A stretch of DNA of 64,000 bases from Candidatus Fervidifonticultor secundus (GTDB lineage Bacteria > Sysuimicrobiota > Sysuimicrobiia > Sysuimicrobiales > Humicultoraceae). Below are positions 1 through 64,000 of this stretch, one piece after another. The stretch is taken from positions 101,715-165,714 of the forward strand of contig JAVKIP010000006.1 of assembly GCA_031459385.1 (NCBI GenBank), read 5' to 3'. The notes beneath the pieces are model-generated. The model made no database searches. It worked only from the letters and a program-made list of their open reading frames with translations, and was not told the DNA's origin. Within the stretch, counting starts at the first letter, position 1, and the number at the start of each line of letters is the position of its first letter. A program made the position numbers and the translations under genes.

Positions 1-2
1 TG

Positions 3-245
3 GCGTCGGTGTCGATGCCGCGGGTGATCGTGCTGGAGGCGACGCTGTCGTTCCTGGGCCTGGGCGTCCCGTTGACCACGCCCTCGCTGGGCCTGCTGAT
101 CGACGGCGGCTACAAGTACCTCTTCTCGGGGGCGTGGTGGCCCTCGATCCTCCCCGGCCTGGCGCTGATGCTGCTGGTGGTCGGCATCAACCTGGTCGGC
201 GACTGGCTGCGCGACGCCCTCGACCCCCGCCTGGCCCGCCGCTAG
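3..245 (+). CDS. Peptide/nickel ABC permease (DppC/OppC type), 3' part only
   Basis: EATLSFLGLG...PSLG...WWPSILPG...NLVGDWLRDALDP C-terminal signature; runs off the window start. Confidence 0.9.
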   Translation, partial: ASVSMPRVIVLEATLSFLGLGVPLTTPSLGLLIDGGYKYLFSGAWWPSILPGLALMLLVVGINLVGDWLRDALDPRLARR

Positions 246-296
246 CCCGGCACTACCCGATATAATGGTCCTGTCACTCCCTCGCCGAGGTGGACC

Positions 297-1847
297 ATGG
301 CGCTGCCCGAGTTCCGCAGCGAGCCCCCGACCGACTTCACGCAGGACGCTCATCGCCAGGCCATGCACGACGCGCTGGCGGCGGTCGAGCGCGAGCTGGG
401 CCGCGAGTTCCCGCTGATCATCGGCGAGCAGCGCCTGCGTACCGACGGCACGTTCACATCGTGGAATCCCTCGCGCAAGACCCAGGCGGTGGCGCTGTGT
501 CAGAGGGCCACGGCCAGCGACGTCCAGAAGGCCGTCGAGGTCGCCGAGGACGCGTTTCGGACGTGGTCCCGGGTGCCGGCCGAGGAGCGGGCCGCCATCC
601 TGTTGCGGGCCGCGGAGGTCCTGCGCCGGCGGAAGTTCTGGGCCGCCGCCTGGCAGGTCTTCGAGGTGGGGAAGAACTGGGCCGAGGCCGACGCGGACGT
701 GGCCGAGACGATCGACTTCATGGAGTACTACGCGCGCGAGGCGCTGCGCTACGCCCGCGGGCACGGGATGGTCCCGCACCCGCAGGAGTTCAGTCAGTAC
801 GTCTACCTGCCGCTGGGCGTCGTGGCGGTGATTTCGCCGTGGAACTTCCCGCTGGCGATTCCCGCAGGCATGACCACCGCCGCCATCGCGGCCGGCAACA
901 CCGTGGTCCTCAAGCCCAGCAGCGACTCGCCCGCCAACGCCTACGTGCTCCACGAGGTGCTGGAGGCCGCCGGCCTGCCGCCCGGCGTGCTCAACGTCGT
1001 CACGGGCTCGGGCGGGGAGGTGGGCGACCCGCTGGTGGCGCACCCCAGGGTCCGCATGGTGGCGTTCACCGGCTCCAAGGAGGTCGGCATCCGCCTCTAC
1101 GAGCAGACGGCCCGGGTCGTCCCCGGCCAGAAGTGGCTCAAGCGGGTCATCGCCGAGATGGGCGGGAAGAACGCCGTGATCGTGGACGAGAGCGCCGACC
1201 TCGACGAGGCCGTGGCGGCGGCGGTCGTCTCAGGGTACGGCTTCCAGGGCCAGAAGTGCTCGGCCGGCTCGCGGCTCGTCGTGCTGGAGGGCCGCTACCG
1301 GGTGGTGCTCGAGGCCTTCGCCTCCAGGGTCCGCGAGCTCCGCGTGGGGCCGGCCAGGGACAACTTCCCGGTGGGCCCCGTCATCAACGCGCGCGCGATG
1401 CAGACCATCATGGAGTACATCGGGATCGGCCGGCGCGAAGGCCGGCTCGTCGCCGGCGGCGAGCCCGCCGACGGCGACGGGTACTTCATCCAGCCCACGA
1501 TCATCGCCGACGTCGAGCCCCACGCGCGCATCGCACAGGAAGAGATCTTCGGCCCGGTCGTGGCGGTCATGCGGGCGCGCGACTTCGACCACGCGCTGGA
1601 GATCGCCAATGGCACCGAGTACGGGCTGACCGGCGCGGTCTTCTCGCGCACGCCCGAGCACTTGGCGCGGGCGCGGCGCGAGTTCCACTGCGGCAACCTC
1701 TACCTGAACCGCAAGTGCACCGGCGCGCTGGTGGGCGTGCACCCCTTCGGTGGCTTCAACATGAGCGGCACCGACGCCAAGGTGGGCGGCCCGGACTACC
1801 TGGGTTACTTCCTGCAGCCCAAGGTCGTGTCGATCAAGTACCGGTAG
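297..1847 (+). CDS. pruA: L-glutamate gamma-semialdehyde (P5C) dehydrogenase
   Basis: ALDH motifs ISPWNFP, FTGS, AEMGGKN, FQGQKCSA, EEIFGP, GNLYLNRKCTGA typical of RocA/PruA; TATAAT at 261-266. Confidence 0.92.
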   Translation: MALPEFRSEPPTDFTQDAHRQAMHDALAAVERELGREFPLIIGEQRLRTDGTFTSWNPSRKTQAVALCQRATASDVQKAVEVAEDAFRTWSRVPAEERAAILLRAAEVLRRRKFWAAAWQVFEVGKNWAEADADVAETIDFMEYYAREALRYARGHGMVPHPQEFSQYVYLPLGVVAVISPWNFPLAIPAGMTTAAIAAGNTVVLKPSSDSPANAYVLHEVLEAAGLPPGVLNVVTGSGGEVGDPLVAHPRVRMVAFTGSKEVGIRLYEQTARVVPGQKWLKRVIAEMGGKNAVIVDESADLDEAVAAAVVSGYGFQGQKCSAGSRLVVLEGRYRVVLEAFASRVRELRVGPARDNFPVGPVINARAMQTIMEYIGIGRREGRLVAGGEPADGDGYFIQPTIIADVEPHARIAQEEIFGPVVAVMRARDFDHALEIANGTEYGLTGAVFSRTPEHLARARREFHCGNLYLNRKCTGALVGVHPFGGFNMSGTDAKVGGPDYLGYFLQPKVVSIKYR

Positions 1848-2034
1848 AGCGCGATCAGGTGCCCGTCGCCCGGCGATCTGGCCGGCAGGGGCGTGCAGAG
1901 TCCAGTGTCAGTCACCATTGGGCGGCGTTCCGGGCGGCGCACCCGTCCAGGCCCGGCCCCAGCGCCGGCGCTTCGCTGGCGCGCGGCCGGCGCGGAAGGT
2001 CCGGGGTGTCCCGGTGGTGTATACTCGTGGACAC

Positions 2035-2892
2035 ATGGAGACCCAGGCCGGGCCCGAGGTGTCCCGCGCAGCGCCCGCGTACGACGGCGATGAGGGCGAT
2101 CGCTTTTCGTTCTCCAAGTTCGCCGCGCACCCGTTCTTCAGGGAAGTCAACGAGTGGCTGGTGGCCCGGGCCAGCATTCGCCCCGGCGCCGACGTCGTCG
2201 ACCTGGGCTGCGGGCCCGGGGCCGTGACCGAGATCATCCTGCGTCACCTGGGCACCCCGCCGGCGGGCCGGGTGTTCGCCGTCGACCCCTCGGCCTCGGC
2301 GCTGCGGCTGGCGGCGCAGCGCATCCAGTCGGCGATCGTCAGGTTCATCCAGGGGACGGCCGAGCGGATCAGCAGCCTGGTACCGCAGGTGGACACCGTG
2401 GTCTTCTGCAACGCGATCCACCTGGTACCGGACAAGACTCAGGTCGTGGCGGGCGTGAGCAAGGTCGTCCGCCCCGGCGGCGTGTTCGCCTTCAACACGA
2501 CGTTTTTCAGCGGCGCCTACCCGGCCGACACCTACCGGTTCTACAAGCTGTGGGTCCTGCGCGCGGTGCGCTGGCTGAAAGACCGCGGCCACACCGTCGC
2601 CCGGGGCGTCAAGGCCACGGCGATGCAGTGGCTGTCGCCCGAGGACTACCGCGCGCTGTTGGCCGCCCACGGGTTCGGTCAGACGGAGATCGAGTTCCAG
2701 GAGAAGCGGCTCACCTGCCAAGCCTGGGAGGACATCAGCGAGTTCTCCATGTTCATCGAGGGAGCGCTGCCGGGGGTTCCGCTGGAGGTCGGCGCCGAGG
2801 CCCTGAAGGTGGGTGTGAGGGAGGCGTTCCGCGAGCTCAGCCTGCAGTCCGTCCCGCGCATCTGGCTCCAGGCCATCGCCCGGCGGGTCTAG
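2035..2892 (+). CDS. Class I SAM-dependent methyltransferase
   Basis: VVDLGCGPG motif I, VRPGGVF; start taken at ATG 2035, just after TATACT (2020-2025). Confidence 0.85.
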   Translation: METQAGPEVSRAAPAYDGDEGDRFSFSKFAAHPFFREVNEWLVARASIRPGADVVDLGCGPGAVTEIILRHLGTPPAGRVFAVDPSASALRLAAQRIQSAIVRFIQGTAERISSLVPQVDTVVFCNAIHLVPDKTQVVAGVSKVVRPGGVFAFNTTFFSGAYPADTYRFYKLWVLRAVRWLKDRGHTVARGVKATAMQWLSPEDYRALLAAHGFGQTEIEFQEKRLTCQAWEDISEFSMFIEGALPGVPLEVGAEALKVGVREAFRELSLQSVPRIWLQAIARRV

Positions 2893-2916
2893 CCCCCGAT
2901 CGGTGCCGCACCGTCG

Positions 2917-3675
2917 TTGGACCTGACTGCGCAGGTGGCCTTGGTCACGGGCGGATCGTCCGGCATCGGCCGGGCGGTGGTCCATGCCCTGGCCCGGGCT
3001 GGGGCCGCGGTGGCCTTCACCTACCGCACCAACGCCGCCGGCGCGGAGGCTGTCGTAGCCGACCTGGCGGATGTGGCGCCCGTCCTGGCCATGGCGGGCG
3101 ACGTCGGCGCGGAGGCCGACGTCGCACGGGTCGTGGCCGCCACCGTCGAGCGCTTCGGCCGCCTCACCATCGTGGTCAACAACGCCGGGATCATCCGCGA
3201 TGCCCTGGCTCTGCGCATGACGCCCGCCGACTGGCAGGCGGTGCTCGACGTGAACCTCTCCGGCGCGCTGCGCGTCTGCCGGCACGCAGTGCCGCACCTG
3301 ACCGCGGCCGGCGGCGGCCGCATCATCAACATCGCCTCCATCGCCGGCGTCGCGGGCAGCGCGGGCCAGGCCAACTACTCCGCCGCCAAGGCCGGGCTCA
3401 TCGGCCTGACGGAGGTACTGGCGCTGGAACTCGCGCCGCGCGGCATCACCGTGAACACCGTTGCCCCGGGCGCCATCGACGCCGGCATCGTCGCGACCCT
3501 GCCCGAGGAGCAGCGCCAGCGCCTGATCGAGGTGATCCCCCTGGGGCGCATGGGCACGGCCGCGGAGGTAGCGGCCGCGGTGGCCTTCCTGGCCAGCCCC
3601 CAGGCGAGCTTCATCACCGGGCAAACCCTCATCGTCGACGGGGGCGCGACGATCCGCGCCTGGCGATCTGCCTGA
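2917..3675 (+). CDS. SDR family oxidoreductase, FabG-like
   Basis: TGGSSGIG, NNAG, YSAAK catalytic motif. Confidence 0.88.
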   Translation: MDLTAQVALVTGGSSGIGRAVVHALARAGAAVAFTYRTNAAGAEAVVADLADVAPVLAMAGDVGAEADVARVVAATVERFGRLTIVVNNAGIIRDALALRMTPADWQAVLDVNLSGALRVCRHAVPHLTAAGGGRIINIASIAGVAGSAGQANYSAAKAGLIGLTEVLALELAPRGITVNTVAPGAIDAGIVATLPEEQRQRLIEVIPLGRMGTAAEVAAAVAFLASPQASFITGQTLIVDGGATIRAWRSA

Positions 3676-3840
3676 CCCGCCGGCCCGTGGCGCCATCGCC
3701 GTCTTTGCCGCGGCGGTTGCCCCCGGGCCGCCGCCACACGCAGGAGGTTCATCCCACATGGTGAAACAGACGAAGGCCTCGCCGGGATCACCCGGGGAGA
3801 TCCACGCGGGAGGCTGTCAGATCTCCAACGGAGGGTCGAG

Positions 3841-5400
3841 ATGACACGAGACCTGTCCAGCCGTGCCGGTGTCCTGCTCGCCATTCTGGTCCTGGTACTG
3901 GCGGCACTGCCCGCAGCCGCACAGCAGCCAGCGCCGCGCCGGGGTGGGGCGCTGCGCATCGCGCACATCGGCGAACCACCCACCCTCGACCAGCACTGGA
4001 CCACCGCCGCCATCACGGGGCACATCATGCACCACGTCAACGAGGGGCTCTTCGCCCTCAACAGCAAGTTCGAGCCCAGGCCCATGCTGGTGGAGAAGTG
4101 GACGACGAGCGGCGACCGGCTGACCTACACCTTCACCCTGCGGCGGGGGATCAAGTTCCACAACGGGAAGGACCTCACCGCCGACGACGTCGTGGCGTCG
4201 CTGCAGCGCTGGGGGCGCATCGCCACCCGCGGCCGGGCGCTGTTCGCCAACGTGGTCTCCCTCACCGCGTCCGACCCGCTCACGGTGGTCATGCGGCTGC
4301 GCGAGCCCTACGGCCTGCTGCTGGTGGACCTGGCGCTGCCCGGGCAGTCCGCCGTGATCTTCCCCAAGGAGGTCGTAGACGAGGCCGGGACGGGTCAGGT
4401 GCGGCGCTTCATCAGCACCGGACCGTACCGGTTCATCGAGCACCTGCCCGACCGGCACATCCGGCTCGACCGGTTCGACGGCTACCAGGCCCGCACCGAG
4501 GAGCCGGACGGTACCGCGGGCCGCAAGCACGCCTACGCCGATTCGATCTACGTCATCCCCGTGCCCGACGCCGCGGTGCGCATCGCGGGCGTCAAGCGCG
4601 GCGAGTACCACTTTGCCGAGACGGTGCCGCCGGACGAGTACGACCGGCTGCGCACCGACCGCGACCTGGTGCCCTACGTGACCGAGATCCCCAACTGGCT
4701 CACGGCGGTCTTCAACAACCGCCAGGGCCTGATGGCTAACACCAAGATCCGCCAGGCGTTCCAGGCGGCTCTCGATCACGAGGCGGTCATGCGGGCCGCC
4801 TACGGCAACCGGCGGTTCTGGCGGCTCGACCCCGGGCTGATGCCCAAGGAGCACTACATGTGGACCGACGCGGGCAAGGAGTTTTTCAACCAGAAGAACC
4901 CGGCCCGCGCCCGACAGCTCCTGGCCGAGGCCGGCTACCGGGGCGAGCCCGTGCGGTGGATCACCACCATGGAGTACGTCGCCTACGGCACCGCGGCCCA
5001 GGTGGTCAAGCCGATGCTGGAACAGGCCGGCTTCACCGTCGACCTGCAGGTGGTGGACTGGGCGACGCTGGTGCAGCGGCGGGCCCGGCCCGAGCTGTGG
5101 GACGTCTTCAGCACGGCCTTCTCCTTCGTGCCCGATCCGGTGTTCCTCCTGGCCCTCCAGCCCACCTGGCCGGGCTGGTTCGACAACCGGGACCTGAACG
5201 CGATGATGACCCTGATGCGCCGCCACGCGGATCCCAAGGTGCGCAAAGAGATCTGGGCGCGGGCGCAGAAGCTCTGGTACGAGCAGGCGGGCAGCATCAA
5301 GTTCGGCGACTACTTCCTGCTCCACCTGCACCGACGGGAACTGAAGGGGTATACCAACCTGCCGACGCACGTCTGGTGGAACGCCTGGCTGGAGCGCTAG
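3841..5400 (+). CDS. Peptide/nickel ABC substrate-binding protein (family 5)
   Basis: Signal peptide; YTFTLRRGIKFHNGKDLTADDVVASL and TGPY motifs. Confidence 0.92.
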   Translation: MTRDLSSRAGVLLAILVLVLAALPAAAQQPAPRRGGALRIAHIGEPPTLDQHWTTAAITGHIMHHVNEGLFALNSKFEPRPMLVEKWTTSGDRLTYTFTLRRGIKFHNGKDLTADDVVASLQRWGRIATRGRALFANVVSLTASDPLTVVMRLREPYGLLLVDLALPGQSAVIFPKEVVDEAGTGQVRRFISTGPYRFIEHLPDRHIRLDRFDGYQARTEEPDGTAGRKHAYADSIYVIPVPDAAVRIAGVKRGEYHFAETVPPDEYDRLRTDRDLVPYVTEIPNWLTAVFNNRQGLMANTKIRQAFQAALDHEAVMRAAYGNRRFWRLDPGLMPKEHYMWTDAGKEFFNQKNPARARQLLAEAGYRGEPVRWITTMEYVAYGTAAQVVKPMLEQAGFTVDLQVVDWATLVQRRARPELWDVFSTAFSFVPDPVFLLALQPTWPGWFDNRDLNAMMTLMRRHADPKVRKEIWARAQKLWYEQAGSIKFGDYFLLHLHRRELKGYTNLPTHVWWNAWLER

Positions 5401-5436
5401 CCCGCCCCGGATCGCGCGCCAACGGCAGGCAGACCA

Positions 5437-5468
5437 GCGGGCGAGAGGGACGGCGTCCCCTCGCCCGC
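5437..5468 (+). terminator. GC-rich hairpin between the tandem SBP genes (terminator or mRNA stabiliser)
   Basis: GCGGGCGAG-A-GGGAC-GGC-GTCCC-CTCGCCCGC inverted repeat; no U-tract. Confidence 0.45.
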
Positions 5469-5506
5469 CGGTATGATGGAAGCAGTCCTCCGCGGGAGGT
5501 GCGACG

Positions 5507-7060
5507 ATGCGTGCGAAGCCGACCGTTGCCGTCGCGACCGTCGCGCTGGCGGTCGCTCTGCTGGCTGGCGCGCTGCCAGCCCCCGGCCAGGTCCGTCGCG
5601 GCGGGACCCTCCGGTACGCGCACTACGCGGAGCCGCCCACGCTGGACATTCACTGGACGACCGCCGCTATCGTCGGCGACATCACCCGGTTCATCTACGA
5701 GGGACTCTTCACCCTCAACAGCAAGAGCGAGCCCGTGCCCATGCTGGTGCAGTCCTGGCGGGTGTCCCCGGATCGCCAGCAGTACACGTTCGAGCTGCGC
5801 CGCAACATCCAGTTCCACCACGGGCGCGAACTCACCGCCGATGACGTGGTGGCCTCGCTGCAGCGCTGGGGCCGCATCTCGTCCCGGGGCCGGGAGCTCT
5901 TCCGGCAGGTCACCGCCCTGACCGCGGCCGACCGGTACACGGTGCAGCTGCGGCTGTCGGAGCCCAACGCGCTGGTCCTCGTCAGCTTGGCCTTCCCGGG
6001 ACAGTGGGCGGCGATCTACCCCAAAGAGGTCGTGGACGAGTACGGCACCAGCGTGGTCCGCCGGTTCATTGGCACCGGGCCCTACCGGCTGGCCGAGCAC
6101 GTCCCCGACCGGCACATCCGCCTGGAGCGGTGGGACCGCTACCAGGCGCGGACCGAGCCCCCCGACGGCCTGGCCGGCGCACGGCCCGCCAACTTCGACA
6201 CCGTGCTGATCCTGCCGGTGCCCGATCCGGCCGTGCGCATCGCCGGCGTCCAGCGGGGCGAGTACGACTTCGCCCACGCGGTCCCGCCCGACGAGCACGA
6301 GCGCCTGCGGCAGGACCCGCGCGTCGTTCCCTACGTCGAGCCGTCGGCGTCGTGGTTGATCGGCCAGTTCAACAAGCGCCAGGGCATCATGACCAACAAG
6401 ACGCTGCGGCACGCCGTGCTGGCGGCGCTCGACCTCGAGAAGGTCATGTCGGGCGCCTTTGGCCCGCGGGCGCTGTGGCGGCTCGACCCGAGCCTGATGC
6501 CCAGGGAGACCACCTTCTGGACCGATGCCGGCAAGGAGTACTACAACCAGAGGAACCCGCAGCGCGCCCGCCAGCTTCTGGCGGAGGCGGGCTACCGCGG
6601 TGAGCCGATCCGCTGGCTGACGTCGCCCGAGCGTCCCACGTACTTCGACGCCACCCAGATCGCCCGGGCCCAGCTGGAGGCGGTGGGCCTGAAGGTCGAA
6701 CTGGTCACCACCGACTGGGCCACGCTGCTCACCCGGCGCACGCGGCCCGAACTGTGGGACATCTTCACCACCGGCATGCTGGCGCCGCTCACGGATCCCA
6801 CGCTGATCCTGGCCATCCTCCCCAACTGGCCCGGCTGGTACGAGAGCCGGGAGGTGGCCGGCCTGCTGCGGCTGCTGGCCCGGCACGCCGACCCGAAGGT
6901 GCGCTACGACTTCTGGAGACGCGTGCAGAAGCAGTTCTACGAGGACGCTGCGGCGATCAAGTTCGGCGACTTCTTCGTCCTGCACCTCCACCGCCGCGAG
7001 CTGAAAGGCGTGGTGGGGGCGCCGATCATCGACCTGGGCGCTGCCTACCTCGAGCGCTAG
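5507..7060 (+). CDS. Peptide/nickel ABC substrate-binding protein, paralog of 3841..5400
   Basis: Same family-5 motifs; long shared stretches such as TLDxHWTTAAI and IKFGDxFxLHLHRRELKG. Confidence 0.92.
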   Translation: MRAKPTVAVATVALAVALLAGALPAPGQVRRGGTLRYAHYAEPPTLDIHWTTAAIVGDITRFIYEGLFTLNSKSEPVPMLVQSWRVSPDRQQYTFELRRNIQFHHGRELTADDVVASLQRWGRISSRGRELFRQVTALTAADRYTVQLRLSEPNALVLVSLAFPGQWAAIYPKEVVDEYGTSVVRRFIGTGPYRLAEHVPDRHIRLERWDRYQARTEPPDGLAGARPANFDTVLILPVPDPAVRIAGVQRGEYDFAHAVPPDEHERLRQDPRVVPYVEPSASWLIGQFNKRQGIMTNKTLRHAVLAALDLEKVMSGAFGPRALWRLDPSLMPRETTFWTDAGKEYYNQRNPQRARQLLAEAGYRGEPIRWLTSPERPTYFDATQIARAQLEAVGLKVELVTTDWATLLTRRTRPELWDIFTTGMLAPLTDPTLILAILPNWPGWYESREVAGLLRLLARHADPKVRYDFWRRVQKQFYEDAAAIKFGDFFVLHLHRRELKGVVGAPIIDLGAAYLER

Positions 7061-7068
7061 GAGCCCTC

Positions 7069-8013
7069 GTGCTCGGCTACATCGTCCGCCGGCTGCTGGC
7101 CCTGGTGCCTGTGCTGCTCATCGTGGCCACGGTCGGCTTCTTCCTGATCTACCTGACGCCGGGCGACCCGGCGGCGGTCATGCTCGGCCCGGACGCCACC
7201 CAGGACGATCTGGCCACCCTGCGCCGCATCATGGGCCTCGACCGGCCGCTGCTGGTGCAGCTGGGGCGCTGGTACAGCCGCACGCTGCGGGGCGACCTGG
7301 GCTACTCCATCTTCTTGCAGCGCCCGGTGCTGCAGGCGATCGTCGAGCGCCTGGAGCCCACGCTCCTGCTGACGACGTTCTCGCTGGCCATCGCCACCGC
7401 CATAGGCATCCCGGCGGGCGTAGTCGCCGCGGTGCGGCGCAACTCCTGGCTCGATCAGGTGTCGATGGGCGTGGCGCTCTTCGGTGTCTCGATGCCGAAC
7501 TTCTGGCTGGGCCTGAACCTGATTTTGATCTTCTCGGTCTGGCTGGGCCTGCTGCCCGTGGCCGGCTACGTGCCCGTGGGGCAGTCGCTGGCGGGGGCGC
7601 TGCGGTCGCTGGTGCTGCCGGCCGTCACCCTGGGCTTCTCCGGCTCGGCCCTGATCGCCCGGATGACCCGCTCCAGCATGCTCGAGGTCCTGGGCCAGGA
7701 CTTCATCCGGACCGCGCGGGCCAAGGGCAACGAGGAGCGGCGCGTGGTCTTCCGCCACGCGCTGCGCAACGCCATGATCCCCACGGTCACCGTCATCGGG
7801 TTGGCCATGGGCGGACTGCTGGCCGGCGCCATCGTGACCGAGACCGTGTTCGCGCTGCCCGGCGTGGGACGGCTGGTCATCTCGTCGGTGCTGCGGCGCG
7901 ACTACCCGGTGATCCAGGGCGTGCTGATCTTCATCGCCTCGATCTACGTACTGGTGAACCTGCTGATCGACGTGCTCTACGTCTACCTCGACCCGCGGGT
8001 GAAGTATGCGTGA
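7069..8013 (+). CDS. Peptide ABC permease (DppB type)
   Basis: YIVRRLL, PGDPA, RTARAKG, RDYPVIQG; GTG start after AGGAG. Confidence 0.92.
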   Translation: MLGYIVRRLLALVPVLLIVATVGFFLIYLTPGDPAAVMLGPDATQDDLATLRRIMGLDRPLLVQLGRWYSRTLRGDLGYSIFLQRPVLQAIVERLEPTLLLTTFSLAIATAIGIPAGVVAAVRRNSWLDQVSMGVALFGVSMPNFWLGLNLILIFSVWLGLLPVAGYVPVGQSLAGALRSLVLPAVTLGFSGSALIARMTRSSMLEVLGQDFIRTARAKGNEERRVVFRHALRNAMIPTVTVIGLAMGGLLAGAIVTETVFALPGVGRLVISSVLRRDYPVIQGVLIFIASIYVLVNLLIDVLYVYLDPRVKYA

Positions 8014-8929
8014 GGGCATCACCCCGTCCGAGCCCGCCGTAGCCAGCGGCGCGGTCCGGCAGGCGGCGGCGCTGCCCCAACCGGCGTCGCTGGGGACCCT
8101 CGTGGCCCGCGGCCTGCGCCGGAGCCGCTCCACGCTCGTCGGCGGGGGCATCGTGCTGGCCATGGTGCTGGTGGCCCTGCTGGCGCCCGTGCTGTCGCCC
8201 TACGACCCGCTGGAGATCAACGTGCCCCAGCGGCTGCTGGGGCCGAGTGCGGCGCACCTCATGGGCACCGACAACGTGGGGCGGGACATCCTGAGCCGGG
8301 TAATCTACGGCGCGCGCATCTCGCTGCTGGTCGGCAGCCTGGTCGTGGCCTGTGCCGCGGGCGCGGGCATCGCCCTCGGCCTGACCGCCGGGTACTCCGA
8401 CCGGGTCGACCGGGTCCTGATGCGTATCCTGGACGGCCTCATGGCCTTTCCCACCACCCTGCTGGCCATCGCGCTCATGGCCGCCCTGGGCGCCCGCCTG
8501 TCCAACGTCATCATCGCCCTGGCCGTGGTGTTCACTCCCAGGGTCGCGCGCGTCGTGCGCAGCGTGACCCTGGTGGTGCGCGAGCTGGACTACGTGCAGG
8601 CCGCGCAGGCTCTGGGCGCCACCGACGCCCGCATCCTGGCTCGGCACATCCTGCCCAACTGCCTGGCGCCGGTGATCGTGCAGAGCACGTTCATCTTCGC
8701 CGAGTCGGTGCTGGCCGAGGCGGCGCTCTCGTTCCTGGGGGTGGGCCTGCCCCCCTACATCCCCTCGTGGGGCACCATCATCACCACCGGGCGCATGTTC
8801 ATGCAGACCGCGGCGTGGATCACGATCTTCCCTGGCGTGGCGATTCTGGTGACAGTGCTCGGCCTGAACCTGCTCGGCGACGGGCTGCGCGACCTGGCCG
8901 ATCCACGGCTGCGAGGACGGCTGGGGTAG
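8006..8929 (+). CDS. Peptide ABC permease (DppC type)
   Basis: HLMGTDNVGRDILSRVIYGARISL, EAALSFLG. Confidence 0.92.
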   Translation: MREGITPSEPAVASGAVRQAAALPQPASLGTLVARGLRRSRSTLVGGGIVLAMVLVALLAPVLSPYDPLEINVPQRLLGPSAAHLMGTDNVGRDILSRVIYGARISLLVGSLVVACAAGAGIALGLTAGYSDRVDRVLMRILDGLMAFPTTLLAIALMAALGARLSNVIIALAVVFTPRVARVVRSVTLVVRELDYVQAAQALGATDARILARHILPNCLAPVIVQSTFIFAESVLAEAALSFLGVGLPPYIPSWGTIITTGRMFMQTAAWITIFPGVAILVTVLGLNLLGDGLRDLADPRLRGRLG

Positions 8930-8975
8930 CAGGCCCGGCCGGGAGCCCGGGAGTCGGCGGTCCCCCGCGTGCCCC

Positions 8976-10190
8976 GTGACGCGATCGCTCTGGCTGGACG
9001 AATCCTACGCGGCGCGCCCCGCCCTGCGCGGCGAGACCCGCGCCAGCGTAGCCATCATCGGCGCCGGCCTGACCGGTGTCTCCACCGCGTACTGGCTGGC
9101 CGAGCGGCGCGTGACCGCAGTGGTGCTGGACGCCGAGGCCATCGCCGCCGGGGCCACCGGCCGCAACGGCGGCTTTCTGCTGGAGGGGACTTCACCCGAC
9201 TTCACCGACCTCGCGACGCGCTACGGGCGGCAGGCCGCCCGCGACCTGTGGGCGTTCACCGCCGAGAACCGGCGGCGGCTCCTGGATGTCTGCGCGCGCG
9301 AGGGCCTGGCCTGCGAGGTCGAGCCCGGCGGCAGCATCGCGCTGGCTGCCTCAGAGCAGGCCGCGGCCATCCTCGAGGGCAACGCACAGGCGCTCGCCGA
9401 GGACGGCTATCCGTGCCAGTGGCTGGACCGCCAGGCGGTGGGCGCGCTACTCCAGGGCGCGCCGCTGGCCCGCACCGTTGTGGCGGGACTGCTGAACCCG
9501 CGCGACGTCGGCATCAATCCGGCGAGGCTGACCCGCGGGCTGGCCGAGGTGGCCGCGCGCCGCGGCGCGCGCATCTACGAGCGCACACCCGCGCGCGCGC
9601 TGGCCGGTGGCGGGGCCTCGTGGACGGTCACCACCCCCGAGGGCACGGTGCGGGCCGAGGCCGTCGTGCTGGCGCTCAATGCCTACGCAGCCCTCGTGGA
9701 TCCTGCGTGGCAGGACGTCATCCGGCCCATTCGGGGACAGGTCCTGGCCACCGCCCCGGTGTCGCAGCGCCTCTTCCGCCACCTGTGGTACGCGCACGGG
9801 GGCGTAGACTACTGGCGGCAGCTGGCGAACGGCCGCGTGCTGCTGGGCGGCCTGCGGCGTCTTGCGGCCTCCGAGGAGGTGGGCACCGACGATCGGCTGC
9901 ACCCGCGCATCCAGCGGGCGCTCGACGGGTACCTGCGCGACCTCGGCGTCCCGCCGGTGGCGGTCACGCACCGCTGGAGCGGCATCCTGGGCCTGAGCCC
10001 CGACCGGCTGCCCCTCATCGGCCCCGTCCCCGGCCGGCCGCGCCTGTTCATGGCCGGCGGCTACTCGGGGCAGGGCCTGGCCTTCGCGTTCCTCGCAGGG
10101 CGGATGCTGGCGGAGCTACTCACGACCGGCACGACGACGTATCCGCGGCTGCTGTATCCGGAGCGCGTGTGGCGCGGTGCAGCCCCATGA
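8976..10190 (+). CDS. FAD-dependent oxidoreductase (DAO/PuuB family)
   Basis: IIGAGLTG, GATGRNGG, DRLPLIG, GYSGQG. Confidence 0.85.
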   Translation: MTRSLWLDESYAARPALRGETRASVAIIGAGLTGVSTAYWLAERRVTAVVLDAEAIAAGATGRNGGFLLEGTSPDFTDLATRYGRQAARDLWAFTAENRRRLLDVCAREGLACEVEPGGSIALAASEQAAAILEGNAQALAEDGYPCQWLDRQAVGALLQGAPLARTVVAGLLNPRDVGINPARLTRGLAEVAARRGARIYERTPARALAGGGASWTVTTPEGTVRAEAVVLALNAYAALVDPAWQDVIRPIRGQVLATAPVSQRLFRHLWYAHGGVDYWRQLANGRVLLGGLRRLAASEEVGTDDRLHPRIQRALDGYLRDLGVPPVAVTHRWSGILGLSPDRLPLIGPVPGRPRLFMAGGYSGQGLAFAFLAGRMLAELLTTGTTTYPRLLYPERVWRGAAP

Positions 10191-10210
10191 TGCACGGGGG
10201 TACGCCGCGC

Positions 10211-14480
<4,270 letters not shown>

Positions 14481-14484
14481 GGTG

Positions 14485-14519
14485 TGCATAAAAATACCAC
14501 AAAGAGAATAGATATGCAA
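14485..14519 (-). promoter_or_regulatory. Tandem ARG boxes overlapping a sigma70-type promoter of carAB
   Basis: TGCATAAAAATACC (14485-14498) and AGAATAGATATGCA (14505-14518), 20 bp apart; minus strand TTGCAT-17bp-TATTTT with extended TG. Confidence 0.8.
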
Positions 14520-14525
14520 CTCGGC

Positions 14526-14702
14526 TCAGGCGTGGCCAGGGCCACGCCGGCCAGGCGCAGGGCCCCCAGGGGGAAGGCGGCGCCCGCCGCCAGCAGGCTG
14601 CCCATCGTCTTCCCAGCTGCCGCGGAAGGAAAGATGCTCTCGCGGTCCCAGGTGCGCTCGCGGGCCATGGCGCCGCGCGGGGGGAATGCTGATCGTGGTC
14701 AT
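14526..14702 (-). pseudogene. 5' remnant of an oligoendopeptidase F-like gene
   Basis: GGAGGAGG RBS; correcting two 1-nt shifts gives MTTISIPPRGAMARERTWDRESIFPSAAAWED, resembling the PepF N-terminal R...TWDLESIF...WE pattern. Confidence 0.55.
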
Positions 14703-14818
14703 GGCCTCCTCCGGCCGGTCACGCGCATCTCGCTCGAACCTCCGACAGGAACGCTCCGCAGCATCCGCGAACATTGAGCCGGCCGGGTGCCCATGCTGCC
14801 GCCACCGCGCACTGTCGC

Positions 14819-15604
14819 ATGACTCCCAGGATCACCCTCACCGAGGTGTCCAAGGTCTACCGCGCCGGGACCCGCGCGGTGCGCGCGCTCGACCGGGTAT
14901 CGCTGCAGGTGGCCGACGGTGAGTTCGTCTGCATCGTGGGCCCCTCGGGGTGCGGCAAGTCCACGCTGCTCCGAATCCTGGCCGGCCTCGTCCCCCAGAC
15001 GTCCGGCACGGTGACCATCCGGGGCAGCGCCCGCGGCAAACCCATGCACAGTCTGGTCTTCCAGGAGTACGCGATCTTCCCCTGGAAGACCGTCCTCGAG
15101 AACGTGGCATTCGGGCTGGAGATGCGCGGGGTGCCGCGCCGCGAGCGCGAGACGGTCGCGCGCCAGTGGATCGTCCGCGTGGGGCTCGCCGAGTTCGCCG
15201 ACGCCTACCCCCGCCAGCTCTCGGGCGGCATGCGCCAGCGGGTGGGTATCGCCCGTGCCTTCGCCAACGATCCCGAGGTGCTGCTCATGGACGAGCCGCT
15301 GGGCGCGCTGGACGCCCAGACGCGCCTGCTCCTGATGGACGAGCTGCTGCGGCTGTGGCAGGCGGACCGCAAGACGGTCGTCTACATCACCCACGACATC
15401 GAAGAGGCGGTCCTGCTGGGCGACCGCGTGATCCTGATGACGGCCCGCCCGGGCACCTGGAAAGCCGAGTTCGCCGTGCCGTTTGCCCGGCCGCGCGGCC
15501 TGGACGTCATGGCAACGCCGGCCTTCGCGGGGTTGACCTACCGGATCTGGGAAGCCTTGCGGGACGAGGCGCTGGCGGCGATGCGGGCCGGGGCGGCGCC
15601 GTGA
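14819..15604 (+). CDS. NitT/TauT family ABC ATP-binding protein
   Basis: GPSGCGKST, LSGGMRQR, LLMDEP. Confidence 0.92.
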   Translation: MTPRITLTEVSKVYRAGTRAVRALDRVSLQVADGEFVCIVGPSGCGKSTLLRILAGLVPQTSGTVTIRGSARGKPMHSLVFQEYAIFPWKTVLENVAFGLEMRGVPRRERETVARQWIVRVGLAEFADAYPRQLSGGMRQRVGIARAFANDPEVLLMDEPLGALDAQTRLLLMDELLRLWQADRKTVVYITHDIEEAVLLGDRVILMTARPGTWKAEFAVPFARPRGLDVMATPAFAGLTYRIWEALRDEALAAMRAGAAP

Positions 15605-16392
15605 GCCCCGACGGCCGCGACCGCCTGCTGGCCGTCGGCGCACCGGCTGCGCTGGTCGTGCTGTGGGAAGCGGCCGTCGCGACCCGGGTGCTCGACCCGC
15701 GCTTCTTCCCCCCGCCCTCGCTGGTGGTCCTGACCCTGGCGCGGCTGGTGGCCGACGGCACGCTGGTGCAGCACACGCTGGTGAGCGTGGCGCGGGTGCT
15801 GGGGGGCTTCGCCATCGGGGGCGGCGCCGGGCTGCTGCTGGGCCTGCTGCTCGGCGTCGCCCGGCCGCTGCGGGTAGCGCTCGACCCGGTGATCTCGGCC
15901 CTCTACGTGATCCCCAAAGTGGCCATCCTGCCGCTGGTGATGCTCATCTTCGGGCTCGGAGAAGCGGCCAAGGTCGCTATCGTGGCGATTGCGACGTTCT
16001 TCGTAGTCGTGATCAACACCACCGCGGCGGTGATCGGCATCGAGCCGATCTACCTCGAGGCCGGCCGGGCCTTCGGCGCCCGGGGCGCGGGTATGTTCGC
16101 CCACATCGTGCTGCCGGGGGCGCTGCCGGCCATCTTCACCGGCCTGCGCCTGGCCCTGGGGACCGCGCTTATCGTCGTCATCGCGGCGGAGTTCGTCGCG
16201 GCCAAGGAAGGCATCGGCTACTTCATCTGGTTCGCGTGGAACACGCTGCGACCCGAGGCGATGTTCGCGGGCTTCATCGTCATCGGCGCCCTCGGTATGC
16301 TGTCATACGCGGCCGTGCACTGGGCCGGCGCCCGCCTGATGCCCTGGCGGGAGGACGGGCCGGCGCACGAGGGCCGGGCGGAAGGCGCCTGA
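15601..16392 (+). CDS. NitT/TauT family ABC permease
   Basis: FFPPPS, IPKVAILPL, EAGRAFGA, PGALPAIFTGLRL; GTGA overlap with upstream gene. Confidence 0.9.
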   Translation: MSPDGRDRLLAVGAPAALVVLWEAAVATRVLDPRFFPPPSLVVLTLARLVADGTLVQHTLVSVARVLGGFAIGGGAGLLLGLLLGVARPLRVALDPVISALYVIPKVAILPLVMLIFGLGEAAKVAIVAIATFFVVVINTTAAVIGIEPIYLEAGRAFGARGAGMFAHIVLPGALPAIFTGLRLALGTALIVVIAAEFVAAKEGIGYFIWFAWNTLRPEAMFAGFIVIGALGMLSYAAVHWAGARLMPWREDGPAHEGRAEGA

Positions 16393-16416
16393 CGCGCCGG
16401 GGAGGAGAGCAGGAGC

Positions 16417-17469
16417 ATGGGACGCACGCGCTCGTGGGTGAGCACGGCCCGCCACGCGGGCCTGGCGCTCGTGGTGGGGCTGCTGGTGACGGCGCATCTG
16501 GCCGGGGGCGCGGTGCCCGGGCGGGCCGGGGCGCCGCTGGAGAAAGTGGTGGTGGCCCACGTGCCGCTCATCAACTTCGCCACGCTCTACGTCGCGGTCG
16601 AGCGGGGCTTCATGGCGCAGCAGGGCATCGAGGTCGAGCTGGTGCGCGTCGCCTCGGGCACGGAGGCTCTGGTGTTCCTGGCCCAGGACCGCCTCGATGT
16701 GGGCGCCATCGGCCTGGCAGCGTCCATCTTCAACGCCTTCAACCGCCGGCTGGACCTGCGCATCGTGGCCTCGACCTCGTCGTGGGGCCAGCGCCACGGC
16801 ACCAAGATCCTGACCCGCGTCGACCTCTTCGACGCAGGCGAGGTGCGCTCGGTGCGCGACCTGAAGGGGCGACGGGTGGCGGTGGCGGGCGGCCCGGGCT
16901 CGGCCGGCCACTACCTCTTCCTGCTGGGTGCCCGGCGCGGCGGCATCGGCCCCCGTGACTTCGAGCTGGTCAACCTGCCCAACCCCAACCACGGGGCCGC
17001 GCTGGCCCAGGGGCGCGTGGATGCTTCGTTGACGGGCTCGCCGTTCGCGGCGGCGGCGCTGGCGCAGGTGCTGGCCCGGCCGCTGCTGGAGAACTTCGCG
17101 CCCGGCACGGCCACCACGGTCTTCGCGTATTCGGGCGGGTTCATGCGCACGCGCCCGGCGACCGCCACCCGGTTCCTGGCCGCGCTGATCCAGGCGGCGC
17201 GCGCCATGCAGGGCCAGAAGTACTTCGATGAGGAGAACCTGGCGGCGTACAGGAAGTACACGGGCGTTCGCGACGAGGTGCTGCGGGCCGAGGTCCCCCT
17301 GCTCTACTATCCGGACATGCGCATCGTCACCGGCACCATCGTCGATATGGAGAAGACGTTCCGCGAGGCCGGGCTCGCCGACTACACTGCGCCGCTGCCG
17401 CTGGAGGCGATGGTCACCACGACGTTTCAGCAGGAGGCGCTGGCACGGCTGGGACGCGCGAACCCTTGA
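16417..17469 (+). CDS. NitT/TauT (SsuA/THI5-like) substrate-binding protein
   Basis: Signal peptide, LYVAVERGF...GIEVEL, SVRDLKGRRVAV. Confidence 0.88.
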   Translation: MGRTRSWVSTARHAGLALVVGLLVTAHLAGGAVPGRAGAPLEKVVVAHVPLINFATLYVAVERGFMAQQGIEVELVRVASGTEALVFLAQDRLDVGAIGLAASIFNAFNRRLDLRIVASTSSWGQRHGTKILTRVDLFDAGEVRSVRDLKGRRVAVAGGPGSAGHYLFLLGARRGGIGPRDFELVNLPNPNHGAALAQGRVDASLTGSPFAAAALAQVLARPLLENFAPGTATTVFAYSGGFMRTRPATATRFLAALIQAARAMQGQKYFDEENLAAYRKYTGVRDEVLRAEVPLLYYPDMRIVTGTIVDMEKTFREAGLADYTAPLPLEAMVTTTFQQEALARLGRANP

Positions 17470-17494
17470 CAGTACCCGTTCCCGCCGGTACATT
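17466..17494 (+). promoter_or_regulatory. Sigma70-type promoter for the gltB leader
   Basis: TTGACA (17466-17471), 17 bp spacer, TACATT (17489-17494). Confidence 0.8.
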
Positions 17495-17551
17495 CGGCAC
17501 AACAGCGGGCCGGCCGCCGTGACGCGGCCTGGTACGGGGGCCCGCGACGCT

Positions 17552-17666
17552 GAGGAAGTGCGCCTAGGGTTCCGCGGTCCGATCGGGACCGGACTGGTTC
17601 GAGCGGCGCAGGCGGCAGACGGAGCCGCTACACCGTCGGGACAGAAGCCCGAGGGGTAGGTTCCTC
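17552..17666 (+). ncRNA. ykkC-family riboswitch, most likely the ppGpp-sensing subtype 2a
   Basis: GGAAGTG..CCTAGGGTTCCG...CGAGCGG...TACACCG..GGGACAGAAGCCCGAG..GTAGGTTCC; P0 helix GAGGAA/TTCCTC; lies upstream of glutamate synthase. Confidence 0.85.
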
Positions 17667-17726
17667 GAGTCCGGAGGTCTGCCTCCGGTTCCCCACGCGG
17701 GGAGGAGCCCATCCCTCGGGTTTTTG
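17642..17726 (+). terminator. Riboswitch expression-platform terminator
   Basis: CAGAAGCCCGAGGGGT pairs with ATCCCTCGGGTTTTTG; includes a T5 tract; 5' arm is part of the aptamer. Confidence 0.7.
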
Positions 17727-17790
17727 CATGCGTGACGTGCCCGGGCCCGGTGCCGGGAACGGGCGCAGACGACGATCGCGGTGAGAGGGC

Positions 17791-22314
<4,524 letters not shown>

Positions 22315-22364
22315 CCGCGGGCCACTGGGTCCGCACCCGGCGGTGGACCTGCTATCCTGGTCGC

Positions 22365-22811
22365 ATGGTGGCGCTGATCGAGCTCATCGTGCGCGCGGTC
22401 ATCGCGACAGGCGACCGGATTCTCGTGGCCCGCAAGCCCGGCGCTGCCCACACCTTCCTCCCCGGCGGCCACGTCGAACCGGGGGAGCCGGCCGCGGCCG
22501 CGGTGCTGCGCGAGCTGCGCGAGGAACTGGGGATGACCGGCCGGGTCGAGCGGTTCCTGGGCGCCGTCGAACACGGGTGGAGGACCGCCGACGGAGCCGC
22601 CCATGAGCTGAACCTGCTCTTCCTGGTCACCGCCCCCGGCCTGGGGCTGGCCACCCCACCCGTGCCGCGGGAACCGCACCTGCAGTTCTTCTGGCACCCG
22701 CTCGACCGCCTGAACGACGCGCGGCTGGAGCCGTGGATCCTTCGAACGGTCCTCCCCGGCTGGCTGGCCTCCGACGGGCCGGGGTGGGCGAGCACCCTGG
22801 CCGTGCAATAA
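22365..22811 (+). CDS. NUDIX hydrolase
   Basis: PGGHVEPGEPAAAAVLRELREELG Nudix box. Confidence 0.9.
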   Translation: MVALIELIVRAVIATGDRILVARKPGAAHTFLPGGHVEPGEPAAAAVLRELREELGMTGRVERFLGAVEHGWRTADGAAHELNLLFLVTAPGLGLATPPVPREPHLQFFWHPLDRLNDARLEPWILRTVLPGWLASDGPGWASTLAVQ

Positions 22812-22863
22812 ACTGGCCGCCCGGGCCCGTCTCTTGGGACAGGCAGCACCCTGGGGGGGACGC

Positions 22864-23462
22864 ATGGCCGAACTTTCGTCTGTACCCCGTACGGGCTTCG
22901 AGGACGTCGTCACGCCCCACCTCGACTACCTGTACGCCGTGGCCGTGCGGCTGTGCGGCGACCGGACGGCCGCCGAGGACCTCGTGCAGGAGGCGCTGTT
23001 GCGCGCATTCCGGGGCTTTGGAGGCCTGCGCAATCGGGACCGTCCCCGCCCGTGGTTGACGCGCATCTCACCCGAGTCTACTTCGACCGCGTAGACGCCG
23101 CGACGCACGCGCCGGCGGTCGAGCCCGGCGACGACCGCTTCGATCTCTTCGACAAGATCGTCGAGGAAGACCCGTTCCCGTACTCCGACCGGGTGCACCT
23201 CGACTTCCTCGAGCTGTTCGACGACGCCCGCATCATCGAGGTCCTGCAGCGGGTGCACCCTCTGCACCGCGCGGCCATGATCCTCGCTTACGTCCATGAG
23301 TACAAGGCACGCGAGATCGCGGAGATGACCGGCCGGCCGTTGGGCACGGTGCTGTCCTGGCTGCACCGCGGTCGCCGCCAGCTGGAGCGCGAACTCTGGG
23401 AGTACGCGGAGCACCACCGGCTCCTCACGCCGCACCGGGAGGCTTCTCGTGATCAGCTGTAA
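22864..23462 (+). CDS. ECF RNA polymerase sigma factor (SigR/SigH-like), with a 1-nt frameshift near 23066
   Basis: Region 2 AEDLVQEALLRAF..WLTRI in one frame; region 4 EIAEMTGRPLGTVLSWLHRGRRQL in another; one extra C (ATC CTC ACC) joins them. Confidence 0.85.
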
Positions 23463-23688
23463 GGACGCCGTAGCACGGCTGTGGGCGTACCTCGACCGCA
23501 ACCTCGGGCGGGTCGAGGAGCGCGAGATGGAAGAGCACCTCGGGCTGTGCCGCCACTGCTGCGGGGAGCTGGAGTTCGCCCGGCAACTCCGCGAGCGGTT
23601 GCGGCAGGAGGGCCCGGCAGTGACGCTGGCCCCGGAGGTCCGCCGCAAGCTCGAGGCGTTCATCACGAACCTGGGAGGACAGCGATGA
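23449..23688 (+). CDS. Zinc-binding anti-sigma factor (zf-HC2, RsrA-like)
   Basis: MISC...LWAYLD...EEHLGLCRHCC HxxxCxxC motif; overlaps the sigma gene. Confidence 0.9.
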   Translation: MISCKDAVARLWAYLDRNLGRVEEREMEEHLGLCRHCCGELEFARQLRERLRQEGPAVTLAPEVRRKLEAFITNLGGQR

Positions 23689-24508
23689 GCGCCCACGTCC
23701 CCCACCCGGCGGTGCGCGCCACCGACGACCTGCTGGACCAGGAGGGGATCCGGGACCTCGTCCGGCAGGCCTACCGCGCGGTCATCGGGACCAGGACCAG
23801 CGTGGCCGAGCGCCTCTACACGCCGGAGCAGCTGCGCCTGCTGCCCCAGGGCGCCCTCGAGCAGGCGCTGGGCGTGGGCAACCCCGTGCGCGCGGCCGCG
23901 CTTTGCCCCGGCGAGGTCGTCGTCGATCTGGGCTGTGGCGGCGGGATCGACACGATCCTGGCCGCGCACGCGGTGGCCCCCGACGGCAGGGCGATCGGGC
24001 TGGACATGCTGCCGGAGATGCTGGCAGTGGCCGCTGCCAACGCCCGGGCCGCGGGCGTGACCAACGTCGAGTGGCTGCGGGGGAGATCGAGGCGATCCCG
24101 CTGCCCGAGGCCAGCGTGGACGTGGCCATCAGCAACGGTGTCCTGAACCTCTCGCCGCGCAAGTCGCGGGCGTTCGCCGAGGTGTTCCGCATCCTGCGGC
24201 CGGGCGGTCGCATGGTGGTAGCGGACATCGTCGTCGACGAGGACCTGCCGCCGCAGGTGCTCACCAGCGCGGCGGCCTGGGCGGGCTGACTCTCGGGCGC
24301 CCTGGCGGAGCGTGTCTTCGTCAGCAAACTCCAGAAGATCGGGTTCACCGAGATCGCACGCGGCGAGGAGCTGCCCTTCGGCATAGACGAGTGCGAGCAG
24401 TACCCGCTGTTCACCCCGGAGCTGATCGCGCTCATGCGCCGGCTCATCCCGCCGCAGCGGCAGCCGCACGTGGCGCGGTCGGTCATCTTCGCGGCGCGGA
24501 AGCCGTAG
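23685..24508 (+). CDS. ArsM-like SAM methyltransferase, probable selenoprotein (UGA 24287-24289), with a 1-nt frameshift in the G run at 24079-24083
   Basis: LGVGNP, VVDLGCGGGID, GLDM, GEIEAIPLPEASVDVAISNGVLNL, WAG-UGA-LSGALAE...GF...ARKP; frame stays open 72 more codons to TAG at 24508. Confidence 0.8.
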
Positions 24509-24569
24509 GAAAGGGTGCGCCGGGGCGCACCGGCGCCGGCGGATGCACCATCGGAGGGGCTGAGCGGTC

Positions 24570-25139
24570 ATGACCTGGGTGCGCACGCTGGACGAGGACG
24601 AGGTTGCAGACGAGCTGCGGCCGCTCTACGAGGCCGAACTGGCGCGGCTGGGCTTCGTCATGGAGGCCACGAAAGCGCTCTCGCTGCGGCCGCGGCTGGC
24701 GGCGGCCCTGGAGACCTTCACGGCAGCAGTAAAACAGGAGTCGGCGCTGACGCCCCAGGAGCGTCGCCTGATCAGCCTGCTCGTCGCCCATCGCCTGCGG
24801 TCGACGTACTGCGTGCTGGTCTACGCCGTAGACGTCGAGCGCGACCTGGGCGGGCTGGCGCGCGTGCGAGCCGTGCTGCGCGACTACCGCACCGCCGGCC
24901 TGACCCCGCGGGAGGTGGCGATCCTCGACTACGCCCTGGCGGCCGCCACCGGGCACCCCACCGCCGAGCACGTCGCCGGGCTGCGGGCTGCGGGACTGGA
25001 CGACGGCGCCATCATCGACGTGGCGGTCTGGGCCAACCTGCGGGCCCTGCGCAGCCGGGTCTATGAGGCGCTGGGCGTCGAGACCGACCCGTTCTTCCTT
25101 GAGCAGGCCGACCTGGTCGAGGCTGTCGCAGCGCGGTAG
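24570..25139 (+). CDS. Carboxymuconolactone decarboxylase/AhpD-like (peroxidase-related) protein
   Basis: LTPQERRLISLLV...STYC (CxxC reduced to SxxC), LRAAGLDDGAIID; typical length. Confidence 0.75.
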   Translation: MTWVRTLDEDEVADELRPLYEAELARLGFVMEATKALSLRPRLAAALETFTAAVKQESALTPQERRLISLLVAHRLRSTYCVLVYAVDVERDLGGLARVRAVLRDYRTAGLTPREVAILDYALAAATGHPTAEHVAGLRAAGLDDGAIIDVAVWANLRALRSRVYEALGVETDPFFLEQADLVEAVAAR

Positions 25140-25170
25140 AGAACGTCAGAGAGAACAGGGGGGATCTGCT

Positions 25171-25563
25171 ATGGCACTGTCACGCAGGCAGCTCCTGAAA
25201 GCCATCGGCGCCACGGCCGCCGGTGTCACCGCGGTCGAACTCGCCAGCGCCGAACTCGTCTCGCAGGCCCTGGCGCAGGTCCGCACCGACACGCTCGCCG
25301 ACCATGCCCTCGCCAACATCCCCGGTGTCACGCGGGTGACGCTGATCCAGGCGGTGCTCCCACCCGGGACCCGCGTCACCACCCCGGCGGGGACGACACT
25401 CTTCTGCTGGATGGTCTCGGGCCAGGCCTATCTCACCCTCGGCGGACAGACCAGACGGTACGGGGTGGGCGAGAGTTTCATCGTCCCCAAGGGCGCCGCG
25501 CGGATCGAGGGAAACGACGCGCGGGAAGACAACGTGCAGCTGGTCTTCTCGATCGCCCACTAG
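25171..25563 (+). CDS. Tat-exported cupin-domain protein
   Basis: LSRRQLLK Tat motif; WMVSGQAYLTLGGQTRRYGVGESFIVPKG cupin strands. Confidence 0.75.
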   Translation: MALSRRQLLKAIGATAAGVTAVELASAELVSQALAQVRTDTLADHALANIPGVTRVTLIQAVLPPGTRVTTPAGTTLFCWMVSGQAYLTLGGQTRRYGVGESFIVPKGAARIEGNDAREDNVQLVFSIAH

Positions 25564-25601
25564 GCGCGCGGGACGCGCACACCACCAGGGAGGTGACGGC
25601 T

Positions 25602-26204
25602 ATGGGGTACGAGCTGGAAGGCGCGCTGCTGGAAGCCTGCTCATGTGCAGCCGTGTGCCCCTGCTGGGTCGGGCAGGACCCCGACGGCGGGGCCTGCAAC
25701 GGGCTCATCGCCTACCATTACGACCGCGGGCAGATCAACGGGGTCGACGTGGCGGGCCTGACCCTGGCCCTGGTCGTGCAGATTCCCGGGAACGTCCTCA
25801 AGGGCAACTGGAAGGCCGTGGTCTTCGTCGACAGCAGGGCCACGCCGCAGCAGAAGGAGGCTATCCTGGCGGCGCACACGGGGAAGCTTGGCGGACCGCT
25901 GGCCGACCTGGCACCCCTTGTGGGTGAGGTCCTCGGCGTCTACGACGCGCCCATCGACTTCAGCTTCCATGAGGGCAAGGGACGCATCACGATCGGTGAC
26001 GCGGTGACCAGCGAGATGGAGCCCCTGACGGACCTCCAGGGCCACCCCACGAAGCTCGTCGACAGCATCTTCTCGACCATCCCCGGCTCTGCGGCCTTCG
26101 TCGGCAGAGCGCCCGCGTTCCGGGCCGACGTCCCGCAGCACCGCATCCGATGGGAGTACAGCGGGCGCAACGCGGTGCTGGGGCCGTTCAGCTTCGCCGC
26201 CTGA
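25602..26204 (+). CDS. DUF1326 family protein
   Basis: LLEACSCAAVCPCW...PDGGAC and GNWKAVVFVDSRATPQQ. Confidence 0.85.
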   Translation: MGYELEGALLEACSCAAVCPCWVGQDPDGGACNGLIAYHYDRGQINGVDVAGLTLALVVQIPGNVLKGNWKAVVFVDSRATPQQKEAILAAHTGKLGGPLADLAPLVGEVLGVYDAPIDFSFHEGKGRITIGDAVTSEMEPLTDLQGHPTKLVDSIFSTIPGSAAFVGRAPAFRADVPQHRIRWEYSGRNAVLGPFSFAA

Positions 26205-26989
26205 CCGCCGCCCGGGGCCTGCGCCATGATCGCGCCCTCCGCACGCCCGACGACGCCCGCTGGTACCGGCTGGCGCTGGGGGCCCTGATCGGGTCAGCGT
26301 GGCTCGTCGTGGCGCTGTGGGGCTCCTCACCATACGCGGGCTGGCTCGGCCACCGGGAGACCGGGGCGGATACCCCCTCCCCGGTCTTCCGGCTCGCGGT
26401 CTTCGTGGGCGGGTGGACCGTGATGACGGTGGCCATGATGCTGCCCGGCAGCCTGCCGCTGGTGAACCTGTTCCGCCGCGTGGTCGCGCAGCGACCCGAC
26501 CGCTGGGGATTGCTGCTGCGGCTGGGCGCAGGCTACCTGGGCGTCTGGGCGGGGTTCGGTGCGGCGGCGTTCGCCGCCGACCTCGTCGTGGTGCACGCAC
26601 TGGTGGAGCGGCTGCCCTGGTTCGCAGCCCTCCTCCCGCCCGGGGTGCTGCTGGCCGCCGGCGCCTTCCAGTTCACGGCGCTGAAGGAGCGCTGCCTGAG
26701 CCAGTGCCGCTCGCCGCTGACCTTCCTGGCGGGCCACTGGCGGGGTGTCCACCCCGGTCGCGACGCGTGGACGCTGGGGCTGCACCACGGCCTGTTCTGC
26801 GTCGGCTGCTGCTGGGCACTCATGCTGCTTATGTTCGCCGTGGGCATCGCACACCTGGGGTGGATGCTGGCGCTGGGCGCCATCATGGCCGCCGAGCGCA
26901 CGCTCCCGTGGGGCGACCGGCTCACCCGGCCCGTGGGTGCGGCGTTGGTCGCCTGGGCGGTCCTCCCGCAGGCAGCGCGCCTCCTCTGA
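26201..26989 (+). CDS. DUF2182 predicted metal-binding integral membrane protein (start uncertain)
   Basis: WTVMTVAMMLP, QFTALKERCLSQCRSP, GLFCVGCCWALM. Confidence 0.85.
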   Translation: MTAARGLRHDRALRTPDDARWYRLALGALIGSAWLVVALWGSSPYAGWLGHRETGADTPSPVFRLAVFVGGWTVMTVAMMLPGSLPLVNLFRRVVAQRPDRWGLLLRLGAGYLGVWAGFGAAAFAADLVVVHALVERLPWFAALLPPGVLLAAGAFQFTALKERCLSQCRSPLTFLAGHWRGVHPGRDAWTLGLHHGLFCVGCCWALMLLMFAVGIAHLGWMLALGAIMAAERTLPWGDRLTRPVGAALVAWAVLPQAARLL

Positions 26990-27041
26990 CCAATCACGCG
27001 GCGGCGATGCCGCCGCACGCGCGCAGCCGCCCGACGACGGC

Positions 27042-27584
27042 TCAGGAGAGCGAATCGGTCGCCTCGCGCCGGCGGAGGTAGGCCACGGCCGGCAGCGCCG
27101 CGGCTGTCATCCACGCCTTCCCGATGATCTGGCCGCCGATGAACTGCAGTGACCCAAAGGCCAGGAAGAGGAACACCGCCGAGTCGATCACCAGGCCAAC
27201 GACGTTCGACGCCGCCGTCGCCATCACGAGGTTGCGCGCCTGCAGGGGCGTGTAGACCAGCAGGTCCATCGTCTCGGACAGCAGGAACGCCGTCCCCGAC
27301 GCCAGGGCCAGCTGCGGCGAGAGCGTAGCCGAGAGTGCCGCCCCGGCCACGATGGCGGCCACGGCCGCCCCGCGGCCCAGGCGCCGCTGTACCAGGTCGC
27401 GCAGGGTGAACGAGAGTCCGATCGCCAGCACGCCGGACGGCGCCATCACGCCCGGCCAGACCGGCACCAGGCAGGGGCCGCCTGGCGGGCAGACTGTGCC
27501 GACGCGGCGGATCAGGTAGTTGGCAAGCCAGATGGAGCCCACGAAGAGGACCGCGGCGGTCCAGCCTTCCAGACGTCTGGTCAT
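27042..27584 (-). CDS. VUT/YhhQ family queuosine-precursor transporter
   Basis: FTLRDLVQ, ASGTAFLLSE, SNVVGLVIDSAVFLFLAFG, GQIIGK; adjacent to queF. Confidence 0.85.
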   Translation of the reverse strand: MTRRLEGWTAAVLFVGSIWLANYLIRRVGTVCPPGGPCLVPVWPGVMAPSGVLAIGLSFTLRDLVQRRLGRGAAVAAIVAGAALSATLSPQLALASGTAFLLSETMDLLVYTPLQARNLVMATAASNVVGLVIDSAVFLFLAFGSLQFIGGQIIGKAWMTAAALPAVAYLRRREATDSLS

Positions 27585-27684
27585 GACCGCGCACCGCTCG
27601 CCGCGCCCGCAGGCCGCGGGCCGGCGCCTGGGGGACGCTGGCGCTCGGGCCGGTGCCCGGCGCAAGCCGCCGCGCCCACGGGTG

Positions 27685-28164
27685 CTACGGCCCGCGTCCC
27701 TCCTGCGGCCAGCGCGCAGTCACCGTGGTGTGCACGCCGCCGCGGACGTTGTAGTCCAGCACAAGCTCCATCCACACCGGCTGGGTCGCGGCCACCAGGT
27801 CCTGCAGGATACGGTTGGCGGCGTGCTCCTGGTAGATCCCGACGGTGCGGTAGGAGTGCAGGTAGTACTTGAAGGACTTCAGCTCGAGCACGCGCTCGCG
27901 CGGCAGGTAGCGGACGCGCAGCCGGCCGAAGTCGGGCAACCCCGACCAGGGGCAGACGGCGGTGAACTCGTCGGTCGAGATCTCCACAACCGCGGTGCTG
28001 CCCGGATACTCGTAGGGGAACGTCTCCAGGCGCGCGGCGTCGATGCGGTCGTAGCCCTCGACGTCCCAGCGTCGCTCGGCACGCACGCTCACCGCCGCGG
28101 TCGGTCCCGGGGCTGCCGCGATTGGCTCCGATGCCCTGGCCCCTGCGCCCGCAGGACGCTGCAT
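27685..28164 (-). CDS. queF: NADPH-dependent preQ0 reductase (type I)
   Basis: EFTAVCPWSGLPDF, ELKSFKYYL QueF motif, YQEH, NVRGG. Confidence 0.92.
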   Translation of the reverse strand: MQRPAGAGARASEPIAAAPGPTAAVSVRAERRWDVEGYDRIDAARLETFPYEYPGSTAVVEISTDEFTAVCPWSGLPDFGRLRVRYLPRERVLELKSFKYYLHSYRTVGIYQEHAANRILQDLVAATQPVWMELVLDYNVRGGVHTTVTARWPQEGRGP

Positions 28165-28422
28165 GGCCCATCCTCCCTCCTGCGTTCTCGCCTGCATCAT
28201 ACGCAGACGCGCACGGGGCGGCAACCGCCGCCGTGCCATGTCGGCCTGCCGTCTTGCGCCCCACGGCCGGGCGACTCGCCCGCGCGCCGGCCGGCGGCGC
28301 GGCGCCGGCATCGCCCGCCCCGCAAAGGCCCGCGCCCCTTTGGCGCCGAACTCTCCTGTGAGCGGAGTCGCGTGCTCCCGCCGGAATTCCACCACCTGCT
28401 CTCTTACCTGGAGCGTGATGCG

Positions 28423-30675
28423 ATGGCGCTGGCAATCGGCAAGCCCCACAAGCGCGCAGACGGCCTAGAGAAGGTCACGGGTGCCATGCGGTACACGGAA
28501 GACCTCCGGCTGCCAGGCATGCTGCACGCGCGCCTGCTGACCAGTCCCCACCCGCGCGCCCGGATCGTCGAGGTCCCGCGGGAGCTGGCGCTCGCGGTTC
28601 CCGGGGTCGTCGCGGTGATCACCGCTGCCGACCTGGCCCGGATCGGCCAGATCTGCCGGCGCGAGCTGGCCGACGGGCGTACGGCGTTCACCGGGCAGCC
28701 GGTGGCGGTCGTGGTCGCCGAGACCGAGGCCGCGGCAGCCGACGGGCTGGAGGCGCTGCGCGCAGCCGCGCGCTTCGAACCGCTGCCGGCGGTGCTCGCG
28801 ATCGACGAGGCCATGGCGGCGGGCGCCCCGCTCGTGCAGGAGACCGTGCAGTTCGAGGAAGGCGACGCGCAGGCCCACGCCACGGTCGAGGTCCAAGAGC
28901 AGCATGCCGCCACCCCGGGGAACGTGACCAACCGGGTGGCCTTCGCCCGGGGAGACGTCGCGGCCGGCCTCGCGCAAGCCGAGGTCGTGGTCACGCGCAC
29001 GTACACCACCTCACGCATCCACCAGGCATACATCGAGCCCCACGCGACCGTCGCCACCGTCGACCCCGTCACCGGCGAGGTGACGCTCTACACCGCCACC
29101 CAGGGGCAGTTCTACGTGCGGCGCGAGACGGCGAGAATCCTCGGGCTGCCCGAGGCGCAGGTCCGCGTGGTACCGATGCACGTCGGCGGCGGCTTCGGCG
29201 GGAAGATCCTGCTGCACCAGCCGCTGGTTGCGGCCGTGGCCATGCTGCTGCGCCGGCCCGTGCGCCTGGTCCTCACGCGCATGGAAGACTTCCTCACCAC
29301 GAACCCCGCCCCGGCCACGGTGATCGACCTGACGCTCGGCGCCCAGCGCGACGGCACGCTGGTGGCGCTGCGCGGCCGGATGCTGATGGACGCCGGTGCG
29401 AAGCCCGGCGCGCCGCTGGCAACGGGCGGCATCCTGCTGGGAGGCTACTATCGAGTCCCGCACCTGGAGATCGAGTGCCTGGAGGTGCTCACCAACAAGC
29501 CGCCGGTAGGCGCATACCGCGCGCCGGCCGCGCCCCAGGCCACGTTCGCCATCGAGTCGGCGATGGACGAGCTGGCCGGGCGCCTGGGAATGGATCCGGT
29601 CGCGCTGCGCCTGAAGAACGCCTCGCGGCCCGGCGACCCGATGCCCAACGGCCGGCCGTGGGCGAAGATGGGCCTGCGGGAGGTGCTCGAGGCGCTCGAC
29701 GCCCACCCCCTGCGCCGCCAGCCCAGGGAACCCGGCGAGGGGATCGGCGTCGCCGTCGGCGGCTGGCTCGGGGGTATCGAGTCGGCCTCGGCCTGCGTCC
29801 GCGCCAACACCGACGGCACCTTCGAGGTCGTCGTCGGCGCCGTGGACATCACCGGCACCCTGACGACCATGGGCTTGATTGCCGCCGAGGTACTGGGCCT
29901 GCCGCCTGAGAAGGTCCGCGTGCGCACCGCCGACACCAGCCAGGCCCCGTACTCCGGCATGTCCGGCGGCAGCAAGATCACCTACACCGTCGGCACTGCC
30001 GTGCGCGCCGCGGCCGAAGACGCCCGGCGCCAGATGCTCCAGATCGCGGCCAGCCACCTGGAGGCCAGAGTGGAGGACCTGGAGCTGCGCGACGGCCACG
30101 TCGTCGTCAGGGGGACCCCCACCGTCTCCCTGGGTCTGGCAGAGATCGCCTCGATGAGCATGCGCTTCGGCGCCCAGTACGCCCCGGTCTTCGGGGTCGG
30201 GAACACCGTGATCACCCGCCAGTCGCCGGGCTTCGCCGGCCACCTGGTCCGGGTACGGGTCGACCGCGAGACCGGTGAGGTGCGGATCACAGACTACGTG
30301 GTGGTCCAGGACGTGGGCCGCGCCCTCAATCCCCCGGCGGTCGAGGGGCAGATGATCGGCGGCGTGGCCCAGGGCATCGGCTGGGGGCTGTTGGAGCGGG
30401 TGGTCTACGACGGGGCCGGGGGCCTGCTCACGGCGACCTTCGCCGACTACCCCCTGCCCCGGGCGTCCGACGTGCCCCGGGTGGAGACCGTGGTCGTCGA
30501 GGTGCCCTCCGAGGACGGGCCGTTTGGGGCCAAGGGGGTGGGCGAGCCCCCGGTGGTCCCGGCGGCCGCGGCGATCGCCAACGCCATTGCCGATGCTGCG
30601 GGGGTGAGGATCGCATCCCTTCCCGCAGGCGCGGGGGCCGTGGCGCGCCTGTTTGCGGATCGTGCCCGGACCTGA
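28423..30675 (+). CDS. Xanthine dehydrogenase family molybdopterin-binding large subunit
   Basis: KVTG..YTEDL, VGGGFGGK, AYRAPAAP, QDVGRALNP..VEGQ..GG, GPFGAKGVGE. Confidence 0.9.
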   Translation: MALAIGKPHKRADGLEKVTGAMRYTEDLRLPGMLHARLLTSPHPRARIVEVPRELALAVPGVVAVITAADLARIGQICRRELADGRTAFTGQPVAVVVAETEAAAADGLEALRAAARFEPLPAVLAIDEAMAAGAPLVQETVQFEEGDAQAHATVEVQEQHAATPGNVTNRVAFARGDVAAGLAQAEVVVTRTYTTSRIHQAYIEPHATVATVDPVTGEVTLYTATQGQFYVRRETARILGLPEAQVRVVPMHVGGGFGGKILLHQPLVAAVAMLLRRPVRLVLTRMEDFLTTNPAPATVIDLTLGAQRDGTLVALRGRMLMDAGAKPGAPLATGGILLGGYYRVPHLEIECLEVLTNKPPVGAYRAPAAPQATFAIESAMDELAGRLGMDPVALRLKNASRPGDPMPNGRPWAKMGLREVLEALDAHPLRRQPREPGEGIGVAVGGWLGGIESASACVRANTDGTFEVVVGAVDITGTLTTMGLIAAEVLGLPPEKVRVRTADTSQAPYSGMSGGSKITYTVGTAVRAAAEDARRQMLQIAASHLEARVEDLELRDGHVVVRGTPTVSLGLAEIASMSMRFGAQYAPVFGVGNTVITRQSPGFAGHLVRVRVDRETGEVRITDYVVVQDVGRALNPPAVEGQMIGGVAQGIGWGLLERVVYDGAGGLLTATFADYPLPRASDVPRVETVVVEVPSEDGPFGAKGVGEPPVVPAAAAIANAIADAAGVRIASLPAGAGAVARLFADRART

Positions 30676-30822
30676 GCAAGCCGCTGCGTACGGAAGGGAA
30701 TCGCGCGAACGGGGGCGAAGCAATTGTGCTAAACCGAGTGGCCTCGGGGAGGGCGCGGCGGCCGGAAAACCCAGGATACCGCTGCCCGCCCACCCCAATC
30801 TAGCGCCGGGGAGGCTTTGTCT

Positions 30823-31509
30823 ATGGGCAGATGGTTCTCACTGGTCGTGGCGCTGGTGCTTGTCGGCGCATCGGTGGTGCCCGCATCCGCTGCGACGAAC
30901 ATTCAGCTTCGTTTCTGGCCGACGAGCGATTCGACGATCGTCGGGGTCACGTGGAACTCAGCAGTGTGGGGCGTGACGCTCCGGCGCGACTTCGGGACGA
31001 GCTGGGCTGCCAGTTTCAGCTTCGACCACGGGGGGATCACGAACTGGACGGGCGCGCCGCTCGGCACCGACTCCTATAACCGCTTCTGGAGCGTGAACCT
31101 GCACCGGACGTACCAGACCGAGCGCGCGATGTACAGCGTCTACGCCGGGTATGGCGGGACAGCGTGGGAGGCGCCCAGTTTCCCCGCACACGTCCGCCAG
31201 ACGGCGTTTCGCCTGGGCGCCGACGTCACCTTCAGCCTGCGCGAGCGGTGGTTTCTGGTCGGGGACGTCGGCTACACGCCCGGGCAGGGCGCCGAAGCGT
31301 TGAACTATGCCGTAGGCGGCACAGTCAGCGGCTCGGCAACCCTTCTCGACTACCGCGTGGGCATCGCTTACAGGATCAACAACTGGGGCCTCGAGGTAGG
31401 GTACCGAGGCATCGACTGGAATCTGTCCGCGGCGATGTGCGGCGGTATCACGCCCTGCTTCCTGCGCTGGGGCGGCGTCTACGTGGGGGCGAACTTCACC
31501 ACCCCGTAA
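30823..31509 (+). CDS. Putative outer-membrane beta-barrel protein
   Basis: Signal peptide ending ASA-A; aromatic-rich alternating strands (WGLEVGYRGIDW, GVYVGANF). Confidence 0.6.
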   Translation: MGRWFSLVVALVLVGASVVPASAATNIQLRFWPTSDSTIVGVTWNSAVWGVTLRRDFGTSWAASFSFDHGGITNWTGAPLGTDSYNRFWSVNLHRTYQTERAMYSVYAGYGGTAWEAPSFPAHVRQTAFRLGADVTFSLRERWFLVGDVGYTPGQGAEALNYAVGGTVSGSATLLDYRVGIAYRINNWGLEVGYRGIDWNLSAAMCGGITPCFLRWGGVYVGANFTTP

Positions 31510-31678
31510 GGCCGCGTGGGCGGCGCGCACGCGAGGGGCCGGGAGGTATTCCCGGCTCCTCGGCATTTTGCGCGTGCCGAGGCGTGCTGCCCCTGCACGG
31601 ACACGCCACCTTCCTGGCCACGGCGGCCGCTGGCGTCGTGCACCTGACCGGAGTATGATTTCTGGTGGAACGTCGCGC

Positions 31679-31753
31679 GGGGACGTAGCTCAGCGGGAGA
31701 GCACCTGGTTTGCAACCAGGGGGTCGGGGGTTCGAATCCCCTCGTCTCCACCA
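31679..31753 (+). tRNA. tRNA-Ala (anticodon TGC)
   Basis: Acceptor stem GGGGACG/CGTCTCC with G3:U70, anticodon arm CCTGG-TTTGCAA-CCAGG, GGTTCGAATCC, encoded CCA; TATGAT at 31654-31659. Confidence 0.98.
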
Positions 31754-31871
31754 GGCCCCGCGCCGGGGCTCGTGTCTGGCGGCCACGACGATCCCGCTGG
31801 CGCCATTCTTCAACGCGGTCGGCAGGGTTGCCGCGTGTTGAGAGCTTCCCCGCGCACCGCCGCTCTGGGGG

Positions 31872-32057
31872 TCACCGCTGCCCCTCCCGCATCGTCCGCT
31901 GGATCTCCGCCGCCCGCGCCGGTGACTGTCGCGCGATCTTCTCCAGCAGCTTCTGCCGTTCGTCCGCGGTCCGGGCCGCGCGCAGCCGCGCCAGCAGCTT
32001 CCTGATCTTCTTGCGCCGGTGGCGCCGGCGGCGCAGCTCGCGATCACGCTCACGCAT
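31872..32057 (-). CDS. Small, very basic protein (DUF6800-like)
   Basis: GAGGAG RBS; MRERDRELRRRRHRRKKIRKLLARL...KIARQSP. Confidence 0.65.
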   Translation of the reverse strand: MRERDRELRRRRHRRKKIRKLLARLRAARTADERQKLLEKIARQSPARAAEIQRTMREGQR

Positions 32058-34542
32058 AGGACTCCTCGGTAAACGTTGTGTCATGGAGGTACGCCCGGGC
32101 CTCACGGATCGCCCGCCACAGTCGCTCGGGAGTGACGGGCATGCGGTCGAGCCGCACCGCCAGCGGCCGCAGGGCGTCTTCGATGGCACTACACAGCACA
32201 GCCGCCACCGGAATCGTCCCACCTTCGCCGGTACCCTTCACTCCTTCGGGGTTAGGGGCCGGCGTCTCCATGTGGATCACCTCAACCCGCGGTACCTCGC
32301 CCGCGGTCGGCGTCAGGTAGTCCAGATACGTCGTCGCCCGGGGCTGGCCGCCCTCATCGTACCAGGCCTCTTCGAGCAGGGCAGCGCCCATCCCCTGTGC
32401 CACGGCGCCGCGCACCTGGCCGTCGACGATCATAGGGTTCAGGACGCGGCCGCAGTCGTGCACCACGACGTAGCGGAGCACCCGCACCCGCGCGGTGTCC
32501 AGGTCCACCTCGACCACCGCGGCGTGCGCGCCGTAGGCGTAGGTGAGGTCGGGCGGCCGGTAGTACTCGGTCTCCTGCAGACCGGGCTCGCGATCCGCCG
32601 CCGCAAGCGCCGGCGCGGCGCGGCCCGAGACGTTCGGGTAGTCGGAAAGCAGCACCAGGTCGCCCAGCGCGACCGCACGCGTCGGCGTGCCCCGCACGCG
32701 CACCATGCCCTCGACGACCTCGAGATCCTCACAAGCGGCCTCGAGCAGCACTGCCGCCCGCTCCCGCGCGCGCCGTGCCAGGCGCGCGGCGGCCACCGAC
32801 ACGGCGTTGCCCGCAGCCACCGCCGTGCGGCTAGCCCAGGTCCCGACGCCCCGGGCGATGCTCGCGGTGTCGCCCAGCACAACCGTGATCCGCTCGAGCG
32901 GCACGCCCAGTCGCTCGGCGCAGATCTGCGCCAGCGCGGTCTCGATGCCCTGCCCTTGGCTCGCCGCGCCCGAGTAGACGGCCACGTGCCCGCGGCCGTC
33001 CACCTCGATCCTGGCGCCCTCGAACGGCCCGATGGCCGCCATCTCGATGTACGGGCAGACTGCCACGCCCACGGCGCGGCGGGCCGCGCCGGGCGCTCCC
33101 TGCTCTGCGCGCTCGGTCTCGCGGTCCGGCGAGGCCGCGGCCCGCTGTTGTGCGCGCACGGCCTCGTACCCGATGGTGGCCGCCGCCCGCTCCAGCGCCG
33201 CGGGATAGTCGCCGCCGTCGTAGACCATCATGCGACCATCGCGCGCCGGAATACCGGTGTCATAGGGCTGCTCCGCCGGCGTGATTAGGTTGCGGCGGCG
33301 GATCTCCAGGCGGTCCAGGCCGAGCCGGTCGGCCGCCAGGTCGAGCAGCCGCTCCATCACGAACGACGCCTGCGGCCGCCCGGCCCCGCGGTAGGGTGCC
33401 ATGCCCGGCTTGTTGGTGTACACGCTCAGCAGCTCGTACCGGTAGTGCGGGACGCGGTACGGACCGGGAATGGTGGTGATCGTGCTGTATGGCACGACGA
33501 TGCCGAACGGCGCGTAGGCGCCCGTATCGTTCCAGCACCGGCCGCGGACGCCCAGGATGACTCCGTCGCGCGTGGCGGCCAGCTCCGCCTGGTGCACCTG
33601 CTCCCGTTCCTGGTACGTTGTCAGCAGGTCTTCCCGGCGGTCGGCGATCCACGCGACGGGCCGGCCCAGCTGCCGGCTGAGGTAGCATGCCAGGAACTCC
33701 TCGGGGTAGAAGCGGTTCTTGCCGCCGAAACCGCCACCGACGTCGGGCGCGACCACGCGGATCTGCCCCTCGGACAGCCGCAGCAGGTGCGCCAGCAGGC
33801 GACGCACCATGTGCACCGACTGCGTCGCGTCGTAGACCGTCAGGCGTCCGGCTGCGGCGTCCCAGTCGGCGATGAGGCCGCGGGGCTCGATGGCCTGCGG
33901 CGAGACCCGGCCGATCGCGAAGGTCCCGGCGACCACCACCTCGGCGCGCGCGAACGCCTCGTCGGCCGTACCCTTCTCTACCACCAGGCGCGCAGCCAGG
34001 TTGGTCCCGTGCGCCTCGTGGAGCACGGGAGCGCCGGGCTCCAGCGCGCTGCGGGCGTCGGTGACCGCCGGCAGCGGCTCGTACTCGACCCGCATCGCCT
34101 CCAGGGCGTCCTCGGCCAGATACCGGCTGTCGGCCACGATCGCGGCCACCGGCTCGCCGGCGTACCGGACCTTGCCGCGCGCCAGCGGCAGCGGGGTGAA
34201 CGCGACCAGCGCCGGGTGGGGCACGTACAGCGGGATCGGCTGCAGGTCGTCGCCCAGATCGGCGGCGCTGACCGCCGCGTGCACGCCGGGCAGGGCGCGG
34301 GCACCCGCTGCGTCCACGTGCACGATCCGCGCGTGGGCATGCGGACTGCGCAGCACCGCCAGGTGGAGCGTCCCCGGCCGCTGCAGGTCGGCCACGAATC
34401 GGCCCGCCCCCCGCACCAGGCGCTCGTCCTCGCGCCGGCGGAGCGGCCTGCCGACATAGCGCCCGGCGGAGGACGCCGTCACCGCGTCCGCCCCGAGGTC
34501 CCGTGCGCCCGCCGGGAGCACCTCATCCGTCACCTTTCCCAC
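32050..34542 (-). CDS. Molybdenum hydroxylase large subunit (CoxL form II-like)
   Basis: RREDERLVRG, VGGGFGGK, PYRGAGRP active-site loop (not the form I AYxCSFR), HDCGRVLNP, GVKGTGEGG. Confidence 0.9.
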   Translation of the reverse strand: MGKVTDEVLPAGARDLGADAVTASSAGRYVGRPLRRREDERLVRGAGRFVADLQRPGTLHLAVLRSPHAHARIVHVDAAGARALPGVHAAVSAADLGDDLQPIPLYVPHPALVAFTPLPLARGKVRYAGEPVAAIVADSRYLAEDALEAMRVEYEPLPAVTDARSALEPGAPVLHEAHGTNLAARLVVEKGTADEAFARAEVVVAGTFAIGRVSPQAIEPRGLIADWDAAAGRLTVYDATQSVHMVRRLLAHLLRLSEGQIRVVAPDVGGGFGGKNRFYPEEFLACYLSRQLGRPVAWIADRREDLLTTYQEREQVHQAELAATRDGVILGVRGRCWNDTGAYAPFGIVVPYSTITTIPGPYRVPHYRYELLSVYTNKPGMAPYRGAGRPQASFVMERLLDLAADRLGLDRLEIRRRNLITPAEQPYDTGIPARDGRMMVYDGGDYPAALERAAATIGYEAVRAQQRAAASPDRETERAEQGAPGAARRAVGVAVCPYIEMAAIGPFEGARIEVDGRGHVAVYSGAASQGQGIETALAQICAERLGVPLERITVVLGDTASIARGVGTWASRTAVAAGNAVSVAAARLARRARERAAVLLEAACEDLEVVEGMVRVRGTPTRAVALGDLVLLSDYPNVSGRAAPALAAADREPGLQETEYYRPPDLTYAYGAHAAVVEVDLDTARVRVLRYVVVHDCGRVLNPMIVDGQVRGAVAQGMGAALLEEAWYDEGGQPRATTYLDYLTPTAGEVPRVEVIHMETPAPNPEGVKGTGEGGTIPVAAVLCSAIEDALRPLAVRLDRMPVTPERLWRAIREARAYLHDTTFTEESYA

Positions 34543-35542
34543 CGGGCCGCGGCGCGGGCGACCCGATGCCGAAGAGCGCGGCCGCGTTCTCCCCCGCGAT
34601 CGCCCGTCTGGCGGCGGCGGGAAGGTTCGCGGCCTCGAGGACGCGCAGCGGCTCGGGGTCGGCCATGCCGAACGGGAAGTCGCTGCCCAGCAGCACGCGG
34701 TCGGCGCCGACCTGCGCGACGAGAAACTGCAGCGCCGCCGCGCCGTGCGTCAGCGAGTCGTACCAGAACGCCCGCAGGAAGCCCTCGGGCGGCGAGTCGA
34801 GATGCGCGCGCGCCTCCTCGCGGGCATGGTAGGCACGCTGCAGCCGGCCGATCTGGTAGGGCAGGAAGCCCCCGCCGTGGACCAGGACGACCCGCAGCCC
34901 AGGAAAGCGCCGCAGCACCCCGCCGAAGATCAACCCCGCCGCGGCCAGCGTGGTCTCCATCGGATAGCCGATGACGTTGTGCAGGTAGTACCGGTCGAAC
35001 CGCTCCACCGGCGGCACGGCGAACGGGTGGAGCACGACCGGCACAGCGAGCGCCTGCGCCGCCGCCCAGAAAGGATCGAGCGCCAGCTCGCTCAGGGCGC
35101 GCCCGCCCACGTGCGTGTCGATCATCGCACCCCGCAGGCCCAGGTCACGCACGGCAGAGTGCAGTTCGGCCGCCGCCGCATCGGGCGCCTGCAGGGGCAC
35201 GGTCGCCAGTCCCCACAGATCCGTCTCGCCGTCCAGGTCGGCCGCGAGGCTTTCGTTCACCAGCCGGCTCAGGGCGGCACCCTGCTCCGGCGGGAGGCTG
35301 TAGCCCTCCAGGTCCATGACCGGACCCACCACCAGGCCGTCGAGGCCGTGGCGGGCCCGGTGCGCACGCAGCGCCGCCAGGTCGTACAGCGTCGGCAGGA
35401 CCGGCCGCGGAGGCGGCTCGCCGGGGAACTGCACGCGCACCCCGCCCGCGTCGCTGAACGCGACGCCGTAGCGCGACGGATCGCGGCGCAGCGCGGCGAA
35501 CACCCGCGGCGAGACGTAGTGCAGGTGGGCGTCGATGCGCAC
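34523..35542 (-). CDS. Amidohydrolase-2 family protein (ACMSD/decarboxylase-like)
   Basis: IDAHLH, LATVPLQ, VVLHP, HGGGFLPY, RVLLGSDFPF. Confidence 0.88.
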   Translation of the reverse strand: MRIDAHLHYVSPRVFAALRRDPSRYGVAFSDAGGVRVQFPGEPPPRPVLPTLYDLAALRAHRARHGLDGLVVGPVMDLEGYSLPPEQGAALSRLVNESLAADLDGETDLWGLATVPLQAPDAAAAELHSAVRDLGLRGAMIDTHVGGRALSELALDPFWAAAQALAVPVVLHPFAVPPVERFDRYYLHNVIGYPMETTLAAAGLIFGGVLRRFPGLRVVLVHGGGFLPYQIGRLQRAYHAREEARAHLDSPPEGFLRAFWYDSLTHGAAALQFLVAQVGADRVLLGSDFPFGMADPEPLRVLEAANLPAAARRAIAGENAAALFGIGSPAPRPGGKGDG

Positions 35543-35553
35543 CCCGGACCGCC

Positions 35554-36312
35554 TCACTTCCAGCGGACGACCAGCCGGTCGACCGCCAAAACGAGCTGCG
35601 AGGCGCCCACCGCCAGCAGCAGCACCGTGAGGATCACGGCGTACAGGTGCGGGATGAGGAACGTGTTCCCGTAGTAGATCAGGCGCTCGCCCAGCCCGGT
35701 GATGGCGATCAGGATCTCGCCCACCACCATGCCTTTGACCGCCTGCAGCGCCCCGAGCCGGAGCCCGACCATAGTGGAAGGCAGGGCCGCCCACAGGGCG
35801 ACCTTCCGGAAGATCGTCCACTCGGTGGCGCCGAAGGCGCGCGCCATCTCCACGAGCGACCGGTCCAGCAGCTGCGTGCCCGCCCGGGCGTTGACCACGA
35901 TGATGAACACGCTGAACAGGAAGACCGTGGCGGTCACCACGGTCTCGCGGATGCCGAAGATGACGATCAGCACGGGCACCAGTGCCGAGAGCGGCGCCGA
36001 CATCAGCGTGTTCACGTAGAGGTCGGCCACGTACTGCACCGGGCGCGACCACCCCATGGCCAGGCCCAGGGGCACACCCACGGTCACGGCCAGGCCATAA
36101 CCGGTGACCAGCGCGTCCAGGCTGGTGCTAGCCGCCCTCCACAGGTGCCCGGAGGCGGCGTCGTCGACCCAGGCGCGGGCCACGGCGTCCAGCGGCGGGA
36201 CGAAGAGCGAGACCTCCAGGCGGCCGACGACCTCCCAGAGGGCGAGCAGCGGGAGGAGCATGGCCAGGGTGGCCGCCCACTCCGGGACGCGCCGCCCGCC
36301 CGGGGGCCTCAC
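35554..36312 (-). CDS. NitT/TauT family ABC permease
   Basis: LVEMARAFGA EAA-like loop; hydrophobic helices. Confidence 0.88.
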   Translation of the reverse strand: MRPPGGRRVPEWAATLAMLLPLLALWEVVGRLEVSLFVPPLDAVARAWVDDAASGHLWRAASTSLDALVTGYGLAVTVGVPLGLAMGWSRPVQYVADLYVNTLMSAPLSALVPVLIVIFGIRETVVTATVFLFSVFIIVVNARAGTQLLDRSLVEMARAFGATEWTIFRKVALWAALPSTMVGLRLGALQAVKGMVVGEILIAITGLGERLIYYGNTFLIPHLYAVILTVLLLAVGASQLVLAVDRLVVRWK

Positions 36313-37088
36313 TGCAGCTCCTTCAGGATCGCCCACAGCCGTTCCACCAGGTCGGTGAACTCGGCGCGCCGACGCACGGCGTCGGTGCGGGGGCGCGGCA
36401 ACGGCACGTCCAGCGCTTCGAGCACGCGGCCCGGCCGCGCCGACATGACGTGCACGCGGTCCGAAAGGTACACGGCCTCCTCCATGCTGTGGGTGACGAA
36501 GACCACCGTGGTCCCCTCGTCCGCCACCAGCCGCAGCAGGTCGTCCTGGAACAGGCGGCGGGTCTGCTCGTCCACCGAGGCAAACGGCTCGTCCATGAGC
36601 AGGATCTGCGGGCGCGTCGCCAGCGCCCGGGCCAGCCCCACGCGCTGCTGCATCCCGCCGGAGAGCTGGTGCGGGTAGTGGTGCTCGAAGCCCGCGAGCT
36701 TGACCTTGCGGATGTACGCGCGCGCCCTGGCCTCCCGCTCGTGTCGCGGGACACCCTGCAGCTCCAGCCCGAACGCGACGTTGCTCAGCACCGTGGCCCA
36801 GGGTAGCAGCGCGAAGTCCTGGAACACCAAGCTGCGGTCGCGGCCCGGGCCCGTGACGCGGCGCCCGTCGATGCGCACCTGGCCCTCGTCGGGGAAGACG
36901 AGCCCGGCCAGCATCTTCAGCAGCGTGGTCTTGCCGCACCCGCTGGGGCCGATGAGCGTGGCGAACTCCCCGGCGCGCACCGACAGCGACGCGTCCGCCA
37001 GCGCCGCAACGCTGCCGAACGCCTTGCGTACCCCCTCCACCTCGATCCGGGTGGGGGCCCGCTGCGCGGTGATGGCGTCGGCCGTCAT
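36309..37088 (-). CDS. NitT/TauT family ABC ATP-binding protein
   Basis: GPSGCGKTT, LSGGMQQR, LLMDEPF. Confidence 0.92.
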   Translation of the reverse strand: MTADAITAQRAPTRIEVEGVRKAFGSVAALADASLSVRAGEFATLIGPSGCGKTTLLKMLAGLVFPDEGQVRIDGRRVTGPGRDRSLVFQDFALLPWATVLSNVAFGLELQGVPRHEREARARAYIRKVKLAGFEHHYPHQLSGGMQQRVGLARALATRPQILLMDEPFASVDEQTRRLFQDDLLRLVADEGTTVVFVTHSMEEAVYLSDRVHVMSARPGRVLEALDVPLPRPRTDAVRRRAEFTDLVERLWAILKELQ

Positions 37089-37834
37089 CCCACCCGCCAG
37101 CGCAGCAGGCCGCGCTCCAGTCGCTGCAACAGTCCCAGCGTCCCGACCGAGAGCAGGATGATCATGGCCACGGCGGCAAAGAGGCGGTCGTACTGGAAGA
37201 CGGCCGCTGCGGTCATCATGACCTTGCCCACCCCGAAGGGCGAGAGGAGCAGCTCGGCGATGACAAGGCCGATGAAGGCTCGGGACAGCCCGTAGCGCAC
37301 GCCGGCCAGGATCAGCGGGAGGCTGCCCGGCAGGATCACCCTGCGGAACAGCTGCACGGGCGTGGCCTGGAACGCGCGGGCCATCTCCACCAGGCGCGGC
37401 GGCACCTCGCGCACGCCCCCGTAGGCGTTCATCGCGACGAACGGCATGCTGAAGACGAAGACCACCGCCGCCGCCGAGCGGACGTTGATCCCGAAGGTCA
37501 GGATCACGAGCGGGATCAGCGCGGCGGAGGGCAGGGCGATGAGCAGCTCCAGGTACAGGCCCGCCACGCGCCCTACAGGCCGGACCATACCCATCACCAG
37601 GCCCAGAGGAATCCCCACCGCCACCGCCGCGGCGAGCCCTATCAGCAGGCCCTGGCCGCTGACCAGGAGCGCGGCCGGCAGCTCCCCCGAGCGCAGCAAC
37701 TCCGCCCCCGCCCGCACCGTGGCGCCGAAGGTGGGAAAGGCGAACGTGATGCGGGCCCGCCCGGCCCACTCCCAGGCGGCCAGGAACGCCGCGATGGAGG
37801 CGCCGCGCAGGACGTAGGGCAGGGCCCGCGCCAT
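37085..37834 (-). CDS. NitT/TauT family ABC permease
   Basis: LVEMARAFQA, ILPGSLPLILAG. Confidence 0.88.
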   Translation of the reverse strand: MARALPYVLRGASIAAFLAAWEWAGRARITFAFPTFGATVRAGAELLRSGELPAALLVSGQGLLIGLAAAVAVGIPLGLVMGMVRPVGRVAGLYLELLIALPSAALIPLVILTFGINVRSAAAVVFVFSMPFVAMNAYGGVREVPPRLVEMARAFQATPVQLFRRVILPGSLPLILAGVRYGLSRAFIGLVIAELLLSPFGVGKVMMTAAAVFQYDRLFAAVAMIILLSVGTLGLLQRLERGLLRWRVG

Positions 37835-37843
37835 GCCCCGGCG

Positions 37844-38851
37844 CTACCTCGTCTTCCCCAGTTCGCCCAGCAGCCGCTCCAGCGAATCGGTGTCGAAGAA
37901 CTGCGTGCGCCGCCACCGCAGGGCAGGGCCGGTCAGGTTCTTCGTCGCCACCTGGAACTGGATGTTGCTGATGGCGCCCGCGCCGGTCATGCGGTCGATG
38001 CCGCCGTTGGGGTCGAAGACGCGCACCAGCGCGGCCAGCTGGCGCTCGAGCTGCTCGCGCGGCACCTGCGGGAAGAACTCCGCGCCCTCGGTGGCCCAGA
38101 ACGCGGGGCTGGCGATCCCGCGCCGGTACGACTCCAGCAGCCGGCGCAGGACCTGCCGGATGAGCGGCTGGTTCCCCTCGATGAAGTCCTGCCGGGCGAT
38201 GAGAAAGCTGCTGCTCACGGGGATGCGCGTCAGGTCGATCAGGATGTGGAACCGCCCGGGCGCCCGGTCCAGCACGACCTGCGCCGCGGTGAGGTCGACG
38301 GCGGCGGCGTCCACAGCGCCGCGGAGGATGGCCTCCGCGCGGGCCGGCGACCCTTCGGGCATAAACACGATCGTTGGCGTCACCCCGGGGTGGTCGAGGA
38401 GGAAGAACTCCAGCAGGGCCTGGACCGTGGCCCCGGGCGAGTGCGACGCCAGGCGCACGCCGGTCAGACCCGCCACCGCAGTGATCTCGCGCCGGGCCAC
38501 GACGACGAACTCGGGCTTCGAGAGCTCGAACAGCGCCCGTACGGGCGCGCCCTTCTCCACCGCAGGGTAGAACGCCGCGAAGCCGGTGCCGAACTGCCCC
38601 TGCCGCTCGGCAGTGGCCAGCACGACGGCCTCCGGCGTGCGCAGGTCCCTGACCTCGAAGGCCAGCCCGTCCTGCCGCAGCAGCTTGAACCCAACCAGCA
38701 GCGGCAGGTTCACAACCCGCGTGACTGTCGAGAGCAGCGTGACGCGCGCAGGTGCAGCCGTCACCTCCTGGCCGGACAGCGCCGCGACCGCCAGGCCGAG
38801 CCCCGCCGCCAGGACTGCGAGCGCTCGCCACCGGTACCTCCGCATGTCCAT
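37844..38851 (-). CDS. NitT/TauT family substrate-binding protein
   Basis: GGAGGAGG RBS, signal peptide, RAEAILRGAVDAA. Confidence 0.8.
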   Translation of the reverse strand: MDMRRYRWRALAVLAAGLGLAVAALSGQEVTAAPARVTLLSTVTRVVNLPLLVGFKLLRQDGLAFEVRDLRTPEAVVLATAERQGQFGTGFAAFYPAVEKGAPVRALFELSKPEFVVVARREITAVAGLTGVRLASHSPGATVQALLEFFLLDHPGVTPTIVFMPEGSPARAEAILRGAVDAAAVDLTAAQVVLDRAPGRFHILIDLTRIPVSSSFLIARQDFIEGNQPLIRQVLRRLLESYRRGIASPAFWATEGAEFFPQVPREQLERQLAALVRVFDPNGGIDRMTGAGAISNIQFQVATKNLTGPALRWRRTQFFDTDSLERLLGELGKTR

Positions 38852-38898
38852 CCCTCCTCCGCCCGTCCATGGGGGCGCCGTTGTCGCCACCGGCCGCC

Positions 38899-39993
38899 TC
38901 ACGGCCGGTAGATCACCCCCGCGTCCGGCAGGCGCTCGACGACGCCAGCCTCGACTGCGAGCCTGAACATCTGCTCGATCGCTCCCCGCTCCCGGCCCCA
39001 AGCCGGGTAGACCTCGAACTGCAGGCGGCGGTAGAGCACCGCCTCCTTGAAGGCGCCGGCCGGGAGCCCCGTGGTGCGGGCGACGATGCGGTCCGCTTCG
39101 TCGAGGTTCGTGCGGACGAACTCCTGGAACCCGGTGAGCATCTTCACGACGGCGTCTACCTGGGCCGGCGCCCGGCGCACCACGTCGTCCCGTATCCAGA
39201 CGATGAGCTCCCACCCGTCGTTGCCCGTCATCTCGCGCCAGGCGCGCCGGCCGTTGAAGATGATGCGGTAGGCGGTGCTGTCCCGCATCGCCAGGGTGGC
39301 GACGGGCTCGATGAGCATCGCCGCGTCCACCCGGCCGGCGGCCAGCTGTGCCCGGGCCAGCGGGAACGGGGCCTGCACGATCGTGACGTCCCGGCGCAGG
39401 TCCAGGCCCTTCCAGCGGGCGTAGATCGCGAGCAGCAGGAACTGCTGCGAGCCCATGTCGGCGGCGAGCGTCCGGCCCTTCAGGTCGGTGACACCGCGGA
39501 GCTCCGGATGCCGCGCGATCAGGACCAGGTCGCTCGGCCGGATGAGCGTGGCCACCGCTCGAACCGGCACCCCCTCGAGGCGCATCCGCTGCAGGACGTT
39601 CGGGCCGCCGCCCAGCATATCGACTTCCCCCGTGGCGATCGCGGCGTAGTACGCCGAGATGGTGGCGTAAGGGACGTTCTCCAGCTCCAGGCCGTGCGCC
39701 CGGTCGATGCCGGCTTCGCGGATGACGGCGCCCACGAAGGTGCTGATGGCCGGAAACGACAGGACGGCCATGCGCAGCCGCGGCCGCTGCGCCGCGACCG
39801 TCTGGGGACCCGCGAGACCGCTCGCGACCAGCGCTGCCAGCCCGACCAGCAGCGCCACCACGCCCGCGCGGCTCAGCCAGCCTGCCCGCAGCGCAACAGT
39901 GCCCGCCCGGCCCAATCCCCCGGCCCGCGGCGCCCCGCGGCGCGCGGTGGTCCCCTGGACCCGCTGTGCGCCATCCGCTCGCTGCATCGTCAC
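38899..39993 (-). CDS. NitT/TauT family substrate-binding protein
   Basis: DLKGRTLAADMGS, LAAGRVDAAM; paralog of 41659..42642. Confidence 0.82.
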   Translation of the reverse strand: MTMQRADGAQRVQGTTARRGAPRAGGLGRAGTVALRAGWLSRAGVVALLVGLAALVASGLAGPQTVAAQRPRLRMAVLSFPAISTFVGAVIREAGIDRAHGLELENVPYATISAYYAAIATGEVDMLGGGPNVLQRMRLEGVPVRAVATLIRPSDLVLIARHPELRGVTDLKGRTLAADMGSQQFLLLAIYARWKGLDLRRDVTIVQAPFPLARAQLAAGRVDAAMLIEPVATLAMRDSTAYRIIFNGRRAWREMTGNDGWELIVWIRDDVVRRAPAQVDAVVKMLTGFQEFVRTNLDEADRIVARTTGLPAGAFKEAVLYRRLQFEVYPAWGRERGAIEQMFRLAVEAGVVERLPDAGVIYRP

Positions 39994-40826
39994 CCCGACA
40001 GGCCTCCTTCGCTACCCCCGGGCGCCCGGCCCAGGTTCAGCATGCCCTGAATGCGCTCCCGGGCGGCCGCCCGGTCCCCGCCGGCCAGCGCATCGGGGCG
40101 CACGTCGGCTAGCACCGTCGCCGGGCGGCCAAAGACCAGCACCCGCTCTCCTACCGCCAGCGCCTCCTCGATCTGGTGGGTGACGAGGAAGACCGTCTTG
40201 CCCTCGGCGCGTGCCAGGCTCAGGAAGTCCTGCCGGATCTGGGCCGAGGTGACCTCGTCGAGATGGCCGAACGCCTCGTCCGCCACCAGGATCTCGGGAT
40301 TCACGGCGAAGGCCCGGGCCAACGCCACGCGCTGGCGCATCCCGCCGGAGAGCTCGCCCGGGAACGCACCCAGGAACTGTCCGAGGCCCAGGCGGTCGAG
40401 CCAGGCCTCCGCTACCTCCCGCCGCCGCCCGGGCTCGACGCCCAGGATCTCCAGCCCCAGCTCGACGTTGTGGAGCACCGTCCGCCAGGGCAGCAGCCGG
40501 TCCTGCTGGAAGACCGCGGCGATGCGCCCGCGGAACGCCGCGAAATCCCCGTAGGGCGTCAGGCCGTCGATCTCCACCGCGCCCGCCGAGGGCCACTCCA
40601 GGCCGATGAGGATGTGGAGGAAGGTCGACTTGCCACAGCCGGTCCGCCCGACGATGGCGACGACCTCACCCTGCCGCACCGTGAAGTCCAAGCGGTCGAT
40701 GGCCACGACCTGGACCCCGGTGCCCTTCTGGCGGTAGACCTTGCGCAGGCCCCGCACGTGGATCTCCCCGGTGCGGCCCCTCCCCCCGGGGTCGCGCGCC
40801 GCGCCGGGCGCAGCGGCCTGCGTCAC
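39990..40826 (-). CDS. NitT/TauT family ABC ATP-binding protein
   Basis: GRTGCGKST, LSGGMRQR, VADEAF. Confidence 0.9.
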   Translation of the reverse strand: MTQAAAPGAARDPGGRGRTGEIHVRGLRKVYRQKGTGVQVVAIDRLDFTVRQGEVVAIVGRTGCGKSTFLHILIGLEWPSAGAVEIDGLTPYGDFAAFRGRIAAVFQQDRLLPWRTVLHNVELGLEILGVEPGRRREVAEAWLDRLGLGQFLGAFPGELSGGMRQRVALARAFAVNPEILVADEAFGHLDEVTSAQIRQDFLSLARAEGKTVFLVTHQIEEALAVGERVLVFGRPATVLADVRPDALAGGDRAAARERIQGMLNLGRAPGGSEGGLSG

Positions 40827-41614
40827 TCTCTCCACAGCAGCGCCCGGCGCTCGATCTGCCCCACGACCACCTGGGTCGCCAGCAAGATCAGGACGAGCAC
40901 CACTGTCCAGGCGAAGACGTCCGCCACCGAGAACAGCTCCTGGGCGATCACCAGCCCGTACCCGATGCCCGTCGTGGCACCGACGAGCTCGGCCATCGTC
41001 ACCACCCTGATCGCCAGGCTGAGGTTGATCTTCCAGGAGGTCAGGATCGCGGGCACCACCGCCGGCAGGATGAGCTTGGCGAAGAACTGCGCCCGCGTGG
41101 GGCGGAACGCGCGCAGCATCTCCCGCAGGTCCTTGCTCACGCCGCGCATCGCGTCCAGCACGTCGATCAGGAAGATCGGCGCGCACACCACCACCAGCAC
41201 GAACGCGATGCGCACCTCGACGCCCCGGAACCACAGGACCGCGAACAGGATCCAGCAGACCACCGGTACCGCCATCACCAGCCGGACGAGCGGGAGGACG
41301 TAGCGCTCGACCACCTGCCACTGGTACATGAGGATCGCGGCCAGGATCCCCAGACCGAACGAGATGACCAGCGCCAGGGCCACCCGGGCTACGGTGACCG
41401 TGACGAACTCCATGCGCAGGCCCAGCAGCGCGCGCCAGATGCGCGGCCACGACGGCACGACGTACGGCGGCAGGAAGATCGAGGCGACCTGCCACGCCAG
41501 GGCGAACAGCAGCAGCGCCACGATCGTCTCGCGCGGGAAGCGCCCCGCCCGAGGGACCTGCGCCTCGACGGCCTCTACGGCTTCGGTCTGCGCCACTGCT
41601 CCGGATCGCTGCAT
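40823..41614 (-). CDS. NitT/TauT family ABC permease
   Basis: Hydrophobic; ILPAVVPAIL, AELVGATTGIG. Confidence 0.88.
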   Translation of the reverse strand: MQRSGAVAQTEAVEAVEAQVPRAGRFPRETIVALLLFALAWQVASIFLPPYVVPSWPRIWRALLGLRMEFVTVTVARVALALVISFGLGILAAILMYQWQVVERYVLPLVRLVMAVPVVCWILFAVLWFRGVEVRIAFVLVVVCAPIFLIDVLDAMRGVSKDLREMLRAFRPTRAQFFAKLILPAVVPAILTSWKINLSLAIRVVTMAELVGATTGIGYGLVIAQELFSVADVFAWTVVLVLILLATQVVVGQIERRALLWRE

Positions 41615-41658
41615 CGGCGTCCCGCCACTGGCCCTGCGCGCCGGTCAGCCCGCGCGGC

Positions 41659-42642
41659 TCAACGCGGGGGCTGGTAGATGATCCCCGGGTCGGGCAGGCG
41701 GGGCAGGATCCCCTGGTCGACCGCGGCCTGGAACATCTCCTGCAGCGACGCGCGCACCGCGGGCGTCCAGGCGGGCCGGACGTCGTAGACGATGCGGCGG
41801 AAGAGCACGGCCTCCTTCACGAGCCCCGCAGGCAGCCCCACGCTCTGGGCGACGGTGCGGTCCGCGTCGTCCAGGTTCGTGCGCAGGAACCGCTGCCCGT
41901 CCTGCAGCGCCGCCAGCAACCGCGTCACGGCCTCGGGGGTGCGCCGGCTTACGTCTTCGCGCATCCCCACCACCAGTTCCCACCCGTCCTTGCCCGTCAG
42001 CTCGCGCCACGCCGCGCGGCCGTTGAGGATGATCCGGTAGTCGGTGCTGTCGCGCAGGGTCAGCGTGGCGGTCGGCTCCCACGTCATGGCGGCGTCTACG
42101 CGCCCTGCGGCCAGTTGCGCGCGGGCGAGCGGCGGCCCGGCCTGCACCACGGTCACGTCGCGGCGGATGTCGAGCCCCTTGCTCTTGGCGTAGATCGCCA
42201 GGATCTGGAACTCCGAGGAGCCCATGTCGGCCGCCAGGGTCCTGCCGCGCAGGTCGGCGATCGTCTGCACCTGCGGGTTCCGGGAGATGACCACCATGGC
42301 CGCCAGGCCCACGTAGGACGCGACGATCTGGATCGGCGCGCCCTCCAGGCGTAGGCGCTGGTAGACGTGCGGCCCGCCGACCCCCGCGTCCGTCTCGCCG
42401 GTCGCCTGCGCCGCGTAGAAGGCCGAGACGGCGCTGTACGAGACCGGCTCCAGGTCGAGGCCGTTCTTCCGGTCCAGCCCCGCGGCCTTGACGACATCCA
42501 CCATGACGGTGACCAGCGACGGGAACGCCAGCCGGGCCATCCGCACCCGAATCAGCTCGGGGGGTGGAGCCGCCCTGCCCGCGCCGCCGGCGGCGGTCAC
42601 GACCAGCAGCGTCGCGGCCAGCACCATGCACGTCCGCCTCAT
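41659..42642 (-). CDS. NitT/TauT family substrate-binding protein
   Basis: Signal peptide; DLRGRTLAADMGS, LAAGRVDAAM. Confidence 0.85.
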   Translation of the reverse strand: MRRTCMVLAATLLVVTAAGGAGRAAPPPELIRVRMARLAFPSLVTVMVDVVKAAGLDRKNGLDLEPVSYSAVSAFYAAQATGETDAGVGGPHVYQRLRLEGAPIQIVASYVGLAAMVVISRNPQVQTIADLRGRTLAADMGSSEFQILAIYAKSKGLDIRRDVTVVQAGPPLARAQLAAGRVDAAMTWEPTATLTLRDSTDYRIILNGRAAWRELTGKDGWELVVGMREDVSRRTPEAVTRLLAALQDGQRFLRTNLDDADRTVAQSVGLPAGLVKEAVLFRRIVYDVRPAWTPAVRASLQEMFQAAVDQGILPRLPDPGIIYQPPR

Positions 42643-42671
42643 GCCGGTCCCTCCTCCACGTTCGCCCGCCC

Positions 42672-43934
42672 TCACACCGCCCCGGCAGCACCCCAGCGGT
42701 GCTCGACCCGCCAGGTCCACGCCGTCAGAATGCGGCCGTCCTTCAGCACGTACGCCGGCGGCTGCTGAAGCCGCAGGACTTCCCGGACGCTCGGAGCGCG
42801 CCACACGTTCAGGTCGGCGCGGTCGCCCGGCGCGCAGCCGTAGCCGTCGCGCCGCAGCGCTCGTGCCGCGTTCGTGGTCACCATATCGAAGCAGCGCTCG
42901 ATCTCGTCGGGGTACGTCAGGTGCGCGGTGTGCGCCATGAACAGCGCGACCTCCGCCTGGCTGTTGCGGCCGAAGGGGTAGTAGGGGTCGTTGACGTCGT
43001 CCTGCCCGGAGGCGACGTTCACGCCGGCGGCGAGCAGCTCCCGCACCCGGGTGATGCCGCGCCGGACCGGCTCCCGGTCGCGCCGGCCGGCCAGCACCAG
43101 GCTGATGTGGGGGTTGCTGCAGATGGTGATGCCGGCCTCGGCGACCATGCCGATGACCTTGGCGGCGTACGTGTCGTTGTACGCTGCCAGCGCCCCGCAG
43201 TGGCTGGCGGTGACGCGGCCCCGGTAACCGGCCTCCAGCGTCTTCACCGCCAGGTACTCCAGGCTGCGGGCATTGGGGTCGTCGGTGTCGTCGACCAGCA
43301 TGTGGATGTCGGCGTCGGCGGCCTGCGCGATCTCGAAGACGACGTCGATGTGGCGCCGCATCTGCTCGTCGGTGCGCTCGTACCACGGGAGGCCGCCGAC
43401 CACATCAGCCCCCAGGGCCATCGCCTCGCGCAGCAGCCGGTCGGTCCCGGGGTCGCGGATGATCCCCTCCTGCGGGAAAGCCACCACCTGGATCTCCGCG
43501 ACGCCCCCATAGCGCTCCCGCAGGGCCAGCAGGCCGCGGACCGCCCGCAGCCCCGTGATGCTGTCCACGTCGGCGAAGGCCCGCAGGATCGTGGTGCCGT
43601 ACGCGACCGCGGCCTCCACCACCGGCCCCGCCCGGCCGACGATGTCGTCGTCGGTATACGCCCGCTTGAAGTCCCAGGTGATCTGGATCGCTTCCTGCAG
43701 CGTCTGGGAGACGTTCGGTCGCATCACGTCGCCCAGCATGGTCTTGTCCAGGTGAACGTGGGGGTTGACGAACGTGGGCGTGACGAGGCCGCCGGCGGCG
43801 TCGATCTCTTCGCGCCCGCGTTCGTCTGTGGTCGGGGCGACCGCGGCGATCCGCCCGCCGGCCAGGCCCACGTCCCACAGACCTTCCCGGCCCCGCAGCC
43901 GCGCCCGGCGAATCACCAGGTCGATGGCCACCAC
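42672..43934 (-). CDS. Cytosine deaminase (CodA)-like metal-dependent deaminase
   Basis: NPHVHLDK, QVVAFPQEG, DIHMLVDDTDDP, RVTASH, GQDDVNDPYYPFG. Confidence 0.88.
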   Translation of the reverse strand: MVAIDLVIRRARLRGREGLWDVGLAGGRIAAVAPTTDERGREEIDAAGGLVTPTFVNPHVHLDKTMLGDVMRPNVSQTLQEAIQITWDFKRAYTDDDIVGRAGPVVEAAVAYGTTILRAFADVDSITGLRAVRGLLALRERYGGVAEIQVVAFPQEGIIRDPGTDRLLREAMALGADVVGGLPWYERTDEQMRRHIDVVFEIAQAADADIHMLVDDTDDPNARSLEYLAVKTLEAGYRGRVTASHCGALAAYNDTYAAKVIGMVAEAGITICSNPHISLVLAGRRDREPVRRGITRVRELLAAGVNVASGQDDVNDPYYPFGRNSQAEVALFMAHTAHLTYPDEIERCFDMVTTNAARALRRDGYGCAPGDRADLNVWRAPSVREVLRLQQPPAYVLKDGRILTAWTWRVEHRWGAAGAV

Positions 43935-43987
43935 CTCCGCATCCCGCCGCTCCCGGCGCTGCGCCGCCCGCCCACCCCTCGCCCGGT

Positions 43988-45289
43988 TCAGCCCGCGCGT
44001 CCTGCCGCCGGGCGCGGCTGGGTGCACACGTCCAGCGCGATCAGCGCGTAGGCCCGGGCCGCCCGCACCAGGTCGTCGACGTGCATGGCGAGCTGCCCGC
44101 CGCCCACGCTCGGCCCGGGGCCGTACATCGCCGACGGGATCCCCGCCGCGTTGAAGACGTTGATGTCGCGCCACATGCTGGTGTACGGCGCGGCAGCCAG
44201 CGCCGGCCGGCCGCCGATCACCTGCCCGTGCGCGCGAGCGATGGCCTCCACCAGCGGCTCGACCCCCCGCCCTTCATAGCCGCGCCGGTACACGTACAGC
44301 TCCACGGCTCCGGGCACCCCCGCCTTCCGCAGCACGTCCTCCAGCTCCTCCTGCACGTCGAGGGGGTCCTGGACCGGCGTGATGCGGACATCCACGTAGA
44401 GCGTGCAGACGCCCACGGTCTTCGTGATCTTCCACGGCACGCCGCCGCGGATGGCGCCGATGTTGACCTTGGGGACCACGGTCCCGCCAGGCGACTCGTA
44501 GCGATGCCGGCGCTCGTACTCGGCGGCCCAGGCCTCCAGCCGCTCGATCACCCGCGCGGCCCGCACGATGGCGCTCGGGCTCTCCTCCAGCGGGGTCGGG
44601 CGCGGGATGTAGGGCGTGTAGAGGGGGAAGTCGCCGCCCTGCACGGTGACCTTGAAGAAGGCCTTTCCCGCCTCGACCCAGCCCACCGCGAAGTCCGTGC
44701 CCTCGGCGACCAGGGCGAAGTCCGCGACGGTGCCGTGCTCGACCAGGTAGCGCGCTCCGGTCTCCTTGGCCAGGTAGTGCGGGGCCGTGAACTCGTCGAC
44801 GGGTTCCTGCCCGATCTCGCCCGCCACCATGGTCAGGATCAGGTCGCCGCGCAGGGACACGCCGCTTTCGTGAATCGCCTTGGCTGCGATCAGCCAGGAC
44901 GCCATGGGCCCCTTGTTGTTGCAGACCCCGTTCCCGATCAGGTAGTCCCCCTCGCGCCAGCCGCTGTGGAAGATGGGATCGGCGGCGCGCGGGGTCACCC
45001 AGGTCTCGTCCCTGGCGACGGTCGTGTCCATGTGGCTGTTGAGGATCAGGCTGCGCCCGCCGCCCGTGCCCCGAAGGCGCGCCACGACGTTCGGGCGCTC
45101 GGGCAGCAGCGCCACCTTGCGGGGGGCGAGGCCCCAGGCGGTGAGCGTGTCGACCAAAAAGTCGGCCACCGGGCCTTCCTGGCCCGTGGGGCTGTCGATG
45201 TTGGCCAGGTCCAGCGCCAGCGTCACCAGCTCCTCGCGGTCGACGCGGGCCAGCACACCCTCGGCTTCCGCCGCAGAGATCACGCTCAT
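43988..45289 (-). CDS. M20 family metallopeptidase/amidohydrolase (ArgE/DapE-like)
   Basis: LILNSHMDT, GNGVCNNKG, AGEIG, MYGPG. Confidence 0.85.
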   Translation of the reverse strand: MSVISAAEAEGVLARVDREELVTLALDLANIDSPTGQEGPVADFLVDTLTAWGLAPRKVALLPERPNVVARLRGTGGGRSLILNSHMDTTVARDETWVTPRAADPIFHSGWREGDYLIGNGVCNNKGPMASWLIAAKAIHESGVSLRGDLILTMVAGEIGQEPVDEFTAPHYLAKETGARYLVEHGTVADFALVAEGTDFAVGWVEAGKAFFKVTVQGGDFPLYTPYIPRPTPLEESPSAIVRAARVIERLEAWAAEYERRHRYESPGGTVVPKVNIGAIRGGVPWKITKTVGVCTLYVDVRITPVQDPLDVQEELEDVLRKAGVPGAVELYVYRRGYEGRGVEPLVEAIARAHGQVIGGRPALAAAPYTSMWRDINVFNAAGIPSAMYGPGPSVGGGQLAMHVDDLVRAARAYALIALDVCTQPRPAAGRAG

Positions 45290-45558
45290 CGGCCTACCTC
45301 CTCGTCAGGAAGCGCCCTCGTCAGCAAGCGCCGCGGCCGGCGCTGGCGTCGGGACCCATGGACGTTCACCCAGATCGTGCGCGCGACGCGCCGACCCCGG
45401 TTCACGAACCGGTGCGGGACCGTGGAGTCCAGCGCCAGTGCGTCGCCCGGGCGGAGGCGGAAGACCGCGCCCCCCCAGCGTCGGTGACGGACCTCCCGGA
45501 TCCGCTGGCCGACGCGGCGGATAGTCCGCTCGATCTCTCCGGGGCGCGAGGCGGTCAC
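45286..45558 (-). pseudogene. Internally deleted XRE-cupin regulator
   Basis: VGQRIREVRHRR (start of an HTH_3 domain) joined directly to FRLRPGDALALDSTVPHRFVN (end of a cupin domain). Confidence 0.65.
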
Positions 45559-45741
45559 GAGCGCTGGTCTTTTTCAACCAGGCTGCAAACCCGTTCAACA
45601 GGGGTGTATGAACTCCTGCCGCCGGGGTGCCCCGGGCCCGTCTGTCCGCGGGGGCCCTCCCGCATCCCAGGGCGGGGTGCAGGACATCGCGTCTGGAACC
45701 GTCAATCCCTCCGTGGACGGCACATCCTCCAGGGGGCATCG

Positions 45742-46503
45742 ATGCGGCTCGTGGACCTCAGCCACCCCGTGACGATCCACTCGCCGGGGTGGGTCGGCTA
45801 TCCCGGCATGAAGCTGTGGTACCTGCAGACGCACCAGACGCACGGCATCGTCAGCCAGATGATCGAGACCCCGCTCCACCTCAGTACCCACCTGGACGCG
45901 CCCATGCACGGGATCTCCGGAGGCGCCGACGTGGCGTCGCTGCCGCTGGACCAGCTCGTGGGCCCCGCAGCCATAGCGGACGTCTCGGAGGTCGGGGAGT
46001 GGGGGATCTACACCCCCGAGCTGGTGATGCAGAAGGTGGACGTGCGCCCTGGCGACATCCTCGTGCTCCACACCGGCTGGCACCGGTATTACGCGGGCGC
46101 ACCGGAGGAGGACCTCGTCCGGTACTTCTGCAGGCACCCGGGGCCGGACCGCCGCTTCGCCGACTGGGTGGTGGAGATGCGGTTCCGCTGGATCGGTGTC
46201 GACTGCGGCTCCGCCGACCATCCCATGAATACCTCGATCCGCTGGAAGCGGCCGGACCTCGCCAGGGAGTACGAGCGGCGGTTCCGGGTGAGCGTCGAGG
46301 AGCGCTTCCCGGAGGAGTACCTGTTCGTCATGCACCACGAGCCGTTCCGGCGCGGCGTCGTGCACGCCGAGAACCTCGGCGGCGACCTGGCGCAGATCCT
46401 CAACCGGCGGTGCGTCGTGGGAGCGTTCCCGTGGAAGTTCGTGGGTGGCGAAGCGTCGATCTGCCGGATCGTGGCATTCCTGGACCTGGGGGACCGTCCG
46501 TGA
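45742..46503 (+). CDS. Cyclase family metal-dependent hydrolase (kynurenine formamidase-like)
   Basis: LVDLSHP, HLSTHLDAPMH, VLHTGW, GVDCGSADHP, AENL. Confidence 0.88.
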   Translation: MRLVDLSHPVTIHSPGWVGYPGMKLWYLQTHQTHGIVSQMIETPLHLSTHLDAPMHGISGGADVASLPLDQLVGPAAIADVSEVGEWGIYTPELVMQKVDVRPGDILVLHTGWHRYYAGAPEEDLVRYFCRHPGPDRRFADWVVEMRFRWIGVDCGSADHPMNTSIRWKRPDLAREYERRFRVSVEERFPEEYLFVMHHEPFRRGVVHAENLGGDLAQILNRRCVVGAFPWKFVGGEASICRIVAFLDLGDRP

Positions 46504-47321
46504 GCGCGATCCGGGTCGTCTGCCTCGACGATGCGGCCGTCGACCTGCCGCTGGCGACGGGCGGCGGCCGCGTGCGGGCGCTGCTGCGGCCCGAGGTCGG
46601 GGCCCGCGAGCGGGCGCTGCTGTACATCGAGCTGCCAGCGGCGGCGACCTCGGCCATCCTGCGCCATCCGGCCGAGGCGGCGTACTTCGTGGTCCGTGGG
46701 GCCGGCGCCGTCGTCGAGCGCGACCGGCCCGCGCGTCCGGTACGCGAGGCGCAGATGGTCTACGTGCCCGCGGGGCTCGCCTACCAGCTCGTGGGGCCGG
46801 CTGTCTTCGCCGGCGGGCCGTGCCCGCCCGACCCGGCCCTGGCGTCACCTCCGACACCGGCAGGCGCTGGAGACCCGACGCCGGATGCGGGTCCGGCGGG
46901 TGTCCCAGCGGGCGCGGGCGAGGACGCGCCGGGCGAGGGAGGCCCGTCGGCGGTGCGGATCTTCGACCCGATGCGCCACGGTGTCCCGATGCCCATGATC
47001 GCCCGACGGTCCTGGCTGGTCATCGGCCCCCACACGGGCGCCCGCTACGCCGTCATGAACCTGGTGGAACTCGAGCCGGGTGAGATGAACACGCCGCACG
47101 TCCACCCCGCCTCGGAGGACAGCCTGTTCGTCCTGCGCGGCTCGGGCTGGGCTCACAACCTGGACACCGGTGAGCGCCTGGCCCTGCATGCCGCGTGCGC
47201 GCTCGTGGTCCCCCCGGGCGTGCGGCATGCGGTGGAGGCGGGGCCGGCCGGGCTGCACAGCATCGGCGGCCCGGTGCCACCCGACGTGGGGATGCTCGAG
47301 GCGATGGGGCTGACGATGTAG
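46500..47321 (+). CDS. Two-domain cupin protein
   Basis: HPAEAAYFVVRG and PHVHPASEDSLFVLRGSG...PPGVRH, joined by a Pro/Ala/Gly linker. Confidence 0.8.
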   Translation: MSAIRVVCLDDAAVDLPLATGGGRVRALLRPEVGARERALLYIELPAAATSAILRHPAEAAYFVVRGAGAVVERDRPARPVREAQMVYVPAGLAYQLVGPAVFAGGPCPPDPALASPPTPAGAGDPTPDAGPAGVPAGAGEDAPGEGGPSAVRIFDPMRHGVPMPMIARRSWLVIGPHTGARYAVMNLVELEPGEMNTPHVHPASEDSLFVLRGSGWAHNLDTGERLALHAACALVVPPGVRHAVEAGPAGLHSIGGPVPPDVGMLEAMGLTM

Positions 47322-47423
47322 GCGCGCCGGTCCGACCGTGGCCGCAGCGGGCGGGCGCACGCGCCGCGGGCGGCGACAGCCACGCAGGCAGACACCGCTC
47401 GATCACGCACCCAGGAGGATGCC

Positions 47424-47906
47424 ATGAGAACCGATCCCGCCCTGCGCCGGTGGCTGCTCGGGCAGCTGCGCGGCGGCTACGCCCACGCGCCGTTCGAAAA
47501 AGCCGTCGCCGGGCTGCCGCCGAGGCTGCGCGGCGTCAGGCCCGAGGGGCTCCCCTACTCGCCGTGGATGCTCGTGGAGCACCTGCGCCTGGCCCAGTGG
47601 GACATCGTCGAATACTGCCTGAACCCCAGGCACGTCTCGCCGCCGTGGCCGGAGGGCTACTGGCCGAAGGATCCGGCGCCTCCCAGCGCGGGGGCCTGGG
47701 CCAGGAGCATCGCGGCCTTCCAGGCGGATCGCCGGCGCATGGAGCGCCTCGTCGCCAACCGGAAGATCGACCTGCTGGATCCCATCCCGCACGCCAGACG
47801 GCACACCTACATCCGCGAGGTGCTCATCCTGGTGGATCACAACGCCTATCACATCGGGCAGCTGATCGTGGTCCGGCGGGTGATGGGGGCCTGGAAGAAC
47901 GGGTGA
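47424..47906 (+). CDS. DinB superfamily protein
   Basis: SPWMLVEHLRLAQWDI, DHNAYHIGQ. Confidence 0.85.
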   Translation: MRTDPALRRWLLGQLRGGYAHAPFEKAVAGLPPRLRGVRPEGLPYSPWMLVEHLRLAQWDIVEYCLNPRHVSPPWPEGYWPKDPAPPSAGAWARSIAAFQADRRRMERLVANRKIDLLDPIPHARRHTYIREVLILVDHNAYHIGQLIVVRRVMGAWKNG

Positions 47907-47923
47907 GCCCCGCGGGGCGGGCG

Positions 47924-48842
47924 TCAGGAGCGTTGCGCGCTGATCTGCGCCCAGAGCGCGAGGGTCTCGGACGAGGCCGCCACGCCCAACTCGGCGAGCG
48001 CGCCGCGGCAGCGTTCCCGTGCGCGGTCCGCGTCGGCGGGCCGCCCGAGCGCGAGGTAGCAGCGGACCAGCCTGCGACAGGCGTGCTCGGCGTGGGGCTC
48101 GCCCTCGGCGAGCGCCTGCCAGCGCGACAGTGCCAGCTCCCAGCGTCCGGCCGCCTCGTCCATCTCGGCCAGGGCAGCCAGCGCGTCGGCGTATCGGTGC
48201 TGGAGCCGCGCGCGGGGTGCGGCCAGCCACTCTCGTACGCGCTGTCGGCCATGAGCTCGCCGCCGTACAGGGTGACGGCCTCGTCCAGGGCGGCGTACCG
48301 GGCTGCGGGATCGACGGCGCCGGCCAGAGCGCCTCGACGATCCCCTCGCGGTGGACCGGGCGTCCTGGACAGCCAGGAACTGCAGCAGCCGCCGGGTCGC
48401 GCTGCGCGGCCACGCGTCCGAAGACAGCGGCTCGCCGCGTCCCCTGCGACGCGGGCGGCGATCCGCGCGCCTCTTCGGGCCGGGTGTGCAGCAGCACGCG
48501 GCTGAGCTCCGTCTCGATGGCGAGCCGCTCGCGGCGGTACCGGGCCAGGTCCAGTGCCTGCCGCAACAACTGCGCAGCGGCCTCGTACTCGGCGCGCCGG
48601 GCGGCTGCCTGCGCGCGGGTCACGAGCAGGTCCGTCTGAAGGACCCGACAGGGAACCACCGCGGCCAGGGCTTCGGCCTCCGCCAGGTGCCGGTCGGCCC
48701 GGTCGGTCTCGCCCAGCGCCCGGTACGCCACCGCGGCGTCGGCCTGGAAGTGCCCCTCCAGGTGGGCCCAGCCCCGGCGCCTGCACACGGCGATGACCTG
48801 CTCCAGCAGCAGGCGCCCCTCGGCGATGCGCCCGGTCTCCAC
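47924..48842 (-). pseudogene. Degenerate TPR / winged-helix / BTAD transcriptional activator
   Basis: Pieces in different frames: TPR-like helices, RPVHREGIVEALWP, AVTLYGGELMAD..YE, EPHAEHACRRLVRCYLALG. Confidence 0.7.
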
Positions 48843-48927
48843 CTCAGCACGCCGAGCTCTCGTGCGGTCTCGAGCGATCCCTGGGCGACGAGTTCGGGGC
48901 CGGCCGCCGCCACCGGCCGGAGGCTCC

Positions 48928-49767
48928 CTAGAGCAATCCTTCTGCTGTCGCCAGCCCCACGATCAGACACCCCCAGAACAGCTTGAACGCCCTCACATAG
49001 TCGGCGTCGGTCACCGCGATGGTGCGGGGGCCGCGTCGCTGCACGCCAGGGAAGAGGGTTGCCATGTGGGCCGGCGCGGTTCGCTTGAAGTCTACCTCGA
49101 AGACGACCGGCGCGGGCACCCGGTACGGCGTGACCGTCCCTGCCCGCACCGCGCCCAGCGCCTGCCCGGCGCGCTGGCGGATCAGGGCGTGGGCGCGGGC
49201 GGGGGTCAGGCTCAGCCCCACGACGCGGTCGATGGCCTCCTTGACGGGCGCGGTCACCACGCCGGGCAGGCGGCGCTCGGCCTCGGCGCAGACCGCCGCG
49301 TCACCGGTGACGAGCGCCACCGGCACGCCGAACGCGCCGGCCAGCCCGGCGTTGATCGCCGCCTCGTCCACCGGTTCGCCGTTCAGGCGCACCTCGTAGA
49401 CGAGGCGGCCCAGCAGCGTGTGGTTCAGGATGCCGTCGCCGCCGCCCTCGCGCTGGTGGTAGCCGATGAAGAAGGCGGCGTCCCAGCCGCGGTCGATGCC
49501 TTCCAGTTGCCCCAGCAGCTTGTTGCTGCCCGAGAGGAGCCGTGCCGCTTCGTGCAGCTCCTCCACCAGCAGGTTGGTCATCGGCCCGTGCCCGTCGCTG
49601 ACGACGACCTCGGTCGCACCGGCGCCGAGGGCGCCTTCGATGGCCGCGTTGGCCTCCTGGGTCATGAGCCGGCGGAACCGGTCGTACTCCTTCTCGCCGG
49701 GCGTCACGTGCTTGCTGACCGCGACGCCGGTGATCCCTTCCATGTCGACTGAGACGTAAACGCGCAC
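48928..49767 (-). CDS. dppA: D-aminopeptidase, M55 family
   Basis: YVSVDMEGITG, DGHG, FIGYH, LNHT, LVTGD. Confidence 0.92.
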   Translation of the reverse strand: MRVYVSVDMEGITGVAVSKHVTPGEKEYDRFRRLMTQEANAAIEGALGAGATEVVVSDGHGPMTNLLVEELHEAARLLSGSNKLLGQLEGIDRGWDAAFFIGYHQREGGGDGILNHTLLGRLVYEVRLNGEPVDEAAINAGLAGAFGVPVALVTGDAAVCAEAERRLPGVVTAPVKEAIDRVVGLSLTPARAHALIRQRAGQALGAVRAGTVTPYRVPAPVVFEVDFKRTAPAHMATLFPGVQRRGPRTIAVTDADYVRAFKLFWGCLIVGLATAEGLL

Positions 49768-49989
49768 CGGTCACCTCCCTGAAACGCCACGCGCCCGCGG
49801 CCGGACACCGTCTTCCAACACTGCGACACGGAGGCCCGGCAGCCCTTCAGCTCCGGGCGAGGCGGACCAATGCGCAGGGCCGTGCCGCCGCTCCGACGCC
49901 GCGCCCGCGCCACGGTCGGCGGGAATGCCCGCACCGGGTCTTTGGGTTCTCCAGAGAAGAACGTCCCGCCATCACATGGGGAGGGTGCC

Positions 49990-50319
49990 ATGGCGTACTA
50001 CCTGGTGCGCGCGCGCCCCAGGGGAGAGCGTCTGACCGAACTGCGCGCGCGGCTCGACCGCCACGAGTTCCAGGCGATGCGCCCGTTCGGCGGCTCGCTG
50101 ACCCGGGCGCTGGAGGGCGCACGGCGCGACCCCCGGACGGGCGAGGCCGTGTGGGAGGAGGAGGACTACTGCTCCCCGCCGCTGGCGATGGAACGCGCGG
50201 CGGTGCTGGACGACTACTTCGAGGAACTTCGCGTCGAGCGCGTGCGCGAGGGCGAAGGCTGGCAGCGGCTGGAGGCGCTGCCCTCGCTGTGGGAGGCGCC
50301 GGCGGGGCGGCGCGGGTAG
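49990..50319 (+). CDS. Conserved hypothetical protein
   Basis: GGAGAGG RBS; MAYYLVRARP...WEEEDYCSPPLAMERAAVLD; typical codon bias. Confidence 0.7.
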   Translation: MAYYLVRARPRGERLTELRARLDRHEFQAMRPFGGSLTRALEGARRDPRTGEAVWEEEDYCSPPLAMERAAVLDDYFEELRVERVREGEGWQRLEALPSLWEAPAGRRG

Positions 50320-50392
50320 CGGGTAGCGCGGCCTGGGGCGGGCAGCCCCTGATCCCGGGCGCTCGGTGCAGGGGCCGGGGCTGCTGGCTGCG

Positions 50393-51016
50393 TCACTCCG
50401 GAAAGCGCATCTCCCCCGCTCGGATCGCTACCGGCACGTGGTTCTCCGGCGGCGCCAGCGGGCAGTCCCACCGCGGATTGTAGGCACACGAGGGGTTGTA
50501 CGCGTAGTTGAAGTCCAGCACGAGCCGGTCGCCTTCTGTGCCCAGGTCGGCGCCCTTGATCGTGTCCAGCAGGTACCGGCCCCCTTCGTAGGTCTCCGCT
50601 GCGCTGGTGCGGTCGCGAAACGGCAGGAACAGCCCGCCGCCGTATCCCTCGAGCCAGAACAGGGTGAGCGCCACCGCGACGCCGCCGGCGGCGAAGCGCA
50701 CGCGGCCCGCCCGGCGCAGCCGCACCAGGCCGTCGTCGCGCAGGGGCACCTCGAGCGCGCCCGCGTCCTGGGGCGGGAGGGCTTCCACCGGCACGACGAA
50801 GCGAAACGCGGGGTCGTACGGAAAGTACCGCAGGCCGGTGAAGCGGGCCTTCTGGGCGTCTGAGAGCGCCGACTGCGCGTGGGTGCGAAACAGCTCGTCG
50901 CGGGCCAGGCGGAACGCCTGACAGCGCGCCGGGTGGGACAGGGTGCTGCTGCGCACGGCCGCGTAGAGATCCTGGACCCGGCGCCGGTAGTCCGCGAGCT
51001 CGAGCAGGTCGTTCAT
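50393..51016 (-). CDS. DUF1684 family protein
   Basis: FLPFRDRTS..ETYEGGRYL, LDFNYAYNPSCAY...CPL. Confidence 0.9.
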   Translation of the reverse strand: MNDLLELADYRRRVQDLYAAVRSSTLSHPARCQAFRLARDELFRTHAQSALSDAQKARFTGLRYFPYDPAFRFVVPVEALPPQDAGALEVPLRDDGLVRLRRAGRVRFAAGGVAVALTLFWLEGYGGGLFLPFRDRTSAAETYEGGRYLLDTIKGADLGTEGDRLVLDFNYAYNPSCAYNPRWDCPLAPPENHVPVAIRAGEMRFPE

Positions 51017-51489
51017 GAGCCCCTCGGCCGGCCGGTCAACGCCTCGACCCGTGCGGCGGTGGCCCGCACCAGGTCCCGGGGATCCATCCAGAGCTGCAGG
51101 CCCCGGACGCCGGCGCTCACGCTGATGCGGGCATGGCGCAGTGCCGAACTGTCGACGAACACCTGGTGGGCACGCCGCTGCCCGAGCGGCGAGACGGCAC
51201 CCTTGATGTAGCCGACCAGCCGCATGAGCTCCCCGGCGTCGACCAGCGTGGCGCGCTTGGCGCCCAGGAGCCTGGCGAGGGCCCGGAGATCGAGGTCGGC
51301 ATCACCGGGCACGCACGCGATCACGATCGGCCCGTTATCGGCGCGGACCACGAGGGTCTTGAGTACCTGGCCAGGCGCCAGCCCCAGACGTGCTGCGGCT
51401 TCGGCGGCGGTGTAGTCCTCGGCGTCGAACTCGAGCAGGTCGTAGTGGATCCCGAGCCCATCCAGTATCCGCGTCGCCCGCGTGCGCAT
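51013..51489 (-). CDS. ybaK: YbaK/EbsC aminoacyl-tRNA deacylase
   Basis: QVLKTLV, GYIKGAVSPLG, VSAGVRG. Confidence 0.88.
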   Translation of the reverse strand: MRTRATRILDGLGIHYDLLEFDAEDYTAAEAAARLGLAPGQVLKTLVVRADNGPIVIACVPGDADLDLRALARLLGAKRATLVDAGELMRLVGYIKGAVSPLGQRRAHQVFVDSSALRHARISVSAGVRGLQLWMDPRDLVRATAARVEALTGRPRGS

Positions 51490-51746
51490 GGCCGTAGGAG
51501 TGTGTTCCCCGCCGACGCCGGGGCGCCTGCAGGGTGCAGACCGGGTTTCTCCGTGGGCCCGGGCTCGGGCTGCCCGGATCTCCCGATGGCCGGTGGTCTC
51601 CTGGTGGCACGAGAGCCCACGCGCCCCCACGCGGACACCGCGGCCGGCGCCTCAAGCGCAGGACGCGAGTGTAGGAGACGCGTACGTGCCCGCAGAAGCC
51701 GTCGAGCGATGCCATGTGGCGCGCGGCCCGTCGCCTGCGGGATCCG

Positions 51747-53753
51747 GTGAGCACGGCTCCGCCGCAGGTCGTCCTCCATCCCGGTCTGCGGCCGGTCCTC
51801 GCCGAGGTCGGCGAGGTGTCGTCCGGTCCGATCACACCGGCCCGTTTTCAGCGGGAGGCTCTGGCGGCGGTGGCGCACGAGGACGTGCTGGTCGTGGCGC
51901 CGACCGGTAGCGGCAAGACCTGGATCGCCGAGGAGGCGATGGCTGCCCTGCTGGCCCAAGGCCAGACGGCGTGGTACACCACGCCGCTGAAGGCCCTCTC
52001 CAACCAGAAGTTCCGGCAGTTCCAGCGCCGCTTCGGCGAAGAAGCCGTCGGCCTGCTCACCGGCGAGCGGCGGATCAACGCCCGGGCACCACTGATCGTG
52101 GGCACCACCGAGATCCTGCGCAACATCCTCTACGACGGCGCCGGCATCGGTCTGATCGTGCTCGACGAGGCCCACTACCTGGGCGAGGAGGAGCGGGGAA
52201 CGGCCTGGGAGGAGATTTTGCTGCTGGCCGCGCCGACCACGCGACTGCTGCTGCTGTCGGCGTCGATCCCCAACGCTGAGGAACTGGCAGGGTGGCTCGA
52301 ACGCGTCCGCGGGCGGCGCCCGCGCGTCGTCCGCGAGGACGAGCGGCCGGTGCCCCTGCGCCTCCTGCTGGTCGACGCCACCGGGCGCCTGCTGCCACCG
52401 GCGCTGGCCGGGCGCACGCGTACCGCCCAGCGCCGGCCCGGCTGGCTGCGCGACCTGCTGCGCCAGCTCGAGGCCGCGAATCTGCTGCCGGCGATCCTGT
52501 TCTTCCCGTCGCGCCGCCAGTGCGACGAAGCCGCGCGCGAACTGGCGCTGCTGCGGCTGCCGGGCGCCGAGGACCGCGCGCGGGCCCTGGCCCGGTGGGA
52601 AGCGGAGTACCCCACGCTGCTTGGCCATCGCTTTCGGCACACGCTGATCCAGAGCGGCGTCGCGCCCCACCACGCCGGGCACCTGATGGGCTGGCGCCTG
52701 GCGGTGGAAGACCTGCTGGCGCGGGGGCTCGTGCGGGCCGTGGCGGCTACCACCACGCTCGCCAGCGGGCTCGACGTGCCGGCGCGCACCGTCGTGCTCT
52801 CGACGCTGGTGCGCAACAGCCCGCAGGGCCCGGTACCGCTGTCGGTCACCGAGTTCCAGCAGATGACCGGCCGTGCCGGCCGCCGCGGCCGCGACCGCGT
52901 CGGAGTGGTGGTGATTCCTGCGTCGAGCCGTCAGGAGGCCGAGCTTGGCCTCAGCCTGGCTGACGCCGACCCCGAGCCCGTCACCTCGGCGTTCACGCCG
53001 TCGTACACGCAGGTCCTGAACCTGCTGGCCCGGCGCGACTTGCAGGCGGCGCTCGGGGAGGTGCAGCGGTCGCTGGCGGCCTACCAGGGCCTGCTGGGCC
53101 GGCCGCCACGCCTGCCGCGCCGGCTGCCCGGCGGACGCGTCGCGCAGGCAGTGGCCGGGGCCCGCGACGGTGTCACGGCCGTCTTCTTGCTGCGCGCGGC
53201 CGTGCTGCAGCACCTGGGCTACCTCGACGCCGACGCGCGGCCGACGGCCGACGGCCGGTGGGCCATGCGCCTGCGGCACCCGCGCCTGCTGATCCTGGCC
53301 GAGCTGGTCCGCCGGCGCCACCTCCCCGACACCGCCCCCCGCCTGGCAGCCGTGGCCGCGGCGCTGGCCACCGAGCGGGCTCCGCGGGCGGGCGGCACCG
53401 GCGTGCGGCTGGCCGGCCTCGCGCAGATCGTGCACGACGTAGACCGCCTGGAACGCGAGATGCACCTGCCGGCCGACCCGATCGTCGACGAGTTCCGCGT
53501 CGAGTGGGATCGCCAGCGGCGCCGGCCGGTGCCCTCGCCCGCCGAGCGCCGGGCCCACGCGGTCGAGGCGTGGGCGAAGGGCGCCGAGTGGTTCCGCCTG
53601 GTGGCCGACGCCGACGTCGAAGAAGGCGACCTGCAACGCATCATCCTGCAGGCCGCAGAGGTGCTGATGCAACTGGAGGGGTTACCCCTGCCCGCCCTGC
53701 GGGCCCTGGCGCGCCGGGCGCGCGAGGCGCTGCTGCGGACGCCGATCGTGTGA
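51747..53753 (+). CDS. Ski2/HelY-like DEAH-box RNA helicase
   Basis: APTGSGKT, PLKALSNQK, DEAH, HHAG, QMTGRAGRRGRD, EEGDL. Confidence 0.9.
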   Translation: MSTAPPQVVLHPGLRPVLAEVGEVSSGPITPARFQREALAAVAHEDVLVVAPTGSGKTWIAEEAMAALLAQGQTAWYTTPLKALSNQKFRQFQRRFGEEAVGLLTGERRINARAPLIVGTTEILRNILYDGAGIGLIVLDEAHYLGEEERGTAWEEILLLAAPTTRLLLLSASIPNAEELAGWLERVRGRRPRVVREDERPVPLRLLLVDATGRLLPPALAGRTRTAQRRPGWLRDLLRQLEAANLLPAILFFPSRRQCDEAARELALLRLPGAEDRARALARWEAEYPTLLGHRFRHTLIQSGVAPHHAGHLMGWRLAVEDLLARGLVRAVAATTTLASGLDVPARTVVLSTLVRNSPQGPVPLSVTEFQQMTGRAGRRGRDRVGVVVIPASSRQEAELGLSLADADPEPVTSAFTPSYTQVLNLLARRDLQAALGEVQRSLAAYQGLLGRPPRLPRRLPGGRVAQAVAGARDGVTAVFLLRAAVLQHLGYLDADARPTADGRWAMRLRHPRLLILAELVRRRHLPDTAPRLAAVAAALATERAPRAGGTGVRLAGLAQIVHDVDRLEREMHLPADPIVDEFRVEWDRQRRRPVPSPAERRAHAVEAWAKGAEWFRLVADADVEEGDLQRIILQAAEVLMQLEGLPLPALRALARRAREALLRTPIV

Positions 53754-53776
53754 GCGGCGCAACGTGCAGCCCTGCG

Positions 53777-54691
53777 TCACTCGCCCGACGCCAGCCGCCC
53801 CAGCGCCCCCAGGGCCTCGCGCACGGCCGCCACCTCCTCCGGTGACGGCCGCCGCATCGGCAGCCGCGGCGGACCCACGTCGATCCCCGTGGCCAGGCGG
53901 ATCGCCTCGCGCAGCACCGGTATCGGATTGGTCCGGTGGCGCGTCAGCGTTCGGTGGAACGGCAGCAGCCGCAGGTGACCGGCGGTGGCCGCCGCCACCT
54001 GGCCCGCCAGGAACCGCTGGATCATGGCCCTGATGAGGTCGCCGACCACGTGCGCCCCGCCGCTCACGGCCCCGGCGCCACCCTGGGCCAGCACCTGGAG
54101 GATCATGGCGTCGTCGCCGCAGTAGACGTGCAGGCGGGGCGCCGCCCGCAGGTACTCGGACGCCTGGACGGGATGGGCACTGGCCTGGTCCTTGACGGCC
54201 ACGATGTTGGGGAACGCCGCCAGCCGCTCCAGGGTCTCGGGCGCCAAGTTGACACCGGTGAACAACGGGATGTTGTAGAGCATCACCGGGAGCGTCGTGG
54301 CGCGGGCCACGGCCGCGAAGTAGTGGAAGAGCTCGTCCTGGGTCGGCCGGCTGTAGTACGGCGTGATCACGGTGACCGCGTCGTACCCGAGCCGCTCGGC
54401 TTCCTGCGTGAGGACCACGGCGTCGCGGGTCGCCGCCGCGCCTGTCCCCGCCACCAGCGGCACGCGGTCGCCTGCCAGGGCCTTCACCCGCGCCAGCAGC
54501 CGCGCCCGCTCGTCGAGCGTCAGCACGTGAAACTCGCCCGTCGTGCCCCCCACGAAGAGGCTGTCCGCCATGCGCCGCTCGATCAGGTAGCCGACCAGGC
54601 GCTCGAGGGCGGCCTCGTCGATGCCACCGTCGGCGTCGAAGGGCGTGACGTGGGGCACGATCACCCGGCCCAGCCGCTCGACGATGCTCAT
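53777..54691 (-). CDS. DapA/N-acetylneuraminate-lyase family class I aldolase
   Basis: VTPF, GTTGE, TPYY, YNIP..TG, AVKD Schiff-base Lys. Confidence 0.88.
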   Translation of the reverse strand: MSIVERLGRVIVPHVTPFDADGGIDEAALERLVGYLIERRMADSLFVGGTTGEFHVLTLDERARLLARVKALAGDRVPLVAGTGAAATRDAVVLTQEAERLGYDAVTVITPYYSRPTQDELFHYFAAVARATTLPVMLYNIPLFTGVNLAPETLERLAAFPNIVAVKDQASAHPVQASEYLRAAPRLHVYCGDDAMILQVLAQGGAGAVSGGAHVVGDLIRAMIQRFLAGQVAAATAGHLRLLPFHRTLTRHRTNPIPVLREAIRLATGIDVGPPRLPMRRPSPEEVAAVREALGALGRLASGE

Positions 54692-54747
54692 CTTCTCCTC
54701 CGATGCGGGCACCGGTCCCCGGCTGGCACGAGTGCGCAGCCGCGTGC

Positions 54748-55725
54748 TCAGGGTTCCAGGACCACGTGCCGGATCTCCCGTCGCAGCGCCGTGTACGCGA
54801 CGTGCACCCGGCCGGCGCCGTCGACCACGACCGCAGGGTACGAGTACTCCCCCGGGCCCTCCTCCAGCACCAGCAGCGGCGTCCACGTGGCCCCGCCGTT
54901 GACGCTCTCCGCCAGGCAAAGGGGGGAGCGCAGCTCCCATTGCATCGGATCCCGCCCGCGGTCGGTGTGGTTGTACGCGAGCCACAGGCGGCCGTCGGGC
55001 AGGCGCGCCATGTCGATGCCGGCGTTGGGGTTGGGCAGTTCGGTGGGGTGTGGCGCTGACCAGGTGTAGCCGCCATCAGCGCTCTCCGTCGCCCAGATGC
55101 GGCCGGCCCTGGTGCGCATGAGCATCAGCAGCCGGCCCGGCCTCCCCAGCACCAGCGTGCCCTGGATCATGGCCACTCCGGTGCCGGCGCCGATCGCCAG
55201 GTCGTCGAACACCCAGGCGGTGCCATGCCGCGCGACGTCGAGGCGCGCGAGCCCTACCTGCCAGCGTACCTCGTCGTACACCGGCAAGAGCAGCGTGGTC
55301 CCAAGCCGCAGGGGTTTGTTCTTGGTCAGGACGCCCGCGCGGTCGAGCAGCAGCATCTCGTCCGACCAGGTCTGCCCGCCGTCAAAAGAGACGCGCGCGC
55401 ACGGCTTGCCCCCGGTGCACCACGCGCCCCAGACGCGGAAGTAGGCCAGCCAGAGCACACCGGGTGCTCCGGCGAACAGCACCGGGTTCCCGCACGGGCG
55501 CCCATCGGCCGGAGCGACCAGCGCTGGCGGCGACCATGCGGACGCCCCGGCCTCCAGCCGCGCCACGTAGATGCCGGAGTCGGGCAGCCCTTCAGCCGTG
55601 CCGCCGAACCAGGCGCCCAGCAGGCTGCCATCGGGCACGGGCAGCAGCGTGGCCCCGTGGCAGAACGCCGTGGGGAGCGGATTGGTCATCGCCTGACGCC
55701 CCACGACCCGCGGCGCTGTGGTCAT
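54748..55725 (-). CDS. BNR/Asp-box sialidase-fold protein, no obvious signal peptide
   Basis: Asp boxes SFDGGQTW, SADGGYTW, SVNGGATW; MRTR, RSPL, EYSYP. Confidence 0.85.
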   Translation of the reverse strand: MTTAPRVVGRQAMTNPLPTAFCHGATLLPVPDGSLLGAWFGGTAEGLPDSGIYVARLEAGASAWSPPALVAPADGRPCGNPVLFAGAPGVLWLAYFRVWGAWCTGGKPCARVSFDGGQTWSDEMLLLDRAGVLTKNKPLRLGTTLLLPVYDEVRWQVGLARLDVARHGTAWVFDDLAIGAGTGVAMIQGTLVLGRPGRLLMLMRTRAGRIWATESADGGYTWSAPHPTELPNPNAGIDMARLPDGRLWLAYNHTDRGRDPMQWELRSPLCLAESVNGGATWTPLLVLEEGPGEYSYPAVVVDGAGRVHVAYTALRREIRHVVLEP

Positions 55726-55809
55726 GGCCCCCCGCACCTCCGCCCGCAGGGGCGGGGCCCCGCCGCCCTGACGGGCCCTTCCGGCCGAGACATCGCCACG
55801 TGGGCCGCC

Positions 55810-56631
55810 CTACCGGTGCGCGGTCATGGTGATGCCGCGGATGATGGCCTGCTGGAGGGTCAGGAACAGCACCAGGGCCGGCAGCGCCGCCAGGGCCGCG
55901 CCGGCCATGAGGATGCCGTAGTCGATGTCGTACGCGCCCTGCAGGGCCCGCAGGCCGATGGGCAGCGTGAACATCTGGGGCGACGACAGGGCGATCATCG
56001 ACCAGAAGAACTCGTTCCAGGCAAAGGTGAACATGTAGATCACCAGGGCCGCCAGCGCCGGCTTCGCCAGGGGCACGATGATGCTGAGCAGGATCCGGAC
56101 GTTGCCGGCGCCGTCCACCCGCGCGGCGTCGTCCAGCTCGGTGGGAATGTTGAGAAAGAACTGGCGCAGCAGGAAGATGCCGAGGGGCATACCAACCATG
56201 GGCAGGAAGACGGCCGGATAGGTGTTTAGCAGGTGCAGGCGGTTCATGAGGAAGTAGAGCGGGATGACGTTCACTTCCAGCGGGATGAGCATCGACGAGA
56301 GGAAGATCAGGAAGAGGACGTCGCGTCCCCGCCACTGCAGCCGCGAGAAAGCGAACGCCGCTGGCACCGAGACCAGGGTCGAGAGGACCGTGGTGGCCGT
56401 GGCCACCACCAGGCTGTTGACCATCCACCGGGTGAAGGGCCATCGGGTCAGCACCACGTGCACGTGGTGCAGCGTGGGCTCCCGCGGGATCCACCGGGGC
56501 GGCAGGGCGAAGATCTCGGGAGCCGGTTTCAGGCCCGTGGCGAACATCCAGGCGATGGGACTCAGCCACAGGACCAGCAACCCCGCCATCACGACCAGCA
56601 CTGCCCCGGCCAGCAGGCGCCCGGCCCTCAC
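55810..56631 (-). CDS. Carbohydrate ABC permease (MalG type)
   Basis: IPTELDDAARVDGA, WNEFFW. Confidence 0.92.
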   Translation of the reverse strand: MRAGRLLAGAVLVVMAGLLVLWLSPIAWMFATGLKPAPEIFALPPRWIPREPTLHHVHVVLTRWPFTRWMVNSLVVATATTVLSTLVSVPAAFAFSRLQWRGRDVLFLIFLSSMLIPLEVNVIPLYFLMNRLHLLNTYPAVFLPMVGMPLGIFLLRQFFLNIPTELDDAARVDGAGNVRILLSIIVPLAKPALAALVIYMFTFAWNEFFWSMIALSSPQMFTLPIGLRALQGAYDIDYGILMAGAALAALPALVLFLTLQQAIIRGITMTAHR

Positions 56632-57650
56632 AGCGCCGTCCCGAACCCCAGCCAGCGGAAGGCGACCAGGGTGAGTCCCAGGATGATCACGAACAGCACC
56701 ACGCCCACCGCCGCGGCCTGCCCCATCTCGAGATACTCGAACCCGAAGCGGTAGAGGTACAGCGCCAGCACCTCCGAGGCGCGCCCGGGCCCCCCGGCGG
56801 TCATGATGAGCACCTGCCCGAAGACGATGAACCCCGAGATCGTGGTGAGCACCAGCGCGAAAAGCACCGCTGGCTTCAGCAGGGGCAGCATGATCGCCAC
56901 GAAGATGCGCGCGCCGGAGGCGCCGTCAATACGCGCGGCCTCGTAGAGCTCGTCCGGGATATCCTCCAGCGCGGCCCGGAACAGGACCATGCGGTAGCCC
57001 GCCAGCCACCACGTGGTGGCCAGGGCGATGGCCGGCAGGACCCACCGCGGCTCGTTGAGGAAGACCGGCGGGCCGACTCCCCACCCCCGCAGCACCAGCA
57101 GCACGATACCGAAGTCGGGGTCCAGCAGCCACCGCCAGACCAGCCCCACCACCGAGACTGTCAGCAGGTAGGGGAAGAAGAACCCGGCTTCCATCCAGCG
57201 CACCGCCGGCGTCCCGCGGTAGGTGAAGAGGAACACGGCCAGCAACAGCCCGGTGCCCACGACCAGGGGAATGGCCAGGGCTGCGAACTCGAGGGTGTTG
57301 CCCAGCGCGTTCCAAAAGCGGGGATCCCTGGCCAGCGCCAGGTAGTTGCGCGCGCCGGCAAACCGGGCGTCTCCCAGCGGGTCCCACCGGTACAGGCTGA
57401 TGACCACGCCGTAGAGCACCGGGCCCAGGCGGAAGAGGATCCAGAACGCGGCGAAAGGCAACAGGAACATGACGATCTCGCCGGCCTGCAGCCACCGCCC
57501 GCGCCGGGTGCGCCGGCGCAGCGGCCCCGCCTCCACCGGCGCCGCAACCGCCCGCGAGACCGCGGCGGGCAGGCCGACCGTCCGGGCTCCCGCCTGGGAG
57601 ACAGGAGGGGCGCCCGGGGGTCCGGGGCCCCTCCGCCACAGCTGCGGCAT
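56628..57650 (-). CDS. Carbohydrate ABC permease (MalF type; start uncertain)
   Basis: IPDELYEAARIDGAS, MTAGGP. Confidence 0.9.
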   Translation of the reverse strand: MPQLWRRGPGPPGAPPVSQAGARTVGLPAAVSRAVAAPVEAGPLRRRTRRGRWLQAGEIVMFLLPFAAFWILFRLGPVLYGVVISLYRWDPLGDARFAGARNYLALARDPRFWNALGNTLEFAALAIPLVVGTGLLLAVFLFTYRGTPAVRWMEAGFFFPYLLTVSVVGLVWRWLLDPDFGIVLLVLRGWGVGPPVFLNEPRWVLPAIALATTWWLAGYRMVLFRAALEDIPDELYEAARIDGASGARIFVAIMLPLLKPAVLFALVLTTISGFIVFGQVLIMTAGGPGRASEVLALYLYRFGFEYLEMGQAAAVGVVLFVIILGLTLVAFRWLGFGTAL

Positions 57651-57655
57651 GTCCG

Positions 57656-58975
57656 CTATCCCGCCAGCACGCGGTTGACCTCCGCCTCGGCGCGGGCGAG
57701 CGCCTCGCGCGGGGCGAGCCGGAGGTTGTACGCCTCCTGAATGTACGGTTCGATGGCCGCGTGCACCTGCGGCGCCTTCTCGTGGATCAGCGGGTAGTGC
57801 ACGTAGCCGCGGTTGGCCATATCGGTGAACTTGTTGAGGGCCAGCCGCCACGAGTCGGACTCCAGCAGCGCCCGCGAGCGCTGCGCGGGTAGGTACGCCG
57901 GAATGTGTCCGCCGTAGATGCCCCACTCGTCCGAGTGCTCGTTGATCCACTTGATCGTCCGGATGGCCGCCACCAGCATCTCGTTGGTCACGCGGTCGGG
58001 CCGCTGGCGCGGGATCACCAGGTTGTGGCTGTCGCCCCAGGTCACGGCCCGCTCGAAGAACTTCGGCACGTAGTGGAACCCGAAGTTCACCCTGCTGTCC
58101 TTCGCGGTGGGCAGGTACCAGTTACCGGCCAGCAGCATGCCCAGTTGCCCGGCGGCGAACTGCTTGAACCCGTCGGTCCCGGGCTGATTCCAGCCGCGGC
58201 GGATCATGGTCACCAGGTAGTCCAGCGCCCGCAGGCCGCGCTCGTCGTTGAACGCCGCGCGCTTCCCGTCGGGCGTCAGCAGCTCGCCGCCCTGCCCCCA
58301 GACCAGGATCTCCCAGGCGCGGCGAACCTTGCGGGGCAGCGCGTCTTCGGCCGGGTGGAAGGCGAAGCGGCCGGTGCGCGTACGCAGCGCCTCGCAGGCC
58401 CGCTCGAACTCTTCGCGGGTCTCGGGCGCACGATCCGGGTCCAGACCCGCCTGCCGGAACAGGTCCTTGTTGTACCACAGCCCCCACATGTGCGAGTCCA
58501 GCGGGACCAGGTAGCGCCTGCCCTGGTAGACGCCGGCCTCCCACACGTTCTTGGTGTACTGCGGCGCCCGGATGTCGGCGAGCTCCAGCAGGTTGCCCGC
58601 CCGCGACTCCTCCAGCGGCGTCAACGCCCGGTAGACGTCCATCACCCGGCTGGAGTGGCAGATGCCGATCTGCGGCGCGTTGCCCGCCCCCACGGCGGCG
58701 AACAGCTGCGCGTAGTACTCGGCCCACTGCCCCTGCAGCAGGTTCAGCTTCACCGTCCGGCTCTCGGCGTTGAACCGCCGGACGATGCGCTCCATGGCCG
58801 CGGCGTCGCCGCTGTGGAAGAGCGTGTAGTAGTCCAGGGTAATGGCGCGCTCCTGGGCCGCTACCCACGGCAGGCGCCACGTCCCTGTCGACGCCGCCAG
58901 CGCCGTCGCCGCTGCCGTCTTGAGCAAGGCGCGCCGGCTCACCGTTCCATCGTGGCCCGCATCGTTTCCCCTCAT
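57656..58975 (-). CDS. Tat-exported carbohydrate ABC substrate-binding protein
   Basis: SRRALLK Tat motif; LWYNKDLFRQAGLDP. Confidence 0.9.
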   Translation of the reverse strand: MRGNDAGHDGTVSRRALLKTAAATALAASTGTWRLPWVAAQERAITLDYYTLFHSGDAAAMERIVRRFNAESRTVKLNLLQGQWAEYYAQLFAAVGAGNAPQIGICHSSRVMDVYRALTPLEESRAGNLLELADIRAPQYTKNVWEAGVYQGRRYLVPLDSHMWGLWYNKDLFRQAGLDPDRAPETREEFERACEALRTRTGRFAFHPAEDALPRKVRRAWEILVWGQGGELLTPDGKRAAFNDERGLRALDYLVTMIRRGWNQPGTDGFKQFAAGQLGMLLAGNWYLPTAKDSRVNFGFHYVPKFFERAVTWGDSHNLVIPRQRPDRVTNEMLVAAIRTIKWINEHSDEWGIYGGHIPAYLPAQRSRALLESDSWRLALNKFTDMANRGYVHYPLIHEKAPQVHAAIEPYIQEAYNLRLAPREALARAEAEVNRVLAG

Positions 58976-58982
58976 CTCCTCG

Positions 58983-60761
58983 TCACCTCCGCTGCTCGCG
59001 CTCCTGCGCGGTCTCGTCGTCTCCGGCGTCCCCCGCGCGCACGTCGACCCCCCGTGCCGGCGCCCCGGCGGCCTGCGCGCGCACGTCGGCCCGCAGCGCC
59101 CGCAGGCGGCGCATCACCTCCGATCCCCCTTCGCCGAAGTGCCGTGCCAGGTCCAGGTACTCGCGGTAGAGTGCGTCGTACACCCGCTGCGCCCGCGCGC
59201 CGGGCCGAAAGGTCACGTAGTCGCGGTCGCCCATTCGCTCCGTGGCGGCGATCATGCCGTCGAGCCCACCGCGTGCCGCGCCTGCCGCGGCGGCCGCGTA
59301 GATGGCCGCCCCGACCGCCGACGCGTGCCGGGCCCGCGAGACCAGCACGTCGCGGCCGAGGACGTCGGCCGTGATCTGCAGCAGCAGCGGGCTGCGTTCG
59401 GCCAGGCCACCGCAGGCGATGACCTCCTGTACGGGAACGCCGCCGGCCTCGAACGTGTCGATGACGCGCCGGGTTCCGTAGGCGGTCGACTCCAGCAGCG
59501 CCCGGTAGATCTCGTGCGGCTCGGTGGCGATGGTGAGGCCCACCAGCAGCCCCGAGAGCTCGGCGTCTACCAGCGGCGTCCGGCAGCCGTTCCACCAGTC
59601 GAGCGCCAGCAACCCGGCCTCTCCCGGCCGGAGCGCCGCCGCCTGCGCCTCCAGGGCTGCGAAGAGCGCCGCCTCGTCCACCGCCCCGGCGGCGCCCGCA
59701 CCCCGGCCGGCACCGCGCGCGCTGACCACCCGGTCGGGCACGCTGGTACGCACGTACCACTGAAAGATGTCGCCCACCGAGACCTGCCCCGCCTCGTAAC
59801 CGAACAGCCCCGGCAGGATGCCGTCTTCCACCACGCCCGCGATCCCCCGGACGCTGCGGCGTCGGGGATCGACCAGCAGGTGGCAGGTCGACGTGCCCAT
59901 GATCGCCACCAGCCGGCCGGGCTCGTGCACTCCGACGGCCGGCACCGCTGCATGCGCGTCGATGACGGCCACGGCGACGGGCGTGCCCGCGCGCAGGCCC
60001 GTGCGGCGTGCCCAGGCGGCCGTGAGCTCTCCCGCGGCGGTCGCCACGGGCTGCGGGTCCCCCAGACGGTCGAGCAACGAGGGCAACGCCGGGTCGAGGG
60101 CGGCCCAGAAGGCCGCGGCAGGATACCCTTCCTGCTTCTGCCAGTGGGCCTTGTAGCCGGCCTGACAGGCGCTGCGCACCTCGCGGCCAGTCAGCTGCCA
60201 GACGATCCAGTCGCCGCCCTCGATCCAGCGCGCGGCGGCCCGCATGACCTCCGGGGCCTCGGCCAGCACCTGCCACCCCTTGGCCCACAGCCACTCCGAC
60301 GAGGTCTTGCCGCCGTACCAGCAGAGGAACCCGCCGCCGGGGCGGTCCGCCGCGGCATTGATGCGGTCCGCGTAGGGCTGCGCGGCGTGGTGCTTCCACA
60401 GCTTGGGCCACGCGTGGGGCTCGTGCTGGTAGTCGGGCAGGGTGCACAGGGGCGTCCCATCGGCGGTGGTGGGGAGCACCGTGCACGACGTGAAGTCCAC
60501 GCCGATGCCCGCGATGGCGTCTGGCGGCACGGCGGCCGCCATCGGACGGAGCAAGGCGTCCAGCGCCTGCAGCCAGTCGTCGGGGTGCTGCAGCGCCCAG
60601 TCCGGCGGCAGCACCCGGGTGCCACCGGGCAAGGCTCGATCGATGACGCCGTGCGGGTACGCCCAGGTGGCGGTGGCGGCCAGCGTACCGTCAGCCACCC
60701 GCACCAGCACCGCCCGGGCCGACTCCGTGCCGAAGTCGATACCGATGGTGTAGGTGGCCAT
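58983..60761 (-). CDS. araB: Ribulokinase (FGGY family)
   Basis: IGIDFGTES, DFTSCT, KLWKHHAAQ, IDAH, MGTSTC, YEAGQ..VGD, LDWWNGCRTPL. Confidence 0.9.
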   Translation of the reverse strand: MATYTIGIDFGTESARAVLVRVADGTLAATATWAYPHGVIDRALPGGTRVLPPDWALQHPDDWLQALDALLRPMAAAVPPDAIAGIGVDFTSCTVLPTTADGTPLCTLPDYQHEPHAWPKLWKHHAAQPYADRINAAADRPGGGFLCWYGGKTSSEWLWAKGWQVLAEAPEVMRAAARWIEGGDWIVWQLTGREVRSACQAGYKAHWQKQEGYPAAAFWAALDPALPSLLDRLGDPQPVATAAGELTAAWARRTGLRAGTPVAVAVIDAHAAVPAVGVHEPGRLVAIMGTSTCHLLVDPRRRSVRGIAGVVEDGILPGLFGYEAGQVSVGDIFQWYVRTSVPDRVVSARGAGRGAGAAGAVDEAALFAALEAQAAALRPGEAGLLALDWWNGCRTPLVDAELSGLLVGLTIATEPHEIYRALLESTAYGTRRVIDTFEAGGVPVQEVIACGGLAERSPLLLQITADVLGRDVLVSRARHASAVGAAIYAAAAAGAARGGLDGMIAATERMGDRDYVTFRPGARAQRVYDALYREYLDLARHFGEGGSEVMRRLRALRADVRAQAAGAPARGVDVRAGDAGDDETAQEREQRR

Positions 60762-60767
60762 CGTGGG

Positions 60768-62195
60768 TCAGCGCGCCACAGGCCCGAAGACGCGCGGTTC
60801 GACGCCGGCCATCCGGCAGAACCACACCAGGTCGGCGACCCAGTCGCCGTAGACCCCGTGAATGTGGTTGGAGTCGTATTCGGCCAGGAACTCCTCCGCC
60901 GGTACCCGCAGCCGGGCGAAGGCGTGCGGCCACTCGGGGGTGGTGGCCGCCACCATGCGCGCGGTGACCTCCGGCGGGAACTCCACCAGGTCGGCCGGGA
61001 CGATGGCCATCCAGTACCGGCCGTTGCGGCGAGCCAGGCGCGCCAGCGTCACCGGGCCGGGCGCCGCCACGTGCATCACCGAGGCGCCGCCTGCGGGGAA
61101 GTAGATGACCGCCGGGTAGAGATGCACGCGCGGGAGGTTCACGGCGGGGTCGAACGACCGCCCGGCAAAGTACGTGGCGTGCTGGCCGGAGTTGCAGAGG
61201 TCCCAGACGTCGGCGGCGGCGGCGTAGTGCCGCACGTCGGCGAACAGCACCGGGGTGCCGGCCAGGTGCTTGAAGATCTCCATGGTCAACGCCCCGTCGC
61301 TGTCGGCCTCGGTGGCACAGACGATGGGATCGTGGGGGCCTTCCCAGTCGTACGGGTCATTCAGGAACGCCTCGGCGACGTCCATGGTGGCAAAATGATT
61401 GGTCATCTCCGGCTGACCCTTGATCCCGCAGAAGTCCAGCCGCCACTCGTCCACCAACTCCCGCACCGCGTGGTAGGCCTTGATCTGGCGGCGCAGCACC
61501 TCGGGAGTCAGCTTCTTCCCGTCGTAGTGGATCGTCGCGCCGTGCCGCTGCAGCCAGGCGATTCCGGCGTCCGCCCGGCTGTCGGGGACCTGTGCGGCGC
61601 GCCGGACGATCTCGAACTGGTCGATGTGCTCGATGTCGATGCCGAAGTCGCGCCGCCACTGGTCCAGCGCCGGCACGGCGGTGTACATCCCCATGGACCG
61701 GCCGCCGATGACACCGTACACCTCGCCGCGCAGCCGGTTCTTCGTCACCGCCGGGCGCAGAAACTGCAGCAGTCGTTGGAAAACCTCCTCGTCGTCGACG
61801 TCGCCCGAGACGCGCCCGCAGAACACGCCCACCTGGTCCAGGCTCCCGGCCGCCGCCAGCATCGCCACCAGCCCGGGGTACTGCGGGTTCACGTTGGAGA
61901 ACAGCAGGATCGGGCCGGGGACGAACTGCGCGGCGACCGCCGAGAAGTGTGGCCAGGCCCAGATGGCGTAGTTGAAGACCGTGGCGTCTGTGCCCTGGGC
62001 CGCCAGGTAGCGCCCCTCGCGCTGGGCCAGGTCAGTGGTCCAGATGATCTCGCGCCCGGTGACGACCTCCCAGCCCGCCGCCCGCAGCCGCGCCACCAGG
62101 CGGTCCTGGAACTGCTGGCCGAGCGGAAGGAGTTCTTGGTGGACATGGGGGCGACCGTCGGAGAAGGTCAGGACTCCCACCTTGGGCGGTCTCAT
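60768..62195 (-). CDS. L-fucose/D-arabinose isomerase family protein
   Basis: FSDGR, WAWP, SMGM, CATEADSDGALTM, NSG, WPHAF, SNHIH as in FucI-type isomerases. Confidence 0.85.
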   Translation of the reverse strand: MRPPKVGVLTFSDGRPHVHQELLPLGQQFQDRLVARLRAAGWEVVTGREIIWTTDLAQREGRYLAAQGTDATVFNYAIWAWPHFSAVAAQFVPGPILLFSNVNPQYPGLVAMLAAAGSLDQVGVFCGRVSGDVDDEEVFQRLLQFLRPAVTKNRLRGEVYGVIGGRSMGMYTAVPALDQWRRDFGIDIEHIDQFEIVRRAAQVPDSRADAGIAWLQRHGATIHYDGKKLTPEVLRRQIKAYHAVRELVDEWRLDFCGIKGQPEMTNHFATMDVAEAFLNDPYDWEGPHDPIVCATEADSDGALTMEIFKHLAGTPVLFADVRHYAAAADVWDLCNSGQHATYFAGRSFDPAVNLPRVHLYPAVIYFPAGGASVMHVAAPGPVTLARLARRNGRYWMAIVPADLVEFPPEVTARMVAATTPEWPHAFARLRVPAEEFLAEYDSNHIHGVYGDWVADLVWFCRMAGVEPRVFGPVAR

Positions 62196-62228
62196 CGCTC
62201 GCCTCCGGTGCGCCGCCGGGCCGCTAGT

Positions 62229-62244
62229 GTGATAACGTTTTCAC
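62229..62244. promoter_or_regulatory. LacI-family operator 1
   Basis: Palindrome GTGATAACGTTTTCAC with central CG. Confidence 0.8.
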
Positions 62245-62357
62245 TTATTCGCGGTCCCGCCACCGGCTTCCTGCCCGAGATCGGAGCCCGGACGGGCACC
62301 GCCGCCAGCTTACGCGCGGCGGCCAAGCGGTGGCAATCAGGCCGAGAGCTGATCCCG

Positions 62358-62387
62358 GGCGCAGGGCACACCGGCGCAGGGCACACC
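62358..62387. repeat. 15-bp tandem direct repeat, 2 copies
   Basis: GGCGCAGGGCACACC twice. Confidence 0.85.
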
Positions 62388-62430
62388 GCAGCGTCCGGCA
62401 GGGATCGCCGTCCTGCCAACGAATCCACGG

Positions 62431-62444
62431 TGAGAACGTCCTCA
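62431..62444. promoter_or_regulatory. LacI-family operator 2 (autoregulatory)
   Basis: TGAGAACGTCCTCA, similar to operator 1, 13 bp upstream of the lacI ATG. Confidence 0.65.
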
Positions 62445-62457
62445 GATCGGAGCACCC

Positions 62458-63531
62458 ATGCCCACGCTCAAGGACGTCGCCCGGCACGCCGGCGTCTCGG
62501 TGCCCACTGCCGCCCGGGCGCTGGGCGGCTACGGACACGTGAGCCCGGCGGCCCGGGACCGGGTACTGCGCGCGGCCCGGATCCTGGACTACCAGGCCAA
62601 CGCCATCGCCAGGAGCATGATCAAAGGCCGCACCCACACCCTGGGCGTGATCGTCTCCGACAACGCCAACCCGTTCTTCGCGTCCGTGGTCCGGGGGATC
62701 GAGGACGTGGTCCTCGCCCGCGGCTACACCATCATGCTCTGCAACACCGACGAGGACCCGGCGAAAGAAGCGCTCTACATCGCCATGATCCGCCAGAAGC
62801 GGGCGGACGGCGCCATCATCTCGCCGTCGCGGGGTGCCTCGAAGCTGCTACGGGCGCTCGCCGCCAGCGGCGTGCCGGTGGTGCAGGTGGATCGCCGGAT
62901 CCGCGGCCTGGCGGCAGACGCTGTCGTGTGCGACAACCGGGCCGGGGTCGCTGCCGCCGTCGCACACCTGGTGCGCCTGGGACACCGGCGCATCGGGATG
63001 ATCAGTGGCCCCCGGCAGGTCTACACGGGCCGCGAGCGCCTCGTCGCATTTCGGACCGCCCTGCGCCGCATGGGGCTGCCCGTCGTCGAACGCTGGATCC
63101 TGGAGGGCACGTTCAAGGAGGAGAGCGGGTACGAGCTGGCAGGTCGCTTCCTCGAGGACCGCCGCCGGCCCACCGCCATCTTCGTCGCCAACAACCTGAT
63201 GACGATCGGAGCCCTCCTGCGCCTGAAGGAGGCGGGGGTGCGCATCCCGCAGGAGCTGGCCGTGGTGGGCTTCGACGACATGGACTGGGCCCCGATCCTG
63301 ACCCCCCCGCTGACGGCCGTCGCCCAGCCCTCCTACGACCTGGGGCGGACCGCCGGCGCCATGCTGCTGGAGCGCCTGGAGACCGGCGCCGGGCGGCCCC
63401 GGACCGTGGTCCTCCAGCCTCGCTTGGTGGTCCGCGAATCCTGCGGGGCGGCCAGGCCGGCGCAGGCGGCAGGGGCCCGTGTCGTTCCCCCTCGCACTAT
63501 GGCAAAATCAAGTAAGAACCCGATTGGGTAG
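62458..63531 (+). CDS. LacI family transcriptional regulator
   Basis: TLKDVARHAGVSVPTAARAL HTH, NPFF, VVGFDD, PPLTAV. Confidence 0.95.
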   Translation: MPTLKDVARHAGVSVPTAARALGGYGHVSPAARDRVLRAARILDYQANAIARSMIKGRTHTLGVIVSDNANPFFASVVRGIEDVVLARGYTIMLCNTDEDPAKEALYIAMIRQKRADGAIISPSRGASKLLRALAASGVPVVQVDRRIRGLAADAVVCDNRAGVAAAVAHLVRLGHRRIGMISGPRQVYTGRERLVAFRTALRRMGLPVVERWILEGTFKEESGYELAGRFLEDRRRPTAIFVANNLMTIGALLRLKEAGVRIPQELAVVGFDDMDWAPILTPPLTAVAQPSYDLGRTAGAMLLERLETGAGRPRTVVLQPRLVVRESCGAARPAQAAGARVVPPRTMAKSSKNPIG

Positions 63532-63627
63532 CGCCCCGGAGTTTCAGTAGCTTAATATTCCGGTAGACTCATGGTGACCTATGCCCCGACGCTTGTCGGG
63601 AGATGGAGCGTGCTGGAGGGATTGCGC

Positions 63628-64000
63628 ATGAAGACACCATCCCGCACCGCCCTCGCTATCGCGCTGGTCGCCCTGCTGCTGGCAAGCCTGGTCGGGATGA
63701 CCGCGGCCCAGCCGCGCCCCGGATGGCCGCGCTCGGTGACGATCGGGTCAGCCTCGATCGGTGGCGTCTACTTCGTCGTGGCCGGCGGCTGGGCGCGGGT
63801 GATCGGCGAGAAGATGGGCCTGCCGGCCACTAACCGCGTGACCGGTGGCCCGGTACAGAACATCCAGCTCGTGCAGACCAAAGAGATCGAGCTGGGCATG
63901 ACGACCACCGGACCGCTCTTCGAAGCGCTCGCCGGCATCGGCGAGTTTAGGGGGCGCAAGATGGACGCCGTTCGCGTCATCTTCCCCATGTATACCTGCT
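63628..64000 (+). CDS. TAXI family TRAP transporter solute-binding subunit, 5' part (not in the ORF track)
   Basis: MKTPSRTALAIALVALLL signal; TIGSASIGGVYF, TGGPVQNIQLV; runs off the window end. Confidence 0.85.
   Translation, partial: MKTPSRTALAIALVALLLASLVGMTAAQPRPGWPRSVTIGSASIGGVYFVVAGGWARVIGEKMGLPATNRVTGGPVQNIQLVQTKEIELGMTTTGPLFEALAGIGEFRGRKMDAVRVIFPMYTC

Follow-up and report, generated by a model that had tools for sequence, protein, structure and literature searches.

The ArsM-like methyltransferases have already been recognized as a source of selenoproteins. Excerpts of a recent compilation (PMC13188914) give 'Arsenite methyltransferase, NF008823, UxxG, 1 Sec' among the known selenoproteins, citing Fomenko et al. 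2007, and mention three families of ArsM-like fusion selenoproteins, citing Haft and Tolstoy 2025. An arsenite S-adenosylmethyltransferase is likewise named as a selenoprotein in passages of two further papers (PMC9312934, PMC2398784). As for the classical enzymes, the available sections of PMC6138428 state that As(III) methyltransferases all have four conserved cysteines, that all of these are needed for the first methylation step, and that Cys224 by itself holds DMAs(III); an excerpt of PMC3877260 assigns three cysteines to the binding of arsenite, two to that of methylarsenite and one to that of dimethylarsenite. A subfamily reduced to a single Cys or Sec, or its linkage to a sigma/anti-sigma pair, was not found in the papers searched, and the clade may be covered by Haft and Tolstoy 2025. 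In the accessible part of the supplement to the ECF classification (PMC7826278), 'methyltransferase' is mentioned 14 times, and none of these mentions refers to a module of sigma factor, ZAS anti-sigma factor and SAM methyltransferase (at +2); group ECF14, with an O-methyltransferase at -1, is arranged differently.

The locus described here lies in a stretch of DNA of 64,000 nucleotides (the window). It is best explained, with a probability of about 0.68, as a module consisting of an ECF sigma factor, a ZAS-type anti-sigma factor and an ArsM-like methyltransferase with a single Sec, which has been broken in this genome by two deletions. The features on which this reading is built are as follows.

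22864 to 23073, + strand: N-terminal (region 2) piece of an ECF sigma factor (Sigma70_r2, 48.6 bits), the frame being lost near 23067.
23070 to 23462, + strand: C-terminal (region 4) piece of the ECF sigma factor in a shifted frame (Sigma70_r4_2, 44.6 bits; best NCBIfam match the SigH-like TIGR02947).
23449 to 23688, + strand: soluble ZAS-type anti-sigma factor with the HxxxCxxC motif (zf-HC2, 34.3 bits; ...EEHLGLCRHCC...).
23685 to 24083, + strand: N-terminal 133 codons of an ArsM-like SAM methyltransferase (GVGNP; SAM motif DLGCGGG; NF008823, 99.9 bits).
24079 to 24083, + strand: run of five Gs with a 1-nt deletion that breaks the frame (15 nt in relatives, CTGCGCGGCGAGATC and similar; 14 nt in the window).
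24083 to 24508, + strand: C-terminal 141 codons of the ArsM-like methyltransferase in the -1 frame (SNGV, WAG-U-LSGAL, TAG stop; NF008823, 115.4 bits).
24287 to 24289, + strand: predicted Sec codon (UGA) at a UxxG site, equivalent to Cys224 of CmArsM (TGA in 12 of 12 close orthologues).
24302 to 24324, + strand: bacterial SECIS hairpin with a 9-bp stem (24302-24310/24316-24324) and the apical loop CGUGU (24311-24315).
24570 to 25139, + strand: AhpD/CMD-like 'peroxidase-related' protein (TIGR01926, 81.5 against a cut-off of 81.8; CMD, 33.1 bits).

A comparison with the described systems shows both close kinship and clear differences. The published arsenite methyltransferase selenoprotein (PRK11873/NF008823), which could be compared by its description, shares the fold, the position of the Sec, the Sec/Cys pairing and a SECIS element just downstream, whereas the clade studied here is devoid of Cys44, Cys72 and Cys174, scores 240.2 (for an intact orthologue) against a cut-off of 263 and is linked to ECF and ZAS genes. 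With the canonical ArsM/AS3MT enzymes (CmArsM, 4fr0/4kw7; Chlamydomonas, 5evj) it has the class I SAM core in common, and around all three C-terminal sites the motifs can be aligned free of gaps; however, only one of the four catalytic cysteines is kept, here as Sec, and there is no ars operon context. The fusion model NF041537 (arsenite methyltransferase/AhpD domain selenoprotein) and the models NF041536 and NF047649 contain an ArsM-like domain with a UxxG Sec, and the AhpD-like gene directly downstream in the window echoes the NF041537 fusion. In contrast to NF041537, however, the domains are not fused, only one Sec is present, the score is 180.2 against a cut-off of 510 (161 against 575 and 171.2 against 460 for the other two fusion-type models), and the AhpD-like protein is encoded by a separate gene and has a single Cys. 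Finally, the two upstream genes, which are adjacent and translationally coupled, resemble the SigR-RsrA switch in that a SigH/SigE-like sigma factor is combined with a soluble anti-sigma factor carrying HxxxCxxC and an N-terminal Cys. They differ from it in that the anti-sigma factor reaches 38 bits with the RsrA model TIGR03988 (cut-off 62.5), in having one downstream methyltransferase as target, and in the frameshift in the sigma gene of this genome.

The methyltransferase ORF opens with the ATG at 23685, which overlaps the stop codon of the anti-sigma gene (ATGA). After 133 codons and the run of five Gs, the ArsM-like frame resumes one base back, and past the TGA at 24287-24289 it remains open and ArsM-like for 72 codons up to the TAG at 24506-24508, just as claimed in a first-pass annotation of this DNA. 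That annotation regarded a lack of conservation downstream of the TGA as an argument against recoding; the C-terminal half is in fact 46-94% identical over its entire 141 aa to 19 additional rows, taken from the genomes of 18 relatives and each containing one TGA. Exactly one TGA is present in 20 matches from 19 of 41 related genomes, a count that includes the genome analysed (G000; 59 contigs, 97.6% complete), and conservation of these matches extends as far as the C-terminus. In the 12 closest orthologues (67-94% identical), the reading frame of about 275 aa is interrupted by nothing but the same TGA and contains the motifs GVGNP, (S/A)NG(V/T) and WAGU(L/I)SGAL. When an intact orthologue from the same genus (P0003) was used as database query and the best 120 matches were considered, 97 turned out to be proteins of 193-221 aa that end at the position of the TGA, and the remaining 23 are full-length proteins with an invariant Cys in the Sec column. 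The pairing of Cys and UGA codons in this column, which had been proposed as a check, is also evident from the GTDB species genomes, where 81 motif rows from 80 loci contain TGA in 12 and TGC or TGT in 69 cases. The TGA forms come from four phyla, namely Armatimonadota, Chloroflexota (Limnocylindria), Methylomirabilota and Actinomycetota, and the Cys forms from Streptomyces, Kribbella, Jiangella and others.

The genome also codes for the complete Sec machinery that was to be looked for according to the first-pass annotation. A tRNA-Sec was recognized at 64.5 bits, its anticodon being tca according to ARAGORN, and selA (548.9 bits), selB (367.6 bits) and selD (388.2 bits) were detected, with selA, selB, selC and selD all above the curated cut-offs. 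The genes for tRNA-Sec, SelB and SelA are clustered on one contig (C12), and selD, which itself contains a TGA, is located on another (C1). As judged from the Sec machinery, the orthologues, the Cys column and a TGA-specific hairpin, the TGA at 24287-24289 is a genuine Sec codon of an ArsM-like selenoprotein of a known kind. It also occupies the ArsM cysteine site to which it had been assigned, aligning with the Cys of GEC(L)(A/G)GAL in solved ArsM chains. The motif U-L-S-G of the window fits the UxxG pattern, and Sec at this site is therefore already known. The notion of a hidden selenoprotein of a new kind consequently has to be given up, since the UxxG arsenite methyltransferase selenoprotein is in print and three NCBIfam models exist.

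The hairpin at 24302-24324 is placed such that its loop begins 24 nt past the U of the UGA. Its 9-bp stem shows 98.3% paired cells among 13 orthologues and 95.3% in 19 sequences from four phyla, with compensatory changes at two pairs (G-U replaced by C-G in four Limnocylindria and G-C by C-G in one genome), and its covariation score was reached by none of 500 shuffles, a control that can be inflated by the kinship of the sequences. A stronger test of the SECIS assignment is provided by the contrast between TGA and Cys forms: 8-9 of the 9 pairs are formed in all 21 distinct TGA forms, whereas the 69 Cys forms have a mean of 4.9 pairs, and only one of them (HR32, the closest Cys form) reaches 8. 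The folding energy of the window hairpin does not stand out (z 0.00; equally good folds are obtained with 86 of 200 shuffles) and was dropped as evidence for a SECIS element. The first-pass annotation had drawn an outer stem between GCTGAC (24285-24290) and GTCAGC (24320-24325). Both strands can be read from the sequence, and the idea of a SECIS element just after the UGA has proved right, but the stem as drawn is not the conserved one: it is paired to 85.9% in 13 orthologues, with unpaired cells in three of its six pairs, and the 9-bp hairpin is preferred. Comparable elements are present in other Sec genes. In further Sec paralogues (the Nitriliruptorales copies and the second paralogue of locus L113), the same loop CGUG(C/U) is carried by an unrelated stem, CCCUGC/GCAGGG; the hairpin behind the UGA of selD in this genome has CGUGC as its loop, and a more distant Sec clade of the relatives (AAYAGU...) possesses an 8-bp hairpin of its own with covariation.

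A view on the conserved cysteines indicates how far the family has moved away from ArsM. Both halves of the protein are recognized by the Pfam model Methyltransf_31 (44.6 and 44.3 bits) and have the arsenite methyltransferase model NF008823 as their top NCBIfam match, followed by the curated ArsM-like selenoprotein models NF041537, NF047649 and NF041536; solved ArsM chains were matched at E 2e-16 (C-terminal half) and 1.7e-7. The N-terminal half aligns to residues 62-125 of CmArsM, with the Val of GVGNP opposite Cys72 (YGCGS, 4kw7), and this residue (Val64) is invariant in 24 sequences, the 23 full-length homologues included. The Gly of SNGV is found opposite the Cys of SNCV (5evj, 8xt7), at the position of CmArsM Cys174; this Gly152 is again invariant, and Gly is present in 80 of the 81 motif rows. 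An equivalent of CmArsM Cys44 was not detected, there being no Cys up to residue 73 of the window protein or up to residue 83 of the intact orthologue. The position of CmArsM Cys224 (CxxGA) is filled, with Sec in the window and Cys in the homologues. The structure alignment thus confirms that Sec is the sole canonical thiol site, GVGNP and SNGV replacing the other Cys sites, as had been proposed. Three Cys forms score 233.8, 238.7 and 221.3 with NF008823 and, together with the intact orthologue, place all four tested members below its cut-off. The same genome contains a separate canonical ArsM (270.2 bits, contig C16), which adjoins ArsN2 and has the motifs CC, GCG, SNC and ACLAGA.

Judged by these alignments, the family is a Sec/Cys-polymorphic relative of the arsenite methyltransferases in which the other three catalytic cysteines have been lost. 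From this pattern we infer that it does not represent a classical As(III) methyltransferase, and with three of the four cysteines that define ArsM gone, a substrate other than As(III) appears reasonable. As only the position of Cys224 is kept, the substrate is likely to need a single selenolate or thiolate ligand.

The gene order is also largely conserved. An ECF sigma factor and a ZAS anti-sigma factor are encoded upstream of the methyltransferase at 90 of 98 loci from several phyla, and the eight loci without this pair consist of six from a distant clade and two on truncated contigs. In relatives, the sigma gene is a single ORF (e.g. in loci L028 and L030). A homologue of the AhpD-like protein occurs at nine of the 98 loci, including the window, its link with the methyltransferase being confined to this lineage; it is possible that it serves as redox partner of the methyltransferase. 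Among the homologues, there are also fusions with a cupin (P0012, P0015, P0097), and a second ArsM-like paralogue with Gly at the SNC site and a single Cys (Sec in L113) is encoded directly behind the methyltransferase at 10 of the 26 loci sampled. SigR-type promoters follow the consensus GGAAT-N16-19-GTT. Two matches to it are present in the window, none of them near the operon, with about one expected by chance.

Two objections concern the identity of the product. If the TGA were an ordinary stop codon, the true product would be the N-terminal protein of about 201 aa that is publicly annotated, and 97 of the 120 best database matches do end at this position. This is highly improbable in view of the 72 codons behind the TGA, which are conserved at the protein level, the Sec forms known from four phyla, the Cys forms that read straight across the position, the hairpin restricted to TGA forms and the Sec machinery encoded by the genome. 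The other objection is that the family may consist of true As(III) methyltransferases in which Cys224 has simply been exchanged for Sec, as is the case for the ArsM selenoproteins already published. The best family match (NF008823) and the closest solved relatives (ArsM/AS3MT) point in this direction, as does a canonical ArsM located beside the module in one actinobacterial locus (L113). Such an activity is nevertheless unlikely, because three of the four cysteines described as required in the excerpts of PMC6138428 are absent, two of their positions being taken by an invariant Val and an invariant Gly, because the members tested stay below the curated cut-off, and because the genome has its separate canonical ArsM with ArsN2. 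The preferred reading of a Sec-containing relative with a different substrate is retained.

The state of the gene in this genome has to be judged separately. The run of five Gs was taken in the first-pass annotation as an error that required the restoration of one G, and this view does not agree with the data. At this site, relatives read CTG CGC GGC GAG ATC or a synonymous sequence (10 pattern-matched, 5 aligned), and a second deletion is evident near 23067 in the sigma gene, where five relatives have CATCCTC and the window has CAT-CTC (isolated gap at 23068 against the same-genus genome G002). Both deletions are unique to this genome among six aligned genomes. Over about 30 kb of synteny with G002 (window 261-30643), isolated 1-nt gaps within genes are found just at 23068, 23448 and 24080, the window lacking the base in each case; the one at 23448 lies at the sigma stop/anti-sigma start and is harmless, which leaves 23068, where the sigma gene is split between regions 2 and 4, and 24080 as the sole isolated 1-nt gaps in ORFs. 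Logan contigs of four hot-spring metagenome runs (X1-X4) reproduce the region 22800-24307, including the five Gs, with 0 mismatches and 0 gaps; these are contigs rather than raw reads, at depths of about 7-39 and from one study, possibly the source of the assembly itself, so that minority six-G variants or a systematic platform error would still be possible. Because the contigs reproduce the deletion, the sigma gene is also affected and no other isolated frameshift is present in about 30 kb, this copy most likely represents a selenoprotein gene that has lost its function in recent times rather than a working hidden one. An intact gene for a working selenoprotein of about 274 aa, with both missing bases due to sequencing or assembly errors, would agree with the location of the deletion in a homopolymer, with the origin of all runs from one study and with a pattern resembling purifying selection (63 synonymous and 19 non-synonymous differing codons of 274 against G002). 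We consider this improbable, since the contigs of four separate runs reproduce both sites without gaps, the sigma deletion lies outside any long homopolymer and an error-prone assembly should show more frameshifts than are seen in the syntenic region. As the differences from G002 are mostly synonymous, any inactivation must have taken place very recently, unless the gene remains in use. In the latter case, small amounts of protein might be produced through -1 slippage on C_GGG_GGA, the tRNA-Gly re-pairing on G_GGG while the ribosome pauses at a very rare AGA: GGG re-pairs perfectly one base back, an AGA follows the run in the zero frame, and the rest of the coding sequence is well kept. Since AGA is absent from the 138 Arg codons of a neighbouring ORF of 1507 codons, low-level slippage is conceivable, and it is still improbable, because no relative has this arrangement (all encode Gly-Glu in frame) and the sigma gene is frameshifted as well, at a non-slippery site (AUC|UCA), which makes transcription doubtful. 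A recently broken module thus remains the preferred description of this copy.

In its intact form, the locus would represent a stress module of three genes, in which an ECF sigma factor is paired with a soluble, zinc-binding anti-sigma factor of the ZAS type (RsrA-like) and followed by an ArsM-like SAM methyltransferase. The sole conserved thiol-type residue of this methyltransferase would be the Sec encoded by the UGA at 24287-24289, with the hairpin at 24302-24324 assisting in its decoding. This Sec would occupy the position of CmArsM Cys224, where the metalloid is held beside SAM, and the enzyme would probably methylate a substrate needing one selenolate or thiolate ligand. Methylation would proceed under thiol-reactive stress, with the anti-sigma factor as the sensor, and an outside reductant would stand in for the internal disulfide cascade. 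In this genome, the loss of one base each at 24079-24083 (methyltransferase) and at about 23067 (sigma factor) would have broken the module. It may tentatively be proposed, at rather less than even odds, that methyltransferases retaining only Cys224 as Cys or Sec under the control of an ECF/ZAS switch form a distinct system of several phyla, in which a single-ligand substrate is methylated under thiol-reactive stress. In such a system, the conversion of dimethylarsenite to volatile trimethylarsine would be a possible reaction, and another soft electrophile or a chalcogenide is possible as substrate as well; an external reductant, e.g. the AhpD-like neighbour, would replace the disulfide cascade of ArsM, and gains or losses of Sec would have occurred more than once.

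These findings bear on the annotation as well as on the biology of the family. In public records, the selenoprotein is systematically cut at the UGA and appears as stubs of about 200 aa, several of them named 'methyltransferase domain-containing protein [Armatimonadota bacterium]', so that too few selenoproteins are counted for Armatimonadota, Limnocylindria and some Actinomycetota. Since Cys forms are present in cultured Streptomyces, Kribbella and Jiangella, the family is open to experimental tests. A methyltransferase with one Cys or Sec that is wired to a redox-type sigma/anti-sigma pair is a candidate for a stress-induced methylation unlike classical arsenite methylation, and if the gene is dead in this genome, as is probable, the module would be dispensable in this hot-spring population.

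The genome that contains the window (G000) carries a selD gene that is itself a selenoprotein gene, and the CGUGC sequence in the apical loop of the hairpin 3' of its UGA resembles the CGUGU loop of the ArsM-like methyltransferase gene. The closest Cys form of this methyltransferase, 79% identical and with TGC as the codon, is located around position 2254 of a Bacterium HR32 contig (L048). It still keeps 8 of the 9 pairs of the SECIS hairpin and has the appearance of a Sec form that was recently converted to Cys, with the SECIS persisting as a relic. The genes of G000 considered here are as follows.

Window 22864-23462: ECF sigma factor gene in two pieces (region 2 and region 4), upstream of the methyltransferase gene
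Window 25168-25563: separate cupin-like ORF with a TAT signal
Window 25593-26989: two overlapping genes, one for a DUF1326 protein (182.3 bits), the other for a PpoB2/DUF2182 membrane protein ("copper chaperone"; 205.1 bits)
L017 (G000:C1:102538-106461): selD, selenoprotein with …VACAG-U-ASKLPPGEL…
L126 (G000:C16:28800-31200), 376-1682: canonical ArsM gene after an ArsN2 acetyltransferase gene

In all four metagenome runs, the Logan contigs break or branch at window positions 24301-24307, just 3' of the TGA, and short contigs with 5-7 differences are also present there, which suggests that related strains or species in the samples share the conserved SECIS region. The two pieces of the sigma gene are separated by a 1-nt deletion near 23067, found in G000 only among the six genomes aligned.

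A second ArsM-like clade of about 50% identity was observed at L035-L040 (genomes G027, G012, G009, G011, G038, and G029). Its members retain Sec alone (…AAYAG-U-LAG(A/T)LAE…) and possess their own 8-bp SECIS hairpin with a GGA loop, and no sigma or anti-sigma genes are located upstream of these genes. A tandem ArsM-like paralogue lies 3' of the methyltransferase gene at 10 of the 26 sampled loci (L061, L066, L070, L074, L093, L105, L110, L113, L119, and L122). In this paralogue the motif HFHTG is present, the SNC position is occupied by Gly, and the single Cys lies within …LWT(G/D)CIAGGL. Some family members (about 386-390 aa) carry a cupin domain as a C-terminal fusion (proteins P0012, P0015, and P0097; loci L058, L059, L061, L079, L096, and L116), and a cupin gene follows the methyltransferase gene in the relative L028. 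DUF1326 and PpoB2/DUF2182 genes occur 3' of the module at 8 and 5 of the 98 loci, respectively, namely in the window and a few relatives.

At L113, an Actinomycetota MAG contig, a canonical ArsM gene (GCGNP, SNCV, YVGCIAGA; around position 675) was observed just 5' of the sigma gene of the module, the sole direct link to arsenic seen. Both single-site methyltransferases of this module use TGA, which in the tandem paralogue replaces the single Cys and is accompanied by a CGUGC-loop hairpin. In G000, the separate canonical ArsM of L126 (264 aa, all four Cys motifs, 270.2 bits with NF008823) is encoded immediately 3' of ArsN2 (138.2 bits), and true arsenic methylation is therefore encoded outside the methyltransferase locus of the window.

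Follow-up and report, generated by a model that had tools for sequence, protein, structure and literature searches.

The window analysed here, a stretch of 64,000 nucleotides from an uncultured hot-spring bacterium (genome G000, 3.3 Mb, one of 94 genomes of its order), carries at positions 53777-63531 a LacI gene divergent from a tightly packed, seven-gene minus-strand operon, which would form a repressor-controlled system for breaking down glycosides whose acidic 2-keto-3-deoxy sugar is most likely 3-deoxy-D-manno-octulosonate (Kdo). The substrate is probably an acid sugar from which cleavage gives pyruvate and an aldose, the latter being then used by the isomerase and the kinase. A Kdo scavenging pathway had been proposed for these genes from the DNA sequence alone (hereafter the sequence-only reading); purely comparative-genomic evidence now speaks for its aldolase-isomerase-pentulokinase logic without an epimerase, while the acid itself is still one that we infer from the specificities of the FucI and AraB families, with about even chances of its being Kdo. 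The features are the following:

62458-63531, plus strand: LacI-family repressor gene (Pfam LacI and Peripla_BP_1/3), divergent from the operon
62228-62245, no strand assigned: candidate LacI operator, near-palindrome TGTGATAACGTTTTCACT, 33 bp upstream of the isomerase start
60768-62195, minus strand: short-form FucI-like aldose-ketose isomerase, 475 aa (Pfam Fucose_iso_N1/N2/C)
58983-60761, minus strand: AraB-type ribulokinase of the FGGY family (NF003154 and TIGR01234 above cut-offs)
57656-58975, minus strand: CUT1-type ABC solute-binding protein (SBP) with twin-arginine leader (SBP_bac_1/SBP_bac_8)
56628-57650, minus strand: ABC permease 1, MalF/UgpA-like (BPD_transp_1; start reassigned)
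55810-56631, minus strand: ABC permease 2, MalG/UgpE-like (BPD_transp_1)
54748-55737, minus strand: BNR_2 sialidase-fold protein (PF13088, 196 bits)
53777-54691, minus strand: DHDPS-family class I pyruvate aldolase (PF00701, 259.6 bits)

All eight genes were confirmed at these coordinates, and domain matches bore out the inventory of the sequence-only reading (LacI, isomerase, ribulokinase, SBP with two permeases, BNR protein and aldolase) as well as its remark that the cluster lacks araA, araD, fucA and fucK. From isomerase to aldolase the intergenic gaps are 6, 7, 5, -4, 72 and 56 bp, with permease 1 starting at the ATG at 57650, 5 bp past the SBP stop, and overlapping permease 2 by 4 bp. 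The cluster is flanked by a convergent HelY-like helicase gene and a TAXI-type SBP fragment. A NanE-like gene is present elsewhere in the genome, on C6.

The suggestion that the operon is LacI-controlled gains support from the conserved, AT-rich palindrome preceding the isomerase gene, which is a predicted operator. LacI orthologs (61-88% identical) adjoin the isomerase gene in related loci, and operator-like sites lie directly upstream of that gene in at least 15 of these (L012, L138, L145, L151, L176, L178, L180-L183, L186 and others), with a consensus of approximately TGTGAkAACGTTmTCACA. Such a site also precedes a stand-alone, unlinked sbp-perm-perm-bnr module in G009 (L177), and the whole 3.3-Mb genome of G000 holds only 3 matches at up to 3 mismatches.

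In the proposed model, the sugar would be scavenged from the LPS, capsules or pectin of other organisms. The CUT1 ABC system would import a small Kdo-containing oligosaccharide, from which the cytoplasmic sialidase-fold BNR_2 protein would free Kdo, and the DapA-derived class I aldolase would split Kdo into pyruvate and D-arabinose. The FucI-like isomerase would then convert D-arabinose to D-ribulose and the AraB-type kinase would give D-ribulose 5-phosphate, which would enter the pentose-phosphate pathway with no need for an epimerase; the LacI repressor would bind the palindrome ahead of the isomerase gene. Kdo fits best, since D-arabinose is a substrate of FucI-type isomerases. G000 was found to have no credible KdsB or KdsA, meaning that any Kdo would be exogenous. 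A KdsB-like gene was found in none of the fetched loci, which counts against Kdo.

FucI is known to isomerise D-arabinose, its type accepting the L-fucose/D-arabinose configuration, and E. coli AraB also phosphorylates D-ribulose. The isomerase of the window shares 23% identity with the 591-aa E. coli FucI, whose E337, D361 and H528 align with its E296, D320 and H444, and it has homologs that are 58-65% identical across phyla. The kinase scored above the cut-offs of both ribulokinase models (NF003154, 635 bits against 428; TIGR01234, 615.8 against 583.25) and found its best PDB match in ribulokinase 3qdk (579 bits). The kinase type varies among loci, being AraB here, XylB-like in Acetothermia and PfkB in L141.

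Co-occurrence of the enzymes, the check that the sequence-only reading had called for, gave a mixed picture. Among 80 metagenome loci with isomerase homologs, 49 carry an FGGY kinase, 39 a DHDPS-family gene (within 6 kb in 37) and 18 a BNR gene; a DHDPS-family gene accompanies 15 of these 18, the remaining three being contigs of 3.4-4.9 kb that are cut upstream. Within the order the isomerase is present in 47 of the 94 genomes. On the other side, G092 (96% complete) has lacI-iso-araB-sbp-perm-perm-bnr but a single, DapA-like DHDPS-family gene (344 bits), thus none to spare, and several relatives have no aldolase beside the cluster: L011, L014, the L012 locus of G092 and, over the 6 kb downstream, G001. 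In G090 the aldolase lies 6 kb from the cluster.

With 240 bits against 206, the aldolase exceeds the cut-off of the dapA equivalog model. Its motif YNIPLFT nevertheless places Phe at the position of DapA Arg138, with the Schiff-base Lys retained in the alignment, and two other DHDPS-family genes of G000 keep YNIPGRT and are better dapA candidates. Assignment as a true DapA, which would have undone the sequence-only reading, was rejected on the replacement of Arg138 by Phe. None of the isomerase-linked DHDPS-family genes aligned has Arg at this position. In a quick tree, the aldolase falls in a clade (SH-aLRT 100) with those of the isomerase-homolog loci L115, L132, L136 and L150. The same tree spreads the isomerase-linked aldolases over at least five separate DHDPS-family clades, so that one common substrate is not required. 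Five of the 93 other genomes have an ortholog of the aldolase (61-68% identical); in four of them (G007, G008, G026 and G029) it belongs to the iso-araB-ABC-BNR cluster, where it takes one of two positions.

The BNR_2 protein has no hydrophobic leader and was read as cytoplasmic. Its AF2 model (pLDDT 93.8) is a six-bladed sialidase fold whose top Foldseek matches are GH33 sialidases (TM about 0.78). Residues H27, E49, E156, Q192, R208, R270, E297, Y300, Y315 and R319 are invariant, His27 and Gln192 being so in 27 BNR-family sequences. From motif and spacing, in alignment columns of low confidence, we take His27 to stand at the first triad Arg of sialidases and Gln192 at the Glu paired with the nucleophilic Tyr. 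The protein thus appears to deviate from canonical sialidases at two catalytic positions. Two Arg and the Tyr aligned with the carboxylate-binding and nucleophile positions are kept.

These features allow a different, though unlikely, reading in which the substrates are neutral D-arabinose or L-fucose glycosides, BNR_2 being a new kind of glycosidase that frees a FucI-type aldose for isomerase and kinase, and the aldolase acting on a further acidic component or in some unrelated reaction. The seeming loss of two sialidase residues would suit it, as would the G092 cluster. BNR relatives of about 40% identity in other phyla have heterogeneous neighbours, among them canonical FucI with GH28 (L042) and a GH29 fucosidase (L075). 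In L170 an isomerase homolog stands next to genes for a GH29 fucosidase, a DeoC-type aldolase and an FGGY kinase; a GH29 fucosidase is the neighbour of a 57%-identical homolog, and the 82%-identical ortholog of G072 is coupled with FucA-like and FucK-like genes. The neighbours of these last two are consistent with FucI-type specificity. Against neutral glycosides stand the DHDPS-family gene in all 15 BNR loci that are not cut short, the persistence of the aldolase orthologs in the cluster despite their varying position, and the retained carboxylate-binding Arg pair and nucleophile Tyr of BNR_2. Moreover, the kinase is by model score a ribulokinase and not a fuculokinase, the operon has no FucA-type aldolase, and the isomerase-kinase-aldolase set also occurs with carboxylate carriers and without a glycosidase.

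These last variants bear on the nature of the substrate. In the operon itself, the SBP leader SRRALL is of the twin-arginine type (TIGR01409, 16.4 bits, just below the 16.7 cut-off), and the nearest PDB relatives of the SBP are, with weak scores, oligosaccharide-binding proteins. In BNR-less variants, isomerase and aldolase, with or without the kinase, are paired with TRAP DctPQM (L132, L136 and L150) or TTT TctCBA (L119, G009 and G047) carriers, which points to an acid sugar split into pyruvate and an aldose. In the BNR-less loci L097 and L118 the transporter is instead a polar-amino-acid-type ABC system. Sialic-acid SiaP proteins (E about 1e-49, 31-32% identity) resemble the TRAP SBP of L150 roughly as closely as does its best match, 4pf6.

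The same logic could serve a different acid (Kdn, Dha, a heptulosonate, an amino derivative or another ulosonic or 2-keto-3-deoxy acid), its aldehyde fragment being the isomerase substrate. The distinct aldolase clades would accord with this, together with the tandem pairs of different DHDPS-family genes in the TRAP loci L132 and L150, and with L097 and L118, where an aminotransferase and a URO-D-like gene come in addition to their polar-amino-acid-type ABC system. The TRAP SBP encoded on C23 of G000 is nearest to 4pdd and 4p9k, with SiaP only marginally behind. This possibility is nonetheless quite improbable. The kinases are of the pentulokinase type, Kdn would yield D-mannose and Neu5Ac ManNAc, neither of which suits a FucI-plus-FGGY pair, and Kdo is the common natural acid that gives the L-fucose/D-arabinose configuration by retro-aldol cleavage.

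An araD gene elsewhere in the genome would have spoken against Kdo, and AraD-type genes appear to be absent both from G000 and from the 94 genomes. E. coli AraD, FucA, AraA, FucU and FucO had no match in any of the 80 isomerase loci, even at E 1e-3, and tblastn of the whole G000 genome with E. coli AraA found nothing. None of the 94 genomes attained the cut-off of the araD model TIGR00760 (best 146.6 bits against 389), and the two class II aldolases of G000 score far below the AraD cut-offs (NF006047 and TIGR00760, at most 55 bits; NF005123, 102.6 against 251). Utilization of L-arabinose or arabino-oligosaccharides, through a non-canonical L-arabinose isomerase, AraB, an unrecognised L-ribulose 5-phosphate epimerase and an incidental dapA paralog, is accordingly very improbable: although the kinase and aldolase scores, the NCBI family name 'L-fucose/L-arabinose isomerase family' and a weak PDB relative of the SBP that binds arabino-oligosaccharides (6rjy, E 7.6e-11) would agree with it, the AraD searches, the lack of Arg138 in an aldolase that travels with the cluster and the carboxylate-transporter variants, which it leaves unexplained, all argue otherwise.

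Among known systems, Kdo aldolase (EC 4.1.2.23), which is reportedly due to Ghalambor and Heath (1966), yields pyruvate and D-arabinose, and the aldolase of the window would catalyse the same reaction. Where a 2025 paper (PMC12199768) mentions Kdo aldolase, it gives just the EC number and cites work from 1966, 1968 and 1990 but names no gene. No publication was found that assigns genes to Kdo catabolism; if the Kdo reading is true, genes would be attached to a route that is not known to have had any so far.

In overall design, the operon resembles the nan/sia clusters (sialidase, NanT, SiaPQM or SAT-type ABC carrier, NanA, NanK and NanE). There an ulosonic acid is released by an enzyme of sialidase fold and broken down to pyruvate and an aldose by a class I lyase of the DHDPS/NAL family, the sugar derived from the aldose is trapped by a kinase, and the genes are under a repressor; variants of the present module even use SiaP-like TRAP carriers. 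The operon differs in having a FucI-like isomerase and a pentulokinase in place of NanK and NanE, a lyase that is DapA-derived and not NanA-like in the tree, and a cytoplasmic sialidase-fold protein in which two canonical catalytic positions are seemingly taken by His and Gln. Sialidase-like propellers acting on Kdo or Dha are found in KdoH1/KdoH2 (Francisella, Helicobacter and Legionella) and in the Bacteroides RG-II Dha-hydrolase of GH143. The BNR profile weakly matches PDB chain 5mqr (E 1.4e-5; molecule name 'Beta-L-arabinobiosidase'), presumably BT1020 with its GH143 domain. Unlike the BNR_2 protein, these known enzymes work in the periplasm or outside the cell, where they trim LPS or pectin, and KdoH2 requires a membrane partner. 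Finally, E. coli degrades D-arabinose through FucI followed by FucK/FucA, or by a D-ribulokinase in E. coli B. The operon would share the FucI-type isomerization and subsequent D-ribulose phosphorylation, G072 having the FucK/FucA-like version, whereas its isomerase is short-form, its kinase AraB-like and FucA is absent.

The operon belongs to a 3.3-Mb MAG (97.6% complete, 5.5% contamination), with the window placed at the end of contig C56 and a G+C content of about 72%. Its proteins have close relatives in MAGs from hot springs, which are labelled either Armatimonadota or Candidatus Sysuimicrobiota. Pfam and NCBIfam matches, together with the coordinates, confirmed the gene set that the sequence-only reading had placed at 53777-63531, that is, lacI and seven minus-strand genes, the latter being separated by 6, 7, 5, -4, 72 and 56 bp. 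The features of the cluster and its borders are as follows:

within 53777-63531, plus strand: lacI, divergent from the seven minus-strand genes
60768-62195, minus strand: isomerase, 475 aa, with all three FucI domains
minus strand: ribulokinase, above two NCBIfam equivalog cut-offs
minus strand: CUT1-type solute-binding protein (SBP) with a twin-arginine leader
minus strand: two MalFG-like permeases
54748-55737, minus strand: BNR_2 protein, 329 aa, without signal peptide
53777-54691, minus strand: DHDPS-family protein (aldolase), 304 aa, last of the seven
51714-53753, plus strand: HelY/Ski2-like DEAD-box helicase with a DSHCT domain, convergent with the operon and bounding the cluster
63571-63999, plus strand: 5' part of a TAXI-family TRAP SBP gene (NMT1_3, TIGR02122), directly after lacI and running off the contig end

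A HelY/Ski2-like helicase gene is also a neighbour in locus L011 and in genome G001 of the same genus, where no aldolase gene lies between it and the BNR gene.

Control of the operon by LacI, as had been proposed, is supported by an AT-rich near-palindrome, TGTGATAACGTTTTCACT (62228-62245), located 33 bp upstream of the isomerase start, because at least 15 related loci have similar sites immediately before the isomerase gene and the whole source genome (G000) holds only three operator-like sites within three mismatches. A scan for promoters and terminators gave nothing above chance. The second operator-like site, GGTGATAACGTTTTCACC (2 mismatches), is found on contig C23, 68 bp upstream of a TRAP operon:

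C23:96411-99268, outside the window (locus L212, 7001-9858): DctP-(DctQ)-DctM

The SBP of this operon shares 68.6% identity with the product of the DctP gene situated just after lacI in G090, another genome of the order, and the C23 system may belong to this regulon and carry the free acid. Close by, the opposite strand encodes an acid-sugar dehydratase of the enolase superfamily. A further site, on contig C1 (3 mismatches), precedes a NagB-II/GlmS-like SIS gene and probably belongs to a different regulon.

In the best-supported mechanism, the cell would first take up an acidic 2-keto-3-deoxy sugar in the form of a glycoside, from which the BNR protein would free the acid. The latter would then be split by retro-aldol cleavage into pyruvate and an aldose, which would be isomerised, with the resulting ketose being finally phosphorylated. 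We infer all these enzymatic steps, and also that Kdo is the natural acid whose aldehyde fragment, D-arabinose, would suit a FucI-type isomerase and a ribulokinase, with no need for an epimerase.

The isomerase displays the Fucose_iso_N1/N2/C three-domain architecture, and its residues E296, D320 and H444 align with E337, D361 and H528 of E. coli FucI, which we take to be catalytic/metal residues. It is 23% identical to the 591-aa E. coli FucI and falls below the FucI equivalog cut-offs (NF008220, 89 bits vs 775; TIGR01089, 77.5 vs 850). Members of its family are 58-65% identical across Acetothermia, Clostridia, Acidobacteria and Thermotogota-like MAGs, and a plasmid collection searched with the isomerase yielded only relatives of at most 27.9% identity. 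In G072, also of the order, an 82%-identical ortholog adjoins FucA-like and FucK-like genes, and a homolog of 57% identity adjoins a GH29 fucosidase, an FGGY kinase and a DeoC-type aldolase; judging from these gene contexts, a FucI-type (L-fucose and D-arabinose) specificity would fit. The kinase passes two ribulokinase equivalogs (NF003154, 635.2 bits vs 428; TIGR01234, 615.8 vs 583.25) and is predicted to be a ribulokinase of the AraB type, which may prefer either D- or L-ribulose. The isomerase, kinase and BNR genes all lack paralogs in the source genome.

A canonical araBAD route for L-arabinose is disfavoured because AraA and AraD are both absent. AraA had no match in the source genome, and the lack of araD, pointed out before for the cluster, held in all 94 genomes of the order, none of which reached the AraD model cut-off (best 146.6 and 143.6 bits vs 389); the two full class II aldolase genes of the source genome are likewise far below the AraD cut-offs. 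E. coli AraD, FucA, AraA, FucU and FucO found no match, even at E 1e-3, in any of the 80 loci kept from metagenome contigs scanned with the isomerase alignment.

The last gene of the operon could be read as a true dapA, since its product scores above the dapA equivalog cut-off (TIGR00674, 240.1 bits vs 206.15). Two observations led to the rejection of this alternative: the protein lacks Arg138, and the seven DHDPS-family loci of the genome include two better-scoring paralogs (on contigs C12 and C58). Arg138 (E. coli numbering; motif YNxPxRT), which we take to bind aspartate semialdehyde in DapA, is kept in E. coli DapA and in the C12 and C58 proteins (YNIPGRT) and replaced by Phe in the window aldolase (YNIPLFT). 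The PF00701 match spans 289 positions, and when the window protein is aligned to E. coli DapA, NanA and YagE, it shows the Schiff-base Lys (K161 in DapA, K165 in NanA), the YN-motif Tyr and the Thr-Thr pair, in keeping with the DHDPS/NAL class I pyruvate aldolase family, which is marked by this Lys, this Tyr and a G-x-T-G-E region. It fails the NanA equivalogs (NF003164, 158 vs 281; TIGR00683, 143 vs 382), and the NanA sugar-binding residues (T167, Y190, D191, E192, S208) are not kept, with columns Q,G,D,D,A,G vs T,G,Y,D,E,S in NanA. In a quick IQ-TREE analysis, as opposed to a careful maximum-likelihood search, and with the aberrant row L144_11655 left out, the window gene groups (SH-aLRT 100) with four aldolases of metagenome loci that also hold isomerase homologs, the C12 DapA candidate being the sister of this clade (support 98). 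The aldolase is thus predicted to be a DapA-derived lyase that has lost the residue assigned to aspartate semialdehyde binding.

The AF2 model of the BNR protein (pLDDT 93.8) is a six-bladed beta-propeller with Asp-boxes, in agreement with matches to PF02012 and PF13088, and Foldseek ranks GH33 sialidases highest (TM 0.78-0.81; Micromonospora and others). Residues invariant in 27 family members, down to 33% identity, include H27, E49, E156, Q192, R208, R270, E297, Y300, Y315 and R319. Profile alignment to NanC puts R208 on the Arg of 'YMRT' and R270 near the third triad Arg, and the insertion bearing the acid/base Asp is absent in this alignment; Y300 falls on the Tyr of the sialidase YS(Y) motif. 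From motifs and spacing, the position of the FRIP arginine apparently reads CHG with the invariant His27, and that of the Glu partner of the Tyr reads the invariant Gln192, the latter in alignment columns of low confidence; both assignments presume the usual sialidase numbering. Model and sequence would accordingly be those of a protein that keeps the sialidase fold and part of the carboxylate-binding/nucleophile apparatus, but presumably not of a canonical GH33 enzyme, because of His27 and Gln192 at sialidase positions. Matches in the protein atlas were just generic 'sialidase family' clusters, and relatives of about 40% identity in 34 loci of other phyla (106 proteins scanned) have neighbourhoods too mixed to name a substrate. 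One such 40%-identical relative lies between lptF and lptG, which encode permeases for LPS export, with a BioY gene adjoining, on an Armatimonadia MAG contig (L043, approximately 127-5331), a placement that may be due to chance. The BNR ortholog of G037 (C141:8176-9147) carries one in-frame TGA, which could reflect a sequencing error, a pseudogene or recoding.

The 80 metagenome loci were queried by tblastn with the window proteins, E. coli references, and the aldolases and kinases of relatives. An FGGY kinase is present in 49/80 loci (within 300 bp in 41), a DHDPS-family gene in 39/80 (within 6 kb in 37) and BNR in 18/80. Where the flanks reach 5 kb or more on both sides (22 loci), the kinase is found 18 times, an aldolase no more than 6 kb away 12 times and BNR nine times. 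A DHDPS-family gene accompanies BNR in 15 of the 18 BNR loci, the other three being contigs of 3.4-4.9 kb cut upstream. On the opposite side stands G092 (96% complete), which has the full cluster but a single, DapA-like DHDPS-family gene, with none to spare, and also unlinked HpcH-family aldolase genes.

TRAP and TTT systems transport carboxylates. According to Pfam annotation, BNR-less variants combine TRAP DctPQM with isomerase and aldolase (L132, L136, L150), TTT TctCBA with isomerase, AraB and aldolase (L119, G009, G047), or a polar-amino-acid-type ABC carrier with two DHDPS-family genes (L097, L118). The TRAP SBP of L150, whose AF2 model is poor (pLDDT 55), resembles SiaP sialic-acid proteins (E ~1e-49, 31-32% identity) about as much as it does the top PDB match, 4pf6, a structure reportedly solved with bound KDO. 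Two different DHDPS-family genes, one of the window clade and the other of another clade, stand in tandem in L132 (14287-16119) and L150 (7069-8851).

Within the order, 47 of 94 genomes carry the isomerase and 19 a BNR ortholog (E < 1e-140), 18 of the latter being isomerase-positive; the unpublished G016 is included in all four tallies, and the unpublished G024 has a match in the AraD tally only. Aldolase orthologs (61-68% identity) occur in five other genomes, four of them inside the cluster, either directly after BNR (G026, G029) or between araB and the SBP gene (G007, G008), and a different DHDPS clade occupies the same place in L013, L016, L138 and L161. In G009 (loci L177 and L178), of another genus, the ABC+BNR module is separate from lacI-iso-araB-TctCBA-aldolase, yet it is preceded by the same type of operator. 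This module is 93-96% identical to that of the window, vs 86-92% for G001 and just 63% for the G009 araB, which suggests that the transporter-glycosidase module was recently exchanged between hot-spring lineages.

The sequence-only interpretation is hence supported in part: comparative genomics speaks for the acid-sugar logic of the Kdo reading, whereas G092, the flanks examined in G001, L011 and L014, where no aldolase was found, and the distribution of isomerase-linked aldolases over at least five separate clades of the quick tree weigh against it. Since the kinases linked to the isomerase also come from several families, substrates may differ between variants.

Kdo is a component of nearly every Gram-negative envelope, of some capsules and of plant RG-II. 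The source organism would scavenge it, because its genome lacks a credible KdsA (the sole KDO8P-synthase-like match scores 123 bits vs a cut-off of 314) and a credible KdsB (best PF02348 match 23 bits, partial); it may make neither Kdo nor LPS. A KdsB-like gene, sought as a Kdo-specific anchor, was likewise found in none of the fetched loci. A NanE-like gene (49% identical to the E. coli ManNAc-6-P 2-epimerase) is located at C6:69139-69786, away from the DHDPS-family genes. Kdo aldolase has been known as an enzyme since 1966. Full-text searches of openly accessible papers on Kdo aldolase and on the catabolism, utilisation, uptake and TRAP transport of Kdo returned no gene-level description. 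Passages of PMC12199768 (2025) cite the enzyme by its EC number and 1966-1990 enzymology, and those of PMC4016182 mention an engineered L-KDO aldolase.

We consider it a serious, if still tentative, possibility that the genes for Kdo catabolism, missing so far, are those of the operon and its TRAP/TTT/ABC variants, with the DapA-derived lyase as Kdo aldolase (EC 4.1.2.23), the cytoplasmic BNR_2 protein as the founder of a novel sialidase-fold family that hydrolyses Kdo glycosides by means of a variant active site (His + Gln), and bacteria without LPS feeding on the envelopes of Gram-negative neighbours. If true, this would single out genes that can be tested as those of the Kdo aldolase, of Kdo carriers and of a Kdo glycosidase of the cytoplasm, explain the widespread family of short FucI-like isomerases conserved across phyla, and show how necromass is recycled in hot springs by uncultured heterotrophs that do not seem to synthesise Kdo. 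The swaps of carrier, kinase and aldolase type offer a clean example of how non-orthologous replacement puts pathways together. In this scenario, the operon can be viewed as a novel version of the 'cut off, import, split' design of nan-type systems, a variant that would supply candidate genes for an enzyme for which no assigned gene was found.
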